Assembly: GCA_049510745.1 (NCBI GenBank)
Contig: JBEKYR010000022.1
Span: forward strand, 19,591-83,590
Length of the DNA: 64,000 bases
DNA from: Verrucomicrobiota bacterium
GTDB lineage: Bacteria; Verrucomicrobiota; Verrucomicrobiia; Limisphaerales; Palsa-1400
Direction: 5' to 3'
Shown one piece after another: positions 1-64,000 of this stretch; positions within the stretch are counted from its first letter, which is position 1; each line of letters starts with the position of its first letter. The position numbers were made by a program, and so were the translations under genes. The notes beneath the pieces were generated by a model. The model did not search any database. It had not been told where the DNA came from and saw nothing but the letters and a program-made list of their open reading frames with translations.

Positions 1-465
1 GAACCACGGACGCTGCGTTCTGGTCAGCGTGGCCTCCATCCGCTGGCGATAGAACCAGCGGCTGACCGCAGGCTTCCCGCCGGCGTCGCCGATGCCGGTC
101 ACATGCGAATCCACCCGTCCGCCTAACCGTTGCGCAACCCCGGCCAAAACGCGATTCCAGCGTGAAGTGGCCGGAGCGACGACCAGGGTGGCCTGCGCCG
201 CCCGGCAGAGGGCTTCCGCCGCCGCCGCGTCCGTGCAATAGCGCGACTGGCCAAATTCCGCGCCCGCCACGCCGAAATACTTGGTGGCGGGACAGGCGGC
301 GATGGAATCCGCCGCCGCTTGCACGCTTTCGCCGGCCAGCCCAACGAACAGATTCGACCCGGCGATGGCTTTGTTCAGAGCGCGCGCGGCGTGCAACGCT
401 TCGCGGGCGGTCCTGGCGAGCGCGCCGCCGGCTTCGACGTGAGCGAGAAGAAGAATGGTTTCCAT
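1..465 (-). CDS. etfA: Electron transfer flavoprotein alpha subunit, N-terminal part (runs off left edge)
   Basis: Manually translated from ATG at 465: METILLLAHVEAGGALARTAREALHAARAL...RVLAGVAQRLGG...SRWFYRQRM, open to position 1; lies directly downstream of etfB. Not in the ORF track because it has no stop in the window. Confidence 0.85.
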   Translation of the reverse strand, partial: METILLLAHVEAGGALARTAREALHAARALNKAIAGSNLFVGLAGESVQAAADSIAACPATKYFGVAGAEFGQSRYCTDAAAAEALCRAAQATLVVAPATSRWNRVLAGVAQRLGGRVDSHVTGIGDAGGKPAVSRWFYRQRMEATLTRTQRPWF

Positions 466-506
466 GATAATTTTTGGGCCTTTTGCGCCTTTTTGCGGCA
501 ACGTTT

Positions 507-1316
507 TTATTTCTTGATCCACTCGACGATTTCCTTCGCAATGTCGTCAGGCGATTGGTCCTTGACGATTCTGGTGGCGCGAAGCTGTTTGGGCAGCGTC
601 ACGCTCGCGAACGTCAGTCCTTCGCTCGTGAGTTTCGCCGATTTGGCCTTCTGCAACGCCGGCATGACGGTGCGCATGTTGGCCGTCCCGACCTGTGGAT
701 TATTTTTCGGCTCGGGCAAATTGCCCGTGGCCCACCCCAGCAACGCCGGCGGCCCGGCACACTTGGACACCTGATGCCTGCCGCCTTCGATGCGCTCCAG
801 AATTTCCAGCGAGCCGTCCGGGTTTACTTTCAGTTCGTCCACGCCTTGAAACTGATCCACGATGCCCAGCCGTTCGCCGACCATTTGCATCGTCGCGCCC
901 GCGCCGCGCGAGGCGGATTCCCAGCCGCCGAAAACGAGCAGCCGGGATTTGTCGAGGCCGGAAATGGTCTGGATGGCCTCAGCCAAAGCGGCGGCGACTT
1001 CAGCCGCCTCGGTGAAACCGCTGGCCGGACCGTCGAGTGCCACGAGTTCAAAGGGCACTTTCTGCGCGACGGTCATCATCACCTGCTGGAGCTTGGCCTT
1101 CGGGCCGAGGCTGACGAGCCAGACCTTGCTGCCGGGGGCGTTCCTGGCCAGGTTCGCCGCCTCGTAAAGCGCGTGGCCCGCCCACGGATCGAGGACGGCG
1201 GGCAGCATCATTTCATTTTTCAACGCCGGGCCGGCCGGCGACGCTATGGGTTCCAGCGTCTGCAACGGATCGGGCACGATGCCGGCGCAAACGATGATTT
1301 GGTATGCGGCGCTCAT
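507..1316 (-). CDS. etfB: Electron transfer flavoprotein beta subunit (FixA/EtfB family)
   Basis: IIVC..IVPD N-terminus, ALYEA, VSLGP, GGWESASRGAG, ERIEGG motifs; 269 aa; operon context. Confidence 0.9.
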   Translation of the reverse strand: MSAAYQIIVCAGIVPDPLQTLEPIASPAGPALKNEMMLPAVLDPWAGHALYEAANLARNAPGSKVWLVSLGPKAKLQQVMMTVAQKVPFELVALDGPASGFTEAAEVAAALAEAIQTISGLDKSRLLVFGGWESASRGAGATMQMVGERLGIVDQFQGVDELKVNPDGSLEILERIEGGRHQVSKCAGPPALLGWATGNLPEPKNNPQVGTANMRTVMPALQKAKSAKLTSEGLTFASVTLPKQLRATRIVKDQSPDDIAKEIVEWIKK

Positions 1317-1326
1317 AAATGTTTCC

Positions 1327-1929
1327 TTACTTCAAGTCGTTTGGAAAACACCCGGCCACGATGGCCCGCACTTCCTGCAACCAGGCGGCGCGCTGTGCCG
1401 GCGTGCTTGTAATCACCACGGAGAACGTCCGCCGCCGGACATTCTTGACGCCGCACAAATCGAAGACGCATTTTTTCCAGAGCGTCTGCAACGGGTCGCC
1501 AAAGATTTCCCGCTCGCGGTCATCCGGCGTGTTGGCGGTGTTGAAAACAACCGCGGCTTTGGCCTTGAGCAGGCCGAGCGGAACGCCCTCGCCCTGATCG
1601 TTGGCGACAAACCGGTAGGCCACTTCCGGCCGCAGCACGCGGTCGATCCACCCCTTCAAAATCGCCGGCGGCATGCCCCACCAGTTCGGATGCACGATGA
1701 TGATGCCGCCGGCTTGGGCGATTTCGTTGCAATGACGGACAATGGCCGGATCGAGCTTCGCGTTGGCCTGCAATTCGGCGGCGGAAAAGAGCGGCGGAAA
1801 TTGTTCCTGGTATAGATCGTGGAGCACGGCTTCGTGGCCGTTCTGGCGAAGCGCTTCCGCCGCCGTGTTGGCGATGGCGTGGTTGAAACTTCCGGGATTC
1901 GGATGGGCGAGGATGATCGAGATGTTCAT
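1327..1929 (-). CDS. NAD(P)H-dependent flavodoxin-fold oxidoreductase (NAD(P)H:quinone dehydrogenase family)
   Basis: ILAHPNPGSFNHAI and HPNWWGMPPAILKGWIDRV motifs of the Flavodoxin_2 family. Confidence 0.9.
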   Translation of the reverse strand: MNISIILAHPNPGSFNHAIANTAAEALRQNGHEAVLHDLYQEQFPPLFSAAELQANAKLDPAIVRHCNEIAQAGGIIIVHPNWWGMPPAILKGWIDRVLRPEVAYRFVANDQGEGVPLGLLKAKAAVVFNTANTPDDREREIFGDPLQTLWKKCVFDLCGVKNVRRRTFSVVITSTPAQRAAWLQEVRAIVAGCFPNDLK

Positions 1930-1984
1930 TAATTTTCGGCTGAATGTAATCCGCCCGTGCCGGCGCGCAAGGCGACAGACGTGC
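1929..1984 (-). repeat. Degenerate direct repeat of the last ~18 codons of the ETF-oxidoreductase gene (partner copy at 2677-2732)
   Basis: Encodes TSVALRAGTGGLHSAEN* versus MSVAFRAGTGGLRSAEN*; by hand 45/56 nt identical. Confidence 0.9.
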
Positions 1985-2401
1985 TTACGGGGTCACCAGC
2001 GCCACCTTCGGGAAATATCTTTTGAACCGCTCCTGGTCGCGCGTGGCAAGCTTCCAGCCCATGATTTGCGCCTGCGCGCCGATGAAGAAGTCCGGCAGCG
2101 GCATTTTGGGGGGCGCACTGCCGCCGGAGCCGCGCCGCGCTGTGACATAGCGGCGATAAGCCTTGCCGCAAATGACCGCCACCGCGGCAGGCACATCATG
2201 CACGGTGATTCCCAGGCGTTTGACTTCCGGTTCCACCTCTTCCGGGTCGCGCGCTCCGGCGCACAGTTCCGCCAGTGTCACCACACTGATTCCCCCGCCT
2301 TCGGCCACCACGGCGTCCTCAATCTGCTTTTTCGCCCACGCGTGGTGCGGCTGGCTCTTGTCGAGGGCATCCACAATTACGTTGGTGTCCAACAGGATCA
2401 T
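1985..2401 (-). CDS. vapC: PIN-domain toxin (VapC family)
   Basis: MILLDTNVIVD...ISVVTLAEL...LPDFFIGAQA...LATRD, the PIN acidic residues; start overlaps the antitoxin stop (ATGA). Confidence 0.9.
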   Translation of the reverse strand: MILLDTNVIVDALDKSQPHHAWAKKQIEDAVVAEGGGISVVTLAELCAGARDPEEVEPEVKRLGITVHDVPAAVAVICGKAYRRYVTARRGSGGSAPPKMPLPDFFIGAQAQIMGWKLATRDQERFKRYFPKVALVTP

Positions 2402-2628
2402 GGCTCGCGCGTCATCTCGCGCAGTTCGTCCCACGACAGGTCAAACTTCAGCTTGGAAGCCGCGATGGCCTTGCGCACCTCCGCCCGGTTTTTTTTCTTC
2501 GGCGGAGCCGGTTTGTTCAGGCGCACCAAAAGGAAATGGCCGTTGCCTTCGTCCTCCCATGCAAACACATCGCCCGGCCGGGCGCCTGGCATGACCACCC
2601 GCTTCTTGCTGTCGGCGATTACCGTCAT
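2398..2628 (-). CDS. Putative antitoxin (AbrB/MazE-like, VapB)
   Basis: 76 aa, DSKKRVVMP...PGD beta-hairpin pattern; translationally coupled upstream of the PIN gene. Confidence 0.7.
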   Translation of the reverse strand: MTVIADSKKRVVMPGARPGDVFAWEDEGNGHFLLVRLNKPAPPKKKNRAEVRKAIAASKLKFDLSWDELREMTREP

Positions 2629-2676
2629 GGTGGGATAATCCCACATTTACGGCTGGGATGCAAGCGCGTTTCCGAT

Positions 2677-4548
2677 TCAATTCTCCGCCGAGCGCAATCC
2701 CCCCGTGCCGGCGCGGAAGGCGACGGACATGCGTTCGGGATTTTCCGGCGAGGCGGAGGCGCAGTTCCACAGGCACGCGCCGCAGTGAACGCATTTCTCG
2801 CGGTCGAAATTCGGCACGCCGTTTTCGCCGGGCGTGATGGCCTGGCCGGAACAGACCTCAACGCACAGCTTGGTGCCGCACTGCTGGCATTGGTTCGGAA
2901 AAACAAACGCGACGTGATCGGCGTAACCGTGCGGGGCCTGCACTTTCCCGCCCATCAGCAATGCGTCCTGATGCGAGACGAGCAACTGGCCGTCGTAGGG
3001 AATCGCCGGCCAGCCCGCCCGTTCCATGAGCGCGGCGTGCGCGGAAACGCCGCGCGCGTAACAGTCGTCGCGAATCCGCCGCACTTCGCCGGGCGGGATG
3101 CGGCCGCGGAAATAATCTTCGAGCGAGGGAATGCGTTCCCAGGGATGCAGCGGTTTGCCGGGCAGGACGAGCCGTCCGCCGCTCAAACCGGCCAGCGCCA
3201 TGCCAATCATTCCGGGGACGACGCCGCGTTGAAAACCGTCGCGCGATTTCTCGGCAGCGCGAGCTTCCTGTTCCACCCAGCTCGCGCGGCGGCGTTGCAC
3301 GTAGGTCGCTTCGAGATTTTCCTTCGTGAAAGGTTTCTTCGCCTTGAGCAATTCGAGCACGGCGTGGGCGAGTTGCGCGCCGCTGGCCCAGGCCTCGTCC
3401 ACGCCCGATCCGGTAAGGACGTTGGTGCTGCCGCTGCCTTCGCCGATGCGCGCGTAGCCGTCGCCGGCCAGATGCGGTTCGCCGCGGCGGCCGGATTCGC
3501 CGAGCGTCTTGGCGCCCCAGGACCGGAGTTTGCCGCCCTTGAGAAAATGCCAGAGATACGGGTGCGTCATCCAATGCTGAAGGTAGCGGTAGGTCGTGCG
3601 CACGGGGCTGTCAAACCACGACGGGACGAAGATGCCGAGGGAAGCGACGCGGTCGGGATGGACGTAGAGGAATCCGAAGATTTCCGGCTCGGGATAGCCG
3701 AAGGTGTGCAGCACCGTGCCCGGTTTGAGCGGCGTGTCCTCCGGCAAATCCACGACGAACTTCATGCCCACCGCCCAGTCGCGCGCGTGATGGTTTTCCG
3801 GCAGACCGAAAAGGTCATCCAATTGCCGGCCGACCGGGCCGACCGGGCCGTCGCCCACAACGGTCAGCGCGGCGTGGATGTCCATGCCCGGCGTGAAGCC
3901 GTCGGCGGGCGCGCCTTGTTTGGTCACGCCTTGATCGAGCAGGCGGACGCCGACGACTTTTTTGTTTTCGATGAGCGCCTGCGAGACGGGCGTGCCGGGC
4001 CAGATTTGAACCGTGCCCGTGCTTTGCACCCGCGCGCCGACCCATTGCATGAATTGTCCCATCGAGAGCACCATCCCGCCGCGCTTGTGGAGGAAGCCGG
4101 GCGTCCACGGCAGATTCAACGCCTCGCGCTCGAATGGCAGCGCCCATTTGCAGGCGTGAATGAAGCCGTCGGCCAGCCGCAGCATGGCCGGGCGCCGGCT
4201 CGCGCCGACGGGATCGAGCAGGTAAAGCACTTTCTCTTCGCCGACCGGCGCGGCCATTGGGATGCCGGCCTTGTCAATATCCGGGATGCTCGCCCGCAAG
4301 GCGCGGGCTTTGGTGACCACGCCGGAAACGCCGAAGCCGATGTCGTCCGCGCGCTCGTAGCAAAGCACCTGCGGCGGCAGGCCAGGCGCGACGGCGCTTT
4401 CGACAGCGGGCGTGCCGTCGGCATTGAGGAGTTGTTTGGACAGCGTGGTAAGGAACCCGGCTGTCGCCGGGCCGAATCCGACGCAAACGATGTCCGCGTC
4501 GATGCGGGGGCGGTCAATGGTCGAGGTTTCTGGTGCTGGCTGCGACAT
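2677..4548 (-). CDS. ETF-ubiquinone oxidoreductase-like flavoprotein with fused C-terminal 4Fe-4S ferredoxin (FixC-FixX-like)
   Basis: DIVCVGFGPA FAD-binding start, GSTNVLTGSGVDEA, CQQCGTKLCVEVC and CVHCGACLWNC Fe-S motifs. Confidence 0.85.
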   Translation of the reverse strand: MSQPAPETSTIDRPRIDADIVCVGFGPATAGFLTTLSKQLLNADGTPAVESAVAPGLPPQVLCYERADDIGFGVSGVVTKARALRASIPDIDKAGIPMAAPVGEEKVLYLLDPVGASRRPAMLRLADGFIHACKWALPFEREALNLPWTPGFLHKRGGMVLSMGQFMQWVGARVQSTGTVQIWPGTPVSQALIENKKVVGVRLLDQGVTKQGAPADGFTPGMDIHAALTVVGDGPVGPVGRQLDDLFGLPENHHARDWAVGMKFVVDLPEDTPLKPGTVLHTFGYPEPEIFGFLYVHPDRVASLGIFVPSWFDSPVRTTYRYLQHWMTHPYLWHFLKGGKLRSWGAKTLGESGRRGEPHLAGDGYARIGEGSGSTNVLTGSGVDEAWASGAQLAHAVLELLKAKKPFTKENLEATYVQRRRASWVEQEARAAEKSRDGFQRGVVPGMIGMALAGLSGGRLVLPGKPLHPWERIPSLEDYFRGRIPPGEVRRIRDDCYARGVSAHAALMERAGWPAIPYDGQLLVSHQDALLMGGKVQAPHGYADHVAFVFPNQCQQCGTKLCVEVCSGQAITPGENGVPNFDREKCVHCGACLWNCASASPENPERMSVAFRAGTGGLRSAEN

Positions 4549-4825
4549 TTGCGAATTTGTTTCGTTTCATTGTTTCCCGGCGAACCGGCGGCCGACTTGA
4601 GGTCACAAATTGTGACCTCAAGATTGCCACCTCTTGATTTGTAAGCTGAAATGCAAAGTCGACCGGGAACCGATCCTGATTTCGTTTGACTGCCTGATTC
4701 AGCCGCTTCGTCGTCACCCCATACACCTGTGCCAGATCGGCATCCAGAATGACTCTCTGGCCGCGAATGAGGTGGATTAGAATTTCGACGGGTTCAATCT
4801 GCAAATTGGTGTGCCCTGTCTTCAT
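4514..4825 (-). pseudogene. ORF6N-domain (phage-type DNA-binding) protein, C-terminally truncated
   Basis: IRGQRVILDADLAQVYGVTTKRLNQAVKRNQDRFPVDFAFQL...LRSQFVTSS; the GGRR..PYAFTEHG segment that usually follows is absent. Confidence 0.8.
4596..4622. repeat. Perfect 27-bp palindrome CTTGAGGTCACAA-A-TTGTGACCTCAAG inside the ORF6N remnant
   Basis: Read directly from the sequence. Confidence 0.95.
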
Positions 4826-4831
4826 GCCGTT

Positions 4832-7030
4832 TCACGCCGGATAATCCAGCGCCTCGCGCGTCATCACCTTGGTCAGCGAGTCGGCGGCGCGGTCTTTGGC
4901 GAGGCGGCAGCCGGTGAGGCAGGTGTCAAGCTTTGCGCGCAGAGCGACGAACCCTTCCAGTCCTTCGCAGGTCACGCACGGGCCGGCTTTGGGCGGATGC
5001 GCTTCGCCGGGTTCGGCCACGTCGGAATAGGCGCGGGCCGAGCCGTCGATGCCGGGAATGATGCCTTCGAGCGCCGTGAGTTCCTCGGCGCCGTAACAGC
5101 CCTGGCAACTCGCTTCGTCCCACGCGGGGTGGCGATTGTAGCCGTGAACGATTTCGGCGGAGATGCGTCCGACTTCGCCCGCGGCGCGGGCCGTTTGCAC
5201 GTGGCAAAGGTCAGTGAAGAACGCCACCGTGCCGGCGAGTCCGTCGGCCAGCGCGGGGTTTTGCGCGCCCTTGGTTTCCAGCTCGATGACGTCGAGGATG
5301 AATTGCCGCGCGGCCAGCAACCAGCACAGCGCGTCGGCCAGCGGGAAGGTCACGCCCTGGCGCGTCTTGTGGTAAAGCTTGGCGCCGCCGGCATCGGTGG
5401 CCGTTTGCACGTGTTGTAACGTCCAAAGCCAGAGTTTCATGGCCGTGCCGAGCGCGCAGGCGCCGGTGCCGGGGCGATCGGAGGCGATGCGTTTCATTTC
5501 GGTGATCCATTGCCGGAACTGGGCGAGGAACAGTTCGTTGGTCATGGTGATGGAAAGCTGCAAACGCTGCACCGCCTCCGGGCCTTCGTAGGTGGCTTCC
5601 AGTTGGGCGTCCATCCATTTCTGGCCGAGGAACCCGGGGCAATCCTCGGTCAGGCCGTAGCCGCCCATGAGGCTGACGGCTTCGCGCATCATGTTGGCGC
5701 CGTGGCCGGTGTTCCAAAGCTTGCAGGCGGGGCAAAGGACGTTGGCGAGCGAATCGAGTTGGGCGAACCCGGCGAGCGGACTTTCAACCGGCTTATGCGC
5801 GTTGAGCAACTGCAACGCTTCCTCCTGAGCCTTGGCCAATTCCTTGAACGCGGCGCGGCCGGCCAGTTTTTTCCCGGCAAGGATGCGGTCCTTTTCCTTT
5901 TCCAGCGGGTCGAGTTGGTCGAACAATCGCGCCGCCTCGAAGCCCAGCGACGCGCTGGCCTCGCCCGTGGCCCAGACGTCCACCAGGCGGTGAAGGGCGT
6001 CTTGCTTTTGCTGGATGCCCAGTTCGTAACGCGGCGTGCCGGGCGCGCCCTGGCCGCCGCGAAAGCGCCGGCGGTGATAAAGAATCACCGGCTCAACGGC
6101 GGAAAGCAGTTTGGCCGCAGTCATCAAGCCGACGGTCACGCGGGTGCGGCGGAAGACGGCTTCAATGATTTCGCTGTGCGAGTAGTTCGGGATGATGACC
6201 CCATCCTGAATGGTGTAGCCGCCGACGATCCGGCTGGCGGGCACTTTGAGGTTGAAGACCGGATCGTTGGTGGAGGAAAGCTGGTGAACGAGTTTTTTTG
6301 TCGGCGTGCCGCGATCCCAGGTGCCCGGATCGCCTTCTTCCAAAATCACCATGCAACTGCCCTTGAGCTTGGGGTCGTCGGACTCGACGGCGGCGGTGAC
6401 GACGTTGGCAAAACCCATGTTGGTGATGAAGCGGCCGCGTTTGTTGACTTGCAGGAGCGGTTCCCGGCCCTCCTGCCATTCGGCGATGCGCACTTTGCCG
6501 GCCAACATGCCGGTCTCGACGCCCACGAACGGAATGGGTTCGGTGAGCGCGAAGGCGGCGCGAACCTGCCGGCGGCTTTCGCCGGGCTTGAGCGGAGCGG
6601 CGTTGGCCACATATTTGGCGCGTTGCTCCGGCGTGCCGCGCTCGTGAATCGGGGCCAGGCCGAGCTGGCCCGCCAGACTGCTGGTGGCCGCGCCCGCGTC
6701 CACCCAGGATAATTCAAACGCGATCAGCGCCAGCGCGAGATTCTTTGGCCCGGCGATGAACCCGCCCTGTTCCGGATCGAGGAACGCGGCGGTGATGCCG
6801 CTTTCGTCGAAGTGCGGCAGGAGACTGGCCTTGGCCGCCGTCCACTCGTGCGAGTTGCGGCCGCCGTTGGCGACGAGCCTGGCGACCGGCCCGCGGGCGA
6901 CGCCGCGGGCGGCTTGCACGAGCATGTGCAGTTCGTAACGGTCGGCAAAGCGCCACATGATCTGGCGGAGATCGTCGGAGGGCAGCGTGGTCAGCGCCGG
7001 GGAGAGTCTTTCTTGAGCGATGTCATTCAT
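4832..7030 (-). CDS. Acyl-CoA dehydrogenase family protein with Cys-rich C-terminal extension
   Basis: AFALTEP, GRFITN, EAVSLMGGYG, ATYEGPEAVQ motifs; 732 aa. Confidence 0.9.
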   Translation of the reverse strand: MNDIAQERLSPALTTLPSDDLRQIMWRFADRYELHMLVQAARGVARGPVARLVANGGRNSHEWTAAKASLLPHFDESGITAAFLDPEQGGFIAGPKNLALALIAFELSWVDAGAATSSLAGQLGLAPIHERGTPEQRAKYVANAAPLKPGESRRQVRAAFALTEPIPFVGVETGMLAGKVRIAEWQEGREPLLQVNKRGRFITNMGFANVVTAAVESDDPKLKGSCMVILEEGDPGTWDRGTPTKKLVHQLSSTNDPVFNLKVPASRIVGGYTIQDGVIIPNYSHSEIIEAVFRRTRVTVGLMTAAKLLSAVEPVILYHRRRFRGGQGAPGTPRYELGIQQKQDALHRLVDVWATGEASASLGFEAARLFDQLDPLEKEKDRILAGKKLAGRAAFKELAKAQEEALQLLNAHKPVESPLAGFAQLDSLANVLCPACKLWNTGHGANMMREAVSLMGGYGLTEDCPGFLGQKWMDAQLEATYEGPEAVQRLQLSITMTNELFLAQFRQWITEMKRIASDRPGTGACALGTAMKLWLWTLQHVQTATDAGGAKLYHKTRQGVTFPLADALCWLLAARQFILDVIELETKGAQNPALADGLAGTVAFFTDLCHVQTARAAGEVGRISAEIVHGYNRHPAWDEASCQGCYGAEELTALEGIIPGIDGSARAYSDVAEPGEAHPPKAGPCVTCEGLEGFVALRAKLDTCLTGCRLAKDRAADSLTKVMTREALDYPA

Positions 7031-7206
7031 ATTCTATTATCAGAGGTTTTCGCAGGGCAAATTTTCCATCACGATCCGGCCAGAGAGGGTCGGCGAGCGG
7101 GCCGTAAGAATCAATCTTATTTCGCCGCGCCTGCAACGGTGCCGCGCGAATGAGCTTGCGGCGGCGCGCCCGGCTGAGTTTCATTGGCCGTCGCGAATTG
7201 AATCGG

Positions 7207-8667
7207 ATGCAGCATTATCCAAAACATTACTGCGGTGTTTTCGGCGTTTACGGCCATCCCAATGCCGCGGAACTGGCCTATTACGGGCTTTACGCCTTGC
7301 AGCATCGCGGCCAGGAAAGCGCCGGCATCGTCTCCTGCGACGGCCGCCAGTTCCGGGAATACAAGCGCATGGGGCTGGTCTCGCAGGTTTTCACCGGCGA
7401 AATCCTCCACGGCCTGGTCGGCCACGTGGCCATCGGCCACACGCGCTATTCCACCACCGGCTCCTCCCACCTGCGCAACGCCCAGCCCCTGACCGGCGAC
7501 GGCAAACGGGGGCAGATCGCCATCGCCCACAACGGCAACCTGACCAACGCCGCCAGATTGCGCGAGGAACTCGAGGAGAAGGGCGCGATTTTTACCACCA
7601 CCGTCGATAGCGAAATCATTCTCCACCTCCTCTGCCAGCCCGCCGTCGATGGCAACGAGAACAACCTCCTGCAAACCGTCCGCCGGCTGGAAGGGGCTTA
7701 TTCGCTGGCCATCATGACCGAGCAGGAATTGATCGGCGTGCGCGACCCCTTCGGCTTCCGGCCGCTCTGCCTGGGCCGGGTGGGCGACGGCTGGGTCCTG
7801 TCCAGCGAAAGCTGCGCGCTGGATTTGATTTCGGCCAAATTCGAGCGGGACATCGAGCCGGGGGAAATAGTCATTATTGACAAAAAAGGCCCGCGCAGCC
7901 TGCAGGCCTTTCCCGCCCACGCCGCCCGCGCCTTCTGCATCTTCGAATACGTCTATTTCGCCCGGCCCGACAGCAACATCGCCGGGCGGAACGTCTATAA
8001 AGTGCGGGTGGAAATGGGGCGCGAACTGGCGCGCGAGCATCCCTTGGAGGCCGACGTGGTCGTGCCGGTGCCCGACAGCGGCAATTGCGCGGCCCTGGGC
8101 TACTCGCTGGAATCGAGAATCCCCTACGAAATGGCCTTCGTCCGCAACCACTACGTGGGCCGGAGCTTTTTGCAGCCCTCGCAGTTGATCCGGGACTTCA
8201 ACGTGCGGGTAAAGCTCAACCTCATCACCGAACTGGTCAGGGGCCAGCGCGTCATCGTGGTGGATGATTCGATAGTGCGCGGGACGACCTGCAAGGCGCG
8301 CGTCAACAATTTGAAAGAGGCGGGGGCGAAGGAGGTCCACGTGCTGGTCAGTTGTCCGCCGCACATGAACCCGTGCGTCTATGGGATTGATTTTCCCGAC
8401 CGCCGCAAACTGATGGCGGCCAACCACACGGTGGACGAAATCCGCCGTTATCTCAGCGCCGATTCCCTGGCCTATTTGTCGGAAGCGGGGATGGTGCGGG
8501 CGACCGGCCTGCCCGCCGATTCATTTTGCATGGCCTGCTACAACGGCAAGTATCCGGCGCCCTACGATCCGCAGGTGGACAAGCACATCATGGAGCGCCG
8601 CCGCGCGCGCATCGAGGGGCTGACCGAGGGGCTGGAGAAGGAGAAGATGCAGATCACGCTCTTGTAG
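7207..8667 (+). CDS. purF: Amidophosphoribosyltransferase
   Basis: Propeptide + CGVFG, LQHRGQESAG, GHTRYSTTG, CIFEYVYFARPDS, VVDDSIVRGTT, CMAC; start set at ATG 7207. Confidence 0.97.
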   Translation: MQHYPKHYCGVFGVYGHPNAAELAYYGLYALQHRGQESAGIVSCDGRQFREYKRMGLVSQVFTGEILHGLVGHVAIGHTRYSTTGSSHLRNAQPLTGDGKRGQIAIAHNGNLTNAARLREELEEKGAIFTTTVDSEIILHLLCQPAVDGNENNLLQTVRRLEGAYSLAIMTEQELIGVRDPFGFRPLCLGRVGDGWVLSSESCALDLISAKFERDIEPGEIVIIDKKGPRSLQAFPAHAARAFCIFEYVYFARPDSNIAGRNVYKVRVEMGRELAREHPLEADVVVPVPDSGNCAALGYSLESRIPYEMAFVRNHYVGRSFLQPSQLIRDFNVRVKLNLITELVRGQRVIVVDDSIVRGTTCKARVNNLKEAGAKEVHVLVSCPPHMNPCVYGIDFPDRRKLMAANHTVDEIRRYLSADSLAYLSEAGMVRATGLPADSFCMACYNGKYPAPYDPQVDKHIMERRRARIEGLTEGLEKEKMQITLL

Positions 8668-8675
8668 GGTTTTCC

Positions 8676-10796
8676 TTACGGCTCCCAGACGGCGCGCCAG
8701 AATTGGCGGGGCGTCCCGGCGGACACGGCGTTGGTCAGGCTCACCAGCGTGGCGGACGGGGTGTTGGTGGCGGCGGGCGTCCAGATCGTCAGGTTGGTGG
8801 AAACTTGCAGGACATAGGGAGCGCCGGGCTGGGCGCGCAGTTGCAGGACGAATTGGCTCGCGCCGGGCGCCATCGGCAGCGCCGACAACGCGGGCGCGGC
8901 GGGCGCAAAGGCGAAAACGGTGACCGAATAGGGCGCGAAGACGCAGGTGAAATTCGTGCCGGCCACGGAAAAACTGGTTTGAGCGATGTCGCACGAGCCA
9001 ACGCCGGTTTCGGCCGCGTTGTCCTGGGGCATGCCGTAGGAATAGACGGTGGCGGCGGCGTTGGGCGCGAAGTTTGTCAAGACGATTTGCGCGGTGAAAC
9101 TGGCAGCGGAGTCCTTGTTGATGACCAGCAGGGTCAGCGACCCGTTGGTCCGCCGGGCGGCGTAGGCGGAAAGGAGGCCGTAGTCGCTGGATGCGTTGAG
9201 GAAGGTGTCGCCGCCGCGGATAAAGTGCTGCATCAGCTTGGCGGTGAAAAACTGCGGGTAACGATTGGACAGGGTCGTGCCCAGCCCGTTGATTATGCCG
9301 AGGTCGCCATATTGGCGCCAGCCGTAGAGGTTCGGGTCCATATTGCCGGCAAGGTCCACGCCGTTGCGCAGGTCCCACCAGACGAATGAATTGAACTCCG
9401 TCTTCATGAGCTGGCAACAGCTCTCGGCGTAGTAGAGGCCGTTGACCAGGCTGACGGATTGCTTGCCTTGACTGCCGGCGTTGCTGTTGTTCTCCGTGAC
9501 GAGCAGTTCGATGTTCGTGCCGCCCGCGCCGAAATAGCCGGTGATTTGCCCGCGCAAATCGGCGGCGTCGCCGCTCCAATTGCCGGCCCCTTGCAGCAGG
9601 AACGGATCGCTCTCCGTATCGGTGTATTCGGGATACCAATGGTAAATGGCGAAGTCCGGCGTCACCCCAAGCTTCTTCAATGTGCTCAGCAGGACAGGAG
9701 TCCAGCCGTAATGGACCTGGCCGGTGGCTGCATTGGTGGCGGGATGGTTGGTGTAGCCGTTGGCATTGGCGTCCTCGCCGGTGGTGACGACGACGCCGAC
9801 CTTGATGGTGGGATCGGCGGCTTTCATTTGCTGGATGTATGATTGGGCGCGCGTGGCGTAGGTGTAGGGATCGTGGGGGTAGGTGTTGCTGTCGGTTTCC
9901 CAAGTGCCGTAGAGTTCGTTGCCGATTTCCCAGTACTTGAAGCCGTAATGGTTGGTCACGTTCGAGTTCCTGACCCAGGCGGCGGCCTCGGCGGGCGACC
10001 CGTTGCCGTAATTGGCGGTGATGATGACGCGCGCGCCGATGTTGGTGGCCACCTGCGCAAAACTCCTGAAGGAAGTGGCCCATTGCCAGGTGTTGGAATC
10101 CGTCGTGTTGGACGCCCAATGATAGTCGTCGGACTCGGAGCCGCCCGGAAAGCGCAGGAACTGAAAGCCCGCTTCGTTCAGTTCGGAAATGGTTTCCGCG
10201 GTGTCGAAGTCGCCGTCCCAAACGGCGGTATTGATGCCGAACCAGCGAGGATCGGCCACGCGCAGGGCGTTGGTGGCGTCGAGGCCGATGTGCGTGGGGG
10301 ACGGAGCGGGCACGAAGTTCAATTGGACGGCGGCGACGAAGAAGGTGTTGGTCGAACCGGAATCGGTGAGTTGCAGCCAGAAGCCATCGCAATTGGTCTG
10401 GTCCACGATTCCCAGGGCGGAGAAGGGAACGGTGAATTGCGCCCAGTTGTTTGGCGAAAAGGCCGGCAAAACAAAACTGGACTGCGGGTTGCCGTCGAGC
10501 TCGCCGAAGACCTGGATCACCTGGCCGCCGCCGGCGCCGCCGTTCATCCAGAAGCTGAGGTTTGTGTAGGGCGCCGTGCTGAAGTCGGAGTGTTCGAACC
10601 GGAGCGCCTGCCAGTTGGTCGCGCTGGCGCTGATGCAATTGCTGCCGGCGTACGTGGCGCTGAAATTATTGGGCGCCCAACTCCAGTTCTGAAAACCATT
10701 GAGAAGCTCATCCGTATAGATCGGCAGCGGCGCCTGGGCGGCAACCTTTTGCAGCAGCATCAGGCTGCACGCTGTCAGCAGGACGCGGAAATTCAT
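8676..10796 (-). CDS. Secreted glycoside hydrolase (GH-A clan, alpha-L-arabinofuranosidase/GH51-GH44-like) with N-terminal CBM-like module and C-terminal sorting-like domain
   Basis: Signal peptide, LRFPGGSESDDYHW, YWEIGNELYG, LLVTENN; ends ...RQFWRAVWEP. Confidence 0.75.
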   Translation of the reverse strand: MNFRVLLTACSLMLLQKVAAQAPLPIYTDELLNGFQNWSWAPNNFSATYAGSNCISASATNWQALRFEHSDFSTAPYTNLSFWMNGGAGGGQVIQVFGELDGNPQSSFVLPAFSPNNWAQFTVPFSALGIVDQTNCDGFWLQLTDSGSTNTFFVAAVQLNFVPAPSPTHIGLDATNALRVADPRWFGINTAVWDGDFDTAETISELNEAGFQFLRFPGGSESDDYHWASNTTDSNTWQWATSFRSFAQVATNIGARVIITANYGNGSPAEAAAWVRNSNVTNHYGFKYWEIGNELYGTWETDSNTYPHDPYTYATRAQSYIQQMKAADPTIKVGVVVTTGEDANANGYTNHPATNAATGQVHYGWTPVLLSTLKKLGVTPDFAIYHWYPEYTDTESDPFLLQGAGNWSGDAADLRGQITGYFGAGGTNIELLVTENNSNAGSQGKQSVSLVNGLYYAESCCQLMKTEFNSFVWWDLRNGVDLAGNMDPNLYGWRQYGDLGIINGLGTTLSNRYPQFFTAKLMQHFIRGGDTFLNASSDYGLLSAYAARRTNGSLTLLVINKDSAASFTAQIVLTNFAPNAAATVYSYGMPQDNAAETGVGSCDIAQTSFSVAGTNFTCVFAPYSVTVFAFAPAAPALSALPMAPGASQFVLQLRAQPGAPYVLQVSTNLTIWTPAATNTPSATLVSLTNAVSAGTPRQFWRAVWEP

Positions 10797-10844
10797 TCCA
10801 GTCTATAACCCAATCCGCCGCAGAAAGCAAACCACCCCGCGCCC

Positions 10845-11795
10845 TCAGCGATGCGCGGAGGTGAGGGGCGCCAGGTATAGGAGATCTTTGTCAGCCGGGG
10901 ACTGTGCGGTCCCGCCTGTGCCGCCTTGGCCGGGTAATAAATCTGACGGGGTGGTGTAGGTGCGCGGATCCAGCCACCTGTGAATGATCGAATGGCCGTC
11001 GGCAAAAGCTATGCCGGCTGCCCGATTATGATTGCCGGAGGGCCAATCAATGATATAGGTGGTTGAAGCCGAATAGGCCGCCGATACCGCCAGGGACGCG
11101 TCGTTGATGGAGTAAGGGTTTTCGTCCATGATCACCCATGTGTTGCCCGGGCCTGGTTTGGTGAAGGCTGACGTTTTGCCATAGGTCAACCACGTGCTCT
11201 GAGGGACGGTGTAGCTGGTGCCGTCCAGCCATCCGCCTTGGACCGGCGCGCCGAGCGCGGGCGTTCCGCCGGCATAGTATTGGTACCAAGTCGTCCCAAC
11301 GGCGGAGTTCATGGACATGCTCCGCACATGCACTTGGTGCGATTGTGGGTCAATGTACTGGTCCGCCGGACAATGGTAAACGCCAGGGCTGGTCACATAA
11401 TGAGCGAGCGCCGTGCCGACGGGGTCCGTGAGTTCGGCGATATTTGTCGAGTCAATCGCCTGTTCCATCGTGCCGCAAACCCAATTCTTCACATTGTTTT
11501 TCCTGGCAAAGGTCGCATAACAGGTCTCGTACGGATAATCATTGGGGGCGAGGATGTCATTGTTATCGTCCGCGTACATGCGCCAGCCCACCATGAGCTG
11601 GTGGCCGTTGCTCATGCACTGGGATGACTGCGCCTGCTGTTTGGCGAGCGCCAACGCCGGGAGGAGCAGGGCCGCCAAAATGGCGATGATGGCAATGACG
11701 ACAAGCAACTCAATGAGTGTGAAACCGCCAGCCTGACAAGGCTGGCGCCGGCCTGAACCGGCCCCCAGCGTATTGGCAGATAAGATCATACGCAT
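10845..11795 (-). CDS. Prepilin-type N-methylation domain protein with H-X9-DG motif (DUF1559-like)
   Basis: [52 protein letters not shown]; start 11795 or 11789. Confidence 0.9.
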
Positions 11796-11819
11796 TTGTG
11801 TTTTTTTCCAACCAAAGAA

Positions 11820-11849
11820 AGGCGCCGGCCGGCGGGCCGGCCGGCGCCT
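11820..11849 (-). terminator. GC-rich hairpin followed by TTCTTT (intrinsic terminator/attenuator) between the large secreted gene and the prepilin gene
   Basis: AGGCGCCGGCCGGC-GG-GCCGGCCGGCGCCT perfect stem just past the stop at 11863. Confidence 0.65.
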
Positions 11850-11862
11850 CGCATCACACCAA

Positions 11863-14226
11863 TCAAGGATTCTCCAATTCGAAGAAGAAGTTGCCGCTGG
11901 TTGGCAGGTTGGTGATGTCAACTTCCGATGAGAAATAAGTCGCATCAAGATACGCGCCAGCGGTCAGAGTCGCGTTCGTGCCCCAACCGGACGGCCCCGC
12001 GGTCGTGTTGGTCAGCACCATCAAACCGGCTCCAGCATTCGCTGTCCAGTTCAGGGAGAACATGGTGTTGGTCCCGATGAGATAGATGCCATTCGCTGTT
12101 TTGCTATCCGACGTGTCGTCCCATTGGACGCCGCTGAGAGTCCCAGTCCAGGCCTGACCCTGGCCGGGGATGGCATTCCCCCCGCTGCCGGCGGGGCCTG
12201 CTTCGCCGCCATTGGCGGCGGAGCCGGTATTGGCCTCGGCCACAAAGTCTTGCGAGAGCGGGGTGACACCACCACCCGAGATGGAGACTTTCTGGAGGAC
12301 CCATCGGGTGCCTTCGCTGGCGGCGCCGTTGCCTTGCGCGCCGAAATAGACATACATGTTACCCGGCGGGAAATTGGCTTCCACATCAGCCGATTGGAGG
12401 CCCAACGGGAACGGCAGGGTGACGGAGTCGTGGTTGGGAGCCACGCAAAGGATGCTGGTGTTACCCGAGATGGTGAACGACCACGTTCCCACAGTCGGCC
12501 CGTAATTGGTCCACGTCGGGTCCGGGAAGGCATTACTGGTTACGGTGGCCCCATTTATCTGGGTGGGAGAATCGTAGAGATCCCCATTGCTGTTAGCCTG
12601 ATTCGTTTTGCACTGCAACTGGACGATGGAAGCTGTGCCATTATTGGTGGGAGTGACGGTGATCTTGAAAATTGACTCGTCAGCCCAGTCCGGTTCATAA
12701 GACGTGCCGTTTTCATCAAAGGCGATTACACCGAAGCTGGAGTTTGTGCCCGGAGTATAGCCATAGGTCACGCTGTAGGTAACCGGGCCGGTGGCGTCCA
12801 CGAATGAGTAGCCAGAGGCCAGCGTGCAGATTTGTTCGCGATCATACTGGGCATTGCCGGCCGTTCCGGTAAAGTTGCACTGCAAGCCGGGAACAGGCTT
12901 GGCCAGCGTCACGGTCGCCTGATTAGGATGCGTGGGTATGACGGCTCCATCGAAGGTGATGTTATCGATCCAAAATGCCACGGTGCCATTGATATTTGGT
13001 GTCCCCACCCATTTCTTGAACCATATGCCAAGCATCTGGACATCGGCAGGCTTAACAGTAGTAATCGGACAAACGATATGCTGCCATGAGTTGGAGGCCG
13101 CATCCGGGATGTAGGTGGTCTTGGTACCGCAGATTTCATCCTGACCGCCGCCGCCGGTGGGATTGGGAATGGGACTGTTTTCGTAGGCGCCAATGGGAAA
13201 CCCGGCGACGTCTCCCTCGAGGTTGAAGGTGTCAATGTCCACGGTGGAATTGTTGGTGTCCCAGAGCACATCCAACTCAATGGCGGAGTACTGCGCGGCA
13301 TTGATTAGAAAGGCAGCGTTGGTTTCGACTTCGAAATTAGCGAGATTGGTGTCGAAAGGAATGCCCAAGACGAGGGCGTTGTTGCCGGAGGCGAATTGGG
13401 CTGAAATATAGAGTGAACCTGAATTGGTGTTGCCCTTGGAATCGTTGGTGCTCCAGGTCACGTAATTGGTCTCGCCATACCACGGGTTGGACAAATCAGT
13501 GATCCCGTTCAGGGTGGCGCCCTCAATCGCCACGACGCTCGAGGAGTCGTTAAACTGGAACGTGGCGGGGGCGTAGTTCGGGTATGTCGCGGCGGGGGCG
13601 GTGAACTTGACGTTGGCAATTTCAACGATCAGAGTCCCGGCGTTGGTGTAATTATTGTCATACGGATCAATGTCGAGGGCCTTGATATCATTCCAATTGG
13701 TGGCCGCAGGGGGGCCTCCCATGCTGCTGGCCGGCCAGATGACATGCATCCAGCCGTTATTGGTGGCAACAGGGGCCAGGTTAAAGCCGGGGCTGCCTTG
13801 CCAGTTCCAGCCGCCACCTGTCTTGAGTGCCCCTTGGAACCAGCAGGCAGTGCCGTATTGGTCCAAAGCCGAACCGGGGGCGACTTTGACGTCCATCTCG
13901 ATGGCGGTGTAGGTGCTGGCGTTAAAGTCATTCAAGCCAATAGTGATTCCAATATTGGCGTCTGTGCCCCCGGGGCCATAGGAGCTTGTTAACACCATGC
14001 AACCGGTCGAGGGGCCGCCCGCAGGGGCGTCACCGGCCTTAAAAGTGATGGTGGTTCCGGGTACGTTTGGATTTCCAAAGTCATACGACCATGCATTGAT
14101 GTCTGCGCTGCTGTCGAAGGTGCTGACAACGTGAATAATCTGGCCGTAAGCGGCCCCGGCGCCGGCGGTGAAGATCAGACATGCCAGAGCGGCATGCGAC
14201 CAGCATTTTTTAAAGGATGTTTTCAT
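11863..14226 (-). CDS. Large secreted protein (787 aa) with two tandem CBM/galactose-binding-like modules; no catalytic motif recognised
   Basis: Signal peptide [28 protein letters not shown]; repeats [24 protein letters not shown] and [24 protein letters not shown]; ends [10 protein letters not shown]. Confidence 0.7.
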
Positions 14227-14396
14227 AACGCATTTTTCCGACCGATTCTTATACGATGCTGAGTTTATTTGGATGTTTGCCATGCGCTTTTCGATTCGGA
14301 CCCGAAGCCAAAAGACGCATGTATTCTCATGGAATGCCGCGATTCTCGGCTTTCGCGCCGGAATTGTCACGCACGCATTGGTCACGCCCTCTTATC

Positions 14397-14420
14397 ATAC
14401 TAAAGTATAGGTCTTTAGTA
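14397..14420. promoter_or_regulatory. Inverted repeat TACTAAAG-N7-CTTTAGTA, candidate operator for the adjacent NarL-type regulator
   Basis: AT-rich palindrome in the divergent intergenic region of an otherwise GC-rich locus. Confidence 0.55.
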
Positions 14421-14550
14421 ACCGGAGTGCCGTATTGACGGAAACGCCGATTTGTTCAGACTGCTCCCGACCATGGTTGTCATCTCCTCATTTCGATTGG
14501 AGGTCAATCGCCGCATTGATGTTTCAGCGATATTCTGGCACGATGGCAGC

Positions 14551-16704
14551 GTGAAAGCAAGCTATTTTGATCCGGCAAAAAGCCCCTTTTCCCTGTGGAT
14601 TGTCCTGCTGCCCACCCTGGTGTTTTCCGTCGCGGCCAGGAGGGCGGCGGCGCAAACGGCGGAACTTCCCACCCTCACTTCGGTGCGCCAGGTTCGGGAA
14701 GTGACGCCCGAACAGGCCGCCAAACGATACCCGGTGCGTCTGCGGGGGGTCGTGACTTTTTGCGAGGCATCGTATGACATGGGAATGTTTATTCACGACG
14801 CCACCGGGGGGATTTACGTCAAGCTGAACGAGGGGACAATCAACCTCAACGCGGGCGACGACGTGGAGATCGAGGGCCGCAGCGGGCCGGGAGATTTTGT
14901 GCCGGTGGTGCGGCTTGAGCGGGTGAAAGTTCTGGGCCGGGCGGCGCTGCCCGACCCTGACCGCGTCACTTATGAGCAGTTGGCCACCGGCAGCGAGGAC
15001 GGCCAATGGGTCGAACTGCGTGGAGTGGTGCGCTCGATTGTTCCTTCGGTGCGGGGGCACATGCTGGTTGATCTGCTGACCGATGGCCAGCGGCTGAGCG
15101 CGCTGGTCACGCGATTCGATCCGGCCGACGCGGAGAAGCTCATTGCCGCGACCGTGCGGGTGCGCGGCGTCTGCCGCACCAGTTTCAATAACCGCCGCCA
15201 AATGCGCGCCCCGTTCCTAAGCGTGACCAGTTCCGATGACCTGACGATGGAAACGCCGGCGGCGGGCGGGACGGTGGAAGTGCCGCTGGCCCGGCTCTTC
15301 CAATTCAACTCGCAAGGTTACTATGGCCGGCGGGTCAGAGTGCAAGGCGTGGTGACGGCGCAGAAAGGGACCTCGCTGTTCATCCAGGACCAAGGCGAGG
15401 GCCTGTCGATCAAAACCCCCCAGACCAACCTGTTCTTTCCCGGCGATCTGGTGGTCGTGGCCGGGTTTCCCACCGTCGGCCAGTATTTGCCCGTGCTGGA
15501 GGACGCCATGGTGCAGCGCCTGGGCCATCGCTCTCCGCCGCCGCCCATCAACGCGAGGATTAATCAGTTGATGTCCGAGGATTATGACGGCGCGCTGGTC
15601 CGGTTGCGGGGCCGGCTGATGAACCGGGCATTGCGCGGTGACGAGCAGGTGCTGGTGCTGGAGGCGGAGAACCTGATTCTGAGCGCCCGGGTGGACACCG
15701 CCAACACCGACCGCCGCTTCAACGCCTTGCAGATTGGCAGTGAATTGGAGTTGACAGGCGTTTGCCTGCCGCAGCCCATGGAAAACTGGAATCCCTCCAT
15801 TGAAACCCACCCCGAATCGTTCCAATTGTTGCTGCGCTCCTCCAACGACGTGGTGGTCCTCCGCAATCCGCCGTGGTGGACGCTCTCCCGGCTGCTCTGG
15901 ACGCTGGGCGTGATGACGGTGATTCTGCTGGCGGGCTTCGCCTGGGTTTTTGTGCTGAACCGGCGGGTGCGCCACCAGACGGCCATCATTCAACAGAAAC
16001 TCCAGCGGGAGGCGGTGCTGGAAGAGCGCACGCGCATCGCGCGCGAATTTCACGACACGCTCGAGCAGGAACTGGTGGCCATCACCATCCAACTGGAAAC
16101 GGTCGCCGACCAATTCAACACCGCCCCGCGCATCGCGCGCCAGATGCTCGAACTGGCGCGGCAAATGAGCCGGCGCAGCCTCTTTGAAGCGCGCCGCTCG
16201 GTCTGGGATTTGCGCTCGCACCTGCTGGAAAACAGCAACCTGGACTCCGCCTTGCGCGAAGTCACCAAACTGATGTCGGCCAGTTCGTGCGTGCCCATTG
16301 CGGCGGAGACCAGCGGCGTGCCGCGCAAATTGCCGCCGCAAGTGGAGAACAACCTGCTGCGCATCGCCCAGGAAGCGCTGGCCAACGCGCTCAAGCACGC
16401 CCGCGCCAGCCAGATCACCGTCCACCTGGCTTATGACCCCGGCAAAGTCTCTTTGCGGGTGGAGGATGACGGGGTGGGGTTCGACACCAACAACAGCGCG
16501 GTCGTTTATGGCGGCCATTTCGGATTGCTGGACATGAGCGAACGGGCGGAAAAGATGGGCGGCTCTTTCACGATGATCAGCGCGCCCGGCCAGGGCGCCA
16601 AAATCATCGTCGAGTTCGCGGAAAGAGGCGCGGCTGTGGCCGCCGCCGCCGGGCCGGAGCGCCAGTTGCATTTGCCCGCCGCCGGACGATCTGAATTTTT
16701 ATGA
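14551..16704 (+). CDS. Membrane sensor histidine kinase (HisKA_3/NarX-like) with repeated OB-like extracytoplasmic modules
   Basis: PPWWT+TM, ERTRIAREFHDTLEQ, QEALANALKHA, DDGVGF, GHFGLLDMSER; start uncertain (GTG 14551). Confidence 0.9.
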   Translation: MKASYFDPAKSPFSLWIVLLPTLVFSVAARRAAAQTAELPTLTSVRQVREVTPEQAAKRYPVRLRGVVTFCEASYDMGMFIHDATGGIYVKLNEGTINLNAGDDVEIEGRSGPGDFVPVVRLERVKVLGRAALPDPDRVTYEQLATGSEDGQWVELRGVVRSIVPSVRGHMLVDLLTDGQRLSALVTRFDPADAEKLIAATVRVRGVCRTSFNNRRQMRAPFLSVTSSDDLTMETPAAGGTVEVPLARLFQFNSQGYYGRRVRVQGVVTAQKGTSLFIQDQGEGLSIKTPQTNLFFPGDLVVVAGFPTVGQYLPVLEDAMVQRLGHRSPPPPINARINQLMSEDYDGALVRLRGRLMNRALRGDEQVLVLEAENLILSARVDTANTDRRFNALQIGSELELTGVCLPQPMENWNPSIETHPESFQLLLRSSNDVVVLRNPPWWTLSRLLWTLGVMTVILLAGFAWVFVLNRRVRHQTAIIQQKLQREAVLEERTRIAREFHDTLEQELVAITIQLETVADQFNTAPRIARQMLELARQMSRRSLFEARRSVWDLRSHLLENSNLDSALREVTKLMSASSCVPIAAETSGVPRKLPPQVENNLLRIAQEALANALKHARASQITVHLAYDPGKVSLRVEDDGVGFDTNNSAVVYGGHFGLLDMSERAEKMGGSFTMISAPGQGAKIIVEFAERGAAVAAAAGPERQLHLPAAGRSEFL

Positions 16705-17339
16705 CAGCGGACGCCAAAAAGAAAATCAGCGTCATGGTGGTCGATGACCATTTCGTGGTGCGCATGGGTTTGAGCGGCTCGATCAACGTCGAAGCCGACA
16801 TGGCTGTCACGACCGAAGCCTCCACGGGCGAGCAAGCCGTGGCCGCCTACCGCCAGCACCGGCCGGACATCGTTTTGATGGATTTGAAACTGCCGGGCAT
16901 AAGCGGGGTGGAGGCGACCAAGGCCATCTGCACCGAGTTCCCCGGCGCGGCCGTCATCATGCTTTCGACCCACGACGGCGAGGAGGACATTTATCGCTCG
17001 CTCCAGGCCGGGGCGCGCACCTACCTCCTCAAGACCGCCGCGCGCAACGAGTTGATCGACACTATCCGCGCCGTCCATGCGGGCCAGCGGGCCATCTCGC
17101 CGGCGGTCGGAGCGCGCCTGGCCGAACGGATGATGCACCCGGACCTGACGGCGCGGGAGATCGACGTGTTGCGCTTGATCGTCAAGGGCCGGAGCAACAA
17201 GGAAATCGCCGCCGACTTGTTCATTGCCGAGGTCACCGTCAAGCTGCACGTGGGCCATATTCTGACCAAACTGAGCGTCAACGACCGCACCCAGGCCGCC
17301 ACCACCGCCCTGCAACGCGGCCTCATTCATCTCGAGTAA
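16701..17339 (+). CDS. NarL/LuxR-family response regulator
   Basis: VVDDHFVVR, DIVLMDLKLP, LTAREIDVL...GRSNKEIA HTH. Confidence 0.95.
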   Translation: MTADAKKKISVMVVDDHFVVRMGLSGSINVEADMAVTTEASTGEQAVAAYRQHRPDIVLMDLKLPGISGVEATKAICTEFPGAAVIMLSTHDGEEDIYRSLQAGARTYLLKTAARNELIDTIRAVHAGQRAISPAVGARLAERMMHPDLTAREIDVLRLIVKGRSNKEIAADLFIAEVTVKLHVGHILTKLSVNDRTQAATTALQRGLIHLE

Positions 17340-17349
17340 CCCCCCCATT

Positions 17350-19551
17350 GTGAATAACCAATCCATCTTGTTCGCCGCTTTCATGTCGATAACAACTGCC
17401 CCTTTGCTCCCGGCCGCGGAACAGCCGCTTTACCTGGACGCCCGCCAGCCCCGCCAAGCGCGGGTGGAGGATTTGCTCCAGCGCCTGACCCTGGAAGAGA
17501 AGGTGTCGCTCGTGCATGGAGACTCGTATTTCGGCACGGCCCCCATCCCGCGCCTGGGCATCGCCCGCCGCTGGCTTTCCGACGGCCCTCACGGAGTGCG
17601 GGAAGACATCGGGCCGGATACTTGGAGAACGGCCGGGCACACCGATGACTTTTCCACTTGCATGCCCGCCGGCATTGCGCTGGCCGCAACCTGGAATCCC
17701 GGCCTGGCGCGCGCGGAGGGCGAAGCCATCGGCCAGGAAGCGCGCCAGCGCGGCAAACAGATCATGCTCGGACCCGGCCTCAACATCGAGCGGACGCCGT
17801 TGTGCGGACGCAGCTTCGAATACATGGGCGAGGACCCGTTTCTGACCGCGCGCATGGCGGTGGATTACATTCGCGGCGTCCAATCCCAGGGCGTGGCCTC
17901 CTGCGCCAAGCATTTTGCCGGCAACAACCAGGAATGGGACCGCTTTACCATCAACGTCGAGGTCGATGAGCGCGCCTTGCGGGAGATTTATCTTCCGGCC
18001 TTCCGGGCGGCGGTGCAGGAGGCCGGCGTCTGGGCCGTCATGGGCGCCTACAACAAACTCCGCGGCCAGTTCTGTTGCCAAAACGATTTTCTCCTCAACA
18101 AAATCCTCAAAGGCGAGTGGGGCTTCCAAGGACTGGTCGTCTCCGATTGGGCCGCCACCCACGACACCCGGGAAGCGGTCTTGAACGGTTTGGACCTCGA
18201 AATGGGAACCCAAACCAATTTCGACCGGTTTTTCCTGGCAACCCCTTATCTGGATGGCTTGCGCAAGGGCCAGTTCCCGATGTCGGGCCTGGACGACAAA
18301 GTGCGGCGCAATCTCAGGGTCATGATGGCCGCCCACATGTTTGATCCCGGCCCGCCAGGCTCCCTGAACACCCCCGAACACCAAGCCGTGGCCCGCCGCG
18401 TCGCCGAGGAAGCCATCGTCCTGCTGAAAAACGACGGCGGCGCGCTCCCTCTGGATGTGTCCGCCATCAAGTCCCTGGCCGTCATCGGCGAGAACGCGGT
18501 CGCGTTGCAGGCGCATGGCGGCGAGAGTTCGGCGATCAAGCCGCTTTATGAAATTACGCCCTTGCAGGGCATCCTTCAGCGCGCGGGCAGCCGCGTCAAC
18601 ATCACTTACGCGCGGGGTTACGGCGAGAACGCCGACGCCGGCCTGGTCGAGCAAGCGGTGCGGGCCGCCCGGCAAGCGGACGCGGTCATCGTGGTGGCCG
18701 GGTTGGGGCATGGGCCTTTTTGCGACACCGAAGGGACGGACCGCAAAGACCTCAAGCTGCCTTTCGGGCAGGACGACCTGATCGACAAAGTCCGCCAAGC
18801 CAATCCCAGGACCATCGTGCTCGTGGTGGCCGGTTCGCCGGTGGAAATGGACCCCTGGCTGGCGGGCGTGCCGGCGGTTTTGCAGTGCTGGTATTCGGGC
18901 ATGGAAGGCGGCAACGCCATCGCGCGGGTGCTCTTCGGCGACGTGACCCCTTCGGGCAAACTGCCCTGCACCTTTCCCAGGCATCTGGCCGACTCGCCCG
19001 CCCATGCGCTGCACGCCTATCCCGGCCAGGACGGCACCGTGCGCTATGAAGAGGGGTTGCTCGTTGGATACCGCTACTTCGACACGAAAAACGTCGAACC
19101 CCTCTTTCCGTTCGGTCACGGCTTGTCTTACACCCGGTTTGAGTATTCCAAGTTCGAGCTGGCCAGGAACACCTCGGCGGGAGACCCCGTCGTGAGCGTG
19201 AAATTCGAGATGGCCAACGTCGGGGACCGCAACGGCGGCGAGGTGGCGCAAGTCTATGTGCATCAACTCCATCCGGGACTGCCCCGCCCCCTCAAGGAAC
19301 TCAAAGGCTTCAGCAAGGTCTTCCTGGCGCCAAACGAGAAGCAGGCCGTTTCCATTCCGTTGGACGAGAGCGCCTTTGCCTATTACGACCCGGACAAGGG
19401 CGGCTGGCTGGCGGAGAAGGGCGACTTCGAAATCCTGGTCGGCAGCTCCTCGCGGGACATCCGATGGAAAGGCACATTCACCCTGGACCAGACGACGTTG
19501 CGGCCGCCGGCGCTTTCCGCGCAATTGAAAACGCAGACCGCGCCACAGTAG
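17350..19551 (+). CDS. Glycoside hydrolase family 3 beta-glucosidase, secreted
   Basis: SDGPHGVR, GRSFEYMGEDP, CAKHFAGN, VVSDW, YEEGLLVGYRYFD, FPFGHGLSYT, Fn3-like C-terminus. Confidence 0.95.
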   Translation: MNNQSILFAAFMSITTAPLLPAAEQPLYLDARQPRQARVEDLLQRLTLEEKVSLVHGDSYFGTAPIPRLGIARRWLSDGPHGVREDIGPDTWRTAGHTDDFSTCMPAGIALAATWNPGLARAEGEAIGQEARQRGKQIMLGPGLNIERTPLCGRSFEYMGEDPFLTARMAVDYIRGVQSQGVASCAKHFAGNNQEWDRFTINVEVDERALREIYLPAFRAAVQEAGVWAVMGAYNKLRGQFCCQNDFLLNKILKGEWGFQGLVVSDWAATHDTREAVLNGLDLEMGTQTNFDRFFLATPYLDGLRKGQFPMSGLDDKVRRNLRVMMAAHMFDPGPPGSLNTPEHQAVARRVAEEAIVLLKNDGGALPLDVSAIKSLAVIGENAVALQAHGGESSAIKPLYEITPLQGILQRAGSRVNITYARGYGENADAGLVEQAVRAARQADAVIVVAGLGHGPFCDTEGTDRKDLKLPFGQDDLIDKVRQANPRTIVLVVAGSPVEMDPWLAGVPAVLQCWYSGMEGGNAIARVLFGDVTPSGKLPCTFPRHLADSPAHALHAYPGQDGTVRYEEGLLVGYRYFDTKNVEPLFPFGHGLSYTRFEYSKFELARNTSAGDPVVSVKFEMANVGDRNGGEVAQVYVHQLHPGLPRPLKELKGFSKVFLAPNEKQAVSIPLDESAFAYYDPDKGGWLAEKGDFEILVGSSSRDIRWKGTFTLDQTTLRPPALSAQLKTQTAPQ

Positions 19552-19623
19552 TGGCGGAACTTGGGCAGGTTGAATGGCGCAACCAACCTTTGCGGCCATA
19601 GGAGTTTGCAGACACGCTCTTAA

Positions 19624-20805
19624 CTATTTGGTTATTGTTCTATCTCTATTAAGTTCAGCGCCGATCAACGCTGTCACAGCATCATCAATTGCTTTTTTGT
19701 ACTTGTCGCCAGGCCCAACTTTTTCAGGTGCAATCCCATTGATACGAGTGAAAACGTCTTGCCAGCCAGAAGAACCATCCACTCCAACGGACCCTACATC
19801 GCAACTTATTGTCAAGACATCTTCCATATTCCTAAAATTGCTGTGAAAAATGACACTAAACTTCCAATTAACATTTGTGCGGAGATTAAGTTCTTCAACG
19901 GCGATGTTTGTCTCTGTTTCCCAGTCAATCACAAGCGGCAGTCCGTGATAATTCTCTTCCAGTGAATCCATTTTTAATTTTGCGACATTGTCCATTGCTG
20001 TGTTCAAAGCGGTGATAGCATATTGAAAAGCAGCGACATGTTCTTGATGGTTGAAGTGAAATGTTCTTATTTGTTTGTCATGGTCGAGCTGGATCGTTGC
20101 ACGCTTATCTCGATATTTTCCAATCATGCCTTCTTCCCAAGTTTTCAAATTCGTGCTTTCGGATTTTATGTCTTGCAAGCGTCTATCAACATCAATAACG
20201 TTGTTCCGTAAATCTGGCGAAGCCAACGGATTGTTTGCGATTGCGTCTCGAATCCCTTGCTCTGTCGCGGAAAGATTACTAATAAGCATATCCTGAACGT
20301 CTATTCTTTCCATGAGCTTTTTTTCTCCCGCGCTTATAGGCGGCGGGGAATGTTGTTTGCGATATTGACCGGCAATGCCGTGCCGACTAAGCATAGAAAT
20401 GCTTCCCCATATAGCTATAATGGCAAATATACGGATGCCGATATTTACCCGTTTTATACGCAGCCAAATCCAAATAGCATGAGATGCAAAACAAAGAGCC
20501 GCACCCCAACAAATACATGCGCCTACAATGCTTGATTCCAGTCCACTCATTGCATATCCTTGGGCAACAAGGGCCGAAATAACTGCAAAAAGCAAATCTC
20601 TCGTATATGGCCCCAAGCCAGTCCCAGGGGTGGTTCGTTCACCTTGCGGCTCCGGTGAATTATTTGGCGCTGGCGCGGTGGGGGCTGGCGTTGTTGGTGG
20701 CGCTGGCGGTGCGGTGCTTGATGGCCCGGAAGTTGCCTGAGCATCAGGCGCGCTTGGTCTGCCCAAGAGCTTGTCTTCTTCACCCATAAAGCCCAAGATT
20801 GACAT
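19624..20805 (-). CDS. Hypothetical membrane protein, markedly lower GC than flanks
   Basis: 393-aa ORF: Pro/Thr-rich N-terminus, ~3 hydrophobic helices, coiled-coil-like middle; AT-rich codons. Confidence 0.65.
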   Translation of the reverse strand: MSILGFMGEEDKLLGRPSAPDAQATSGPSSTAPPAPPTTPAPTAPAPNNSPEPQGERTTPGTGLGPYTRDLLFAVISALVAQGYAMSGLESSIVGACICWGAALCFASHAIWIWLRIKRVNIGIRIFAIIAIWGSISMLSRHGIAGQYRKQHSPPPISAGEKKLMERIDVQDMLISNLSATEQGIRDAIANNPLASPDLRNNVIDVDRRLQDIKSESTNLKTWEEGMIGKYRDKRATIQLDHDKQIRTFHFNHQEHVAAFQYAITALNTAMDNVAKLKMDSLEENYHGLPLVIDWETETNIAVEELNLRTNVNWKFSVIFHSNFRNMEDVLTISCDVGSVGVDGSSGWQDVFTRINGIAPEKVGPGDKYKKAIDDAVTALIGAELNRDRTITK

Positions 20806-20869
20806 GTGAAGTTCACGGCGTAAAGCTGAAAATTACTTATGTGGAGGGGATAATTCCGAAACTTTTTAT

Positions 20870-20913
20870 TTTAGCTCCGTTTTACTCCGTTTTAGTCCGT
20901 CTTACTCCGTTTT
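20870..20913. repeat. Four tandem ~10-bp repeats (TTTACTCCGT consensus) overlapping the DUF3486-like stop codon
   Basis: tttagctccgt tttactccgt tttagtccgt cttactccgt. Confidence 0.9.
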
Positions 20914-21600
20914 GGCTGGGTCAAAGCCGGCTTCTTTTGCGGCTTGGAGGAGGAGTTTGCGGTGTTGCAGGTTCATGGTTTCGGCGTTGGGGCCCGACCA
21001 GGTTTGGCTGACCGGGTCGAAGGTGTTGGCTTCCGCCGAGCCGGCGACGCCAAGGAGATCGTTGATGGATTCGTCTTGTTCGTCGTCGGTGAGGGGCCGG
21101 TCAAGGCAGGGCTGGCCGGCTGCGGCTGGGTGATGGAGGCGATGATGGAGGGCGACGGTGGCGAACTGGTAGCGGCGAAGGGAGGCGAAGCTGAGGCGGA
21201 ATTGGCGCCAAAGGTTGGCAAGCTGATCGGGGTCTGCGATGGCGTTCTGGGTTCGCTTCATTTGCGCGAGCATCTGTGAGGCAAAGAGAGTAGCCATGCG
21301 GTCAATCAAGCCGCCTTGCAGTTCCGTGAGTCTATCGGCGGGAAGTTGGTTGATGCGGTGGAACATATCCTGAGCCATGCGTTCGGCTTTCCATTCCTGG
21401 TGGCCGCCTGCGCGCCATTCGTTGAGGTTGTCTTCGGTAACGGGGCGGCCTTCAAAGTCCTGGTCGAGGATGGCTTTGACTGAGGGATCGGAGTTGAGCC
21501 AGTCGGCAATGGGTCTTGAGGGTTCGCCTTGTTGGAGGCGGGTGTTGACTTGTTCGCGGATGGCCAGCGGGAGCCGGGCGATTTTACCTATGCGTGACAT
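20902..21600 (-). CDS. DUF3486 / phage Mu gp27-like protein (candidate small terminase subunit, HTH N-terminus)
   Basis: MSRIGKIARLPLAIREQVNTRL...IADWLN...NLNEWR N-terminus; adjacent to terminase large subunit. Confidence 0.6.
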   Translation of the reverse strand: MSRIGKIARLPLAIREQVNTRLQQGEPSRPIADWLNSDPSVKAILDQDFEGRPVTEDNLNEWRAGGHQEWKAERMAQDMFHRINQLPADRLTELQGGLIDRMATLFASQMLAQMKRTQNAIADPDQLANLWRQFRLSFASLRRYQFATVALHHRLHHPAAAGQPCLDRPLTDDEQDESINDLLGVAGSAEANTFDPVSQTWSGPNAETMNLQHRKLLLQAAKEAGFDPAKTE

Positions 21601-21621
21601 AAGTTTCTTTGCAGGCAGATG

Positions 21622-23190
21622 TTACAAAAAATCGGAGTTTGGTTTTTGGGGGACGTAGTGGCGGTCGCGCATTCTCTCTTCTTCGAAGTGAGCGGCTGTG
21701 GGGATTATGCCGAGCGGGTACGGCCAGCCGTCGCCGTAAAGGGCGTGGTGGGGGTTGATATTGATGCCCGCCACGGAGACGGTGGCGCAAAGGTTCGTGG
21801 CCGCGCGCCAGGCGAGGGCGAGGGCGGTGCAGCGGTCGGCGTGGCCGTCGTCAGTGTGGGCGGCCCGATAGGAGACGTAACCGGAATTGGAGCAGACAAG
21901 GACAACGCTGTGGAGGTCTTCGCGGATGGCGCGGGAGACGGGGATACGGAGTTTATGTTTGGCGAAGGCGTCGCGCAGGTTGGCGAAGAGGGCGCATTTA
22001 ACGGGGGCGGTGAAGGAGAGGAGTTCAATTTTGCCGAATTTATGTTGAGGAGGATTCCATTGGCCGAAAAGCTTGACGAGGTAATCGCCCAGACCGATGC
22101 CAGGTCCGGTGTAATCAAAGCAAACGCGGTGGACGCGCCTGATTCTGCGGGAGAGAATATCGACCTGGTCTTGGGTGGGAGTTTTGGAGAGTTCAAGAAC
22201 TTCGACGGTGTGCTCGACGTCGCCCACAGTGGCGGTGGTCCAGGCGACGGTGAGGTTGCGTTTTCTGCCGAAATCGATGCCCATCTTGAGATTTGCGTTT
22301 ACAGATGTTTCCCAGAAATCGGGCGGACAGAAAGCGGTGGCATCGAGGCTTTCACATTGGGCGATGAGGTCGTAAGGGAGGAGGATGCTTTGGGCGTCGA
22401 GGAATAGGCATTCGAACTCCTGATCCCAGCCATCCGGGTCGTCGAGGGCGGATTTGAGGTCTGGAATGTGGATATCGAGGCCGTTGCGGACGGCTTCGCG
22501 GATGGGGACGAAATGGCAGGACCAGATGGGGGAAATAGTTGAAGTTTGAATTAGTGATTTGTTGAGTGGGGCAGTCAGTTTTCCCCCGGCATTCACTGAT
22601 TCACTAATTCTCACTTCACTAATTCGTTTGTAGTTCTTGATCCAGAGGTCGTGGGCTTTGTTGCCGATGCCGTTGGGGGTGGTGATGAGGCGGACTTTTT
22701 TGACGCCGCCGCGCAGGGGATTTGTGATGGCGGGGAGAATGGCGCGCCAGGTGGCGTCGGGGTTTTCGAAAAAGGCGAACTCAGAAAGAAGCACGTTGGC
22801 GCTGTAGCCGCGGACGGTGTCGGGCTTGCCGGGGACGGCGATCACGCGCGAACCCTTGGGAAAAGTGATAGTGGCCGAGTGGAGAAGGGCTTCCGGGCCG
22901 CCGTCGCGGTTCTCGTGATAGTTGTGGATGGCGGCATTGAAGGTATTGGCCCAGGACTTCCATTTTTCAAGGCTTTCAAGGGATTGTCGTTCGGAAGGAG
23001 CGGCAATGAGCCAGGTGGTGGGTTTGCGGGAGGCTTCGGCTTGGATGCAATCAAGGATGCCTTCGTAGGCTGCGGAGAAGTCTTTGCCGACCTGGCGAGC
23101 CATGAGGCCGAATTTCCAGCGAGAGGAGTCGTCCACCCATTTTTGCTGGTAGGGGAGGAGTTTTTTGCGGAGATTTGCGGTGATGGTCAT
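21622..23190 (-). CDS. Terminase large subunit, Mu gp28-like
   Basis: LLPYQQKW Q-motif, ARQVGKD Walker A, DTVRGYSANVLLSEFAF Walker B region, ITTPNG motif III, WDQEFEC, nuclease GIDFGR, FDYTG, GHADR. Confidence 0.9.
   Translation of the reverse strand: MTITANLRKKLLPYQQKWVDDSSRWKFGLMARQVGKDFSAAYEGILDCIQAEASRKPTTWLIAAPSERQSLESLEKWKSWANTFNAAIHNYHENRDGGPEALLHSATITFPKGSRVIAVPGKPDTVRGYSANVLLSEFAFFENPDATWRAILPAITNPLRGGVKKVRLITTPNGIGNKAHDLWIKNYKRISEVRISESVNAGGKLTAPLNKSLIQTSTISPIWSCHFVPIREAVRNGLDIHIPDLKSALDDPDGWDQEFECLFLDAQSILLPYDLIAQCESLDATAFCPPDFWETSVNANLKMGIDFGRKRNLTVAWTTATVGDVEHTVEVLELSKTPTQDQVDILSRRIRRVHRVCFDYTGPGIGLGDYLVKLFGQWNPPQHKFGKIELLSFTAPVKCALFANLRDAFAKHKLRIPVSRAIREDLHSVVLVCSNSGYVSYRAAHTDDGHADRCTALALAWRAATNLCATVSVAGININPHHALYGDGWPYPLGIIPTAAHFEEERMRDRHYVPQKPNSDFL
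22546..22626. repeat. REP-like inverted-repeat element inserted in frame inside the terminase gene
   Basis: Minus strand GAATTAGTGAA..GAATTAGTGAATCAGTGAA...TCACTAATTC; shares GAATKAGTGAATCAGTGAA with the intergenic element at 38207-38272. Confidence 0.65.
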
Positions 23191-23262
23191 AGGGGGGGTT
23201 GTTGGAGGGGCCCCGGCCGGTTGCCGATTTCCTTCACCGCATATTGGCGCTTTAGCGTCATG

Positions 23263-23323
23263 GTGTTATCCGATAACACATATTACGGGGTGATGTCAAG
23301 CGATAATCTGTTACTAAATAACA
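23263..23323 (-). promoter_or_regulatory. Putative terL promoter: TTGACA (23294-23299, minus strand) flanked by two TGTTA-N5-TAACA palindromes
   Basis: GTGTTATC-C-GATAACAC at 23263-23279 and TGTTA-CTAAA-TAACA at 23309-23323; the -10 element is weak. Confidence 0.6.
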
Positions 23324-23330
23324 ATTTTCA

Positions 23331-23655
23331 AAATGGACCCCGAAAGGGCTGAAGAAAGGGACGGAAAGGACCAAAAGGACAGACACGGACGGACACGGAC
23401 GGACACGGACGAATGGACCGCGGAATGGACCGCGAATAGGCTGAAAAAGGGAACGGAAGGGATGGGGATTATGATTACGATGAGGAAAAGGACGGAAGGG
23501 ACGGAAAGGGCCAATAGGACGGACACGGACGGACACGGACGGGCACGGACGGACACGGACGGGCACGGACAAATGGACCGCGAAAAGGCTGAAGAAGGGG
23601 ACGGAAAGGACGGGGATTACGATTACGATGAGGAAAAGGACGGAAGGGACGGAAA
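23331..23655. repeat. Purine-rich composite repeat tract with GGACACGGAC decamer arrays and duplicated ~40-bp blocks
   Basis: 3 decamers at 23381-23410, 5 at 23521-23570; AAATGGACC..GGCTGAAGAA..GGGACGGAAAGGA at 23331 and 23571; GGGGATTA.GATTACGATGAGGAAAAGGACGGAAGGGACGGAAA twice. Confidence 0.92.
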
Positions 23656-23671
23656 CAGGCGCTTTCGCACG

Positions 23672-23688
23672 TCGGCACGGCTAATGCT
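23672..23688 (+). promoter_or_regulatory. Candidate sigma-54 (-24/-12) promoter
   Basis: TCGGCACGGCTAATGCT: GG-N10-GC spacing and GGCACG core, just upstream of a small ORF with a GAGGAG SD. Confidence 0.55.
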
Positions 23689-23723
23689 CTCTCAATGGCA
23701 TGATATCAGTGAGGAGTCATCAA

Positions 23724-23894
23724 ATGGGGGCATCCGGGGTGATCCAGGCCGTGGGACTGGTGGCGCTGATTGGGTTCATCTACCGGCATTTCGGACCGCA
23801 GGCACAGGGGCCGGTGACGCCATCGGTCGTCGCCGTTATGGCCACCGGGGTGATTTTGTTGCTTTGGCCGATGAGCTTGAAGACAAGGCACTAA
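23724..23894 (+). CDS. Small (56 aa) two-helix membrane protein
   Basis: GAGGAG SD at 23711-23716; two hydrophobic segments and a basic tail (KTRH). Confidence 0.55.
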   Translation: MGASGVIQAVGLVALIGFIYRHFGPQAQGPVTPSVVAVMATGVILLLWPMSLKTRH

Positions 23895-23922
23895 CGCATG
23901 GGCGGGAATGTCCGGCGTGGGC

Positions 23923-25086
23923 CTATTTTTGCATTTCGGTCGCGTGATGGTATTCGATTAAACTAAAGAGCAAGGCTGCGACTCCAAAAAAGAGAAGCGG
24001 GGCGATAACCAGGGCGGCAATGGCGGTCGCCACGCCGCCGGGTTGCCAGTCATAAGTTCCCTGAAGTGCCGCATTGTGGGACAAGAGTGTCTTGATATGG
24101 CGCATGAGGGAGAGGGTGTTGATATTGGTGGGGATGCGGCCGATGCCCATTTCGACAATCGCGCCATAGACCAGGGCGGCGGCCATGAACCGGCTGGTGA
24201 CTTGTCCGAACAGCACGCCCAGCGCGCTCCAGGCCGGGATGGCCAGAAACTGGACCGCCAAGAGCAGCGGCAGCAGCGCGCCCAATGCGGGAATTTGCCG
24301 CGCCTCACCGACCGCGAACAGAAGGAGCGTTTCCAACAGGAGGAGGATTTCCAGCCAGGCCGTCTGCGCCAGGTACTTGGCCAGCAGGAGCCGCGCGCGG
24401 CTGACTGGGCGCGTGATGAGAAAACCGAGGGTGTCGGCCTGCAATTCATCGCGAATGAGCGCGCCGGACCCGCGCACGCAGGTCAGGGGCAGGATGATGA
24501 AAAAGTAGAAATCGACCAGCCAATGATAAAACGGGGCCGTCCGCCCCCAGGAAGGGGCCGGCTCGTTGAGGCGGGCGACGATGGCGGGGCGGTTTTTTTT
24601 CTCGAAATCCTGGAACTCGGCCAACTGCTTGGCGTTCAGCATCAGTTGCGCGCGGGTCACCATTCGTTCGCCGCAGGCGTCGATCTGGTCTTTGAGGCGT
24701 TGCGTCCTGGACTCGGCGCTTTCGCCCGGCTGCTCCTGAAAAGAATTCCCGGCCCGCGCGTATTCCTCGGCCAGGATGACTTTGAGCTGCGCCCTTTGTT
24801 GGGGGGAGAGCGGGAACCCCTTGCGGGCCAGGCGGCGGCCGAAACTGGTGACCTGGGCGCCGGCGTCGCCAAAGGCCAGTTGCCGCCGCGCCCAACTCGT
24901 CGGCGAGGCGGTCGTCAGCAGCACCAGGGCGGGCAGCACGAGCATCGCCCCCGCCAGCCCCGCCAGGCGCCGCCAGTTCCACTGCGCCTTCCACGTCAGC
25001 AGCCAGACGCCGCGCAGGACGGCGAAAAAGCCGGGAAGCGGCGGTGGGGGCGGAGGGGAGGGCGGGGAGGGCGGGCCGGGGTTCAT
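23923..25086 (-). CDS. ABC-2 type transporter permease
   Basis: LIRDELQADTLGFLITRPVSRARLLLAKYL motif; multiple TM segments. Confidence 0.85.
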   Translation of the reverse strand: MNPGPPSPPSPPPPPPLPGFFAVLRGVWLLTWKAQWNWRRLAGLAGAMLVLPALVLLTTASPTSWARRQLAFGDAGAQVTSFGRRLARKGFPLSPQQRAQLKVILAEEYARAGNSFQEQPGESAESRTQRLKDQIDACGERMVTRAQLMLNAKQLAEFQDFEKKNRPAIVARLNEPAPSWGRTAPFYHWLVDFYFFIILPLTCVRGSGALIRDELQADTLGFLITRPVSRARLLLAKYLAQTAWLEILLLLETLLLFAVGEARQIPALGALLPLLLAVQFLAIPAWSALGVLFGQVTSRFMAAALVYGAIVEMGIGRIPTNINTLSLMRHIKTLLSHNAALQGTYDWQPGGVATAIAALVIAPLLFFGVAALLFSLIEYHHATEMQK

Positions 25087-26009
25087 GCCGTGACCTTATC
25101 GTAGATGTTTTGCAGGGAACGGCTGCGGCCGCGAAGGCCGTAAATGGCGGCGCCGCTGGCCAGGAGCAGGCCGGTCCATTGCTCGTAGAACGAGGCGGCG
25201 TCGCGCACGCGGATGCGCAGGCGGCCATTCTCCGGGTCGAGGTCGAAGCCGGCCAAAACGCCGGCGTCGAAGAGACGGCGGAGGAGCATTTCCGGGGAGT
25301 CGCACTCGATCTCCAGTTCCTCGGACCAATTGCGGATGTCGGAGCGGATTTCTTTTTGACTGCCGGAGGCGAGGATGCGGCCCCAATTGAGCAGGAGGAT
25401 GCTTTTGCAGAGCGATTCCAATTCGGCCAGGATGTGGCTGGAGATGAGGATGCTGACGCCGGCGGAGGCGAGGTCCTTCAAGATGTGGGCGACTTCCTGG
25501 CGGCCCATCGGGTCCAGGCCGTTCATCGGTTCGTCCAGGACCAGGAGTTCGGGCCGGTGGAGCAGGCCCTGGGCGAGTTTGACGCGCTGTTTCATGCCCT
25601 TGGAATACTGGCCCATGCGCCTGCGCCAATGTTCGCGGGGCAAGTTCACCTCGTCCAGGACCGCTTCGGCGCGGGCGGCCGCCTCGCGGGGCGGGACGCC
25701 GGAGAGCAGCGCCAGGCCGCGCAGCCAATCTTTGGGCTGCAGGTCCTTGGGCACGGCCTCGCCTTCCGGGCAATAACCAATGCGCCGCAGCAAGGGGGGA
25801 TTGTTCCAAGGCCGCCCGCCAAAGACGGTCAGGGCGCCGGAACTGGGCTGAAGCTGGCCGGTAATGATTTGGATGAGGGTGCTTTTGCCAGCGCCATTGG
25901 GGCCGACCAAGCCGGTCAGGCCCGGCTGGACCTCGAAGCTGACGTTGTTCAGCCCCATGACGATGCCGTACCAGCGGCTCAATTCGTGCGCCTGGATGAG
26001 AGGGGTCAT
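25083..26009 (-). CDS. ABC transporter ATP-binding protein
   Basis: GPNGAGKST, YSKGMKQR, LVLDEP; real start MTPLIQA at 26009. Confidence 0.95.
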   Translation of the reverse strand: MTPLIQAHELSRWYGIVMGLNNVSFEVQPGLTGLVGPNGAGKSTLIQIITGQLQPSSGALTVFGGRPWNNPPLLRRIGYCPEGEAVPKDLQPKDWLRGLALLSGVPPREAAARAEAVLDEVNLPREHWRRRMGQYSKGMKQRVKLAQGLLHRPELLVLDEPMNGLDPMGRQEVAHILKDLASAGVSILISSHILAELESLCKSILLLNWGRILASGSQKEIRSDIRNWSEELEIECDSPEMLLRRLFDAGVLAGFDLDPENGRLRIRVRDAASFYEQWTGLLLASGAAIYGLRGRSRSLQNIYDKVTA

Positions 26010-26987
26010 TCGGGTGAAACACGTTCCACGACGACCCATCCGGCCAGGAGCAGCATCAACGCCAGCCCGGCCAGCGCGCCGCCCAGCATGGGATGATCCA
26101 GGGCGAACATGGTTTCGGGCCGGATGTTGCGGAGCATTTCCCCGAAAATGGGGATGTTGTCCTGCGCCGTTTTCAAATCGTTGCCAAGCCGGAAGGAGGC
26201 CAGGCCGATCTGCTTCAAATCGTAAGTGAAGCTCAGGTGGCGCAGCCACGGTTTGGTTTGGAGGGCGATCGGCTGGATGACCCCGCCCAGCACCCACCAC
26301 ATGAACCAGAGCGCCGGGGTGGATTTTTCCCGGCTGGAAACGGCGGACACCCCCAGGGCCAGCGCGCTGAGGATGACCATGCTGCTCAGGACGTAAAGGA
26401 GGGCGTGGGCCAGCGCCACCCGCGCGTGCCAGAAGAAGCGCCAATCCGGCGCCAGCAAATTGCCCACCAGCCAGGCGCCGCACACCGGCCCCAGCCACGT
26501 CAGCGTCAACAATCCGAACGCGACGCAGAATTTTCCCAGCAGATAATCGCCGCGCGTCACGGCCTTGGAGGCGTAAATGACCATGGCGTTGCTGGCCAAA
26601 TCGCGGGTGATCAGCGCCGGCATGGCCATGCCCAGGGCAAAAATGCTCAACGGCGTCGCATAGACGCAAAACAAATAGAAGAGAAGGTTCTGGGTCGTGC
26701 CGACGGAGATTTCCGGGTGATCTTGCAGCCACGACGTGAGCATCCGGGCGAAGGACTGGAGGCCGGGATTCAATTGCGCCACCCACTTGACCACCATGCT
26801 GTCGGCCACCAGCAGTTGTCCGACCAGAAAGAGGAGGGCGGCCATGGCCAAACCCGCCAGCCAAGAGAGGGCGATGACGTTGCGCATGGCTTTGTTCTGC
26901 AAGGCGGCGGCCAGGCCGTTGCGGGCAATGACCCAGCGGCGCGCCCAGATGCCGACGTGCGCGCCGTCCCAATGCTGGTAATGGGTG

Positions 26988-27001
<14 letters not shown>
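26006..27001 (-). CDS. ABC-2 type transporter permease
   Basis: LITRDLASNAMVIYASKAVTRGDYLLGKF; multiple TM segments. Confidence 0.85.
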
Positions 27002-27920
<919 letters not shown>

Positions 27921-28080
27921 GTTGCGCGGAGAATTTGGGAGCAAACCCGCGCTTTGGCCAGCGCAAAGTGACGCGGCGGAGCAACGCTGGCAGGCGGACT
28001 GGCCGGGAAGAGGAGCAGGATTAAGATGAGGAACCAAGACCGGCGCCGGGTCCCGGCGGCGGTGACGGTCGAGTCCGGTT

Positions 28081-29307
28081 CTACTGCGGGGGGGCGTTGG
28101 TGGAGTCGGGCAGCAATTCCAGGGGCGCGGCTTGCTCTTTCTTTTCTTCCTTCGAGTCTTCCGGCTTCTCCGCCTTCTTCTCGACCATGAGTTGCGCCCG
28201 GTCGCGAATAAGAGGATCAATCAGCCAGCCATTGACCAGGTAGGTCCACTGGCCCAGAGCCTGTTCGCGTTTGAGCTTGTCTTGCAGGGGCTTGTTCTTC
28301 TCCTGGAACTCCTTGTCCAGTTTCTTCTTGTCATCCGGCTTTTCGTCCTTGCCCGGCGTTCTCTCCGAGGGCAGGGCGCCGGCGACGCCCACCTTGAGGT
28401 GGTAATCGTTCTCCGGCGTTTTATTGCCGATGTCGAGCGTGTAGGTGAAATGATCGAAGGTCTCGATGCTCACGGCCAGCGGTTTGTCCATGCCGGTCTT
28501 GTCCGGGGCCGGGTCCGACGCCACATCGACAAAACTCGGGTAGCTCAGGGTGCCGGCGAGCGAAGCCACCTTGTTGGTGTCAAGAACCTCGCCGGGTTTG
28601 GGGTCGGCCAGAACCCAGGGGGCGGACTCGGACTCGCGGGTGAGTCTCCAGGAATTGGCCGCGTTGGTGGAAACGAACGCGATGGCCTGGGGTTTCTCGA
28701 CCTTGAAAAAGTCCTTGTCCAGCCATTCGGCCGGTTTGGGGTCCAGATTATTCAGGGGGTCCGAGACGGTGAGAAGGTCCTGGGGATCGGTTTTGAGCAT
28801 GACGTACCGTCCGTCGGGAAAGCCCTCGTCGCCAAAGCGCATGGGGGAGGGCCGCTCGGATTTCTGAACGTGTTTTTTGCCCAAAAGGAGCGATTGCAGC
28901 ACGTTGCCTTGGGCGTCCTTGAATTCGACCAGCACGCCCGAGTCGGGTCCGCGGCCCGGCTCGGCCAGGTGCATGCGGGCCAACTGCGCGGCGGCAATCG
29001 GCTCGGATTGGACGATTTTCAAATCGCTGATTTTGAGCAGCAGTTCGCTGATCTGGGAAAAATTGGCGGGATAATTGCCCTTCTCCAGCACGCACCAGCC
29101 CTCCGCTTTCCGAGCCAGGGTCAGTTCGCTCTCGCCCTTGAGATGAATGGCGGCGACGTCGTTGACCTGGAAATTCTGCAACAACTTTTTCCCGGTCTGG
29201 CCGCCGGGCGCGGACCAGGATTGCTCGTTGCGCCGGAGCAGAAGCAGGCACGCCCCGCCGATAAAGGCCAGGGCCACCAAAAGCAGGAACAATTGTTTGC
29301 GATTCAT
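28081..29307 (-). CDS. DUF4340-like periplasmic protein associated with Gld-type ABC systems
   Basis: N-terminal TM anchor, YPANFSQI, LLLGK, W.DK motif; follows the GldG-like gene. Confidence 0.7.
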   Translation of the reverse strand: MNRKQLFLLLVALAFIGGACLLLLRRNEQSWSAPGGQTGKKLLQNFQVNDVAAIHLKGESELTLARKAEGWCVLEKGNYPANFSQISELLLKISDLKIVQSEPIAAAQLARMHLAEPGRGPDSGVLVEFKDAQGNVLQSLLLGKKHVQKSERPSPMRFGDEGFPDGRYVMLKTDPQDLLTVSDPLNNLDPKPAEWLDKDFFKVEKPQAIAFVSTNAANSWRLTRESESAPWVLADPKPGEVLDTNKVASLAGTLSYPSFVDVASDPAPDKTGMDKPLAVSIETFDHFTYTLDIGNKTPENDYHLKVGVAGALPSERTPGKDEKPDDKKKLDKEFQEKNKPLQDKLKREQALGQWTYLVNGWLIDPLIRDRAQLMVEKKAEKPEDSKEEKKEQAAPLELLPDSTNAPPQ

Positions 29308-31199
29308 TTTGCGGCTGTGCGTTTGCGTTTGACGATGGCCAGGACGATGCCGGTCACGGCCACCAGCGCCGGCATGGCGCCGATGTTGACCACTTTGGTC
29401 CAGAATTCCAGCGCGTCGGTTTCCTTGCGCAATCTCTTGCGCACCGATTTCAGGTCCTTGTTCACGTCGGCCACCGCCTTTTGATAGTTCTCCAATTCCT
29501 TTTGTTGCTCCGGCGAGAGAATGAACTTCTGCTCCTTGCCGGACTTGCTGGCCTGCAACTCGCTGATCTTGCGTTCGGTTTCGGATTTTGTGGCCTCAAG
29601 CTGCTTGAGTCTGTCCTTCCATTCCTCGCCGGCTTTCGCCTCCATGTTCTTGAGGCGGGTGAACGGGCGGTTGAGGCTGGCGCGGCTGCGCAGGCTGATG
29701 AGATCGCTGTCCCCGGCCAGTTGCTCGACGAAGCTCTGCACGAGGTTCAAATTGCCGTTCATGGGCTGCACCATGCGATAGCCGAAAATCTCCTGCACCC
29801 GCACGCACACCTGGTCGTTGAGCAGGTCGGTGTCGCCCACCAAAATGACCGCGCCGTCGGCCTTGGATTCCTTCAAGGGCGGTTCGGCGGGCTGGTTTTT
29901 GGCTTCCTCCTTGTCGTCCTTGGCCTTGGGCGGGCCGTCGGGGAAGGCGGTTTTGAATTTTCCTGTCAAACGCACGGCCAGGGCGTAGTCGATGTGCGAG
30001 GGCTTGAAGTCCTTGACGATCTGCTCGGCGGCGATGGTCGCGGTCACGCCCTCCACCAGTTGCGACTCGTCGGAAGTGTGGACCAGCACCGTCTCCTTCA
30101 AACCGTCCGCCGGCTTGCCCGTAAAGACGCCGGCAAAGGGCAGGACCAGATTGTCGATCTGGCTGGTGACAATGTCGTCGTTGTTGATGCCGTTCCTGTC
30201 CATCACCAGCACGGTGGGCATGGCCGCGCCGCTCTGCGGGTTGTGCCCGGCAAAGGTCATGTCGGCGGCCACTTTGTTCACGTCCATCTCCAGCCCCCAG
30301 GCCTTGAGCAGTTTGTCGAGGGTGGATTGGCCCGAGCTTTCCCCGAGGACCTGCGCCATTTGATCGTGTTTTTGATCGAAATAGGCGTGCGGGTCCAGGA
30401 AGGCCAGCAGTTTCCCGCCCCGCAAGACGAATTGGTCGATGGCGAACTGCGCGCTGCCGGAAATGTCGCGCGGATGGACGACCAGCAACACGCGCACATC
30501 GTCATCAATCCTGGCCGCGGTCATGGGAATCTCCTTGACAGTAAAATCCTTTTTCAACTCGCTGACGAACGCCCACGGTTCGGACGGGTTCTGGCCCATT
30601 TGCCGCATCATGGGATTGGGCATCGAGCCAAAGACCGGCAATTCGCTCATCAGGCCGATGACCGGGGGGGTGGGATTGACCACCCGCGCGATGGCGCGCG
30701 ACAAGTCGTATTCGAGCAACCGCTCCCGGTCCGGCGGCAGCCACGGCAGCGCCACTTTCTCATCCAGCATGCTCACGACCAGTCCCATGTAAATCTTGTC
30801 CCCGCCGAAAGGCGAGGTCGCCTGCCCTTCCACCCCGTCCAGGCGGGCCGAGTCCTCGGCGTCGGAATCCGGTTTGGGGTCGAGTTTTTCCAGGACGATT
30901 TTGCCCTTGGCCGCCTGCTGGTATTCAGCGAGCAAATCCTCGATGTGCTGCGCGTAGGTGCGCAGCGAGGGCGGCATGGCGGTGTCGCCCTGCGTGCAGT
31001 AAAAACGGAGGGTGACGCGGGACTCGAGTTTGCCCAGGATCTTCTTCGTCCCCGGCGAGAGCGTGAAGGCCTTCTCGGCTGTCAAGTCGATGCGGCCCTT
31101 GCAGGCGCTGGTCACGACGTAAAAGGCGAGCAGGACGACAAACATGACGGCGACGCCGGCGGTGGAATAGAGGATCGTTTCGATATTTTTCTGCTTCAT
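29304..31199 (-). CDS. GldG-like ABC-type uncharacterised transport system auxiliary component
   Basis: RIDLTAEKAFTLSPGT, LEYDLSRAI, AIDQFVLRGGKLLAFLDP, LISLRSR, C-terminal TM. Confidence 0.85.
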   Translation of the reverse strand: MKQKNIETILYSTAGVAVMFVVLLAFYVVTSACKGRIDLTAEKAFTLSPGTKKILGKLESRVTLRFYCTQGDTAMPPSLRTYAQHIEDLLAEYQQAAKGKIVLEKLDPKPDSDAEDSARLDGVEGQATSPFGGDKIYMGLVVSMLDEKVALPWLPPDRERLLEYDLSRAIARVVNPTPPVIGLMSELPVFGSMPNPMMRQMGQNPSEPWAFVSELKKDFTVKEIPMTAARIDDDVRVLLVVHPRDISGSAQFAIDQFVLRGGKLLAFLDPHAYFDQKHDQMAQVLGESSGQSTLDKLLKAWGLEMDVNKVAADMTFAGHNPQSGAAMPTVLVMDRNGINNDDIVTSQIDNLVLPFAGVFTGKPADGLKETVLVHTSDESQLVEGVTATIAAEQIVKDFKPSHIDYALAVRLTGKFKTAFPDGPPKAKDDKEEAKNQPAEPPLKESKADGAVILVGDTDLLNDQVCVRVQEIFGYRMVQPMNGNLNLVQSFVEQLAGDSDLISLRSRASLNRPFTRLKNMEAKAGEEWKDRLKQLEATKSETERKISELQASKSGKEQKFILSPEQQKELENYQKAVADVNKDLKSVRKRLRKETDALEFWTKVVNIGAMPALVAVTGIVLAIVKRKRTAAK

Positions 31200-31218
31200 G
31201 GCTTGATCTCCCGCGGCG

Positions 31219-31965
31219 TTACCCCGCGCGGTGGCTGCGGAGGATGACCCCGGTGGTAAACAGGGAAAACCCGATGACGCTGAGGAAGAAAATCACGTCC
31301 CGCGAATCAAGCACCCCTTTGGCGAAATACTCGAAATGGGTGATGACGCTGAAGGCCGCCACGGTGTTGACCAGCCACGGCAATTCCCAGCGTGTCAACA
31401 AATTTGTCACCGGCGGGAAGCCGCAGAGCACCAGCAGCAGGCAGAGGACGAAGGAAACAATGAAGCTGACCACCTGGTTGCGCGTCATGGCCGAGGTCAT
31501 GCAACTGATGGCCAGGTAAGCCCCGGCCATGAGGAAACTGCCCACGTAGGAGGCCAGGATGACGCCGTTGTCCGGCGAGCCGAGATAATTGACCGTGATC
31601 ACCACCGGAAAGGTCAAGGCCAACGCCAGCAGCAAAAACAGCCAGGAGGCGAGGAATTTTCCGACGATGGCTTGCCAGGCGGTGATGGGCAGGGTCAGCA
31701 GCAGCTCCAGGGTGCCGGTCCGGCGTTCCTCCGCCCACAAGCGCATGCCCGCCGCCGGCACCAGGAACAGGTAAAGCCACGGATGCCAGATGAAAAACGA
31801 ATTTTCCAGGCTGGCCTGGCCCCGTTCAAAAAAGCCGCCCGCCATGAACGTGAAGAAGCCCGCCAGCAGGAGAAAAATGACGATGAAAACATAGGCGACC
31901 GGCGACGAAAAGTACCCGCCCAGCTCGCGTTTGGTGATGGCTCTGATGTTGCTGATGGAATTCAT
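31219..31965 (-). CDS. GldF-like ABC permease
   Basis: KRELGGYFSSPVAYVF, MRLWAEERRTGTLELLLTLP, KGVLDSRD. Confidence 0.88.
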   Translation of the reverse strand: MNSISNIRAITKRELGGYFSSPVAYVFIVIFLLLAGFFTFMAGGFFERGQASLENSFFIWHPWLYLFLVPAAGMRLWAEERRTGTLELLLTLPITAWQAIVGKFLASWLFLLLALALTFPVVITVNYLGSPDNGVILASYVGSFLMAGAYLAISCMTSAMTRNQVVSFIVSFVLCLLLVLCGFPPVTNLLTRWELPWLVNTVAAFSVITHFEYFAKGVLDSRDVIFFLSVIGFSLFTTGVILRSHRAG

Positions 31966-32921
31966 GGCTGGGCTGGTTTGGCGGTTTCAGGAAGGGTGAT
32001 GCTGCGGAAGACTTCGTCCAGGCGGCCCTCTTCGGTGTGCAATTCCTCGACCTGCCAGCCGGCGGCGGCGGCCAGGACGTTGCGGGCCAGTTCGCCGTTG
32101 CGGTTTTCGGTTTTGGGATAGACGCGCGCCCAGACCTTGCCGTGTTCCTCTTTGACAATGGCCGCGCGGCGGGCGTTGGCCACCCCGGAGAGCCGGTCCA
32201 CCAATTGCGCCCCGCCCACGCCCCGCACCACCAGCAGCACCGCGCCCGCCACGTCGGATTTCTGCTTCAATTGTTGCGGCGTGCCGTTGGCCACGATCTG
32301 GCCGCGGTCAATAATAATGGCCCGCGAACAGACTGCCTCGACCTCTTCCAGAATGTGGGTCGAAAAAATGATCGCCTTCTTCTCGCCCATGCGCCGGATC
32401 AACCCCCGCACCTCGTGTTTTTGATTCGGGTCCAGGCCGTCGGTCGGTTCGTCCATCACCAGCGCTTCCGGGTCGTGGATGATCGATTGGGCGAAACAAG
32501 TGCGGTGCCGGAAGCCCTTGGAAAGGGTATCGACGCTTTGGTAGAGAACCGATTCCAGGAAACACATTTCGACCACGCGATGAATCGCCCTTTTTTTGGC
32601 GTCCCCGTGCAGCCCGCGCAATTCGGCGATAAACCCCAGGAAACCCTCGACTGTCATATCGGTGTAAGCCGGGGCATTTTCCGGCAGGTAGCCGAGGAGG
32701 CGTTTGGCCGGGATGGGGTCGTCAATCATGTTATAGGCGCCGACGGTGACCTTGCCCTCGGAAGGGGGGATAAAGCCGGTAATCATGCGCATGGAGGTGG
32801 ATTTGCCGGCGCCATTAGGCCCCAGAAATCCAAGCACTTCGCCCCGTTCCACCGTAAAGGAAACGCGATTGACGGCCACTTTCGGGCCAAAAGACTTGCT
32901 CAGGTTTTCGACTTTAATCAT
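31962..32921 (-). CDS. GldA-like ABC ATP-binding protein
   Basis: GFLGPNGAGKSTSMRMITG, LSKGFRHR, MDEPTDGLDPNQ; start MIKVENL at 32921. Confidence 0.92.
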   Translation of the reverse strand: MIKVENLSKSFGPKVAVNRVSFTVERGEVLGFLGPNGAGKSTSMRMITGFIPPSEGKVTVGAYNMIDDPIPAKRLLGYLPENAPAYTDMTVEGFLGFIAELRGLHGDAKKRAIHRVVEMCFLESVLYQSVDTLSKGFRHRTCFAQSIIHDPEALVMDEPTDGLDPNQKHEVRGLIRRMGEKKAIIFSTHILEEVEAVCSRAIIIDRGQIVANGTPQQLKQKSDVAGAVLLVVRGVGGAQLVDRLSGVANARRAAIVKEEHGKVWARVYPKTENRNGELARNVLAAAAGWQVEELHTEEGRLDEVFRSITLPETAKPAQP

Positions 32922-33111
32922 TCCTGTTTCTCCGCTCCGCGCCGCTGGGCTGCGGATGTATAATTCTGACTGATTAACAGGCAAACTGTTCAAACGCAAC
33001 TCCCAAGCCCCAATGGCTGTTTTGACATTTTCCGAAAAAAACGTTCAAAGAGAATTTTCCCCTCGCCGTTTCTGCTGGCGAGCGGCGGGAGGGCGGGGTA
33101 ACTTTGGCGGA

Positions 33112-34053
33112 GTGAATGTATTGCCGCGTCCAGAGGTCATCCTGACCCATGAGAGCGATTTGGATGGGTTTGTCTCGGGCTTGCTGTTGCAACGCCTGGC
33201 CAAACGTCTTTTTGACACGGATGTCCGGCTGGAGGCCTACCATTACAACAATTGGCGCCTGCGCGAGCCGCGCGAGAAATCGGGCTGGGTCTGCGACCTG
33301 AGTTTCGAGCCGCGCCTGGATAAGGCGGAGTGGGTGGTGATCGACCATCACGCCACCGAGGCCCAACCCAAAAGCGCCCTCCTCATCCATGATCTGGGCA
33401 AATCGGCCGGGCTGCTCTGTTACGAGTTGTGCCAGCAACACGGCCTCGGTTCGCCCGCCCTGGACCGCCTGGCGCATTTGAATAACGTCGGGGATTTGTT
33501 CCTGGAGGACGACCCGGATTTCATCCTGGCCAACGATTACGCGAACCTGGTCAAGTCCTACCAGTTTTGGAATTTGCACGCGCTGATCGGCGGCCAATTG
33601 GAACGGTTGCTGGACCACCCGTTGCTGGAGGTGATGGCGGTCAAACGCCGCATCGAAGACCCGATGGGCTTCGAGTGGAGCCGGAACAATATCGTGGAAA
33701 TCACTCCCGCCATCGGCTTCGTCGATACGGTCGTCGGCAACACCAACCTGATTGTGCATCAACTGCTGGAAAAACAGGCGACCAAATATCCGGTGCTCCT
33801 GACCCTCTTTCGCAAAGCCAACAACACGGTCGTGGCCAGCTTGCGCAGCCGCAACGGCGAGGCGCTCAAGATCGCGGAGAAATTGCAGGGCGGCGGCCAC
33901 GCCAACGCCTGCGGCGCCACCCTGCCGCGCTCTGTCAAGAACATCCCCGACGCGGTTGATTACCTGCGCCATCTTTTGGACCCCGCCCCGAAAAAGGACA
34001 CCCCGCTCAACAGCCTGGAAGGGCTGCTGGCCGGGCTGGAGATCAAGGGCTGA
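33112..34053 (+). CDS. DHH/DHHA1 family phosphoesterase
   Basis: THESDLDG, IDHH, SLRS, GGGHANACG motifs. Confidence 0.88.
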   Translation: MNVLPRPEVILTHESDLDGFVSGLLLQRLAKRLFDTDVRLEAYHYNNWRLREPREKSGWVCDLSFEPRLDKAEWVVIDHHATEAQPKSALLIHDLGKSAGLLCYELCQQHGLGSPALDRLAHLNNVGDLFLEDDPDFILANDYANLVKSYQFWNLHALIGGQLERLLDHPLLEVMAVKRRIEDPMGFEWSRNNIVEITPAIGFVDTVVGNTNLIVHQLLEKQATKYPVLLTLFRKANNTVVASLRSRNGEALKIAEKLQGGGHANACGATLPRSVKNIPDAVDYLRHLLDPAPKKDTPLNSLEGLLAGLEIKG

Positions 34054-34122
34054 GCGCGCTTTACGGCCGCAAGCGCGCCCAAAGGTCCCCCGGCGCCAGG
34101 CGCAGGTCGATGAAAACAGGAG

Positions 34123-34494
34123 TCACTCGACGTTGAGAATCTGGTCCAGCAATTGGGGCAGTTGTTCGGCCACGGCGGCGGTGCCGGCCAGCACGCCGAC
34201 GCCGGCTTCCCTGGCTTTGGCCTGGACGGCCTCATCGTGCGCCGGGGAAAAGGCCAGCACCGAAATATGCCGGGTGGCGGGATTGGCTTTCACCTGGGCC
34301 ACGGCGGCGCAGACCTCGTCCGGCGGCGACAATTCCGCAATGAGCACCAGGGGCTTTTCGCGCTCGCAGGCCGGGGCGAGCGCGGCCACGCTGTTGAGCG
34401 ACTGAACGCGATAACCCAGGTCCTGCAACCGGTTGGCCAAGTGGCTGCCCGGCAATAGATTCGAGTAATAAACGAGAGCCAGCGGCTTGCTCAT
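34123..34494 (-). CDS. Single-domain receiver-like protein (degenerate response regulator)
   Basis: Receiver-like pattern GYRV..KPLVLIAEL..VKANPATRHISVLAF; canonical Asp residues not evident. Confidence 0.65.
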   Translation of the reverse strand: MSKPLALVYYSNLLPGSHLANRLQDLGYRVQSLNSVAALAPACEREKPLVLIAELSPPDEVCAAVAQVKANPATRHISVLAFSPAHDEAVQAKAREAGVGVLAGTAAVAEQLPQLLDQILNVE

Positions 34495-34604
34495 GCCCAA
34501 CAGAATGGAGCAGCCCGCCGCAAATTGCAAAAATTTTTGCGCCGGAGCAACGGCCGGCCTTAAATGTATAGCAGTCTCGCGGCCGCTCGGAGTTTGATTT
34601 GGCT

Positions 34605-36518
34605 TCAGGGACAGCGCAGGCGGTAGAAACGTTGCGAAAGATTGGTGCAAGCCAGATCGATAAACTGGAATTGGCCGGGCGCGATTTCAGGAAACGAGCC
34701 GAGGACAGTCCACGCGGGTAGTGGCAGGGCTGGGCTGGCAGCGCCGAGCAACGTGAGGCTCGCGCCAGGCAGGTTCGTGAGAGTCATCTGAATGGTGCCG
34801 TTGGTTGTTCTGGTGATGGAGGTGAAGCAAAGTGGGAGAGCAGCTCGCTGGAGTTCGAAAGCCCCGATATCGACGTGCGAACCGGACCTGCGTGGCAGGC
34901 CACGCTCGTCGGTCGTGACGCTCAACGGCGGGTCCAGCAACGTGTCATCGCCGCTGTCGAGAGCGGGGCTGCCGGCCAGAAGGGCACATGTCAAGGCGAA
35001 GCCACCGTTATTGGCAAGTGGTCCAAGCCGAGCGTCGAGCGGTGTGCCGGACCCAACAATGTCGCCCAAAACGCCGTCGGTGAAGCCAGAGTTGCCATCG
35101 GCCAGACCGATGAGGTTGTGACCGTTGGAAGTAAAATCCCCGAGCAGATCAGGGCCTGATCCATCCGGGCCGTTGGCGCCTGCCGAGCCGTTGGCGCCAC
35201 GCGGGGTGCCAGGGCCTCCGGCCCCACCACTCCCAGGAAGTCCTCCGGCACCGCTGAGGTTCTGCGCCGCCAAAACATTTTGGAACGTGGTTGAGCCGCC
35301 GCCTTGGTTGTTGACGCCACCGCCGCCTCCACCGCTGCCCCCGTTGCCGCCATTGCCACCGTTTCCACCGGCACCTCTGGAGTTGGGCAAAGCAGTTCCC
35401 CCTTGGCCTCCGTTGCCTCCTTCTCCGCCCACATTGGTCGTGATGGTGCAGGCGATTGTCTGGAAGAAGCCAAGGCAGCAAATGCCACCGCCGCTGCCAC
35501 CCGTTCCACCATCGCCACCAGAGCCGCCAGCGCCCGGCGGGTAGATGGATTGGAAACTGGAATAGCCACTTCCGCCCGCTCCCCCGGACCCGCCAGGGCC
35601 AGCGGTATTCCCGGCAAAGGTGCAAGACGTGAGAGTGGGGCTGCTCTGGTCGTACAGGCCGCCGCCGGAACCTGCGTCGCCGCCCCGGCCGCCGCCACCG
35701 CCGTCTTGCGAACTGGCAGCGCCGGAGCCGCCGCGGCCACCGGCACCTCCAGCGCCGGCGTTGTTGAAGCCAAAAGTGCAGGCAGTGGCTGTCAGAACTC
35801 CCGCATCAAAGATTCCACCGCCATTTCCTCCGCTCCCTCCCGCCGACCCCGGCAGACCACCGCTCCGGGGCGACCCGCCGTCGCCGCCGCTTCCACTGCT
35901 GTTAGTGATGAAGTTGCAACTGTCCAGTGTCAGCGTGCCGGCATTGTAAACTCCTCCGCCGTTGCCACCCGGCCCGCCGTCGCTGCTGCCGGGGCCACCG
36001 AACGGGAGGATCGGGCTGCTGTACCCGAGGCCCCCTCGGCCGCTGCTGCACTGGGTAACGACGCAATTGCTCAGGGTGAGCGTGCCCGAATTATAGATGC
36101 CGCCACCGTCGTTGCCGGGACCGCCCGGGGTTGCAGAATTCGTGCTTTCAGCGCCATCAGCGGCGTGCCCATTGAAGATGGTCAGGCCGGAAATACTCAC
36201 CACCGCCCCGCCGGAAATGTTGAACACGCGGCTCAAGTAGTTTCCACTGACTGCGAGGCTGTTCGGACCAGGGCCGATGATGTCCAGGCTATTGCCAATG
36301 AGCAACTCGCCCGCAAGATTGGTGATCGTGCCGGAAATGGCGAAGGTGATGGCATCCCCGTCGCTTGCATTGGCGATGGCCGACCGCAGCGAGCCAGTCC
36401 CGCCATCCGCTCCCGTCGTGACCACGAAGGTGTTTTGGCCCCTGAGCGGCTGTATTAAGGTCCCGCAAATGGTCGCAACCAGCAGCGGTCTCCAGATGAG
36501 GAATGAGTGTGTACTCAT
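34605..36518 (-). CDS. Secreted Gly-rich protein with choice-of-anchor Q-like domain and C-terminal sorting-like domain
   Basis: GSLRSAI N-terminus, GGGIYN beta-helix repeats, LGPLANNGG...GSPALDSG...DERGLPR..VDIGAFE; ends RFYRLRCP. Confidence 0.8.
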   Translation of the reverse strand: MSTHSFLIWRPLLVATICGTLIQPLRGQNTFVVTTGADGGTGSLRSAIANASDGDAITFAISGTITNLAGELLIGNSLDIIGPGPNSLAVSGNYLSRVFNISGGAVVSISGLTIFNGHAADGAESTNSATPGGPGNDGGGIYNSGTLTLSNCVVTQCSSGRGGLGYSSPILPFGGPGSSDGGPGGNGGGVYNAGTLTLDSCNFITNSSGSGGDGGSPRSGGLPGSAGGSGGNGGGIFDAGVLTATACTFGFNNAGAGGAGGRGGSGAASSQDGGGGGRGGDAGSGGGLYDQSSPTLTSCTFAGNTAGPGGSGGAGGSGYSSFQSIYPPGAGGSGGDGGTGGSGGGICCLGFFQTIACTITTNVGGEGGNGGQGGTALPNSRGAGGNGGNGGNGGSGGGGGGVNNQGGGSTTFQNVLAAQNLSGAGGLPGSGGAGGPGTPRGANGSAGANGPDGSGPDLLGDFTSNGHNLIGLADGNSGFTDGVLGDIVGSGTPLDARLGPLANNGGFALTCALLAGSPALDSGDDTLLDPPLSVTTDERGLPRRSGSHVDIGAFELQRAALPLCFTSITRTTNGTIQMTLTNLPGASLTLLGAASPALPLPAWTVLGSFPEIAPGQFQFIDLACTNLSQRFYRLRCP

Positions 36519-36593
36519 AGCCCGCTTGACGACACAACAACACCCTGACGGGCTTGTCAAGGCACAAATTCCCATGCGTGCCTCCCCGGCCGG

Positions 36594-37400
36594 TCAGCCG
36601 CGCAGTTTCGGAAAAAACTCGTGCGCCGTCTGGCAGGTCATCGCGCTCAACTCGTCCACCGAACAGTTTTTGACTCCGGCCGCCAGTTCCGCGATTTCCT
36701 TGACATGGGCCGGTTCGCAGCGCTTGCCGCGATAGGGCGCCGGCGCCAGAAACGGGCAGTCCGTCTCCAACATGAATTGGCCGGGCGCCGCCGCGGCCAG
36801 CGCTTCGCGCACGTTGGCGCCGTTCTTGAACGTGACGATGCCCGTGAAACTGACCAGCGATCCCAAGGCAAAAACACGCCGCATCGACTCGACGCTCTCG
36901 GAAAAGCAATGGAACACGCCGCGCGTCCGCCCCGCGAACGGCGTCAGCGCCGCCAGCGTGTCCGCAAACGAATCGCGCTGATGGATGATGCAGTTAAGCC
37001 CCAACTCGGCCGCCAGTTCCATTTGCTGCCGGAAAATTTCCGCCTGGCGTTTTTTGTAAACATCGAGGTCCGCCTCCGTCATCGCAGAATCGCGGCGGCG
37101 ATGGTAATCCAGGCCGGTTTCGCCGATGGCCACGACTTTGGGATGGCGGGCCAGTTCGCGCAAGGCGGGCCGCACATCCTCCGGCGCTTCCCGCACGTGG
37201 GTGGGATGCCAGCCAACGGCCGCATAAACGCCGGGAAACTCCTCCGCAATCCGGATGGCGCGCGCGCTGCCTTGCAGGTCGGTGCCCACGCAAATGATTT
37301 TGGCAATCCCGGCGGCCTGCGCGCGCTCGACGGCAGCCGGGAGGTCCGCCGCAAAATCCGGAAAGCCAAGATGCGCGTGGGTATCGTAAAAAATTGCCAT
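36594..37400 (-). CDS. tatD: TatD family hydrolase/DNase
   Basis: [32 protein letters not shown]. Confidence 0.95.
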
Positions 37401-37556
37401 GCCGGCCGGAAAAATAGCGCGCCGCCGCCCCGCGCGTCAATGCGGCGGAAAGCAGCCCCTTGTGTTTGGCCGGTTCCTTTGCTACGTTGGAGGAGTCGAT
37501 TGACAAGACCGGAACCGTCACGACTGAAACTCAAATTCGAAAACAAGAGACACATT

Positions 37557-38183
37557 ATGGCATACGAACTACCTGCTCTGCCCTACCCGAAGGAGGCGCT
37601 CGAACCTTACATCGACGCGCTGACCATGGAAATTCACCACGGCAAACATCACGGCGCTTACGTGGCCAACCTCAACAAGGCCCTGGCCGGCAAAGCCGAC
37701 CTGGAAAAGAAAACGCTCGAGCAACTCATCGGGCATCTCGATGCGGTCCCGGCGGACATCCGCGGGCCGGTGCGCAATAACGGCGGCGGCCACGCCAATC
37801 ACTCGCTGTTTTGGAAAATTCTGGGGCCGAAAGCCGGCGGCGCGCCCACCGGCCCGCTGGCCGAGGCGATTGCATCGGCTTTCGGCAGTTTCGACGCTTT
37901 CAAGGAGAAGATCGAGGCGGCGGGTCTGGGCCGTTTTGGCAGCGGCTGGGCCTGGCTGCTGGTCCACAACGGGAAGCTGGAAATCGCCTCGACGCCCAAC
38001 CAGGACACGCCGTTGATGGGCAAAGCCGTCGCCGGCTGCGAAGGCCGTCCCATCTTGGGGGTCGATGTCTGGGAGCACGCCTATTATTTGAAGTATCAGA
38101 ACCGGCGGGCCGATTACCTCAAGGCCTTCTGGAACGTGGTCAACTGGACCGAGGTCGCGAAGAATTACGCGGCGGCCAAATAG
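37557..38183 (+). CDS. sodA: Superoxide dismutase, Mn-type
   Basis: [35 protein letters not shown]. Confidence 0.95.
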
Positions 38184-38206
38184 GCGGGAAGAAACAGTTG
38201 AAGTCT

Positions 38207-38272
38207 GAATGAGTGAATCAGTGAAGGCGGCGGTTTTATGTCTTCCGCCCTCACTGGTTCTCTGACACTCAT
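38207..38272. repeat. REP-like hairpin between convergent sodA and nucleotidyltransferase genes (possible bidirectional terminator)
   Basis: GAATGAGTG..CAGTGAAGGCGG ... CCGCCCTCACTG..CACTCATTC. Confidence 0.7.
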
Positions 38273-38589
38273 TCCTTTAACTCTGGATAGATGGCAATTC
38301 CTTCGTGCTCGATCTTATCCTTGAGGCGTTGGCTGATGGTCTGTTCCGGGCGCACCACGTCCAGCTCGTAGATGATCGGCGCGTTTTCCAGGGCCTCACA
38401 CAGGTCCGCCCATTCGGTGAAGGTTGCATGGGGCGCGTAAATGGCCAGGTCAACATCCGAGGCGCGGCGGAATTGCCCCGTGGCGAGCGAGCCGAAAAGG
38501 CGCACTTCACGCACGGCGGGGAAGCGGCGGAAGGTCGCCCGCAACGCCGCCAGGTCTTTCTCCCGAAGCGCCACAGTTTTCATGGTCAT
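38269..38589 (-). CDS. Minimal nucleotidyltransferase (MNT, Pol-beta-like) protein
   Basis: LFGSLATG...SDVDLAI...LDVV..IEHEG; ~105 aa. Confidence 0.88.
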   Translation of the reverse strand: MTMKTVALREKDLAALRATFRRFPAVREVRLFGSLATGQFRRASDVDLAIYAPHATFTEWADLCEALENAPIIYELDVVRPEQTISQRLKDKIEHEGIAIYPELKE

Positions 38590-38702
38590 TCGCAGTTCAG
38601 TGTGCCGTTTCCCGGTTTCGGCGCACAGCTTTCTTCATTCTGCCTCCGCTGACAAGACAACAAAGCGCGCATCCCCGCTTAACCCGAATGGCGACTTGCG
38701 AG

Positions 38703-39065
38703 TTACACGCCCATTACTGCCGCACAACCTGCTGACGCCGCCGCCGCCTCTTCGTCTTCGCGGCGGCGTTTCTCGGCCAAGACAGGCGCGTTGCCGCCGC
38801 CCGGATTGGAGGCCGTCGCGATGGTGGCCAACCCCGTGCCAAAGCCCTTGAGGGGGTTGTGCCAGCGCACGTTGCCCGTGAGCGGATCCAGACAGAAGAT
38901 TTCGCCGTCGCACGAGGCGAGAAGCGCGTCGTTTTGCAGGACGACATTGACGAAACCCACGCCTTTGAGATCCGTCGCCCATGCCTGCGCGCCGCTGGCG
39001 CAATTGAGCGCGACGACCGATCCGTTGATGCCGATGAACACCAAGTCCGAAGATTGCTTCTTCAT
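38703..39065 (-). CDS. Small PQQ-like beta-propeller repeat protein
   Basis: VVALNCASGAQAW and IFCLDPLTGNVRW repeats. Confidence 0.75.
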   Translation of the reverse strand: MKKQSSDLVFIGINGSVVALNCASGAQAWATDLKGVGFVNVVLQNDALLASCDGEIFCLDPLTGNVRWHNPLKGFGTGLATIATASNPGGGNAPVLAEKRRREDEEAAAASAGCAAVMGV

Positions 39066-39181
39066 GCGCGTCATCCTGGCACGCCGCCTCCCATCAATCA
39101 AGCAGTCAGGATTGGGGCGTCTCGCGCGTTGCGGTTTTTGAGTTTCTTAATTCTTCCTTCCTGCTTCATCCTTGTCCGCGA

Positions 39182-40057
39182 ATGAGTTTCAACGTCATCG
39201 GCCTCGGGGAGATTCTCTGGGACTTGCTGCCCGCCGGCAAACAACTGGGTGGCGCGCCCGCCAATTTCGCGTTACACGCGCGCGCCTTGGGAGCGCGCAG
39301 CCGGGTCATTTCGCGCGTCGGCCTGGACGCTCCGGGGGCGGAAATCCTGCAACGGCTGCAAGCTCTCGGCCTGCCCATCGCGGAAATACAAGTCGATCCG
39401 TCCGCCCCGACGGGGACCGTCAGCGTGGAACTATCGGCCGATGGCCAGCCGCGCTTCACCATTCACGAGGATGTCGCCTGGGACCGGCTGGCGCTGGAAG
39501 AAACCGCTCTCGCCGCCGTCGCCGAAGCGGACGCGGTGTCCTTCGGCACGCTGGCGCAGCGCCGGGAGCCGGCGCGGGGGACGATTCGGGCGCTGCTGGG
39601 CGCCGTTCGCCCCGGGGCATTGCGGATTCTGGACCTCAACCTCCGGCAGCATTATTTTTCGCGGGACATCATTGAGACATCATTGCGCCTGGCCAACGTC
39701 GTGAAATTCAACGATTCCGAACTGCCTGTGTTGGCGGAATTGCTGGGGCTGCGGGGGAATGCGCGCCAGCAAATCGAACAACTGGCGCGGCAGCACGCCC
39801 AGCGCCTGGTGTGCCTGACCCGCGGGGCGCATGGGAGCGTGCTCTATTCCGGGGGCCAATGGGCGGATGATCCCAGCCAACCCGCCGCGGTCAAGGACAC
39901 TGTCGGGGCAGGCGATGCGTTTACCGCGGCGCTGGCCATGGGTATGCTGGCAGGAAAGCCGCTCGACGCCATCAACCGCCGGGCCAATCAGGTGGCCCGG
40001 TATGTCTGCTCGCGCGAGGGCGCGACTCCGGCGCTGCCGGAATTTCCGGACCCTTGA
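39182..40057 (+). CDS. PfkB family carbohydrate kinase (fructokinase-like)
   Basis: GEILWD, GGAPANFA, DLNLR, DTVGAGDAF. Confidence 0.93.
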   Translation: MSFNVIGLGEILWDLLPAGKQLGGAPANFALHARALGARSRVISRVGLDAPGAEILQRLQALGLPIAEIQVDPSAPTGTVSVELSADGQPRFTIHEDVAWDRLALEETALAAVAEADAVSFGTLAQRREPARGTIRALLGAVRPGALRILDLNLRQHYFSRDIIETSLRLANVVKFNDSELPVLAELLGLRGNARQQIEQLARQHAQRLVCLTRGAHGSVLYSGGQWADDPSQPAAVKDTVGAGDAFTAALAMGMLAGKPLDAINRRANQVARYVCSREGATPALPEFPDP

Positions 40058-40091
40058 GCCTACGGCCGCAGGTGATTTGTCGGGGCTGAAC

Positions 40092-41954
40092 TCACCGCCC
40101 CAGCCAGTGCGGCAGGAAGGTGGTGAGCCAGGGCAAGTAGGTGATAAGCAGCACGCCGACGAGCAGCACGCATTGCATGGGAATGACGGCCCGCGAAACT
40201 TGCAGGACCGGTTTGCCGAAACGGTAGGAAGAGAGAAAGATGTTCATCCCGACGGTCGGGGTGAGCAGGCCCAGTTCCATGTTGGCCAGGAAAATGATGC
40301 CCAGGTGAACGGGATCGACGCCGTAAGGCATGGCGAGGGGCACGATCAGCGGCACGACCACGATGATGGCCGAATAAATGTCCATCACGCAGCCCATGGC
40401 CAGGAGGCAAAGGTTGAGGGCGAGGAGGAAGGCGTATTTAGACTTGACAACGGCCGTGACCCATTCCACGGCGCGGGCCGGGACCTGGGCGTCCACCAGG
40501 TAGTTGGTGAAGCCCAGTGCGACCCCCAGGATGAGCAGCACGCCGCCGACCAGCAGGCCGGCCTCCGCCATGACGCGCGGAATGTCGCCCGCCCGCTTGA
40601 AATCGCGATAGACAAACGTCTCCACCCCGAAGGCGTAAAGAGCCGTGACCGCCGCGGCCTCGACCGGCGTGGCCAATCCGCCGAACAACGCCGCCAGCGC
40701 CACGACCGGCAGCAGCAGCTCCCATTTTGCCGCCCAAATCGCGCGGCCCGCCTCCGCGCCGTCGAACTTCGCGGCCTCGGCCTGCTTTTTTGGGCCCAGC
40801 CAGATGCCCATCAATGAGGCCATCGTCACCAGCAGCAATCCCGGCCCCAGCCCGCCCAGGAACATCCTTTGAATCGTCACCCCGCCCGCGCCGGCGTTGG
40901 CGTTGGCCACGACCGCGTAAAGAATCAACGGGAGCGACGGCGGGAACAACAACCCCAGGCCGCCCGACCCCGTGACCAGCCCGAGGGCGGAGCGCTCCGT
41001 GTAACCCGCGCCCAGCAACACCGGCATGAGCAGCCCGCCCAAGGCGAGGATCGTCACGCCCGACGCTCCCGTGAACGAAGTGAAGAAGGCGCAGGCGATG
41101 ACGGCGACAATCGCCGGCCCGCCCCGGAGCTGGCCGAAAAGCGCGTGAAAGACCCGGATCAATCGTCTGGACGCTCCGCCTTCCGCCAGAAAATATCCGG
41201 CCAGGGTGAAGAGCGGCACCGTCGGCAGGGTCGGATTGGTGACCATCGAATAATGCGTCAGCGAAAGGGAGGCGATGGGCGTGCCGCCGCCCCAGAAGAG
41301 AATGAGCGCCGCCCCGCCCAGGAGCGCAAAGATCGGCGCCCCCAGGATGACCGCCGCCAGCAGCCCGATCAGGCCCGGCATGACCAGCCGTTCCGGGCCG
41401 ACAAAGGGATGAAGGCCGATCCCGGCAATGGCGGCTGTCAACAATAACGCGGCCAGCCGGCCGCCCCATTGGCCGGAGGCGTTCCAGAGCAACCGCAGCG
41501 CGATGACGGCGAAGCCGATGGGCATGATCAACTGCACCGTCCAGATCGGAATCTGATAAGCCATCAGGTTGCCGCCCTCCCTCTCCGAGGCCACCAGTTG
41601 GGAGGCGGCGACGCAGAGGAAGACGCTGATGGCCGCGGCGACGGCGCTGCTGTAAACGCGCGCAAAAATCTGCCAGCGCCCCTTGAGAAACTGGGAGAGC
41701 GTCGAAAGCGAGAGGAGGCGGCGGTCGCGGGCGGCCAGCATGCCGCCCAGCAGGCTGATGACCAGGGTGAGATGTTGCTGGATGGCCGTGGCCCCGCTGA
41801 TGCCGCTGTGGAACCATCGGCGCAGCACGATTTCCAGCAGCGGCAAGACCGCCAGCGCGGCCAGCGCGAGCGTGACGAGCGAGTCTTCGCCGACGCGCAG
41901 CCACCGGCGCCAGCCGAGCGGCGCCGGCGCAGGCGGATTGGGCGCGCCGCTCAT
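40092..41954 (-). CDS. dctM: TRAP transporter fused small/large permease (DctQ-DctM)
   Basis: TVPLFTLAG, SFTGASGVT, GLLFPPS, LTPTVGMNIF; start MSGAPN at 41954. Confidence 0.9.
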   Translation of the reverse strand: MSGAPNPPAPAPLGWRRWLRVGEDSLVTLALAALAVLPLLEIVLRRWFHSGISGATAIQQHLTLVISLLGGMLAARDRRLLSLSTLSQFLKGRWQIFARVYSSAVAAAISVFLCVAASQLVASEREGGNLMAYQIPIWTVQLIMPIGFAVIALRLLWNASGQWGGRLAALLLTAAIAGIGLHPFVGPERLVMPGLIGLLAAVILGAPIFALLGGAALILFWGGGTPIASLSLTHYSMVTNPTLPTVPLFTLAGYFLAEGGASRRLIRVFHALFGQLRGGPAIVAVIACAFFTSFTGASGVTILALGGLLMPVLLGAGYTERSALGLVTGSGGLGLLFPPSLPLILYAVVANANAGAGGVTIQRMFLGGLGPGLLLVTMASLMGIWLGPKKQAEAAKFDGAEAGRAIWAAKWELLLPVVALAALFGGLATPVEAAAVTALYAFGVETFVYRDFKRAGDIPRVMAEAGLLVGGVLLILGVALGFTNYLVDAQVPARAVEWVTAVVKSKYAFLLALNLCLLAMGCVMDIYSAIIVVVPLIVPLAMPYGVDPVHLGIIFLANMELGLLTPTVGMNIFLSSYRFGKPVLQVSRAVIPMQCVLLVGVLLITYLPWLTTFLPHWLGR

Positions 41955-43033
41955 TTCTTGGCCTGTCCGGCGCGAAAGAGGGCCAACTGGTTCGTCACCT
42001 CGTCGAAAATGTCCGCCGGCACAATGGGTCCGCGGATTTTGAGATAAACGGCCTCCATTTCGCGCCGCCATTGGGCCTCGGCCTGCGGTGTCAAGGGGTT
42101 GACGATCAAGCCGCGTTTGCGCATCGCATCGACCGACTCGACGCTCTCGCGGCGGCCCTCGGCCTTGATGTGGGCGCCGGCCTCGACGGCGGCCTGGCGC
42201 AAGGCATCGCGGGTTTCCGGGGCAATGGCATCCCAGGTTTTCTTGGTGATAACGAGCGCGCCGACCAGCGCCGTCCACGCCAGATCGAGCATGTTGGGCG
42301 CGGCCCGGTCCACCTGGCCGGCCAGGGCGTAGCTGGGCGGGAGGGGAACGGCGTTGATCAGGCCGGTCTGCAAATTGGGCAGAATGTCCACCGTTTCCAG
42401 CGGCACCGGGTTCAGACCCACCGAGCGGTAAAGGTCCACTTGGGCGGGGCTGCCGGCCCCCAGGAACAGCTTGGTCTTCCTCAAGTCGTCCGGCCCGATG
42501 ACCGGGTCTTTGGAAAAGAACCGCACCCAGCCGGTGTCGCTCCAGAACAAGGCGACAAACCCCTTGGCCTCCAGGCGCTGTTCCAGCATGGGCTGGAGTT
42601 TCTGCACGATGTAATCGACTTCCTCGAGGGTGCGGAAGGTCATCGGCATGAGTTGGAGGCCGCTCACGCCCGGCTCGATGTCCGCCAGTCCCGGGGCGGT
42701 GAGCAAGCCGGCCTGCAATTGGCCCAGCCTCATGCGTTGCACCATGTCCGACTCCCCGCCCATCGTCCCGTCCGGATAAATCGTCAGCAACACGCCGCCG
42801 TCGGAGGCCAAGCGCCACTTTTCACCCATGGCCGCCAGTTCCTTGTAGTAGGAAGAGCCTTTCGGGGCCAGCGTGCCCAGGCGCACTCTGATCGGCTTGG
42901 GCGCCGCCAAGGCCGCCTTGGCGCCGGCCAGCAATCCGAGTCCCACGGCCGCCGCCGCGGGAAGGAACCGGCGCCGCGACAATCGCCGTTGGCCGCCGCG
43001 AGATTGGGACGAGCGTTGGCTGATGGGCGTCAT
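41951..43033 (-). CDS. dctP: TRAP substrate-binding protein DctP with twin-arginine signal
   Basis: SRRRFL Tat motif, LGTLAPKGS, YPDGTMGGESDMV. Confidence 0.9.
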   Translation of the reverse strand: MTPISQRSSQSRGGQRRLSRRRFLPAAAAVGLGLLAGAKAALAAPKPIRVRLGTLAPKGSSYYKELAAMGEKWRLASDGGVLLTIYPDGTMGGESDMVQRMRLGQLQAGLLTAPGLADIEPGVSGLQLMPMTFRTLEEVDYIVQKLQPMLEQRLEAKGFVALFWSDTGWVRFFSKDPVIGPDDLRKTKLFLGAGSPAQVDLYRSVGLNPVPLETVDILPNLQTGLINAVPLPPSYALAGQVDRAAPNMLDLAWTALVGALVITKKTWDAIAPETRDALRQAAVEAGAHIKAEGRRESVESVDAMRKRGLIVNPLTPQAEAQWRREMEAVYLKIRGPIVPADIFDEVTNQLALFRAGQAKK

Positions 43034-43068
43034 TTGGTGAAATTGAGTATTGACTGGGTGAACATGAC

Positions 43069-44073
43069 TCATGGCGCAATTAAAAAAAGATCCGATTTCC
43101 GGGACAAAAGCCAGCGCGCCCGGCGCTGCATGACCAGGTTGAGCAGCCGGGTTTCAGGATGGGCGTCCGGGTTGATCGCCAGCGCCTGCTGGAGCAGGGA
43201 ATCGAATTCCTGGACATCCTGTTTTTGCACCGCCACCGATTCCGCCAGGGCCAGCAGCGGCGCGGCATCCGTGCCGCCCGACAGGGCCATCGCCCGCTCG
43301 AAGTGTGATCGCGCCCGCGCCGCGGGATCGCCCGCCGCCCCTTGGCGGCTCATTTCATAGGAGATCAAAAAGCCGTGGATGGCGCCGTGGTCGAAACTTT
43401 CGTCCAACTCCAGCGCCCGGTCAATCAGCGCCTCCATGGCGGGGACTTGGGCGACCAGGTGCGGATTGTCTTTGGAAAGTGAAATCGCCCCCGCCCACGC
43501 GCAGGCCGTCCAGTAGAGCAGCGGCACATCTTTTTTGGCGGCGCATTGCGCGGCGGCCCTGGGATGGGCCAGCAGCGCGTCCGAGAATCCCGGGTGGCCG
43601 ACTTCCAGCCCGCGCAGGCCGTAACGTTGCGCCCGCAGGTAGAGCCGCCTGGCCCGCGTCCGCAGCGCCTCGGCCGCAGCCAGATCGCGCGCCTCCGTTT
43701 CGTCGGCCTCCTCCTGCACAAAGGCGAAGGCGTACTGGGTGAAGCCGCTGGCGGCGGCCAGGAGCAGCCCGCGATGCCGGGGATTGTCGTTGAGCAGACT
43801 CTCGATGAGCTTGAGACTGAAGGGCGACGCCGCGCACACCAGGTCCGGATCGTCGTCGCTGGCGAAGACAGCCCCGCTCTGGCTGACGGCGTCGGAAAAC
43901 TGATTGACGGCGAAACGGTGAATGGAGCACCCGCTGCCTGCGATCCACGCCAGCACGCCCAGGCAGGGCAGCATCCACCCCGGCAACAACCGGCGCGCGC
44001 TGCATTGCTTCCGTCTGGCGCTCAAGCGGCGGCGCCAGCGCTCGGTTTTCGGTTCATCGGTCTCCGCGAACAT
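43069..44073 (-). CDS. tatT: TRAP-associated TatT-family TPR lipoprotein
   Basis: Lipobox-like GSGC, DDDPDLV..ASPFSLKLIESLL, TQYAFAFV, RARRLYLRA, TPR-like helices; start 44073 or 43974. Confidence 0.82.
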   Translation of the reverse strand: MFAETDEPKTERWRRRLSARRKQCSARRLLPGWMLPCLGVLAWIAGSGCSIHRFAVNQFSDAVSQSGAVFASDDDPDLVCAASPFSLKLIESLLNDNPRHRGLLLAAASGFTQYAFAFVQEEADETEARDLAAAEALRTRARRLYLRAQRYGLRGLEVGHPGFSDALLAHPRAAAQCAAKKDVPLLYWTACAWAGAISLSKDNPHLVAQVPAMEALIDRALELDESFDHGAIHGFLISYEMSRQGAAGDPAARARSHFERAMALSGGTDAAPLLALAESVAVQKQDVQEFDSLLQQALAINPDAHPETRLLNLVMQRRARWLLSRKSDLFLIAP

Positions 44074-44245
44074 TGTCGAGAGGCTACCACGACATTGCGT
44101 TCGCCAAAATGAAAAACGTTCCCGCCCGGAAAACGCGCGCACCTCAGTTTTTGGCAGGGATCGGACATGGTCGGAGGAGGTCCAAAAACCGAGACACGCG
44201 TCGGCCCGCCCGGATTCCATATTTTTCTCGACAGAAGGGAGATTT

Positions 44246-44294
44246 GAATTTAGACTCCCCGCATTCCAGCTTTCAATGCGGGGAGTCTCAATTC
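44246..44294. repeat. Intergenic hairpin AGACTCCCCGCATT-N9-AATGCGGGGAGTCT
   Basis: Perfect 14-bp arms (44252-44265, 44275-44288), extendable by GAATT/AATTC. Confidence 0.85.
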
Positions 44295-44360
44295 TGAATT
44301 CGCCTAAATTCATGGCGATGCCCTCACTCTGTTCACCCAATGGCGCCTGTCGCCGCGCCC

Positions 44361-44387
44361 TGATTTCCGCCGGTGAGATGCCGGCGG
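44361..44387 (+). repeat. REP-like sequence, partial copy of the element at 63744-63796
   Basis: TGATTTCCGCCGGTGAGATGCCGGCGG; 25/27 identical to the reverse complement of 63770-63796. Confidence 0.75.
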
Positions 44388-44547
44388 GCGGGACCGATCC
44401 CGCCTGCGCGCTGCGGCGGCCTCCCGGCCTGGGGATAGTCCAAAAACTGAGATGCGCCCCCGAAAAACCCGGCGCTCGCGCGTTGACAGCGGGGGTGTTG
44501 GCCGCCGATAGTGAATCGATGGCCGGGAAACCCCCGTGCCTGGAACC

Positions 44548-45414
44548 ATGCTCTTGCGCGCGCGCCAATTTGAATTTGCCTTTCCCCGCCCGGCCCTTCT
44601 CATGGGCATCGTCAACGCCACGCCGGATTCCTTCTATGACGGCGGACGGTTCGCCCGCACCGAGGCGGCGGTGGCGCACGCGCTGCAACTGGCCGCCGAG
44701 GGCGCCGATATAATTGACATCGGCGGCGAATCGTCGCGGCCCAAGGCCGAACCCGTCAGCGAAGCGGAGGAGTTGCGCCGGGTCATTCCGGTGTTGGAGG
44801 GCCTGGCCGGCGCGGTTTCGGTTCCGCTTTCCATCGACACCGTCAAGCCGGCAGTGGCGCGCGCGGCGCTGCGCGCCGGAGCGTCGATCATCAACGACAT
44901 CGCGGCCAATCGCGAGGGGGATGAAATGTGGCGGCTGGCGGCCGAGAGCGGGGCCGCATACGTGGCCGTCCACATGCAAGGCTCGCCGGCGACGATGCAG
45001 GACAATCCGCGCTATGACGATGTGGTTTTGGAGGTGGACCGGTTTTTTGAAGATCGTTTGAAACGTTTGCGGGACTGCGGTGTCAATGCAGAGCAGGTGG
45101 TGCTGGATGTGGGGCTTGGATTTGGCAAACGGCCCGGGGAAAATTTGCGGTTGCTTGCGGAATTGGGCCGCTTTACAAAATGGGGGCGCCCGCTTTTGCT
45201 CGGAGCTTCGCGCAAATCCTTTATGGGAGCGGTGGTGGGCGCCGGGCTTGAGGAGCGCCTCCCGCCGTCGCTGGCCTGCGCGTGTTGGGCAGTGGAGAAC
45301 GGAGGGCGGATCATTCGCTGTCATGATGTGGCGGCCACGCGGCAGGCCGTGCGCATGACAGAAGCCCTGATGCAACAACAAACGAATGCCGAACATTCTA
45401 CATTACGTCGATAA
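44548..45414 (+). CDS. folP: Dihydropteroate synthase
   Basis: MGIVNATPDSFYDGG, IDIGGESSRP, SIDT, GASRKSF, IRCHDV. Confidence 0.96.
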   Translation: MLLRARQFEFAFPRPALLMGIVNATPDSFYDGGRFARTEAAVAHALQLAAEGADIIDIGGESSRPKAEPVSEAEELRRVIPVLEGLAGAVSVPLSIDTVKPAVARAALRAGASIINDIAANREGDEMWRLAAESGAAYVAVHMQGSPATMQDNPRYDDVVLEVDRFFEDRLKRLRDCGVNAEQVVLDVGLGFGKRPGENLRLLAELGRFTKWGRPLLLGASRKSFMGAVVGAGLEERLPPSLACACWAVENGGRIIRCHDVAATRQAVRMTEALMQQQTNAEHSTLRR

Positions 45415-46234
45415 GGGATGGCGTCCCGGCCTGGAGATCGCCATTCTTTCGGTGGGCATTTACTACAGCTTCAACTTCGTGCGCGGCACGCGGGGAGCGC
45501 CGGTGGTTTATGGGTTCCTCCTGCTGGTGTTTGGCCTGACGGTGCTGTCGGTGCTGCTGCAGTTGGAGGTGCTCAGTTGGTTGCTGCGCTCGTTTGTGGC
45601 TTTTGCCGCCGTCTCGGTCCTGATCATCTTTCAACCGGAATTGCGGCGCATCCTGGCGGAACTGGGCGCGCATCCGATTTTCGCCACCAGCCACGAGCAG
45701 CGGGAGAACATCGAGGTCATCATCCAGGCGGTCGAACGCCTTTCGGAGGTGCGGATCGGCGCGCTCATCGCCCTGGAACAAACCATCAGTTTGCAGGAAG
45801 CGACCGAATCGGGCCTGCTGGTGGATTGCGAGGCGACGCCGGAAATGCTGGAGACGATCTTCTTTCCCAACAACGCCATCCACGACGGGGGAGTCATCAT
45901 CAAGGGTGATCGCATCACTTATGCGGCCTGCATTTTCCCGCTGACCCAGCGCCAGGACCTGGCCGCCTCGCTCGGCACGCGCCATCGGGCGGCCATTGGG
46001 TTGTCGGAGGAGACCGACGCGGTGGTGGTGGTGGTCTCGGAGGAGACGGGCGCCATATCCCACGCCTACAAAGGGCAGTTGGTGAGGGGAGTCAGCGCCG
46101 AGCAATTGCGGGCCTTTTTGACCTCGGTCTTGGTCAATCCGGACAAGCCCAATCGCCTGCTGCGCCTGTTGCGCCCGGCCGCCGAGCGGCCCAAAAGCGG
46201 ACCGGCCCTGGCCAATTCGGAGTCTAAAAGCTGA
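45386..46234 (+). CDS. cdaA: Diadenylate cyclase CdaA/DacA
   Basis: 3 N-terminal TM, FQPELRR, IHDGGVII, GTRHRAAIG, VSEETG. Confidence 0.95.
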   Translation: MPNILHYVDKGWRPGLEIAILSVGIYYSFNFVRGTRGAPVVYGFLLLVFGLTVLSVLLQLEVLSWLLRSFVAFAAVSVLIIFQPELRRILAELGAHPIFATSHEQRENIEVIIQAVERLSEVRIGALIALEQTISLQEATESGLLVDCEATPEMLETIFFPNNAIHDGGVIIKGDRITYAACIFPLTQRQDLAASLGTRHRAAIGLSEETDAVVVVVSEETGAISHAYKGQLVRGVSAEQLRAFLTSVLVNPDKPNRLLRLLRPAAERPKSGPALANSESKS

Positions 46235-46647
46235 TGTCGTTGCGCAGCCTCATCTTCCACAATTTCTGGCTCAAGACGTTCTCCGTCGTGCTGGCGACGG
46301 TCATCTGGTTCTTCATTCACGACGGCATCCGCCATGACAACGTGCCGACCCAACTGAGCATCAATCATCTGCTGGCCCAGGAGTATATTCGCGTGCCCGT
46401 GACGGTGCAGACCAACATCGGGGAGACGCGGGTTTTTCGAGTGACACCCAGCGAAGTGGTGGTCACTGCCGTCGGTGAACAGACGGCCCTGCTGGGCACC
46501 AAGCAGGACATCAAGGCCTATTTGAACCTGAGAGACTTCCATTCCAAGGAACCGGTCACCGAAGAATTGCGGGTGGACGCGCCGACCAACATCAACGTGC
46601 TGGAAATCAACCCCCCGGTGGTGACCGTGCAGCAAGTTTCGCCGTGA
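46234..46647 (+). CDS. CdaR/YbbR-like protein (single domain)
   Basis: NFWLKTFSVVLATVIW N-terminus; coupled to cdaA. Confidence 0.75.
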   Translation: MSLRSLIFHNFWLKTFSVVLATVIWFFIHDGIRHDNVPTQLSINHLLAQEYIRVPVTVQTNIGETRVFRVTPSEVVVTAVGEQTALLGTKQDIKAYLNLRDFHSKEPVTEELRVDAPTNINVLEINPPVVTVQQVSP

Positions 46648-46732
46648 GTTGGTTTGACCGATCCTTTGAATCACACGGACGCGCGGCAGAACAGAGGCTT
46701 GTCAACGGAGATCGGCGCGATATGATGAGGGC

Positions 46733-47356
46733 ATGAAGAGGAACTCAGTGTGGCCGCCGCTGTTGATGGTGGTGGTGTTCTGGTTGAGCCGGTGGCCCGG
46801 ACTGTTGCCGCAAAACTTCAGCGCGGCCTACGCGCTGGTCTTCTGCGCGGGCCTTTATGTGCCGGGCGCGTTGGGCTGGATCGCGCCGCTGGCGGTGGTG
46901 GCGGTGAGCGATTGCCTGATCACCCCGGTTTTCTATCACAGCCACGACTTTTCCTGGACGCGGCTTTTGGTCGAGCTGGCGCCCAATTATCTGGCCTACG
47001 CCGGATTGATCGCCCTGGGGCGGTCGGTGGGAGGACGAAGGCCGTGGTGGCTGCTGGTGGGCGGGGGCTTGGTGGGCGCGATGCTCTTTTATCTGGTGAC
47101 CAACACGGCGTCCTGGCTGGCGTCGGCCTACTACGCCAAGACCCTGGCGGGATGGATTCAAGCCTTGACCTGGGGAACGCCCGGGCATCCGCCAACGTGG
47201 GAGTTCTTCCGCAATACCCTGACCAGCGGCGGACTGTTCACCGGCTTGTTTGTGGGCGCGATGAAAATGAGCGAGGATTCCGAGGCGCGGGAAAAGGACG
47301 AAGAAGCGCCGGACGAAAAAGAAGAGGAAGGCGAGCCGGCGAAAGCCGACACGTGA
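46733..47356 (+). CDS. DUF6580/BtuM-like putative membrane transport protein
   Basis: SR..LPQNFS, FYLVTN, FFRNT motifs; ~6 TM; acidic tail. Confidence 0.65.
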   Translation: MKRNSVWPPLLMVVVFWLSRWPGLLPQNFSAAYALVFCAGLYVPGALGWIAPLAVVAVSDCLITPVFYHSHDFSWTRLLVELAPNYLAYAGLIALGRSVGGRRPWWLLVGGGLVGAMLFYLVTNTASWLASAYYAKTLAGWIQALTWGTPGHPPTWEFFRNTLTSGGLFTGLFVGAMKMSEDSEAREKDEEAPDEKEEEGEPAKADT

Positions 47357-47625
47357 GAGCCGGGGAGCGGTTCGGGCGGGGAAATTTTCCCTTGAGAGTT
47401 GTTCTTGCATTCCTCGAAGCGATTTGACTATAACTGTGCCGGTTAAGCCATGCCGTTGCCTATTTTACATCGATTTGCCAAAATAGGGGGCCATTCGCCG
47501 CAACGAATGGGGCGGGCGGCGTTCGCCACGCGAGCCGCGGCGCCGGGACAGATTGGCCGTTTGACGGCATCTCTCCGGCTGTCTTGTCCACCGCACCGCC
47601 CGATGGCAATGCGTATTCAATCCTT

Positions 47626-48303
47626 ATGCCCATAAGAATAAACCTGTTGGCCGAGGCGCAAGCGGCGGAGGAGTTGCGGCGAAAGGACCCGGTCAAGCGC
47701 GCCATTTGGATTGCCGGCTTCTTCGTGTGTGTCGTCCTGCTCTGGATGCTGAAGCTCCAACTGGACATCTATTTCACCCAAAATGATTTCACCAGCATTG
47801 ACAAGCGAGCCACGGAGATCAACGCCAAGTACGCGGCGGTGACCAACAACCTGATCAGAACCGCGCAGGTGGACCAGAAGCTCGCCGCGCTGGACCGGCT
47901 GACCACCAACCGCTTCCTCTGGGCGCCGCTCCTGAACGCCTTCCAGAAGAGCATGGTGGAGGGCATCCAGATTACCCGTTTGAGCGGCGACCAGAGATAC
48001 ACCAAGGAAGATCCGCGCACCATCGGCAGCGGTTCGAGCAGAATGACCATCCCCGGCGGCGTGGTGGAAAAGATCAGCCTGCACATCGAGGCCAGGGATA
48101 TGAATCCCAATGAACAGGGCTACACCAAATACAAGGAGAACCTTGGCAGTTGCGACTATTTTCTCAAACGCCTCAAACGCCGCGACGGCTTTGTTTTGGA
48201 CGGCACTTTAAGCCCGCCGTCCGCCGACCCATCGGACCCGTCCAGGCAATTTGTCACGTTTGCGCTGGTTTCGCATTTCCCGGAGGTGCGCCGCGGTGAA
48301 TAA
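47626..48303 (+). CDS. PilN-like inner-membrane protein
   Basis: RINLL motif, single TM, coiled coil, W..LL ferredoxin-like periplasmic region. Confidence 0.75.
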   Translation: MPIRINLLAEAQAAEELRRKDPVKRAIWIAGFFVCVVLLWMLKLQLDIYFTQNDFTSIDKRATEINAKYAAVTNNLIRTAQVDQKLAALDRLTTNRFLWAPLLNAFQKSMVEGIQITRLSGDQRYTKEDPRTIGSGSSRMTIPGGVVEKISLHIEARDMNPNEQGYTKYKENLGSCDYFLKRLKRRDGFVLDGTLSPPSADPSDPSRQFVTFALVSHFPEVRRGE

Positions 48304-48880
48304 GCTGAGCAAAACCCAGCGGGATCGGATTCTGGGCATCCTGATCGGGACTCCTGTCCTGATGGCGTTGCTCTGGTATTTCGCCGTGCAGGCGGAACAG
48401 GCCCAGCTCCATGGCCTGCAAAAGAAGGTGGCGGACAAGAAAGATCAACTGATGAAGGCCGAGACGGTGATGCGCAAGGGAGAGGAAATCTCCGACAAAC
48501 TGCAGGCCCACAACGACCTGCTGGCGAAGCGCGAGGCCACCCTGGCCCCTGATCGGGACGCCTACGCCTGGATCATCAGCACGATCAATCCGTTTATCCT
48601 CTCGCGCAAAGGGGTCAGCATTTACGCTTACAGCCAGCCGGAGATCAGCGACCTGGGCATCCTTCCGGCTTTCCCCTACCGCTGGGCCACCTTTCATCTT
48701 AAAGGAACCGGCTATTACCATGAGTTTGGCGCCTTTTTTGCGGACCTTGAAAACACCTTTCCTTACTTTCGCGTCCAGAACGTGGACGTGGCCGCCAATA
48801 CCGGCCCCGGCGTCGAGCCGGAAAAGCTCAACTTCAACTTTGATTTGGTGACGCCGGTGGTCGCGAGCGACACAAAATGA
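48296..48880 (+). CDS. PilO-like inner-membrane protein
   Basis: TM + coiled coil + GYYHEFGAFFADLEN (PilO G.Y..F..F motif). Confidence 0.8.
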   Translation: MNKLSKTQRDRILGILIGTPVLMALLWYFAVQAEQAQLHGLQKKVADKKDQLMKAETVMRKGEEISDKLQAHNDLLAKREATLAPDRDAYAWIISTINPFILSRKGVSIYAYSQPEISDLGILPAFPYRWATFHLKGTGYYHEFGAFFADLENTFPYFRVQNVDVAANTGPGVEPEKLNFNFDLVTPVVASDTK

Positions 48881-49386
48881 GAATTGCCTCCACCATATCG
48901 CAGTGCGCGCGCGTTCTGGCCGCGATGGGGCTTGGGCTTTGCTGTCTGGTTGGATGCAAAAAGCCGCCCGCGCCGGCCGCCGTGGCCAAGGCCGCCGTCA
49001 GCGCCGCCAAAACCAACGCGGTTGTTGCCGCCACAAACGAGACGGCCTCGGAGTATGTTTCGGTTTTTGAGGACCTGCTTCCGCCCAAGGGCAGGGACCC
49101 GTTTTTCCCCAATTCCCATCGCCGGGAGCCGGCGCCGCCGCCCAACTATCACGCGGCCAAGGCGCCGGTCGCCGCGCTGCTTGTGCTCAAGGGCATTGTC
49201 GGCTCCGCCAACCGCCGTCTGGCCGTGATCAACAACGCCACGCTGGAGACGGGCGAAGAATCCTCCGTGCGCGTGCCCGACGGACACGTGCGGGTGAGGT
49301 GCCTGGAAATCGGGGAGGACTATGTTTTGATCAAAGTGGAAGGGGAAGGTCAACCGAAACGATTGGAATTGGGGAAAAAGGAATAA
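48877..49386 (+). CDS. PilP-like lipoprotein
   Basis: LVGC lipobox, GRDPFFP, LKGIVG..RLAVINN. Confidence 0.75.
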   Translation: MRIASTISQCARVLAAMGLGLCCLVGCKKPPAPAAVAKAAVSAAKTNAVVAATNETASEYVSVFEDLLPPKGRDPFFPNSHRREPAPPPNYHAAKAPVAALLVLKGIVGSANRRLAVINNATLETGEESSVRVPDGHVRVRCLEIGEDYVLIKVEGEGQPKRLELGKKE

Positions 49387-49444
49387 CGGACGCGCGTCTG
49401 AACCGACGCGGCTCATCAAACTATTGAAATTGCTTGAAGCTATT

Positions 49445-51142
49445 ATGAAAACGGAAAGCGTCTTCGCGGTCATTTTGGCGGTCCTGGCCCCTTGTCTGGC
49501 CGCCCTCGGCCAAACTGCTCCCCAGCCGGCGCCGGCGCCCGTGCCACCCTTGGCCGGGCCGGAAGCCGCCGCGACCAACACCGTTCCCGCGGGCGACGAT
49601 GTGGTCGATGTGGTGGCCTTTGACGGCGTGCCGTTGCCGGACGCGATACGGACGCTGGCGCTGCAGGCCGGGTTGAATATCCAATTTGATCCCAAGCTCA
49701 TCAACGCGGTTGGACCCGATGGCCACCCCGTGACACCGCCCACTGTCACCGAGAAATGGCACAAGCTCACGGCCATGCAGGCCTTGCAGGCTTTGCTGGA
49801 CAACTGGGGCTGGCAAATGGTGTGGGACGCGCGCACCAAAATCGGACGCATCACGGCCAAGGACGCCAGCGCGCTGGAGCCGCTGGTGGTGACGGTGGTG
49901 GCCCTCAGATACGCCAATCCCACCAACATGATCGCCCTGGTCCTGCCCACCCTTTCCACCCGCAGCACGATCAGCGCCGACTCGCGCACACGCCAACTCA
50001 TCGTGCGCACCACGGAGAAGGAACTGGCCGGAGCCGAGGCGCTCATCGCCAAATTGGACTCCGCCACCCGGCAGGTCCTGGTGGAAGCGAAAATTTTTGA
50101 AACGAGCAAGGACATCAATTCGGCCAAGGGAGTGGATTGGAGCGGAACGCTGGCCGCCCAACACGTCAGCTTTGGCAATGGCCTGACCTCGGGGACGACC
50201 GTTGCGGGCACCCAGGTCAACAGCGGAACGGCTGGCGCTTCCACCACTCTGTCGCCGGGCGGATCGACGATCACGGGTACGGGCAGTTCGGCTGCGAGCA
50301 TACTTTCCAGCAATGTCTCCACTTTTACCACCTCCATTCTAGGTTCACCGGCGGCAGGGGGCGGCTTTACCGCCAATACTTCCCGCGGCATCAACCCGTC
50401 CATCGCCTTTCTCAACGCCGATGGCCTCCAGGCCGTGCTTTCGTTCCTGAACACCGACACCGACACCAAGACGATCGCGTCCCCGAGGGGAGTCGCCCTG
50501 GATGGATCGCCGACGGAGTTGATGGTCATCAACAACGTCCCTATTTTCCAGCAGACGCAAAGCGCGCCCGCGGCGGGAGCGGCCCAGGGTCTGGCCACGG
50601 TCGAACCCGTTTACGATAAGACGGTGGGCGGCACGATCCTGAACGAAGTCGGTGTCAAACTGACGGTGACGCCGAAAATCGCCGGTCCAACCAACGTCCT
50701 GTTGGAAGTCCGGCCGGAGATTTCGCAGCAACAGGGGCAAGTCAGCCAGACGTTGAACGGGCAAAACAATACCGCGCCCATTTTCAGCCGCACCAGGATA
50801 GTGACCCAGGCGTCGGTTCCCAGCGGCTACACGCTGGTCCTGGGCGGGTTGGACCAGGACGTGGCGACGAAAAACTTTACCAAAGTGCCCTTCCTGGGCG
50901 ATCTGCCGGGGGTGGGCTACGTTTTCCGCAGCGACAACAAAACCCATTCGAAGCAAACCATCCTGATCTTCGTCACGCCCACCATCATCCGGGACCAGGA
51001 TTTTCAGCCGTCCGAAAGCAAGTTTCTCAAACGGAAACAGGAGTCGCCATCCGGAATCGGCGAGCCGCCTTGGGACACGGGAGCGCCCTATGATTGGACC
51101 AAGCCCGAAAACAACGGCATCGCTCCGGAGTATAAGCCTTAA
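49445..51142 (+). CDS. Secretin (PilQ/GspD family)
   Basis: DSRTRQLIV N3 domain, QVLVEAKIFE, VGVKLTVTPKI, GYTLVLGGL, KVPFLGDLPGVGYVF, IFVTPTII. Confidence 0.93.
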   Translation: MKTESVFAVILAVLAPCLAALGQTAPQPAPAPVPPLAGPEAAATNTVPAGDDVVDVVAFDGVPLPDAIRTLALQAGLNIQFDPKLINAVGPDGHPVTPPTVTEKWHKLTAMQALQALLDNWGWQMVWDARTKIGRITAKDASALEPLVVTVVALRYANPTNMIALVLPTLSTRSTISADSRTRQLIVRTTEKELAGAEALIAKLDSATRQVLVEAKIFETSKDINSAKGVDWSGTLAAQHVSFGNGLTSGTTVAGTQVNSGTAGASTTLSPGGSTITGTGSSAASILSSNVSTFTTSILGSPAAGGGFTANTSRGINPSIAFLNADGLQAVLSFLNTDTDTKTIASPRGVALDGSPTELMVINNVPIFQQTQSAPAAGAAQGLATVEPVYDKTVGGTILNEVGVKLTVTPKIAGPTNVLLEVRPEISQQQGQVSQTLNGQNNTAPIFSRTRIVTQASVPSGYTLVLGGLDQDVATKNFTKVPFLGDLPGVGYVFRSDNKTHSKQTILIFVTPTIIRDQDFQPSESKFLKRKQESPSGIGEPPWDTGAPYDWTKPENNGIAPEYKP

Positions 51143-51156
51143 ACAGGATTGTTTTT

Positions 51157-54100
51157 ATGACACTCAATCGCACAGAGCAGGCGTGCGGGAAAAGGTGGCG
51201 GCCCGGTTTGGGGGCGGCGCTGGCGGCTCTCGGCTGGCTGGCCTTTGCCTGGTGCGCCAGCGCCCAGGTGTCGGTCCAAACCGTCGGCGGCGGGGTGCGG
51301 ACCGAATGCGGCTCCACCGCGGGATTTGTCGCCGGCAACACCTATGAAAAAGCCCAGTTCAACGCGCCTTACGCCGCCGCGCTGGACGCGCAGGGCAATT
51401 TATGGCTGGCGGACAGGAACAATTCCGACATCGAGCAGATCAGCCAGGCCGGCAACCGCAGCAGCAGTGTGACGGCCCACTACGGATTCGGATCGCCGGC
51501 CAACTATCACGCGCTCACCAATATCAACGGGGTCGCGCTCGATCCGAGCGGCAACCTGTATGTTTTGCTGCCCCAAAACGGCGCCGTTCTGAAGTTTCAG
51601 GTGGCCGGGCAATTCCTCGACGAGTTGGCCTATGCGCAGTTTCCCAGTGTCTCGGCGCCGGCCACCGCGATGTTGGTCGATTTCAACTCCAACGTCTTTG
51701 TCGCCTTCACCAATGGGAGCATCATCCGTTTTACGCTGACCAATGGCGTGACCAGCGCGCCGTATCAGTATATTGTCAACGGTTTCAACTGGCAGCCGGC
51801 CGGGATGACCTTATGCGCCAACGGCTACCTTGCCGTCAGCGATACGCTCAATGATGCGATCTACGAGGTGCCCGCGATCCCCAACTCGACCCCGACTCTG
51901 CTCACCGGGGGCGGGGCGGGGTGGGTGGACGGCCCCCCTGCTTACGCCAAGTTTCAGAACCCGCACGGCCTGGCGGCATCGCAAGACGGGCGGATTGTCG
52001 TTTGCGACACCGGGAATAACCGCTTGCGGATCATCGACGCCTCGACCAATACGTCCACTCTTTACGGAACCAGCACCAATGTTTGGCCGGCGACCTGCTG
52101 TAGTTGCTATCCGGATGCCCTTTACGCCGGGTGGGTGGACGGCCCCGCGGGCATCACCTCGACCAGCGCAGCGGGCCGCGCGCCCGTCAGCGTGCTCATC
52201 GCCTCTTCCGGCGCCTTGTTTGTCACCGAACTGTATTACAACTTGATCCGAACCGTCTCCGGCAGCGGGCTGACGCCGGTCAATACCGCGGCCACCTTGC
52301 CGGTGGCCGTCACGACGGCGGCTTCCGCCATCACGGCCACAAACGCGACGTTGAACGGGACGGTCAATCCCGGCGGGGACCCGGCGGGCTATTATTTTGA
52401 ATGGGGCACCAACGCCAGTTACGGGAACTATTCGCCGACGAATGTCCTGTCCGCCAACTTGACAGGCGCCAATGCGGTCGCCTGGGCCATGACCAATGTG
52501 GCGCTCAGTCCGGGGACAACCTATCATTTCCAATTGGTGGCGACCAACAGTCTCGGCGTCACCAACGGCGGGGACCAATCCTTCGTCACACTCGCCCTTT
52601 CGGGGACGGTCGCCACGCTGCCGGCCACCAATGTCACGGCGACGGGCGCGACGTTGCTGGCGTCGGTCAATCCCGGCGGGGATGTGACCTCGGTTGATTT
52701 CCAGTGGGGCACGAGCACCAACTACAGCAACGTCACGGCCGCGACAAACCTGACGAACAACCTGAACAGCACCGTGACGGTGGCGATCCCGGTGACCAAT
52801 TTACAGGGGGGAACAACTTATTACTACCAGGTGGTGGCTTACAATAGCGCGGGAACCAGCTACGGCAGCCAGTTGATCTTCACGACGCTGACACTTCCGC
52901 CGCCCACGATTACCTTTGGCCCCGGCGCCGGCTACTTCCCCGAATGCGTGACGATTTCCGTGACCAGCAGCGTGCCGGCGGTTTATTACACCACCGATGG
53001 CAGCGCGCCGACGACCAGCAGCGCGGAAGCGACGATCATAGCGACCAATTCAACCAACTACATCGAGGCGTTCCAATGGTGCAATTCACAGCATGACCTG
53101 AGCAGTCTGCGCCTGCTGGCCTTCAATGGCAGCAACTCCAGCACCGTCGTCCAGGGCAGCGCCCCCACGACCAACCTCATCGGTTTCCCGCAGACGACCT
53201 ACGCCGGCTCCGGCTCGACGGCCTACATCCCCATCGTGGTGGACATGCAGAGCAACGGCGTGCTGCAGTCGCTGCAATTCCGCGCCGAAATCGCCGCGAA
53301 CGGGGCCGCGCCGGCGATTTCCAACGTGACGTTGCAGCCGATCACGTCGGGTGATTTCGTGGCATTGGTCGGGCCGGCGCCCGGCAACGCGCCGGTCACC
53401 TACCAAACTTTCGCTTACACCAATCCGGTCAACAATGCCTTTGGCCTGGTCATTGCCACCGAGCCCGGTTCCGGATTGAGCATCCAGGGGTTTGCCGTGG
53501 CGGTTTTGCTCCGGGTGCCGATTCCCAAGAGCGCGGCTTTCGGCAACAGTTACAGTCTCAGCGTGCTCTATCCGTCCGGCACCTCCGACGGCATCGCCAA
53601 CGCGGTGGGAATGACGACCAATCCGGCGGCGGCGTTGATGATTATGGACAAGGCTTACATGTCGGGCGACTGTTCACCCGCCAACGGCTACAACGCCGGC
53701 GAGTTTGGAAACGGGTCGCTGGACGACAGCGATGCCAACACTATTCTCTATGCCTTGGTGGGCATCCGCAAGCCTTACGCCGACAGCGATGCGTTCAACG
53801 CCATGGATGTGTTCCCGGAAACGAACAACCTGGCAAAGTTCGGCCAGGGGCATCTGGTCTATTTGGATTGGCAAATTACGCTCGATCGCGCCTTGGGCTT
53901 GAATACAAATAATTGGGTTCGTTTTTGGGCCAACGGCGCTCTGGCGCACTCGGATGATTTCGTCTGGACGCCGGGCGGCACGCCGGTGGTTCTGTCGGAC
54001 GAATCTTCGGGCAGAGCGCCCCAAAAGCTGGCTCTGAGCGGCACGCCGCCGGGTTTGGTCTGGTTCTGTCAGGCCTCGATCGGCGCGGGCAACGCGGTTG

Positions 54101-54882
54101 AGTTGATTCCGGGCAACACCTGTTCCCTTCCTGTTTATGCCAGGGTTCTGCCGGGCTACAGTCTCTGGGGGATGGATTTCCGCGCCGTCGTCACGCCCAA
54201 TGGCGCCGCGCCGGCGGTCGGCCAGGTCCAGTTTAATGCCGCTCCCGGAATTCCGCCGCCCTCGGTGCTTCCCGGCCTGTCTTCCAACGATATTGTCTGC
54301 GCCTGGTCCCTGGGTTCTTTCGAGCCGCCGTTGGAGAACAGCAATTACATCGGCTCCATCAGCTTCCAGGTCCCGCCGGCTGCCGCGCGGGGGCAATCCT
54401 ATTCCTTGCATTTCATTGGCGCGGGCGGCGCGCCCGATGCCACGACGTCTTACCAACTGGAAAGCTTCCCCGCCACCGCCTGCGTTGAGTCCGCCGCCCT
54501 GCCCACTCCCTCTCTCACGTCGGACGACTGGAAGCTCGCCTTTTTTGGGAGCCTTACCAATTCCCTGGCGGCTGATAATGTCGATGCCGACGGCGATGGC
54601 ATGCCCAACTGGCAGGAATATCTGGCCGGCACCAATCCGACCGACGCCACTTCCTGCCTGCGATTCAGCAGCGCCGCTTTTAACGCCGCCGGCCTGCCGG
54701 GCGTTGCGCTCAATTGGCTGACCGCGCCGGACAAGACTTATGTCGTGGAATCACAGCCGGCTTTGGGAGGCACGAACTGGACTGCCGTCAACACCAACAG
54801 CGGCGATGGCAATTACTACCAATTGCTCATCACCAATTACAGCGGCAGCGCCCGCTTCTACCAAATCCGCCTGCAGCCATGA
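51157..54882 (+). CDS. Large secreted protein A: NHL repeats, 2 FN3/Ig-like repeats, chitobiase-C-like module, cohesin-like, dockerin-like, cohesin-like, DxDGDG motif, C-terminal domain
   Basis: FNAPYAAALD, FQNPHGLA, ATLNGTVNP..YHFQLVATN x2, YYTTDGSAP, DADGDGMPNWQEYLAGTNP, ends RFYQIRLQP. Confidence 0.85.
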   Translation: MTLNRTEQACGKRWRPGLGAALAALGWLAFAWCASAQVSVQTVGGGVRTECGSTAGFVAGNTYEKAQFNAPYAAALDAQGNLWLADRNNSDIEQISQAGNRSSSVTAHYGFGSPANYHALTNINGVALDPSGNLYVLLPQNGAVLKFQVAGQFLDELAYAQFPSVSAPATAMLVDFNSNVFVAFTNGSIIRFTLTNGVTSAPYQYIVNGFNWQPAGMTLCANGYLAVSDTLNDAIYEVPAIPNSTPTLLTGGGAGWVDGPPAYAKFQNPHGLAASQDGRIVVCDTGNNRLRIIDASTNTSTLYGTSTNVWPATCCSCYPDALYAGWVDGPAGITSTSAAGRAPVSVLIASSGALFVTELYYNLIRTVSGSGLTPVNTAATLPVAVTTAASAITATNATLNGTVNPGGDPAGYYFEWGTNASYGNYSPTNVLSANLTGANAVAWAMTNVALSPGTTYHFQLVATNSLGVTNGGDQSFVTLALSGTVATLPATNVTATGATLLASVNPGGDVTSVDFQWGTSTNYSNVTAATNLTNNLNSTVTVAIPVTNLQGGTTYYYQVVAYNSAGTSYGSQLIFTTLTLPPPTITFGPGAGYFPECVTISVTSSVPAVYYTTDGSAPTTSSAEATIIATNSTNYIEAFQWCNSQHDLSSLRLLAFNGSNSSTVVQGSAPTTNLIGFPQTTYAGSGSTAYIPIVVDMQSNGVLQSLQFRAEIAANGAAPAISNVTLQPITSGDFVALVGPAPGNAPVTYQTFAYTNPVNNAFGLVIATEPGSGLSIQGFAVAVLLRVPIPKSAAFGNSYSLSVLYPSGTSDGIANAVGMTTNPAAALMIMDKAYMSGDCSPANGYNAGEFGNGSLDDSDANTILYALVGIRKPYADSDAFNAMDVFPETNNLAKFGQGHLVYLDWQITLDRALGLNTNNWVRFWANGALAHSDDFVWTPGGTPVVLSDESSGRAPQKLALSGTPPGLVWFCQASIGAGNAVELIPGNTCSLPVYARVLPGYSLWGMDFRAVVTPNGAAPAVGQVQFNAAPGIPPPSVLPGLSSNDIVCAWSLGSFEPPLENSNYIGSISFQVPPAAARGQSYSLHFIGAGGAPDATTSYQLESFPATACVESAALPTPSLTSDDWKLAFFGSLTNSLAADNVDADGDGMPNWQEYLAGTNPTDATSCLRFSSAAFNAAGLPGVALNWLTAPDKTYVVESQPALGGTNWTAVNTNSGDGNYYQLLITNYSGSARFYQIRLQP

Positions 54883-57800
54883 GTAACATACTTCCATTTC
54901 CAATTGAGAAACCGAAGCCCAAGGCGATTTGGGGCCTTCTGGCTGCGGCCCTGTTTGCGACTCCGCTTCACGCTCAGTTCGTCAGCACCCTCATCTCCAC
55001 CAACCTGCTGCAGCCGGACTCTGTTGCCGCCGACGCCGCCGGAAACCTGTATGTGACGGATTCCGCCGACAATCGCATCGTCGAGTACTCGCCCGGTTCC
55101 GGAACAACCAGCATCCTGGCCGGCGGATTCTCGCAGCCATTGGGCATCGTGGCGGCCCGCGGCGGGCTGGTGGTGGTCGATCAAGACAACCAACTGATTC
55201 GGCTGGTGAGTTTCACCGGAACGGTCACCAACCTGGCCGGAACGGAGGGATCCGTCGGCGCCAGCAACGGACCGGGCGCCGGCGCCACTTTCAGTTATCC
55301 AGTGGGCATCGCGGCCGACGGCGCGGGCAACCTCTACGTGGCGGACTGGGGAAACAACCTGATCCGCGAAATTTATACGAACAATTATGTCACGAACGTC
55401 GCGACCGGCGGTTATCAATTCAACGGGCCGACGGCGGTGGCGGTGGACAACAACAGCAATCTCTGGGTCGCCGATGCCGGCAACGAGGTGATTTGCATGG
55501 TCAGCAACGGCGTTGCCACGGTGATCGCGGGAGCGACGGGGCAACCCGGAACCAACGACGCCACGGTGGCGACCAACGCGCACTTCAACGCCCCGGGCGG
55601 TTTGCTTTGGGACACAGTCAATAATAGGCTTTTGATCAGCGATTCGGGCAACGGCGCCATCCGCAGCCTCTTTTTGTCGAACTCCCTTTACGCTGTCCAG
55701 ACCATCGCCGGCACTCCCGGCCAGCCTGGAAACGCGGAGGGACTGCCTGGCGCCGCCAAATTCGGTTATCCGGTCGGGATTTGCGTTGACAGCGTGGATT
55801 CCGGCTTTTACATCGCGGATTTCGGGAACAACTCCGTGCGGGTGTTGCAGCCCAGCGCGCCGCAGCCGCCCGTTTCCACGCCCCAGATCGGCTATGTCAG
55901 TTATCCGGCCACTGCGAATCCCGCCTATACGTCGGTCTTCATTCCATCGACCGGCGCGACTTTCAACAATCTGACAAACATCGTGATCGACGCCGAGACA
56001 GGCACGCAGACGTACGTCAGCTACGGCCCCACCGGCTCGGCCATCCCCCTGCCGGGGCCGGGCAGCACGCAGCCGCTGATTTATCCCGGCGACGGCTCAA
56101 CTGCGAGCCAAGTTGCCGGTTCGGCCCTGGTGTTTGGCGCCGGCACCAACGACATTACAATTTATGCCATTGGGGAAGCGAACGGCCGGCGGCCGAGCGC
56201 GGTGGCCAGCGCCCGTTTCCAGTTTATCGCTGCCAACCCGATCATTACCGGCGATAACGCCGCCGCCATTCTCCTGACCGATAGCACCATCGGCTCGACC
56301 CTCTACTACACGACGGACGGCTCGTCGCCGACCAACAATGGGAGCAGTCCGGGCGTGGCCAGCGGAACAACCCTGTCCCTTCTCATCACCACCAACGTCA
56401 CCCTCGAGGTGCGCGCGTTTGCGGCCGGTTTTGCCGCCAGCCAAGCGGTCAGCACCCAACTGACCATCTCGAACTTTGTCGGCAACCAGGTTGGTTTTCC
56501 CCAGAGCCATGCGGCGGGCATCGGAGCGACGGCGATACTTCCCATCGCCCTGGCCATGGCGCAAAGCAACGCGGTTCTGGAGTCCATTCAATTCCGGGTT
56601 GAAGTCGCGCCCCTCGGGGGGAACACCAACATGATCTCCTCCTTGAGCCTGCTGCCGATGACGAGCGGGGATTTTGTTCCCTGGCTCGGTCCTGCGCCGG
56701 GAAATGCGCCGGTGAATTATGTGACCCTTCCTTATACGTCCGGCAAGGTCCAGGGCCTGGCCATTGCCACGCAGACCAATTCCGGGTTTTCCATCCAAGG
56801 CGCCGGCGTGGTGGCGCTGCTGGAGATTCCCATCCCCAAGACCGATTCCTTTAACGACCAGTACAGCCTGTCCATTATCAACCCGTCCGGCACGTCGGAC
56901 GGCAACCAGGCAAATGTGCCGCTGGTGGCCATGTCAAACCAAACGCTGACGATCTCCAATCCCCGCTATCTGGCCGGGGACAGTTCGCCCGCCACGGGAT
57001 ATGATGCCGGGGAATTCGGCGACCAAATCCTGAACAATAGCGACGTCAACAACGCTCTTTATGCTTCGGCCCTCATCCGCGTTCCCCCCGTGTTTAGCGA
57101 CGCCCACAACGCCATGGATGTCTATCCGCCGCCCGCGGGCGACGGACAAATCACCTTTTTGGATTGGGTGACAATTCTCAGACGCTCCCTCGGTCTGGAT
57201 CCAAATTATTGCATCCGCTATCGAACCAACAATGGCGTCATCTTTCAGGAAGTGACGAACTGGACCAACTCCAATACGCCCATTCCGCTCACCGCGCCAC
57301 AGTCCGGGTCCTCCGGCACGCCTGGCATTTCAAAAGAATCTTTGAGCAATACGCCGCCGGGGTTGGTCTGGCTCCGGCAGGCCGTCATTGGCGCCGAGAC
57401 TGAAACCAACGTGGCGCCCGGCTCGGTTTGTTCCATTCCGGTCTATGTGAAGGTCTCGCCCGGCTACAGTCTGGCCGGCCTGCAATTCCGCGCCATTCTT
57501 TCCGCCGAGGGCGGCGCTCCGGCTCCCGGCGCCATCGCGTTCTCGCCCGCGGGCGGCGTCCCCACCCCGATCCAATTGCCGGGGCTGGCCGCCAGTGACA
57601 TCGTGTGCGCGTGGGCGCCTGGAGCCTTCTCTCAGTCCCTGCAAAACAGGAATTATCTCGGCGTCATTACGTTCCGGGTTCCGTCCGCCGCCCAAGCGGG
57701 GCAGTCTTATGCGGTGCATTTTGTCGGAGTGGATGGCGCGCCGGATACGCAGACTTCCTACCAGTTGGAAAGCTTTCCGGGATGGATCTGGGTGAACTCG

Positions 57801-58190
57801 GCGGCGCTGCAACCGCCGCAGATCAGCTCCGACGAGTGGCGGGTCTTCTTCTTCGGCAGCCTGACCAACAGCCTGGCCGCGGACAATGTCGATGCCGACG
57901 GGGACGGCATGCCAAACTGGATGGAGTATCTGGCCGGAACCGACCCGACCGACCCGCTTTCCAGGTTCCAATTCACCACGGCGGGCATCAACACGAACGG
58001 CATCGGCGGAGTCGGCTTGGGCTGGCTGACCGCTCCGGGCAAGACCTACGTTTTGGAATCCATCCCGGTCCTGGGCGGGACCCATTGGACGGCCATCAAT
58101 ACCAATGTGGGTGATGGCAACAACTATCAATTCGTTCAAACCAACTACAGCGGCGCCTCCCGCTTCTATCAACTTCGCCTGCAGCCATGA
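54879..58190 (+). CDS. Large secreted protein B, paralog: NHL repeats, chitobiase-C-like, cohesin-dockerin-cohesin-like, C-terminal domain
   Basis: Start MSNILP at 54879 (ATGA overlap); FSYPVGIAAD, FNGPTAVAVD, GDGQITFLDWVTILRRSLG; ends RFYQLRLQP. Confidence 0.85.
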   Translation: MSNILPFPIEKPKPKAIWGLLAAALFATPLHAQFVSTLISTNLLQPDSVAADAAGNLYVTDSADNRIVEYSPGSGTTSILAGGFSQPLGIVAARGGLVVVDQDNQLIRLVSFTGTVTNLAGTEGSVGASNGPGAGATFSYPVGIAADGAGNLYVADWGNNLIREIYTNNYVTNVATGGYQFNGPTAVAVDNNSNLWVADAGNEVICMVSNGVATVIAGATGQPGTNDATVATNAHFNAPGGLLWDTVNNRLLISDSGNGAIRSLFLSNSLYAVQTIAGTPGQPGNAEGLPGAAKFGYPVGICVDSVDSGFYIADFGNNSVRVLQPSAPQPPVSTPQIGYVSYPATANPAYTSVFIPSTGATFNNLTNIVIDAETGTQTYVSYGPTGSAIPLPGPGSTQPLIYPGDGSTASQVAGSALVFGAGTNDITIYAIGEANGRRPSAVASARFQFIAANPIITGDNAAAILLTDSTIGSTLYYTTDGSSPTNNGSSPGVASGTTLSLLITTNVTLEVRAFAAGFAASQAVSTQLTISNFVGNQVGFPQSHAAGIGATAILPIALAMAQSNAVLESIQFRVEVAPLGGNTNMISSLSLLPMTSGDFVPWLGPAPGNAPVNYVTLPYTSGKVQGLAIATQTNSGFSIQGAGVVALLEIPIPKTDSFNDQYSLSIINPSGTSDGNQANVPLVAMSNQTLTISNPRYLAGDSSPATGYDAGEFGDQILNNSDVNNALYASALIRVPPVFSDAHNAMDVYPPPAGDGQITFLDWVTILRRSLGLDPNYCIRYRTNNGVIFQEVTNWTNSNTPIPLTAPQSGSSGTPGISKESLSNTPPGLVWLRQAVIGAETETNVAPGSVCSIPVYVKVSPGYSLAGLQFRAILSAEGGAPAPGAIAFSPAGGVPTPIQLPGLAASDIVCAWAPGAFSQSLQNRNYLGVITFRVPSAAQAGQSYAVHFVGVDGAPDTQTSYQLESFPGWIWVNSAALQPPQISSDEWRVFFFGSLTNSLAADNVDADGDGMPNWMEYLAGTDPTDPLSRFQFTTAGINTNGIGGVGLGWLTAPGKTYVLESIPVLGGTHWTAINTNVGDGNNYQFVQTNYSGASRFYQLRLQP
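55872..56489 (+). repeat. ~600-bp near-identical segment shared with 59249-59866 (genes B and C)
   Basis: Both begin GTTTCCACGCCCCAGATCGGCTATGTCAGTTATCCGGCCACTGCGA and stay aligned, with long identical runs, to the GNQ codons. Confidence 0.92.
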
Positions 58191-61100
58191 GCCAGCATCT
58201 TTATCCTTCATTCGGACTGTCCGCGGGGCATCGGCGCCTCCTGGGCATTGTCGCCCTGACACTGCTCGCCGCCGGCGCCCAGGCCCAGTTCGTCGCCACC
58301 GTCGTTTCCTCCAATTTGTTCGAGCCGAACAGCGTGGCCGTTGACATCAACGGCAACGCCTACCTCACCGACGCCTCCGACAACCGGATTGTCAAGTTTA
58401 TTCCCAGCAGCGGAGTGGCCTCGACCCTCGCCGGCGTGTCCGGCCAATTCAGCTACGGAACAAACGACGGCTTGGGGTCGGCCGCGCGGTTTAACCAGCC
58501 CCTGGGAATCGTCGCCGTCTCGAGCGGCCTGGTCGTCGTGGATCAGGGCAACCAGGAGCTTCGCTTCGTCAGTTTTGCGGGAGCGGTGTCCCACTTTGCC
58601 GGCGTGGCCGGAGTGGCCGGGACGAATGACGGACCCGGGGCCACGGCCAACTTTAATTATCCCTCGGGCATTGCCAGTGATGGCCAGGGCAATTTTTACG
58701 TCGCCGACCAGGGCAACAATCTCATCCGCAAAATCGATTCCAGCACCAATGTCACCACGGTTTCCGTCACCAACGGTTATCAATTCAACGAGCCGACAGG
58801 CGTGGCGGTGGACAACAACAGCAACATTTGGGTGGCCGATACCGGCAACAACGTCATCTGCATGATCAGCAACCAGGCGGTTGCCGTCATCGCTGGAACC
58901 AGCGGGGTGAGCGGCTTCGACGATTCCACCACGGCGTCCAGCGCCCTGTTCTCGGGGCCGACGGGCCTCCTTTGGGTCCCGGTTGGCCCCAGTCTCCTGA
59001 TCGCCGACACCGGCAACAACGTGCTCCGCAGTCTCTTTCTCACCAATGCCACCGGATCAGTCGGTTACGCCGTGCAAACAGTGGTCGGCGTTGCCGGGCA
59101 GGCGCACTTGGTGGATGGGGCGCCTGGGACCGCCGAATTCGTTGCGCCCGTCGGGTTGAGTGTGGACCCCTATGACTCGGGCTTTTATGTGGTGGATCGC
59201 GGCGCCAATGCCTTGCGCACGTATCAGCCGAATGCGCCTCAACCGCAGGTTTCCACGCCCCAGATCGGCTATGTCAGTTATCCGGCCACTGCGATTCCCG
59301 CCTATTCTTCGGTCTTCATTCCATCGACCGGCGCGACCTTCAACAATCTCACGAACATTGTGGTCAACGCCGAGACAGGCACGCAGACGTACGTCAGCTA
59401 CGGACAAACCGGCTCGGCCATCCCCCTGCCGGGACCGGGCAGCACGCAGCCGCTGATCTATCCCGGCGACGGCTCAACCGCGAGCCAAGTTGCCGGTTCG
59501 GCCCTGGTGTTTGGCGCCGGCACCAACGACATTACGATCTATGCCGTTGGGGAAGCGAACGGCCGGCGGGCCAGCGCGGTGGCCAGCGCCCGTTTCCAGT
59601 TTATCACCGCCAACCCGGTCATTACCGGCGATAACGCCGCCGGCATTCTCCTGACCGACAGCACGGTCGGATCGAGCCTGTATTACACAACCGGCGCTTC
59701 GGCCCCGACCAACGATGGGAGCAGCCCGGGCGTGGCCAGCGGAACAAGCTTGTCCCTTGACATCACCAGCAACGTCACCCTCCAAGTGCGCGCGTTTGCG
59801 GCCGGCATGGCCGCCAGCCAGGTGGTCAGCAACCAATTCTCGGTCTCCAACGTGGTGGGGAACCAGTTGACCTGGGGATTCTCCAGCGGCCCTGTTTCCA
59901 CCCACTTCATCACCGCTCTCAATTTGCTCTTTGACGCTCCCGTCACGTTTACCGAACTGGCCGGCAGTCTTGAAATTTACACATTGCAGCTTGACTTGAC
60001 CGTGACCAACAACGGCGCGACACCGCCCCCGGCCTTAACCCCGGCAAACTTTGCATCCGACCTGCTGCAACCGATTCCAAACGTGCCCAACGCGTATAAG
60101 CCAATTCCCCCGGGCATGTTCATCAATGGCGTTACCAACGCCGGCGTTATCGACACCCAGCCTAACACCTTGGAGATCTTCTGGCTTGTGACCCCTGCGG
60201 TGTCCAATTTATACACCAGCGCGGAACTTCTTCAATTCTCTGGCGCCGCCCAAACGCTCTTCGACCTCGATACCGTGGGAGTGGCAGTTGTCGGAGATTT
60301 GTCATTTGTTGTCCCGGCCGGCGCCACGCCCGGCGCTCCTTATACCCTTCAAATCCGCTATCCCTCGGCCAGTTCCTATTACGCCCCGCAGATTGGCGGG
60401 CCGCCGATCAATGTTTTTGTCCAGGCTCCCACCAACGGCCCGCTCACCAACACGGGCCTGAACTCCGTCAAATTGGTTACCGTTCTCTCCAATAATTCGC
60501 CGGCCAGCGCCCATCTCGTCGGCGACGTCTTCCCATACACCTGGTATAATATCGGGGATTTCGGCGATGGCTTTTTGCTCAATGATGATGTTATTGAAAC
60601 CATGGAATACGCCGGAACCCGCGGCTTTGCCAACAACCCTTTCTATGACGCCATGGATTCCTCCGACGGCACCGTCAACAACTATTACACCGCCACCGAC
60701 TCGACGATTGACACCATCACCACGGGCGATGGCGTCATCAACGTCGATGATGTCTATGTCACCCTTCGCCGCTCCCTGGACCCGAGCCTTCTCAATTACC
60801 AAAGGATTTGGTCCGGCTCGGCCTGGGTGCCGGCGGTTTACACCAACTCGGTGCAATTGAGCGCCAAATCTTCCTCCCCGTCCCGGCCGCCGGTGAAGAT
60901 GGCTCTGAACGGCCCGCGTTATATCACCGTCGCGGCCGATCAAGTTCAATCCGGCGGAAACTTGACGGCGCAGGTGCCCATCCGTGTATTGGCGGCCGAC
61001 ACCCTGCCCGTGCGAGTATTCATGCTCAACGTCGATATCGAGCCGCTGGACGGCTCGCCTGCCGTTGCCGGCGCCGTCAGTTTTTCGCCGGCGGCCGGTC

Positions 61101-61723
61101 TGGGTGCGCCTTGGGCGATCACATCAACGGGCCTCAATAATTACAGTGCCGCCTGGCTCGACTCGACCGTCACCGGCGTCAGTGGCACCAACGTGATCGG
61201 CACCCTGTCCATCCCGCTGCCTTCCAACGCCACCGCCAACTCGGCGTATCGGGTCCACTTCAATCACTTCTCCGCCTCGCCCAACGGCCTGGCCCTCTTT
61301 CACGCCACCGTGCAGGACGGCTTGATCACCGTCGGCGACCGCTCCGGCTCCAGTTGGCGCGACGGCATCCCCGACACCTGGCGGCTGCTCTACTTCGGGA
61401 CCATCTCCAACGCGCTTTCCGCCGCCAATGCCGACCCTGACGGCGACGGCGCCTCCAACTGGCAGGAGTACGTCGCCGGGACCAATCCGCTGGACGCGAC
61501 GTCGGTTTTTCAATTCCTGCCCGCCTCGGCCCCCGCCGGAGGCAGCTTCACCCTGCAATGGCCGTCTGTTGTCAACAAACATTACACCGTGCAGAGCGCC
61601 CCCTCGCTGTTCGGCGGGTGGACGACGCTGGCGACCAACCTGCCCGGCAACGGCCAGACATTGCAATGGACGGACAGCAGCGCCGCCGCCGGCGCCCGCT
61701 ACTATCGCGCCCTGGTGCAGTAA
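58187..61723 (+). CDS. Large secreted protein C, paralog: NHL repeats, chitobiase-C-like, cohesin-dockerin-cohesin-like, C-terminal domain
   Basis: FNQPLGIVA, FNYPSGIASD, GDGVINVDDVYVTLRRSL, DPDGDGASNWQEYVAGTNP; ends RYYRALVQ. Confidence 0.85.
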   Translation: MSQHLYPSFGLSAGHRRLLGIVALTLLAAGAQAQFVATVVSSNLFEPNSVAVDINGNAYLTDASDNRIVKFIPSSGVASTLAGVSGQFSYGTNDGLGSAARFNQPLGIVAVSSGLVVVDQGNQELRFVSFAGAVSHFAGVAGVAGTNDGPGATANFNYPSGIASDGQGNFYVADQGNNLIRKIDSSTNVTTVSVTNGYQFNEPTGVAVDNNSNIWVADTGNNVICMISNQAVAVIAGTSGVSGFDDSTTASSALFSGPTGLLWVPVGPSLLIADTGNNVLRSLFLTNATGSVGYAVQTVVGVAGQAHLVDGAPGTAEFVAPVGLSVDPYDSGFYVVDRGANALRTYQPNAPQPQVSTPQIGYVSYPATAIPAYSSVFIPSTGATFNNLTNIVVNAETGTQTYVSYGQTGSAIPLPGPGSTQPLIYPGDGSTASQVAGSALVFGAGTNDITIYAVGEANGRRASAVASARFQFITANPVITGDNAAGILLTDSTVGSSLYYTTGASAPTNDGSSPGVASGTSLSLDITSNVTLQVRAFAAGMAASQVVSNQFSVSNVVGNQLTWGFSSGPVSTHFITALNLLFDAPVTFTELAGSLEIYTLQLDLTVTNNGATPPPALTPANFASDLLQPIPNVPNAYKPIPPGMFINGVTNAGVIDTQPNTLEIFWLVTPAVSNLYTSAELLQFSGAAQTLFDLDTVGVAVVGDLSFVVPAGATPGAPYTLQIRYPSASSYYAPQIGGPPINVFVQAPTNGPLTNTGLNSVKLVTVLSNNSPASAHLVGDVFPYTWYNIGDFGDGFLLNDDVIETMEYAGTRGFANNPFYDAMDSSDGTVNNYYTATDSTIDTITTGDGVINVDDVYVTLRRSLDPSLLNYQRIWSGSAWVPAVYTNSVQLSAKSSSPSRPPVKMALNGPRYITVAADQVQSGGNLTAQVPIRVLAADTLPVRVFMLNVDIEPLDGSPAVAGAVSFSPAAGLGAPWAITSTGLNNYSAAWLDSTVTGVSGTNVIGTLSIPLPSNATANSAYRVHFNHFSASPNGLALFHATVQDGLITVGDRSGSSWRDGIPDTWRLLYFGTISNALSAANADPDGDGASNWQEYVAGTNPLDATSVFQFLPASAPAGGSFTLQWPSVVNKHYTVQSAPSLFGGWTTLATNLPGNGQTLQWTDSSAAAGARYYRALVQ

Positions 61724-61726
61724 CGG

Positions 61727-63181
61727 CTATTGGATGGCCAATTCCTGCTTGATCTGGAATTTTTCCACGCGCTTGCGCAAGGTCGCGCGCGTGATGCCCA
61801 GCAATTGGGCCGCCCGCACCTGGTTGCCCTTGGTTTCCAAAAGCGCCTGGATGATCAACTCCCGCTCGACGGCCGGCAGGATTTTGAGCTTGGGATTTTC
61901 CCGCGCCCACTGGAAAAGCGTGCGGGTGAGGGATGCCAAATCCGCCGGGCGCTCCTGCTCGGGCGCGCGGGACGGCGCCGGCCCGCCGGCCTTCTCCGCC
62001 GCCGGCGCGGGTCCGGTGGAAATCAGCGGCGGCAGATCGCCGGGCAGGATGACATCGCCCTTGGCCATGACCAAGGCCCGCTGCATCACGTTCTCCAATT
62101 CGCGCACGTTTCCCGGCCAGTGGAAGCGCTCCAGCAACTCCACCGCCGGAGCGGCGATCGATTTGGGAGCGCGCCCCTGCTTCTGCCCGAATTTTTTCAG
62201 GAAATAATTGATCAACAGCGGAATGTCCGTCCGCCGGTCGCGCAAGGGCGGAATCTGAATCCGCACGACGTTGAGCCTGTAAAACAAATCCTCGCGGAAT
62301 TCCCGCGCCGCCACCGCTTGCTCCAGCGGCTTGTGCGTCGCGGCGATGACCCGCACATCGACCTGGATGGGCTGGTTGCCGCCCACCCGCTCGAACGAGC
62401 CGGATTGCAGCACCCGCAAAATTTTCGCCTGCGTCGAAAGCGTCATGTCGCCGATCTCATCCAGAAAAATCGTTCCGCCGTCGCATTGCTCGAATTTCCC
62501 GATCCGTTGCGCGGTCGCGCCGGTGAACGCTCCCTTTTCGTGTCCGAACAATTCGCTCTCCAGCAGATTCTCCGGGATGGCCGCGCAATTGATGGCCAGA
62601 AACGGCCGGCCGTTGCGCTTGCTGTGGTGATAAATGGCGCGCGCGACCAGTTCCTTGCCGGTCCCGCTCTCGCCGGTGATGAGGGCGGTGGCGTTGCTGC
62701 CCGCCAGTTGGCCGATGATCTTGAACACCTCCTGCATCGGCTCGCTCCGCCCGATGATGCCCACGTCGTAATCCTCCGATTCGAGCAGCGGCTCGTAGGA
62801 AACCACCTGCTTCATGTCCCGGGCGGCTTTGAGGGCGTTGAGGACGATTTGTTTCAGGCGCGGCACGTCGAAGGGCTTGAGCAAATAATCGTAGGCCCCC
62901 AGCTTCATCGCCTCGATGGCCGTCTGGGTCGTGCCGTAGGCCGTCATCATGATGACCATTTGTTTGGCGTCGAGCTGCCGGAGTCGGCGCAGGGTTTCCA
63001 GGCCGTTCATGCCGCCCATGCGCACGTCCATGATGACCAGGTCCGGTTTCAGGCGCGGAATGATTTTCAAGCCCTCCTCCCCGCTGGCCGCCGTGGTCAG
63101 CTCGATGTCCGGCTGGTCAAAGATGCGGCGAAACGAATACTGCACGTCCACTTCGTCGTCAATTAAGAGCAACTTATCCAT
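61727..63181 (-). CDS. Sigma-54-dependent response regulator (NtrC/AtoC family)
   Basis: Receiver, GESGTGKE, ESELFGHEKGAFTGA, WPGNVRELEN, Fis-type HTH. Confidence 0.96.
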   Translation of the reverse strand: MDKLLLIDDEVDVQYSFRRIFDQPDIELTTAASGEEGLKIIPRLKPDLVIMDVRMGGMNGLETLRRLRQLDAKQMVIMMTAYGTTQTAIEAMKLGAYDYLLKPFDVPRLKQIVLNALKAARDMKQVVSYEPLLESEDYDVGIIGRSEPMQEVFKIIGQLAGSNATALITGESGTGKELVARAIYHHSKRNGRPFLAINCAAIPENLLESELFGHEKGAFTGATAQRIGKFEQCDGGTIFLDEIGDMTLSTQAKILRVLQSGSFERVGGNQPIQVDVRVIAATHKPLEQAVAAREFREDLFYRLNVVRIQIPPLRDRRTDIPLLINYFLKKFGQKQGRAPKSIAAPAVELLERFHWPGNVRELENVMQRALVMAKGDVILPGDLPPLISTGPAPAAEKAGGPAPSRAPEQERPADLASLTRTLFQWARENPKLKILPAVERELIIQALLETKGNQVRAAQLLGITRATLRKRVEKFQIKQELAIQ

Positions 63182-63187
63182 GGGAGA

Positions 63188-63688
63188 CTACCCGCCGAAT
63201 TGGAGGCGCGGCTCGGATTTGAGCATCGCTTCCAGGTTTGGCCAGCGCACGTCGTTCATCGTGTAAAAGGCATTCAAATAGACGGCGGCCTCTTCGGCCG
63301 GGTACTTGGCCAGAACCTTGTCCACTGCGGCTCGCAGTTTGTCGTCCTCGACGCCGGCTGGCAAGTCTTCCACCGCCCCGTCTTTGTGGGCGATTCCCAG
63401 GCCGTCCAGGAAGTCGCCCAGCATGGCGGTTTGGCTCTTCATGAGCCATTCGCGCACGAGGTTGGCGGAAACCAGCTCCAGCCGGGGCCGGGCCAGCGCC
63501 GCCGCCATGCCGGCGTGGCGGGTCGAGCGCGGGCTGCGCTCCAGGAACGCCGGTCGCAACTTCCTGGATTCCGCCACCGCGCCCAGTGCGGTGCGATAAA
63601 GGTCCTTGTTGTTGTCGTGCGCGAATTCGATGATGCGCACTGCCAGGGCCGGAGACATGAAGCCAAACAATTCGTGCGATGTCAGCAT
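63188..63688 (-). CDS. Conserved-looking hypothetical protein (166 aa)
   Basis: Host-like codon usage; stops 6 bp before the NtrC start; FLDGLGIAHKDG motif. Confidence 0.7.
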   Translation of the reverse strand: MLTSHELFGFMSPALAVRIIEFAHDNNKDLYRTALGAVAESRKLRPAFLERSPRSTRHAGMAAALARPRLELVSANLVREWLMKSQTAMLGDFLDGLGIAHKDGAVEDLPAGVEDDKLRAAVDKVLAKYPAEEAAVYLNAFYTMNDVRWPNLEAMLKSEPRLQFGG

Positions 63689-63743
63689 ACCAAAACCTGG
63701 CGCCTAGACTAGAACGGCGCCGCGCGAACCGCAAGTCTTGGAT

Positions 63744-63796
63744 TGGGAGCGCGACCGTCTCGGTCGCAGCCGCCGGCGTCTCGCCGGCGGAAATCA
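63744..63796 (+). repeat. REP-like double hairpin
   Basis: GCGACCG-TCT-CGGTCGC then CCGCCGGCG-TCT-CGCCGGCGG. Confidence 0.75.
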
Positions 63797-63957
63797 CTTT
63801 GCGGCCAAATTCACCCCATGGTGAACAAAACAGGGATGTCGCTCAGGATTGGGGATTGGCAAGCGGGCCAAAAACTGCTCCAATTGGCCCGATGCCTTTT
63901 TGCCCCATGCCGAGCATGAGTTTTCACGGCTGGCTCATGAAGACGCGTCTGCGCCCC

Positions 63958-64000
63958 GGACGCGCGGCAGCGCGTCCCTACCACCCGAAATCTGGTAGGG
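63958..64000. repeat. REP-like element (GGACGCG..CGCGTCCCTACC...GGTAGGG), truncated at window edge
   Basis: GGACGCG/CGCGTCC hairpin followed by CCCTACCA and its inverted TGGTAGGG. Confidence 0.65.

Follow-up and report, generated by a model that had tools for sequence, protein, structure and literature searches.

The window, a 64,000-nucleotide stretch that forms part of contig C22 of the source genome G000 (other contigs of this genome are called C3, C8, C10, etc.), carries a gene for a Mu gp28-type large terminase (TerL) and, 21 bp behind it, a gp27-like (small terminase-like) gene. Judging from the gene content, I tentatively favor the explanation that this pair is a terminase cassette accessory to a particle system that was domesticated from a Mu-type phage, is spread over several loci, and resembles a gene transfer agent (GTA); I give it slightly less than an even chance. 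On genomic grounds, the window TerL would work like a GTA component, the likeliest of the roles considered. Source names and Atlas taxa place the host in Verrucomicrobiae, perhaps in Pedosphaerales. If particles are made, the system would be a candidate for a GTA of Mu descent in this group; in the literature searched, consisting mostly of open papers, neither a GTA in Verrucomicrobiae nor a description of this system was found, and the supplementary tables of GTA surveys could list such loci. The preliminary description of this DNA regarded the pair as standing alone. This view had to be given up: cognate modules were found on contigs C3, C10, and C23, and the window copy is one of three extra TerL copies.

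Table 1. Features of the window and fusion transposase genes of related genomes
Feature	Position	Strand	Remarks
Low-GC orphan ORF, 393 aa	19624..20805	-	Hydrophobic N-terminal part; same strand as the pair, 97 bp downstream
10-bp-period repeats	20876..20913		At the 3′ end of the gp27-like gene; six other contigs carry close copies
gp27-like (small terminase-like) gene, 232 aa	20902..21600	-	Remote Mu gp27 homology
Mu gp28-type TerL gene, 522 aa	21622..23190	-	Uninterrupted ORF; Pfam, PHROGs, fold
Palindromic repeat insert, in frame, TerL loop	22540..22618		Around aa 190-217; low pLDDT
Copy of the C3 early control region	23233..23353		76% identical
TGTTA-N5-TAACA palindromes, two	23264-23278, 23309-23323		Within the copy of the C3 early region
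TTGACA hexamer	23299-23294		Facing TerL
Start of the HTH repressor gene of C3 (first codons)	23333..23353	+	Then decay into repeats
Direct-repeat array, 10-bp-period and longer	23341..23655		Repeat types dispersed through the genome
Fusion transposase open frames, 681-746 aa	L181:2291-4333, L182:1979-4099, L183:2156-4339, L184:2147-4384

The gene content of the window agrees with what had been claimed: ORF coordinates and remote homology confirmed the uninterrupted TerL frame and the gp27-like gene behind it. The TerL matches PF03237 (E 3.6e-8, over the cut-off) and phrog_2 (E 4e-32), and the best PDB matches of its model are the T4 gp17 and D6E terminases, with a match to the G20c fold too. 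It has, by PF03237, phrog_2, and fold, the large-terminase architecture of an ATPase and an RNase H-fold nuclease. The gp27-like protein alone has no Pfam match, and PF11985 had no match in the genome. However, hhalign gave a probability of 86% against three phage gp27/TerS proteins and 93% against the module TerS proteins of relatives, DUF3486 is the top viral fold match (E 0.028, probability 0.96), and weak PF11985 matches occur in 4 of 33 aligned homologs. By these three kinds of evidence, the second gene is a remote Mu gp27 homolog. Its homologs precede TerL in G005, including the portal-linked cluster of that genome.

The pair is flanked by GH3, a low-GC ORF, and ABC genes, again as described. 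Portal, capsid, and tail genes, said to be missing from the window, are absent from the whole window contig, and each module gene has a single match, on C10 or C23. No integrase, replication origin, or att site was found among the ORFs between the GH3 and ABC genes, and a tRNA scan of the window gave none. The low-GC ORF, which has no family match and, under a strict filter, no homolog in 150 genomes of the order, is probably a separate insertion. An NCBIfam search with eight proteins gave no matches. The repeat insert in the TerL loop is missing from the orthologs P0002 and P0003. Many TerLs of the clade have a different repeat-derived insert at the same loop, and in-frame palindromic repeats are also found inside C23 module genes (tail region).

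The genome-wide search revealed orphan early and portal-capsid-tail modules, conserved in relatives, which supports the idea of a domesticated and dispersed GTA-like module. The early module on C3 consists of an HTH repressor, a MuB-like remnant, and Gam. The C10 module has, in Mu order, two lipoprotein-like genes, a lipase, a membrane protein, gp26, a 192-aa TerS, and TerL. The C23 module, where the sought portal and capsid genes were found, has the sole Mu portal, protease I, the capsid gene, gp36, and tail-region genes. PHROG/Pfam matches across the modules cover the repressor, MuB-like protein, Gam, gp26, TerL, portal, protease I, and gp36; the Atlas neighbours of the C23 capsid protein are capsid clusters, and every module gene is single-copy in G000. 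C10 keeps the order of Mu (gp26-gp27-gp28-gp29 in the phage), and G000 shares with Mu the Mu-type portal, protease I, gp36, Gam, and MuB-like protein. Mu-like phages (Alteromonadaceae phage B23, Pelagibaca vB_PeaS-P1, and Pseudomonas B3) have TerLs that are 30-33% identical, with gp27 homology. Unlike Mu, the system occupies three loci and has swapped Walker residues, extra terminases, a reversed order in the window, and no intact MuA that could be found.

A contiguous prophage with MuA was not found in G000; the modules lie on three contigs, and the only traces of MuA are a MuA/TnsB-like fragment in a 242-aa frame on C15 and a weak match on C6. No intact MuA was detected in G000, nor any match to the two MuA types of the family. 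The PF02914 profile had no matches anywhere and is uninformative, because the control gave no match either. MuA could be missing from the assembly, since the genome is 94% complete. No Mor/C activator was detected by PF08765. The C15 fragment lies beside a tyrosine-recombinase-like gene and an AAA fragment (L188, G000:C15:31000-33716); this region is a decayed element whose position has no relation to the modules.

Is the system inherited as a whole? Of the 24 family genomes with a completeness of 85% or more, 11 have the capsid gene. Within the genera g1, g3, g5, and g8, it was found in 11 of 12 genomes, with identities of 84-92% in 10 of them and 68% in one; it is frameshifted in 2 of the 12. 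The layout in genus g10 is the same, with a head set that is divergent. A headless tail-only cluster in g10 was considered and ruled out by the divergent portal, protease, and candidate capsid genes there. TerL and portal are separated in most genomes, while the system is in one piece in G001 and three g10 genomes. The portal and protease tree recovers g3 and g8 as clades and G000 together with G002, and places G001 outside its genus; the portal module has host neighbours common to G006, G015, and G020 (two genera). The structural genes are thus conserved and vertically inherited, and no replication module was found with them, as in a GTA; G001 is the exception in the tree, and inheritance was judged by genera. 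The system seems to have been inherited by the family, and its pieces have been copied to dozens of chromosomal places.

A palindromic motif, whose position suggests a late promoter, was read by eye in front of the portal (11 of 12 genomes) and in front of the lysis module (6 of 9). In six genomes read at both loci, the genome-specific variant of the motif is the same or nearly the same at the two. Late motifs changing in step at split loci suggest selection on the whole system. A similar late-type motif is also present in an apparently complete Mu-like prophage of G012 (L141, L045, and L140 on G012:C4) with transposase, MuB, and Gam. This prophage has lysis and tail genes in common with the domesticated system, an HK97-type head, and a TerL with Walker B DE.

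G000 has four full TerL genes, on C22 (the window), C8, C10, and C70, plus a fragment on C3. In a 130-row tree (the trees are quick and FastTree builds), the window and C8 TerLs nest with C10 and the module TerLs of G002 at a support of 0.988, and the window TerL derives, by duplication, from the module TerL that the host lineage has on C10. The subfamily that it forms with P0002, P0003, P0148, and P0149 (support 1.0) sits on a long stem, and its members share 8 changes at sites that are otherwise conserved. It was shown that the window TerL changed fast at first and was conserved later. The closest homologs lie outside complete Mu prophages, a point on which the preliminary description had staked the idea of domestication.

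The proposed selection check did not give the refuting outcome either. The window TerL is under purifying selection: it keeps 185 of 200 invariant columns (93%) compared with 113 of 232 variable columns, and its ATPase half is conserved as well as its nuclease half. Codon-model omega is 0.02-0.08 for three solo TerLs versus 0.07-0.11 for module copies, while the counting-method dN/dS is 0.41-0.44 among solos, 0.24 for solos versus C10, and 0.17-0.27 for module copies; synonymous sites are near saturation, and saturation and skew affect both measures. Intact orthologs of the window TerL in databases are 73-77% identical, and orthologous TerL and gp27-like proteins lie on equal-sized contigs in two cases (27201 and 31169), which suggests the same pairing in the orthologs. 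These data bear on the possibility that repeat-rich islands merely duplicate pieces of an old prophage remnant, whose copies are idle and decaying. Broken solos in g10, many gp27 fragments, long branches, and the fourfold-site C/G skew of the solo set, the most extreme among 2693 called genes, all fit this possibility. However, the intact 522-codon frame, the invariant sites, and the intact orthologs already strain it, and I consider it improbable.

The solo genes occupy 7 of the top 8 places when the 2693 genes are ranked by C-skew, and the extreme skew suggests weak synonymous selection. A solo-specific mutation process was rejected. The skew follows the local strand in several relatives and was therefore read as an amplified replication bias. 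A recent insertion of the window copy was likewise ruled out by the equilibrated skew and by a dS above 1 between the window TerL and C10; no young full-length sister of the window copy was found. A metagenome scan returned an identical copy (L146), a short identical piece, two 34% relatives, and nothing else.

The TerL-first order of the pair had been taken for an inversion of the Mu order, and this interpretation failed. The cognate TerS and TerL stand in normal order on C10, by which an ancestral inversion was rejected. The gp27-like partner in the window is not a cognate TerS, and the pair is a secondary assembly, because the partner belongs to a gp27 family that is multicopy in G000, where it has 5 full members, a truncated one, and numerous 3′ fragments. 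Matches to this family occur in 27 of 30 family genomes, with up to 33 per genome. TerL precedes the gp27-like gene in the window, on C70, on C8 (3.2 kb apart), and in G019 and G023, while the gp27-like gene comes first in G005, G025, and G057. In relatives, the TerL to gp27-like arrangement recurs in G019 and G023; a search of 30 same-family genomes gave no window-type copy, G001 and G002 having the module TerL only. Portal-less TerL copies have arisen in both TerL clades. Of the 6 extra TerL loci in genus g10, 5 are either broken or without the last catalytic Asp. The single-contig genome G005 has five portal-less TerL loci and one portal-linked cluster (L079-L084), and an upstream palindrome is common to this cluster and two of the solos. 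Longer gp27-like proteins are found in g10 (L189:2727-4052 and L191:2608-3891); their C-terminal end looks like what I take to be a Sel1-type repeat.

How is the window TerL controlled? A copy of the C3 early control region lies upstream of it, in which two palindromes and a TTGACA hexamer may serve as operators and promoter. The palindrome occurs 6 times genome-wide, always in pairs and at only three loci (C3, the window, and C23). Since early operators and the start of the repressor gene lie upstream of TerL, TerL stands in place of the early operon here. The C8 TerL and C8 gp27-like genes follow the late motif instead. On C23 (C23:164-453, L110), I found the window cassette with its genes deleted and its ends joined, 92% identical and with both operators intact. 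The early control region is recognisable in G002, G006, and G012. A sigma-70 promoter scan gave matches at chance level.

Early control combined with an intact nuclease triad would also suit a defence or suicide nuclease: a related phage would lift repression at the copied operators, the early TerL would cut DNA, and the spare gp27-like protein would jam the invader's terminase. A D-to-N change at the accessory nuclease site, which the window TerL has as well, leaves the G20c terminase active (PMC5389553), and terminase-targeting defence exists in the form of TerI (10.1101/2025.02.27.640495). Packaging is a possible target in both cases; by its description, TerI differs in being a small inhibitor protein and not a terminase copy (10.1101/2025.02.27.640495). 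Two AT-rich genes lie between the C8 TerL and gp27-like genes (L034:6598-8503), the first of them weakly methyltransferase/mad2-like, and a methyltransferase-like gene at this place would fit defence. Against this, PADLOC had no match for TerL, the gp27-like gene, or the low-GC neighbour; the C8 copies, which follow the late motif, would be made too late; and the ATPase and nuclease halves of TerL are equally conserved. Thus, the anti-phage decoy or nuclease proposed earlier gained no positive support, and its probability is low.

Of the ATPase and nuclease motifs that had been reported, the ATPase motifs proved non-canonical. The triad D306, D359, and D452 is intact, and the accessory D312 is changed to N, the same change as in the active G20c variant. 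In place of the canonical GK[S/T] and DE, the window TerL has GKD in Walker A (R32-Q-V-G-K36-D37) and SE in Walker B (L-L-S136-E137). All 19 aligned clade members (19/19) have GKD with T/SE, while GKS and DE are seen in the two nearest outgroups. Of the best 120 database matches, KD is found in 118, and the Walker B Asp in none of the 115 readable ones (0/115). In contrast, of seven viral contigs with close head genes (capsid 63-65%), all five readable ones have GKS and DE. The Walker Ser/Thr and Asp are described as Mg-coordinating signature residues (PMC5737356). Since both coordinate Mg, it is reasonable to regard the GKD/SE pair as a reciprocal compensatory swap that would leave the ATPase working. 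On the other hand, the swap could have disabled the packaging motor, because the same source describes the Walker B aspartate as strictly conserved (PMC5737356). The particles might be DNA-free or killing particles, or the swapped TerL might be a nuclease or DNA-binding factor without motor function. The loss of the Walker B Asp in the whole clade and the lipase beside the lysis genes point in that direction, but the portal, protease, and capsid have been retained and share their regulation with TerL, and both Walker motif changes occur together. I regard this as very improbable. The putative natural reciprocal Walker A/B swap in a packaging motor is so far confined to this chromosomal clade.

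In the favored explanation, an accessory cassette of a GTA-like system, the C3 repressor would keep the window TerL silent. On induction, TerL would be made early, cut chromosomal DNA, and load it in trans into procapsids, for which C23 has the single portal/capsid set, while the gp27-like protein would give extra packaging start sites. The Walker swap would be compensatory, with the ATPase kept working. The broken solos of g10, the C3 fragment, the deleted derivative on C23, the capsid frameshifts, and the higher counting dN/dS count against this explanation, as do the lack of a window-type copy in the 30 family genomes searched, the Walker swap if it disabled the motor, the place of G001 in the tree, and the chance that the incomplete assembly has lost a MuA. 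Multi-locus GTAs are known (PMC5026251). As in RcGTA of Rhodobacter, phage structural and packaging genes are spread over several loci and conserved across a host group, with no replication module found, as far as RcGTA is described in PMC5026251 and PMC7947584. Unlike RcGTA, for which these sources give a P22-like headful TerL, the present system has a Mu ancestry, a phage repressor, Gam, a MuB remnant, duplicate terminases, and mini-elements.

These mini-elements were found through the late motif, which has 25 exact copies in G000 versus 0 for a reversed control. Twenty of the copies head short elements (e.g., C1:53164, C3:113288, C18:17661, and C22:1320), which consist of the late-type motif and a short ORF and mostly end in a gp27 3′ piece with 10-bp repeats; their median identity is 93% over the first 90 nt. 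G002 has a separate family (L153-L172) with the motif and a gp27 5′ piece in 20 of 20 examined loci, one of them full length. The ends are ragged, no terminal inverted repeats were noticed, and no target-site duplication at fixed offsets was found in 13 G002 and 16 G000 mini-elements, a test weakened by indels. The mini-elements resemble MITEs and REP-like mosaic repeats in being short non-autonomous copies with a deleted derivative and a candidate transposase in relatives. They differ in that no inverted repeats were noticed and no target duplication was found, and in their makeup, a promoter-like motif of phage type joined to pieces of terminase genes. The candidates are MuA-like DDE transposases with a C-terminal gp27-like DNA-binding domain, found in 4 of 31 family genomes (three genera) and not in G000; these domains share 41-57% identity with the G000 paralogs. 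The fusion transposase of G020 has a portal gene downstream.

Terminase cassettes and 20-30 promoter and gp27 mini-elements have repeatedly spread within the family. The satellite-like hijacker of the preliminary description, taken here as a selfish packaging cassette, is a serious rival to the GTA-like cassette, although I consider it rather unlikely. The gp27-like gene would carry or create a packaging start and, together with TerL, steer host particles to its own locus; the cassette would spread by transduction, flanking-repeat recombination, or the MuA-gp27 fusion transposase, and the mini-elements would be non-autonomous followers. In addition to the fusion transposases, the 20 promoter-bearing mini-elements of G000, and the independent set in G002, the deleted cassette copy on C23, the recurrence of portal-less TerS/TerL cassettes in two distant TerL clades, three G057 copies that are 89% identical at different loci, and a different terS-like gene that G006 has at the orthologous site, within a repeat island of similar kind, all fit this rival. 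The ragged ends, the missing target-site duplications (in a weak test), the absence of the fusion transposase from G000, and the age of the window copy without a young full-length sister speak against it. Moreover, Mu packs from its left end, not from gp27. SaPI and PICI satellites, which carry their own small terminase, and lateral transduction offer a parallel. Like SaPIs and PICIs, the window cassette is non-autonomous and has a terminase gene by which the capsids of a helper could be redirected. Unlike them, it carries TerL too, and its helper would be a resident domesticated system; the ORFs that separate GH3 and ABC gave no sign of an integrase, a replication gene, or an att site. The two explanations might also be combined: a Mu-type phage may have been tamed into a GTA with a swapped motor and then parasitised by selfish terminase cassettes and promoter-gp27 mini-elements, which would be dispersed packaging starts moved by MuA-gp27. 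This would be a new class of packaging-drive elements, and I consider it unlikely. If particles are made, the repeated spread of terminase genes and promoter-bearing fragments would show how selfish DNA can bias GTA packaging.

In the four relatives searched, the GH3 and ABC genes do not lie next to each other, so that these genomes offer no empty site for comparison. At the orthologous site of G006 (L104:1-1400, G006:C24), the repeat island has the same repeat types as the window, and the different terS-like gene in it has the same orientation, and G001 has an apparent tRNA gene (read by eye) at this site.

Follow-up and report, generated by a model that had tools for sequence, protein, structure and literature searches.

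Predicted cohesin-dockerin-cohesin modules in NHL-propeller proteins encoded behind a secretin operon of Verrucomicrobiota

Gene organisation at the locus

Within the window, by which we mean the whole 64,000-nucleotide stretch of Verrucomicrobiota DNA that was analysed, PilN-, PilO- and PilP-like genes and a secretin gene precede three giant paralogous genes, whose products we call A, B and C. They are followed by a convergent regulatory gene. The genes are:

47626..48303, + strand: PilN-like protein; the translation has a short cytoplasmic N-terminus (MPIRINLL...), one transmembrane helix and a periplasmic domain
48251..48880, + strand: PilO/GspM-like protein; NCBIfam T2SS_GspM_XpsM, E 1.6e-5, below the cut-off; the real start is probably near 48299
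48877..49386, + strand: PilP-like lipoprotein; lipobox LVGC, read from the sequence
49424..51142, + strand: secretin, 572 aa; Pfam Secretin E 3.2e-35, Secretin_N E 2.8e-9; the probable start is ATG 49445
51157..54882, + strand: protein A, AB-type, 1241 aa; Pfam and domain HMMs
54879..58190, + strand: protein B, AB-type, 1103 aa; Pfam and AlphaFold2 (AF2) model of residues 521-1103
58187..61723, + strand: protein C, C-type, 1178 aa; Pfam and domain HMMs
61727..63181, - strand: sigma-54-dependent response regulator, convergent; Pfam Sigma54_activat E 9e-74

A gap of 14 bp separates the secretin stop codon from the start of A, and ATGA overlaps join A to B and B to C. A preliminary description of this DNA had reported exactly this arrangement of PilN/O/P-like genes, secretin and three coupled paralogs, and the sequence motifs it quoted are present where it had located them (LQFRA, YSLS and LLRVPIP in A; SIPVYVKV, YAVHF and GDGQITFLDW in B; GDGVINVDD in C). 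It had also taken the cassette and A, B and C to be co-transcribed, which we likewise infer from the gene spacing.

Scans for sigma-70 promoters and terminators gave results at chance level only. A sigma-54 promoter pattern has no match between DUF6580 and pilN, and window-wide it has 66 matches against 91 expected. The sigma-54 response regulator gene, which lies 3 bp from the stop codon of C, is a conserved neighbour of the cassette (in four of five close loci), and in two loci without NHL genes (L074 and L077) the sigma-54 activator comes directly after the secretin. The window also contains glycoside hydrolase genes, e.g. a GH3 gene at 17350-19551.

Architecture of proteins A, B and C

Protein A consists of a signal peptide, an NHL propeller, two FN3 domains, a CHB_HEX_C domain, a module of two cohesin-like domains flanking a dockerin-like domain (Coh1-Doc-Coh2) and a C-terminal tag. 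Protein B consists of a signal peptide, an NHL propeller, a CHB_HEX_C domain, the module and the tag, and C follows the same plan, with a module that shares just 26-28% identity with the A and B modules. Several elements of the preliminary description were borne out here: signal peptides can be read by eye from the sequences (ASA/QV, LHA/QF and AQA/QF), the propellers are recognised by Pfam as NHL repeats (E 5e-14 to 3e-23), and Pfam finds no enzyme domain in A, B or C, in agreement with chains that are non-enzymatic. The parts of the module and the tag of B are as follows:

53164..53649, + strand: A, cohesin-like domain 1; coh1 HMM i-E 7.7e-49
53656..53910, + strand: A, dockerin-like domain; doc HMM 3.5e-31
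54043..54501, + strand: A, cohesin-like domain 2; coh2 HMM 5.2e-59
56478..56960, + strand: B, cohesin-like domain 1 (model residues 14-174); VIA-align 5nrm_A Z 13.6
56967..57257, + strand: B, dockerin-like domain, three helices and a beta hairpin; AF2 pLDDT 93.6
57369..57803, + strand: B, cohesin-like domain 2 (model residues 311-455); VIA-align 6kgf_A Z 14.9
57813..58187, + strand: B, C-terminal tag; TSP3-like DxDGDG and small beta sandwich, ending ...FYQLRLQP
59894..60496, + strand: C, cohesin-like domain 1, with an insertion; coh1 HMM 6e-10
60512..60781, + strand: C, dockerin-like domain; doc HMM 4.7e-18
60926..61342, + strand: C, cohesin-like domain 2; coh2 HMM 5.4e-24

Coh1 is joined to the dockerin-like domain without a linker, while Coh2 follows after a linker of about 30 residues that is predicted to be flexible.

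The C-terminal tag is not confined to these proteins. It occurs on 41 ORFs of the genome, i.e. A, B, C and 38 other large proteins, and forms the C-terminal end (within 5 residues) in 40 of them. It weakly matches Pfam TSP3_bac, and its profile matches a glucanase/chitosanase module (2rv9, E 2e-4); an ESM Atlas search with the tag returned only unnamed Verrucomicrobiota clusters. Among 120 genomes of the order, 116 have it. The T9SS CTD of Bacteroidota is a C-terminal sorting domain, and the tag resembles it by analogy, as a small C-terminal beta-sandwich on many large secreted proteins. The idea that the secretin of this locus exports all tagged proteins was rejected, because the tag also occurs in some genomes that yielded no ortholog of the secretin (e.g. 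G201, G207 and G219). Since tagged proteins are evidently placed without the secretin in such genomes, the reading of A, B and C as its cargo is weakened.

Predicted cohesin and dockerin folds

Gram-positive cellulosomes are the textbook setting of cohesin and dockerin, which serve there as connectors. A cohesin (PF00963) is a nine-stranded jelly-roll beta sandwich of about 140-150 residues, and a dockerin (PF00404) is a duplicated loop-helix (F-hand) pair of about 60-70 residues. Searches at the sequence level do not recognise either. PF00963 has no match at E<=10 on the C-terminal halves of A, B and C, PF00404 has none on the three proteins, and each has 0 matches genome-wide; on these halves, neither domain was detected by Pfam, by NCBIfam or by phmmer run against PDB sequences. 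A profile built from the module only gave weak cohesin matches among PDB sequences (E 0.018-0.44; 4uyp 0.018, 2zf9 0.02), and a profile of the full-length alignment matched NHL propellers only.

Structure prediction gave a clearer picture. An AlphaFold2 model of the C-terminal 583 aa of B (residues 521-1103) has a pLDDT of 91.7 and a pTM of 0.87, and its best Foldseek matches are cohesins. In VIA-align, both sandwiches align with cohesins at Z 12-15 and rmsd 2.3-2.8 over 130-140 residues: Coh1 with 5nrm_A (Z 13.6, rmsd 2.8, 138/141 residues) and 1aoh_A (Z 12.7), and Coh2 with 6kgf_A (Z 14.9, rmsd 2.4, 132/143 residues). The first 37 rows of the output are all cohesins, and the next are Gram-positive pilins at Z<=10. 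The preliminary description had allowed that these domains could turn out to be generic Ig/CBM sandwiches; both sandwiches of B instead have cohesins as their best matches in the PDB (Z 13.6-14.9), and as modelled they have the cohesin fold.

The dockerin-like domain of B, folded alone, is predicted with a pLDDT of 93.6. A wide VIA search aligned it with the dockerin chain 2ccl_B at Z 7.9 and rmsd 1.6 over 62/62 residues, with 26% identity; out of 48,161 PDB representatives, 16 chains reached Z>=2 and the best 14 are dockerins. Foldseek with this domain alone also ranked dockerins first, none at E<=1e-3. In the model, the middle domain of B thus has the dockerin fold. The cohesin-dockerin-cohesin reading proposed for these chains therefore holds at the level of predicted fold, and fails at the level of sequence models, none of which detects either domain.

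A canonical 12-residue calcium loop has D/N at positions 1, 3 and 5, G at 6, a hydrophobic residue at 8 and D/E at 12. In B and C, positions 4-6, 8 and 12 are retained in each of the two dockerin loops; positions 1 and 3 are G/F or P/A, with no acidic or amide residue, and loop 2 of A reads GQGH, with Q at position 5 where D is usual. Predicted calcium binding is therefore uncertain. Judging from the sequences, the nearly invariant D181, D221 and D227 might act as substitute ligands.

The predicted folds resemble, over nearly the whole chain, those of type I cellulosome pairs (C. thermocellum 1ohz/2ccl/1aoh, C. acetobutylicum 6kgf, A. cellulolyticus 5nrm/5nrk), and the G-D-G-x-(I/L)...D half is kept in both calcium loops. 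However, identity to cohesins is just 8-18%, with no Pfam match, and loop positions 1 and 3 are non-canonical. Moreover, the host is a Gram-negative member of the Verrucomicrobiota whose genome has no other dockerins, no enzymes are attached, Coh1, Doc and Coh2 are on one chain with no linker between the first two, and the genes accompany a secretin operon. The matches also include 2xdh (Z 12.5), a non-cellulosomal cohesin of Archaeoglobus fulgidus, which has the cohesin fold but is archaeal and without secretin context.

The secretin cassette and its distribution

The PilN/O/P labels rest on gene order, size, topology and the one weak GspM match, and the PilN-like and PilP-like proteins match no Pfam or NCBIfam family. 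The PilN-like protein has an INLL motif, a candidate PilM-binding motif. In related loci, PilN-like orthologs head the cassette, the position of the PilO/GspM-like orthologs is conserved, and PilP orthologs lie between PilO and secretin (by tblastn in 3/5 close loci and 35/40 order loci; by phmmer in 20/20 genomes without module genes).

The genome encodes four secretins (secretin systems), this one included. A full canonical GspD-K type II secretion system (T2SS) is on contig C14; such a system has a GspD with N0 and several Secretin_N domains, accompanied by GspE-M, and the window cassette was rejected as a T2SS, as its secretin carries a single Secretin_N domain and no Gsp genes are nearby. 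Similarly, membership of the Akkermansia Amuc_1098-1102 pilus-like cluster was rejected for the window secretin (E 3.5e-22; 78 bits, where the cut-off is 750); the Amuc-like locus of this genome is on contig C46 (Amuc_1098 and Amuc_1101 models, E 8e-145 and 2e-100). Weak matches of A and C to Amuc_1099 span the TSP3-like motif only, so membership of that family was rejected as well.

The preliminary description had named synteny as a check on its proposal, and all 44 related loci that could be tested have the secretin directly upstream of the module genes (5/5 and 39/39). Among 40 loci from 40 genomes of the order, 39 have PilN-O-(P)-secretin directly upstream on the same strand, and the 40th has just 1.7 kb of upstream sequence. 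The order of the giant genes is also fixed: AB-type gene(s) come first and the C-type gene last, and loci with a single gene (8/40) have the C-type. Module genes away from the cassette were seen only at contig edges. The family has 286 representatives at E<1e-30. In a sample of 120 genomes of the order, at least 49 have the module, with the best 10 candidates per genome scored. It was found in 0 of 200 other genomes of the phylum among the best 6 candidates each, which is a weak negative since the common tag can fill such a list.

The secretin had been called dedicated to the giant proteins, and this claim does not hold: all 20 genomes of the order that were checked have the same PilN-O-P-secretin cassette with no cohesin/dockerin gene behind it, so that the cassette does not need the NHL genes. 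We infer that the cassette is an independent machine found order-wide, and that the NHL genes are an accessory add-on to it.

These patterns bear on whether the proteins and the secretin are linked physically at all. The giant genes could simply occupy a spot where insertion is tolerated or co-regulation is gained, their products being exported by the T2SS of contig C14 or by machinery that recognises the tag. That the cassette is found without NHL genes, that one locus (L072) has a different tagged protein of 1553 aa behind its secretin, that the tag is general and that the genome has a full GspD-K T2SS elsewhere would all fit. Nevertheless, we regard mere neighbourhood as improbable, given that order and strand are the same in 44/44 testable loci, over secretin identities down to 37-38%, that the genes are tightly spaced or overlapping, and that module genes lie off the cassette solely at contig edges.

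A somewhat better, though still rather unlikely, alternative is a type IV pilus with the cassette encoding its PilNOPQ part. The NHL proteins would then be pilus-associated adhesins, PilY1-like in role and not cargo, positioned on or next to the pilus or secretin. The cassette resembles the PilMNOPQ set of type IVa pili in its N-O-P-secretin order, in two predicted single-pass proteins with a lipoprotein, and in the secretin domain. A propeller head with calcium-loop-like modules may recall PilY1. The order-wide, autonomous occurrence of the cassette also fits this alternative, as does the general tag, which implies another route to the surface. In addition, PilB/PilT-type ATPases are encoded elsewhere in the genome, as are two PilM genes (contigs C46 and C40). 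On the other hand, the cassette differs from PilMNOPQ in several respects. The 47 kb upstream and the 2.3 kb downstream to the contig end contain no pilin, minor pilin, PilM or ATPase gene, family models do not recognise the PilN, PilO and PilP proteins, the secretin is far under the PilQ and GspD cut-offs (NCBIfam GspD 1e-46, PilQ 5e-45), and giant genes are appended.

Contacts within the module and possible partners

The Coh1, Doc and Coh2 domain HMMs, run against all six-frame ORFs of the genome, which is 94% complete, hit A, B and C only. With no other protein carrying these types of cohesin or dockerin, the partners should be in cis or among A, B and C. This finding bears on a cellulosome-like scaffold that recruits dockerin-tagged enzymes. 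Cohesin folds and the glycoside hydrolases of the window, such as GH3, would suit such a scaffold; since neither Pfam nor the family's own HMM finds another dockerin in the genome, this reading is close to refuted.

The pTM of 0.87 spans a four-domain stretch with a single disordered linker. We also applied mean-field direct coupling analysis (DCA) to 291 sequences (about 270 effective), from which the C-type was dropped by the coverage filter. The top 40 couplings include four Doc-Coh1 pairs (A108-L251, I33-F219, Q51-N200 and Q157-N205) and two Doc-Coh2 pairs (F240-G347 and Y229-G347), and some pairs compensate in size, e.g. 240-347 (F/Y-G versus L/I-A). When the Doc block was permuted among sequences, the coupling maxima fell from 1.84 and 1.92 to 1.14 and 0.91, a control that removes relatedness as well as pairing. 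Couplings between Coh1 and Coh2 (maximum 1.17) are not over the noise of the permuted run. Co-variation of this kind cannot separate cis from trans contacts; combined with the high pTM, it suggests a dockerin that sits clamped between Coh1 and Coh2.

The joint occurrence of cohesin and dockerin in one protein has a precedent. In Ruminococcus bromii Amy4, a single chain is reported to contain both a cohesin and the dockerin that it binds, and self-multimerisation has been proposed (PMC4611034). The preliminary description, in stating that the two modules normally join scaffoldin to enzyme, gave an incomplete background, since scaffoldins and Amy4 also have both on one chain (PMC4611034). Amy4, a GH13 amylase with a single cohesin, also binds dockerins of other proteins; A, B and C differ in having two cohesins, no enzyme and no detected outside partners.

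These data also bear on the proposal that the dockerin binds cohesins of other chains, such that cross-links between A, B and C build a branched sheath or mesh exported through a dedicated secretin. Each chain does have two cohesin folds and one dockerin fold, three paralogs are co-located, no other partners were found in the genome, and Amy4 provides a self-recognising pair on one chain that is known to allow multimerisation (PMC4611034). We nevertheless consider a branched lattice unlikely. The module is predicted to be a single compact unit (pTM 0.87), and the co-variation of the dockerin with both cohesins of its own chain fits cis or same-protein contacts better than contacts across paralogs. 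Given this compactness and co-variation, and with Coh1 running straight into the dockerin, a chain would have no more than one contact to exchange; closed units or linear head-to-tail chains would then be expected instead of branches. Furthermore, 8 of 40 loci have a single C-type gene, so that three paralogs are not needed, and the secretin is not dedicated.

Proposed role

We favour, with a probability of about 45%, the reading that A, B and C are enzyme-free, Sec-exported surface proteins that work with the upstream PilN/O/P-secretin cassette, as cargo or as surface-attached partners. They are likely to be self-locking, adhesin-like surface partners of the secretin pore and not a cellulosome. 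Each chain would have an NHL propeller as its head, Ig-like domains as a stalk, the predicted cohesin-dockerin-cohesin module as its base, and the C-terminal tag. The tag would hold the chain at the cell surface, and the propeller would serve as the distal binding head. In the base, the dockerin is predicted to be clamped between the two cohesins of its chain. The unit could either close on itself, forming a rigid base, or swap Coh2 with a neighbouring chain; swapping would produce dimers or head-to-tail chains.

A more specific form of this reading is that the dockerin is gripped on both faces, that Coh2 is swapped, and that AB-type and C-type proteins polymerise head to tail into a crown or short fibre docked on the secretin. 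We consider this form unlikely as it stands; if true, it would represent a new class of secretin-anchored adhesins, in which the connectors of cellulosomes are reused in a Gram-negative envelope.

More generally, cohesin and dockerin folds too diverged for Pfam are predicted in enzyme-free Coh-Doc-Coh surface proteins of soil and peat Verrucomicrobiota, whose genes keep a fixed place behind a secretin operon through much of an order. The tag found on 41 proteins of this genome is probably a sorting or anchoring signal of the order that is as yet without a name. Should the clamp prove real, a dockerin would be in compact, possibly two-faced use here, and protein engineering would gain a new module. 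A physical link to the secretin would point to an undescribed accessory layer of pilus- or secretion-type pores in a little-studied, abundant phylum.

Gene organization of the secretin locus

In our reading of the open reading frames (ORFs), seven closely packed genes on the + strand span positions 47626-61723. PilN-, PilO- and PilP-like genes and a secretin (together, the cassette) are followed by three large NHL-propeller paralogs, A, B and C:

47626-48303, +, PilN-like protein (ORF)
48251-48880, +, PilO/GspM-like protein (NCBIfam GspM, E 1.6e-5, below cut-off)
48877-49386, +, PilP-like lipoprotein (ORF)
49424-51142, +, secretin, 572 aa (Pfam Secretin, 3e-35)
51157-54882, +, paralog A, 1241 aa (ORF, Pfam)
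54879-58190, +, paralog B, 1103 aa (ORF, Pfam)
58187-61723, +, paralog C, 1178 aa (ORF, Pfam)

The gene order, the 14 bp between the secretin and A, and the ATGA overlaps at the A/B and B/C junctions are as the preliminary description gave them, and every motif that it quoted is found in the sequence. This spacing suggests that A, B and C are co-transcribed with the cassette. Promoter-like and terminator-like sites across the locus were no commoner than chance in a scan. A sigma-54 response regulator gene is convergent on C, with the two stop codons (61723/61727) 3 bp apart; a pattern scan upstream of pilN did not find a sigma-54 promoter pattern. Pfam detects NHL repeats and a CHB_HEX_C stalk domain in each of A, B and C and two FN3 domains in A alone, and matches nothing in their final ~580 residues beyond a weak TSP3 repeat.

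Elsewhere in the window, the longest ORF around Fe/Mn superoxide dismutase domains (36621-38183, 520 aa) has these domains beginning at residue 314, so that either the longest-ORF rule misplaced its start or it has a long N-terminal extension. A terminase large-subunit-like ORF (20902-23190) lies within a lower-GC stretch (0.545-0.557 over 20001-24000).

Predicted folds of the C-terminal module

A search with the C-terminal 583 residues of B gave 286 relatives among 50%-identity representatives (E<1e-30). An AlphaFold2 model of this region, built with 83 aligned sequences, has a pLDDT of 91.7, only residues 1-11 and 289-302 being uncertain, and its pTM of 0.87 over the length of the module indicates that the predictor places all domains confidently relative to one another. 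Cohesins top the Foldseek ranking for this model. In VIA-align comparisons, residues 313-454 align with CaCohA2 (6kgf_A; Z 14.9, rmsd 2.4, 132/143 residues) and residues 14-173 with a cohesin of A. cellulolyticus (5nrm_A; Z 13.6, rmsd 2.8, 138/141 residues); ranks 1-37 are cohesins throughout, and unrelated pilins come lower (Z<=10). The structural matches include 2xdh, an A. fulgidus cohesin from outside cellulosomes. Both cohesins and dockerins are widespread beyond cellulosomes. A module-only profile compared with PDB sequences matches cohesins weakly in both sandwiches (E 0.018-0.44).

The middle 105 residues of B, modelled separately from an alignment of 89 rows, have a pLDDT of 93.6. A search independent of Foldseek against 48,161 PDB representatives gave Z>=2 in 16 chains only, of which the top 14 are dockerins (best 2ccl_B: Z 7.9, rmsd 1.6, 62/62 residues, 26% identity); Foldseek also ranks dockerins first, but without significance. 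The predicted folds thus support the cohesin-dockerin-cohesin arrangement (Coh1-Doc-Coh2) put forward in the preliminary description, but membership by sequence model fails: the Pfam models for cohesin (PF00963) and dockerin (PF00404) have no match on the C-terminal halves of A, B and C or in the whole genome. C was assigned by our own HMMs (Coh1 6e-10, Doc 5e-18, Coh2 5e-24), the fold model being that of B. The Coh1 and Coh2 HMMs match each other weakly (3.8e-7 to 0.1), and the two domains are therefore an old internal duplication. Both dockerin loops retain G-D-G-x-(I/L)-x-x-x-D, but their positions 1 and 3 are without the customary acidic or amide residues, and in loop 2 of A a Q replaces D, so calcium binding by these predicted dockerins is uncertain.

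The closest known counterparts of the module are type I cohesin-dockerin pairs, the A. fulgidus cohesin 2xdh and R. bromii Amy4, whose cohesin and dockerin are self-recognising (PMC4611034). The literature searched, with subscription journals outside its coverage, gave no description of a cohesin/dockerin-NHL-secretin system.

Predicted contacts within the module

In the B model, Coh1 joins the dockerin without a linker, and a hairpin and a disordered stretch precede Coh2. We applied mean-field direct coupling analysis (DCA) to 291 non-redundant module sequences (~270 effective, mostly of the class named AB-type after A and B), a small sample, with a signal that is blind to cis versus trans contacts. 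The top 150 couplings include 14 Coh1-Doc and 11 Doc-Coh2 pairs. Dockerin helices 1 and 2 couple with Coh1 (Q51-N200, Q157-N205, I33-F219, A108-L251), whereas the partners of Coh2 are residue 229 and the start of helix 3 (F240-G347, Y229-G347); at the pair 240-347, F/Y goes with G and L/I with A. Shuffling the dockerin columns among sequences, which removes relatedness too, brought the maxima of 1.84 and 1.92 down to 1.14 and 0.91, respectively. Co-variation is thus suggestive of dockerin contacts with both cohesins.

Should Coh1 bind in cis, which its fusion to the dockerin implies, a chain would keep no more than one exchangeable contact, between the second dockerin face and Coh2, and the products would be closed units, dimers or linear chains. 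The branched lattice of A, B and C envisaged earlier is for this reason quite unlikely. When the Coh1, Doc and Coh2 HMMs were run against all six-frame ORFs of the genome (94% complete), they matched in A, B and C only. By these searches, the module can find a partner only within its own chain or in one of the three paralogs. As neither these HMMs nor Pfam find a further cohesin or dockerin, a cellulosome-like scaffold for recruiting enzymes is very unlikely, and we leave it almost no weight.

Distribution and synteny

Of 120 other genomes, evenly sampled from the same order, at least 49 carry the module, mostly as 2-5 tandem copies, a lower bound with 10 candidates scored per genome; it was found in 0 of 200 genomes of a phylum-wide sample, to which the same caveat applies, few candidates being scored in each. 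The module genes fall into two old paralog types, AB-type and C-type. A locus opens with its AB-type gene or genes and closes with the C-type gene, and single-gene loci are C-type.

The preliminary description had proposed checking the synteny of the secretin with NHL-cohesin genes, and it is found in every module-bearing relative that can be judged. PilN, PilO and the secretin are immediately upstream of the module genes in all five public relatives (with PilP found by tblastn in three and a convergent sigma-54 activator downstream in four). Among loci taken one each from 40 module-bearing genomes of the order, a secretin ortholog lies upstream on the same strand in all 39 that are judgeable, the 40th having 1.7 kb upstream only. 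A locus recorded under Candidatus Baltobacteraceae (DATKFW010000131.1) is syntenic with those of Verrucomicrobiia and encodes proteins 54-89% identical to the window's; its contig is likely mis-binned. One genome (G253, 70% complete) has two secretin-plus-module loci, on contigs C15 and C20, one module carrying 3 in-frame TGA codons; modules of two other genomes (G298:C37, G215:C181) carry 1 each. These TGA-bearing modules may be pseudogenes or assembly errors.

The secretin ortholog is more widespread than the module: 88 of 120 genomes from the order have it at E<=1e-40. In loci from 20 genomes with the secretin and no detected module, PilN-O-P-secretin is complete throughout and the secretin is never followed by a Coh or Doc domain, two of the stretches ending 1.8 and 3.7 kb past it. 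At two of these 20 loci (L074, L077) the same sigma-54 activator is directly behind the secretin, which corresponds to the window's locus minus the three NHL genes. Contrary to the earlier supposition, A, B and C thus do not have this secretin as a dedicated one. Dependence is one-way, of the module genes on the cassette and not of the cassette on the module genes, and we consider it unlikely that A, B and C, syntenic with the secretin in all judgeable loci, are mere neighbours of a cassette that also stands intact by itself.

The window's secretin is one of four secretin systems in the genome, the others being a canonical T2SS on contig C14 (GspE, F, G, H, J, K, D), a GspE/GspM-like/GspD set on C37 and an Akkermansia-type Amuc_1101/Amuc_1098-like pair on C46. 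A tblastn search of the genome found no paralog of the PilN/O/P-like proteins. PilM genes occur on C46 and C40, and none of 14 T2SSE-type ATPase matches is on the window's contig. The orphan PilM on C40, which adjoins a 192-aa and a 753-aa ORF, is a possible missing partner for the PilN-like protein. That A, B and C, encoded behind these Pil-like proteins, are pilus-associated adhesins in the stricter sense seems doubtful to us.

A shared C-terminal tag

A, B and C end in a tag of ~125 aa (SDEW..FFG, DxDGDG..N..EY.AGT.P, then a small sandwich ending FYRxR):

54508-54879, 57813-58187 and 61361-61717, C-terminal tags of A, B and C (domain search)

The tag is on 41 large ORFs of the genome, ending at most 5 residues before the stop codon in 40. 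Within the order, 116 of 120 genomes have it, among them genomes where a window-type secretin was not found. It is probably, on this distribution, an unnamed general sorting or anchoring domain independent of the window's secretin. The 38 ORFs besides A, B and C include those at C12:60237-60623 and C2:260680-261048. In a genome without cohesin/dockerin genes, a distinct 1553-aa protein with the same tag is directly behind the secretin (L072, G216:C11, 5446-10104).

Proposed role

We favour, at a probability of about 0.45, a reading in which A, B and C would leave the cytoplasm by Sec and be presented at the surface, the propeller facing out. They would act jointly with the upstream secretin machine, either as its cargo, a reading tempered by the tag's presence where no such secretin was found, or as attached partners, and their Coh-Doc-Coh base would be a self-locking clamp.
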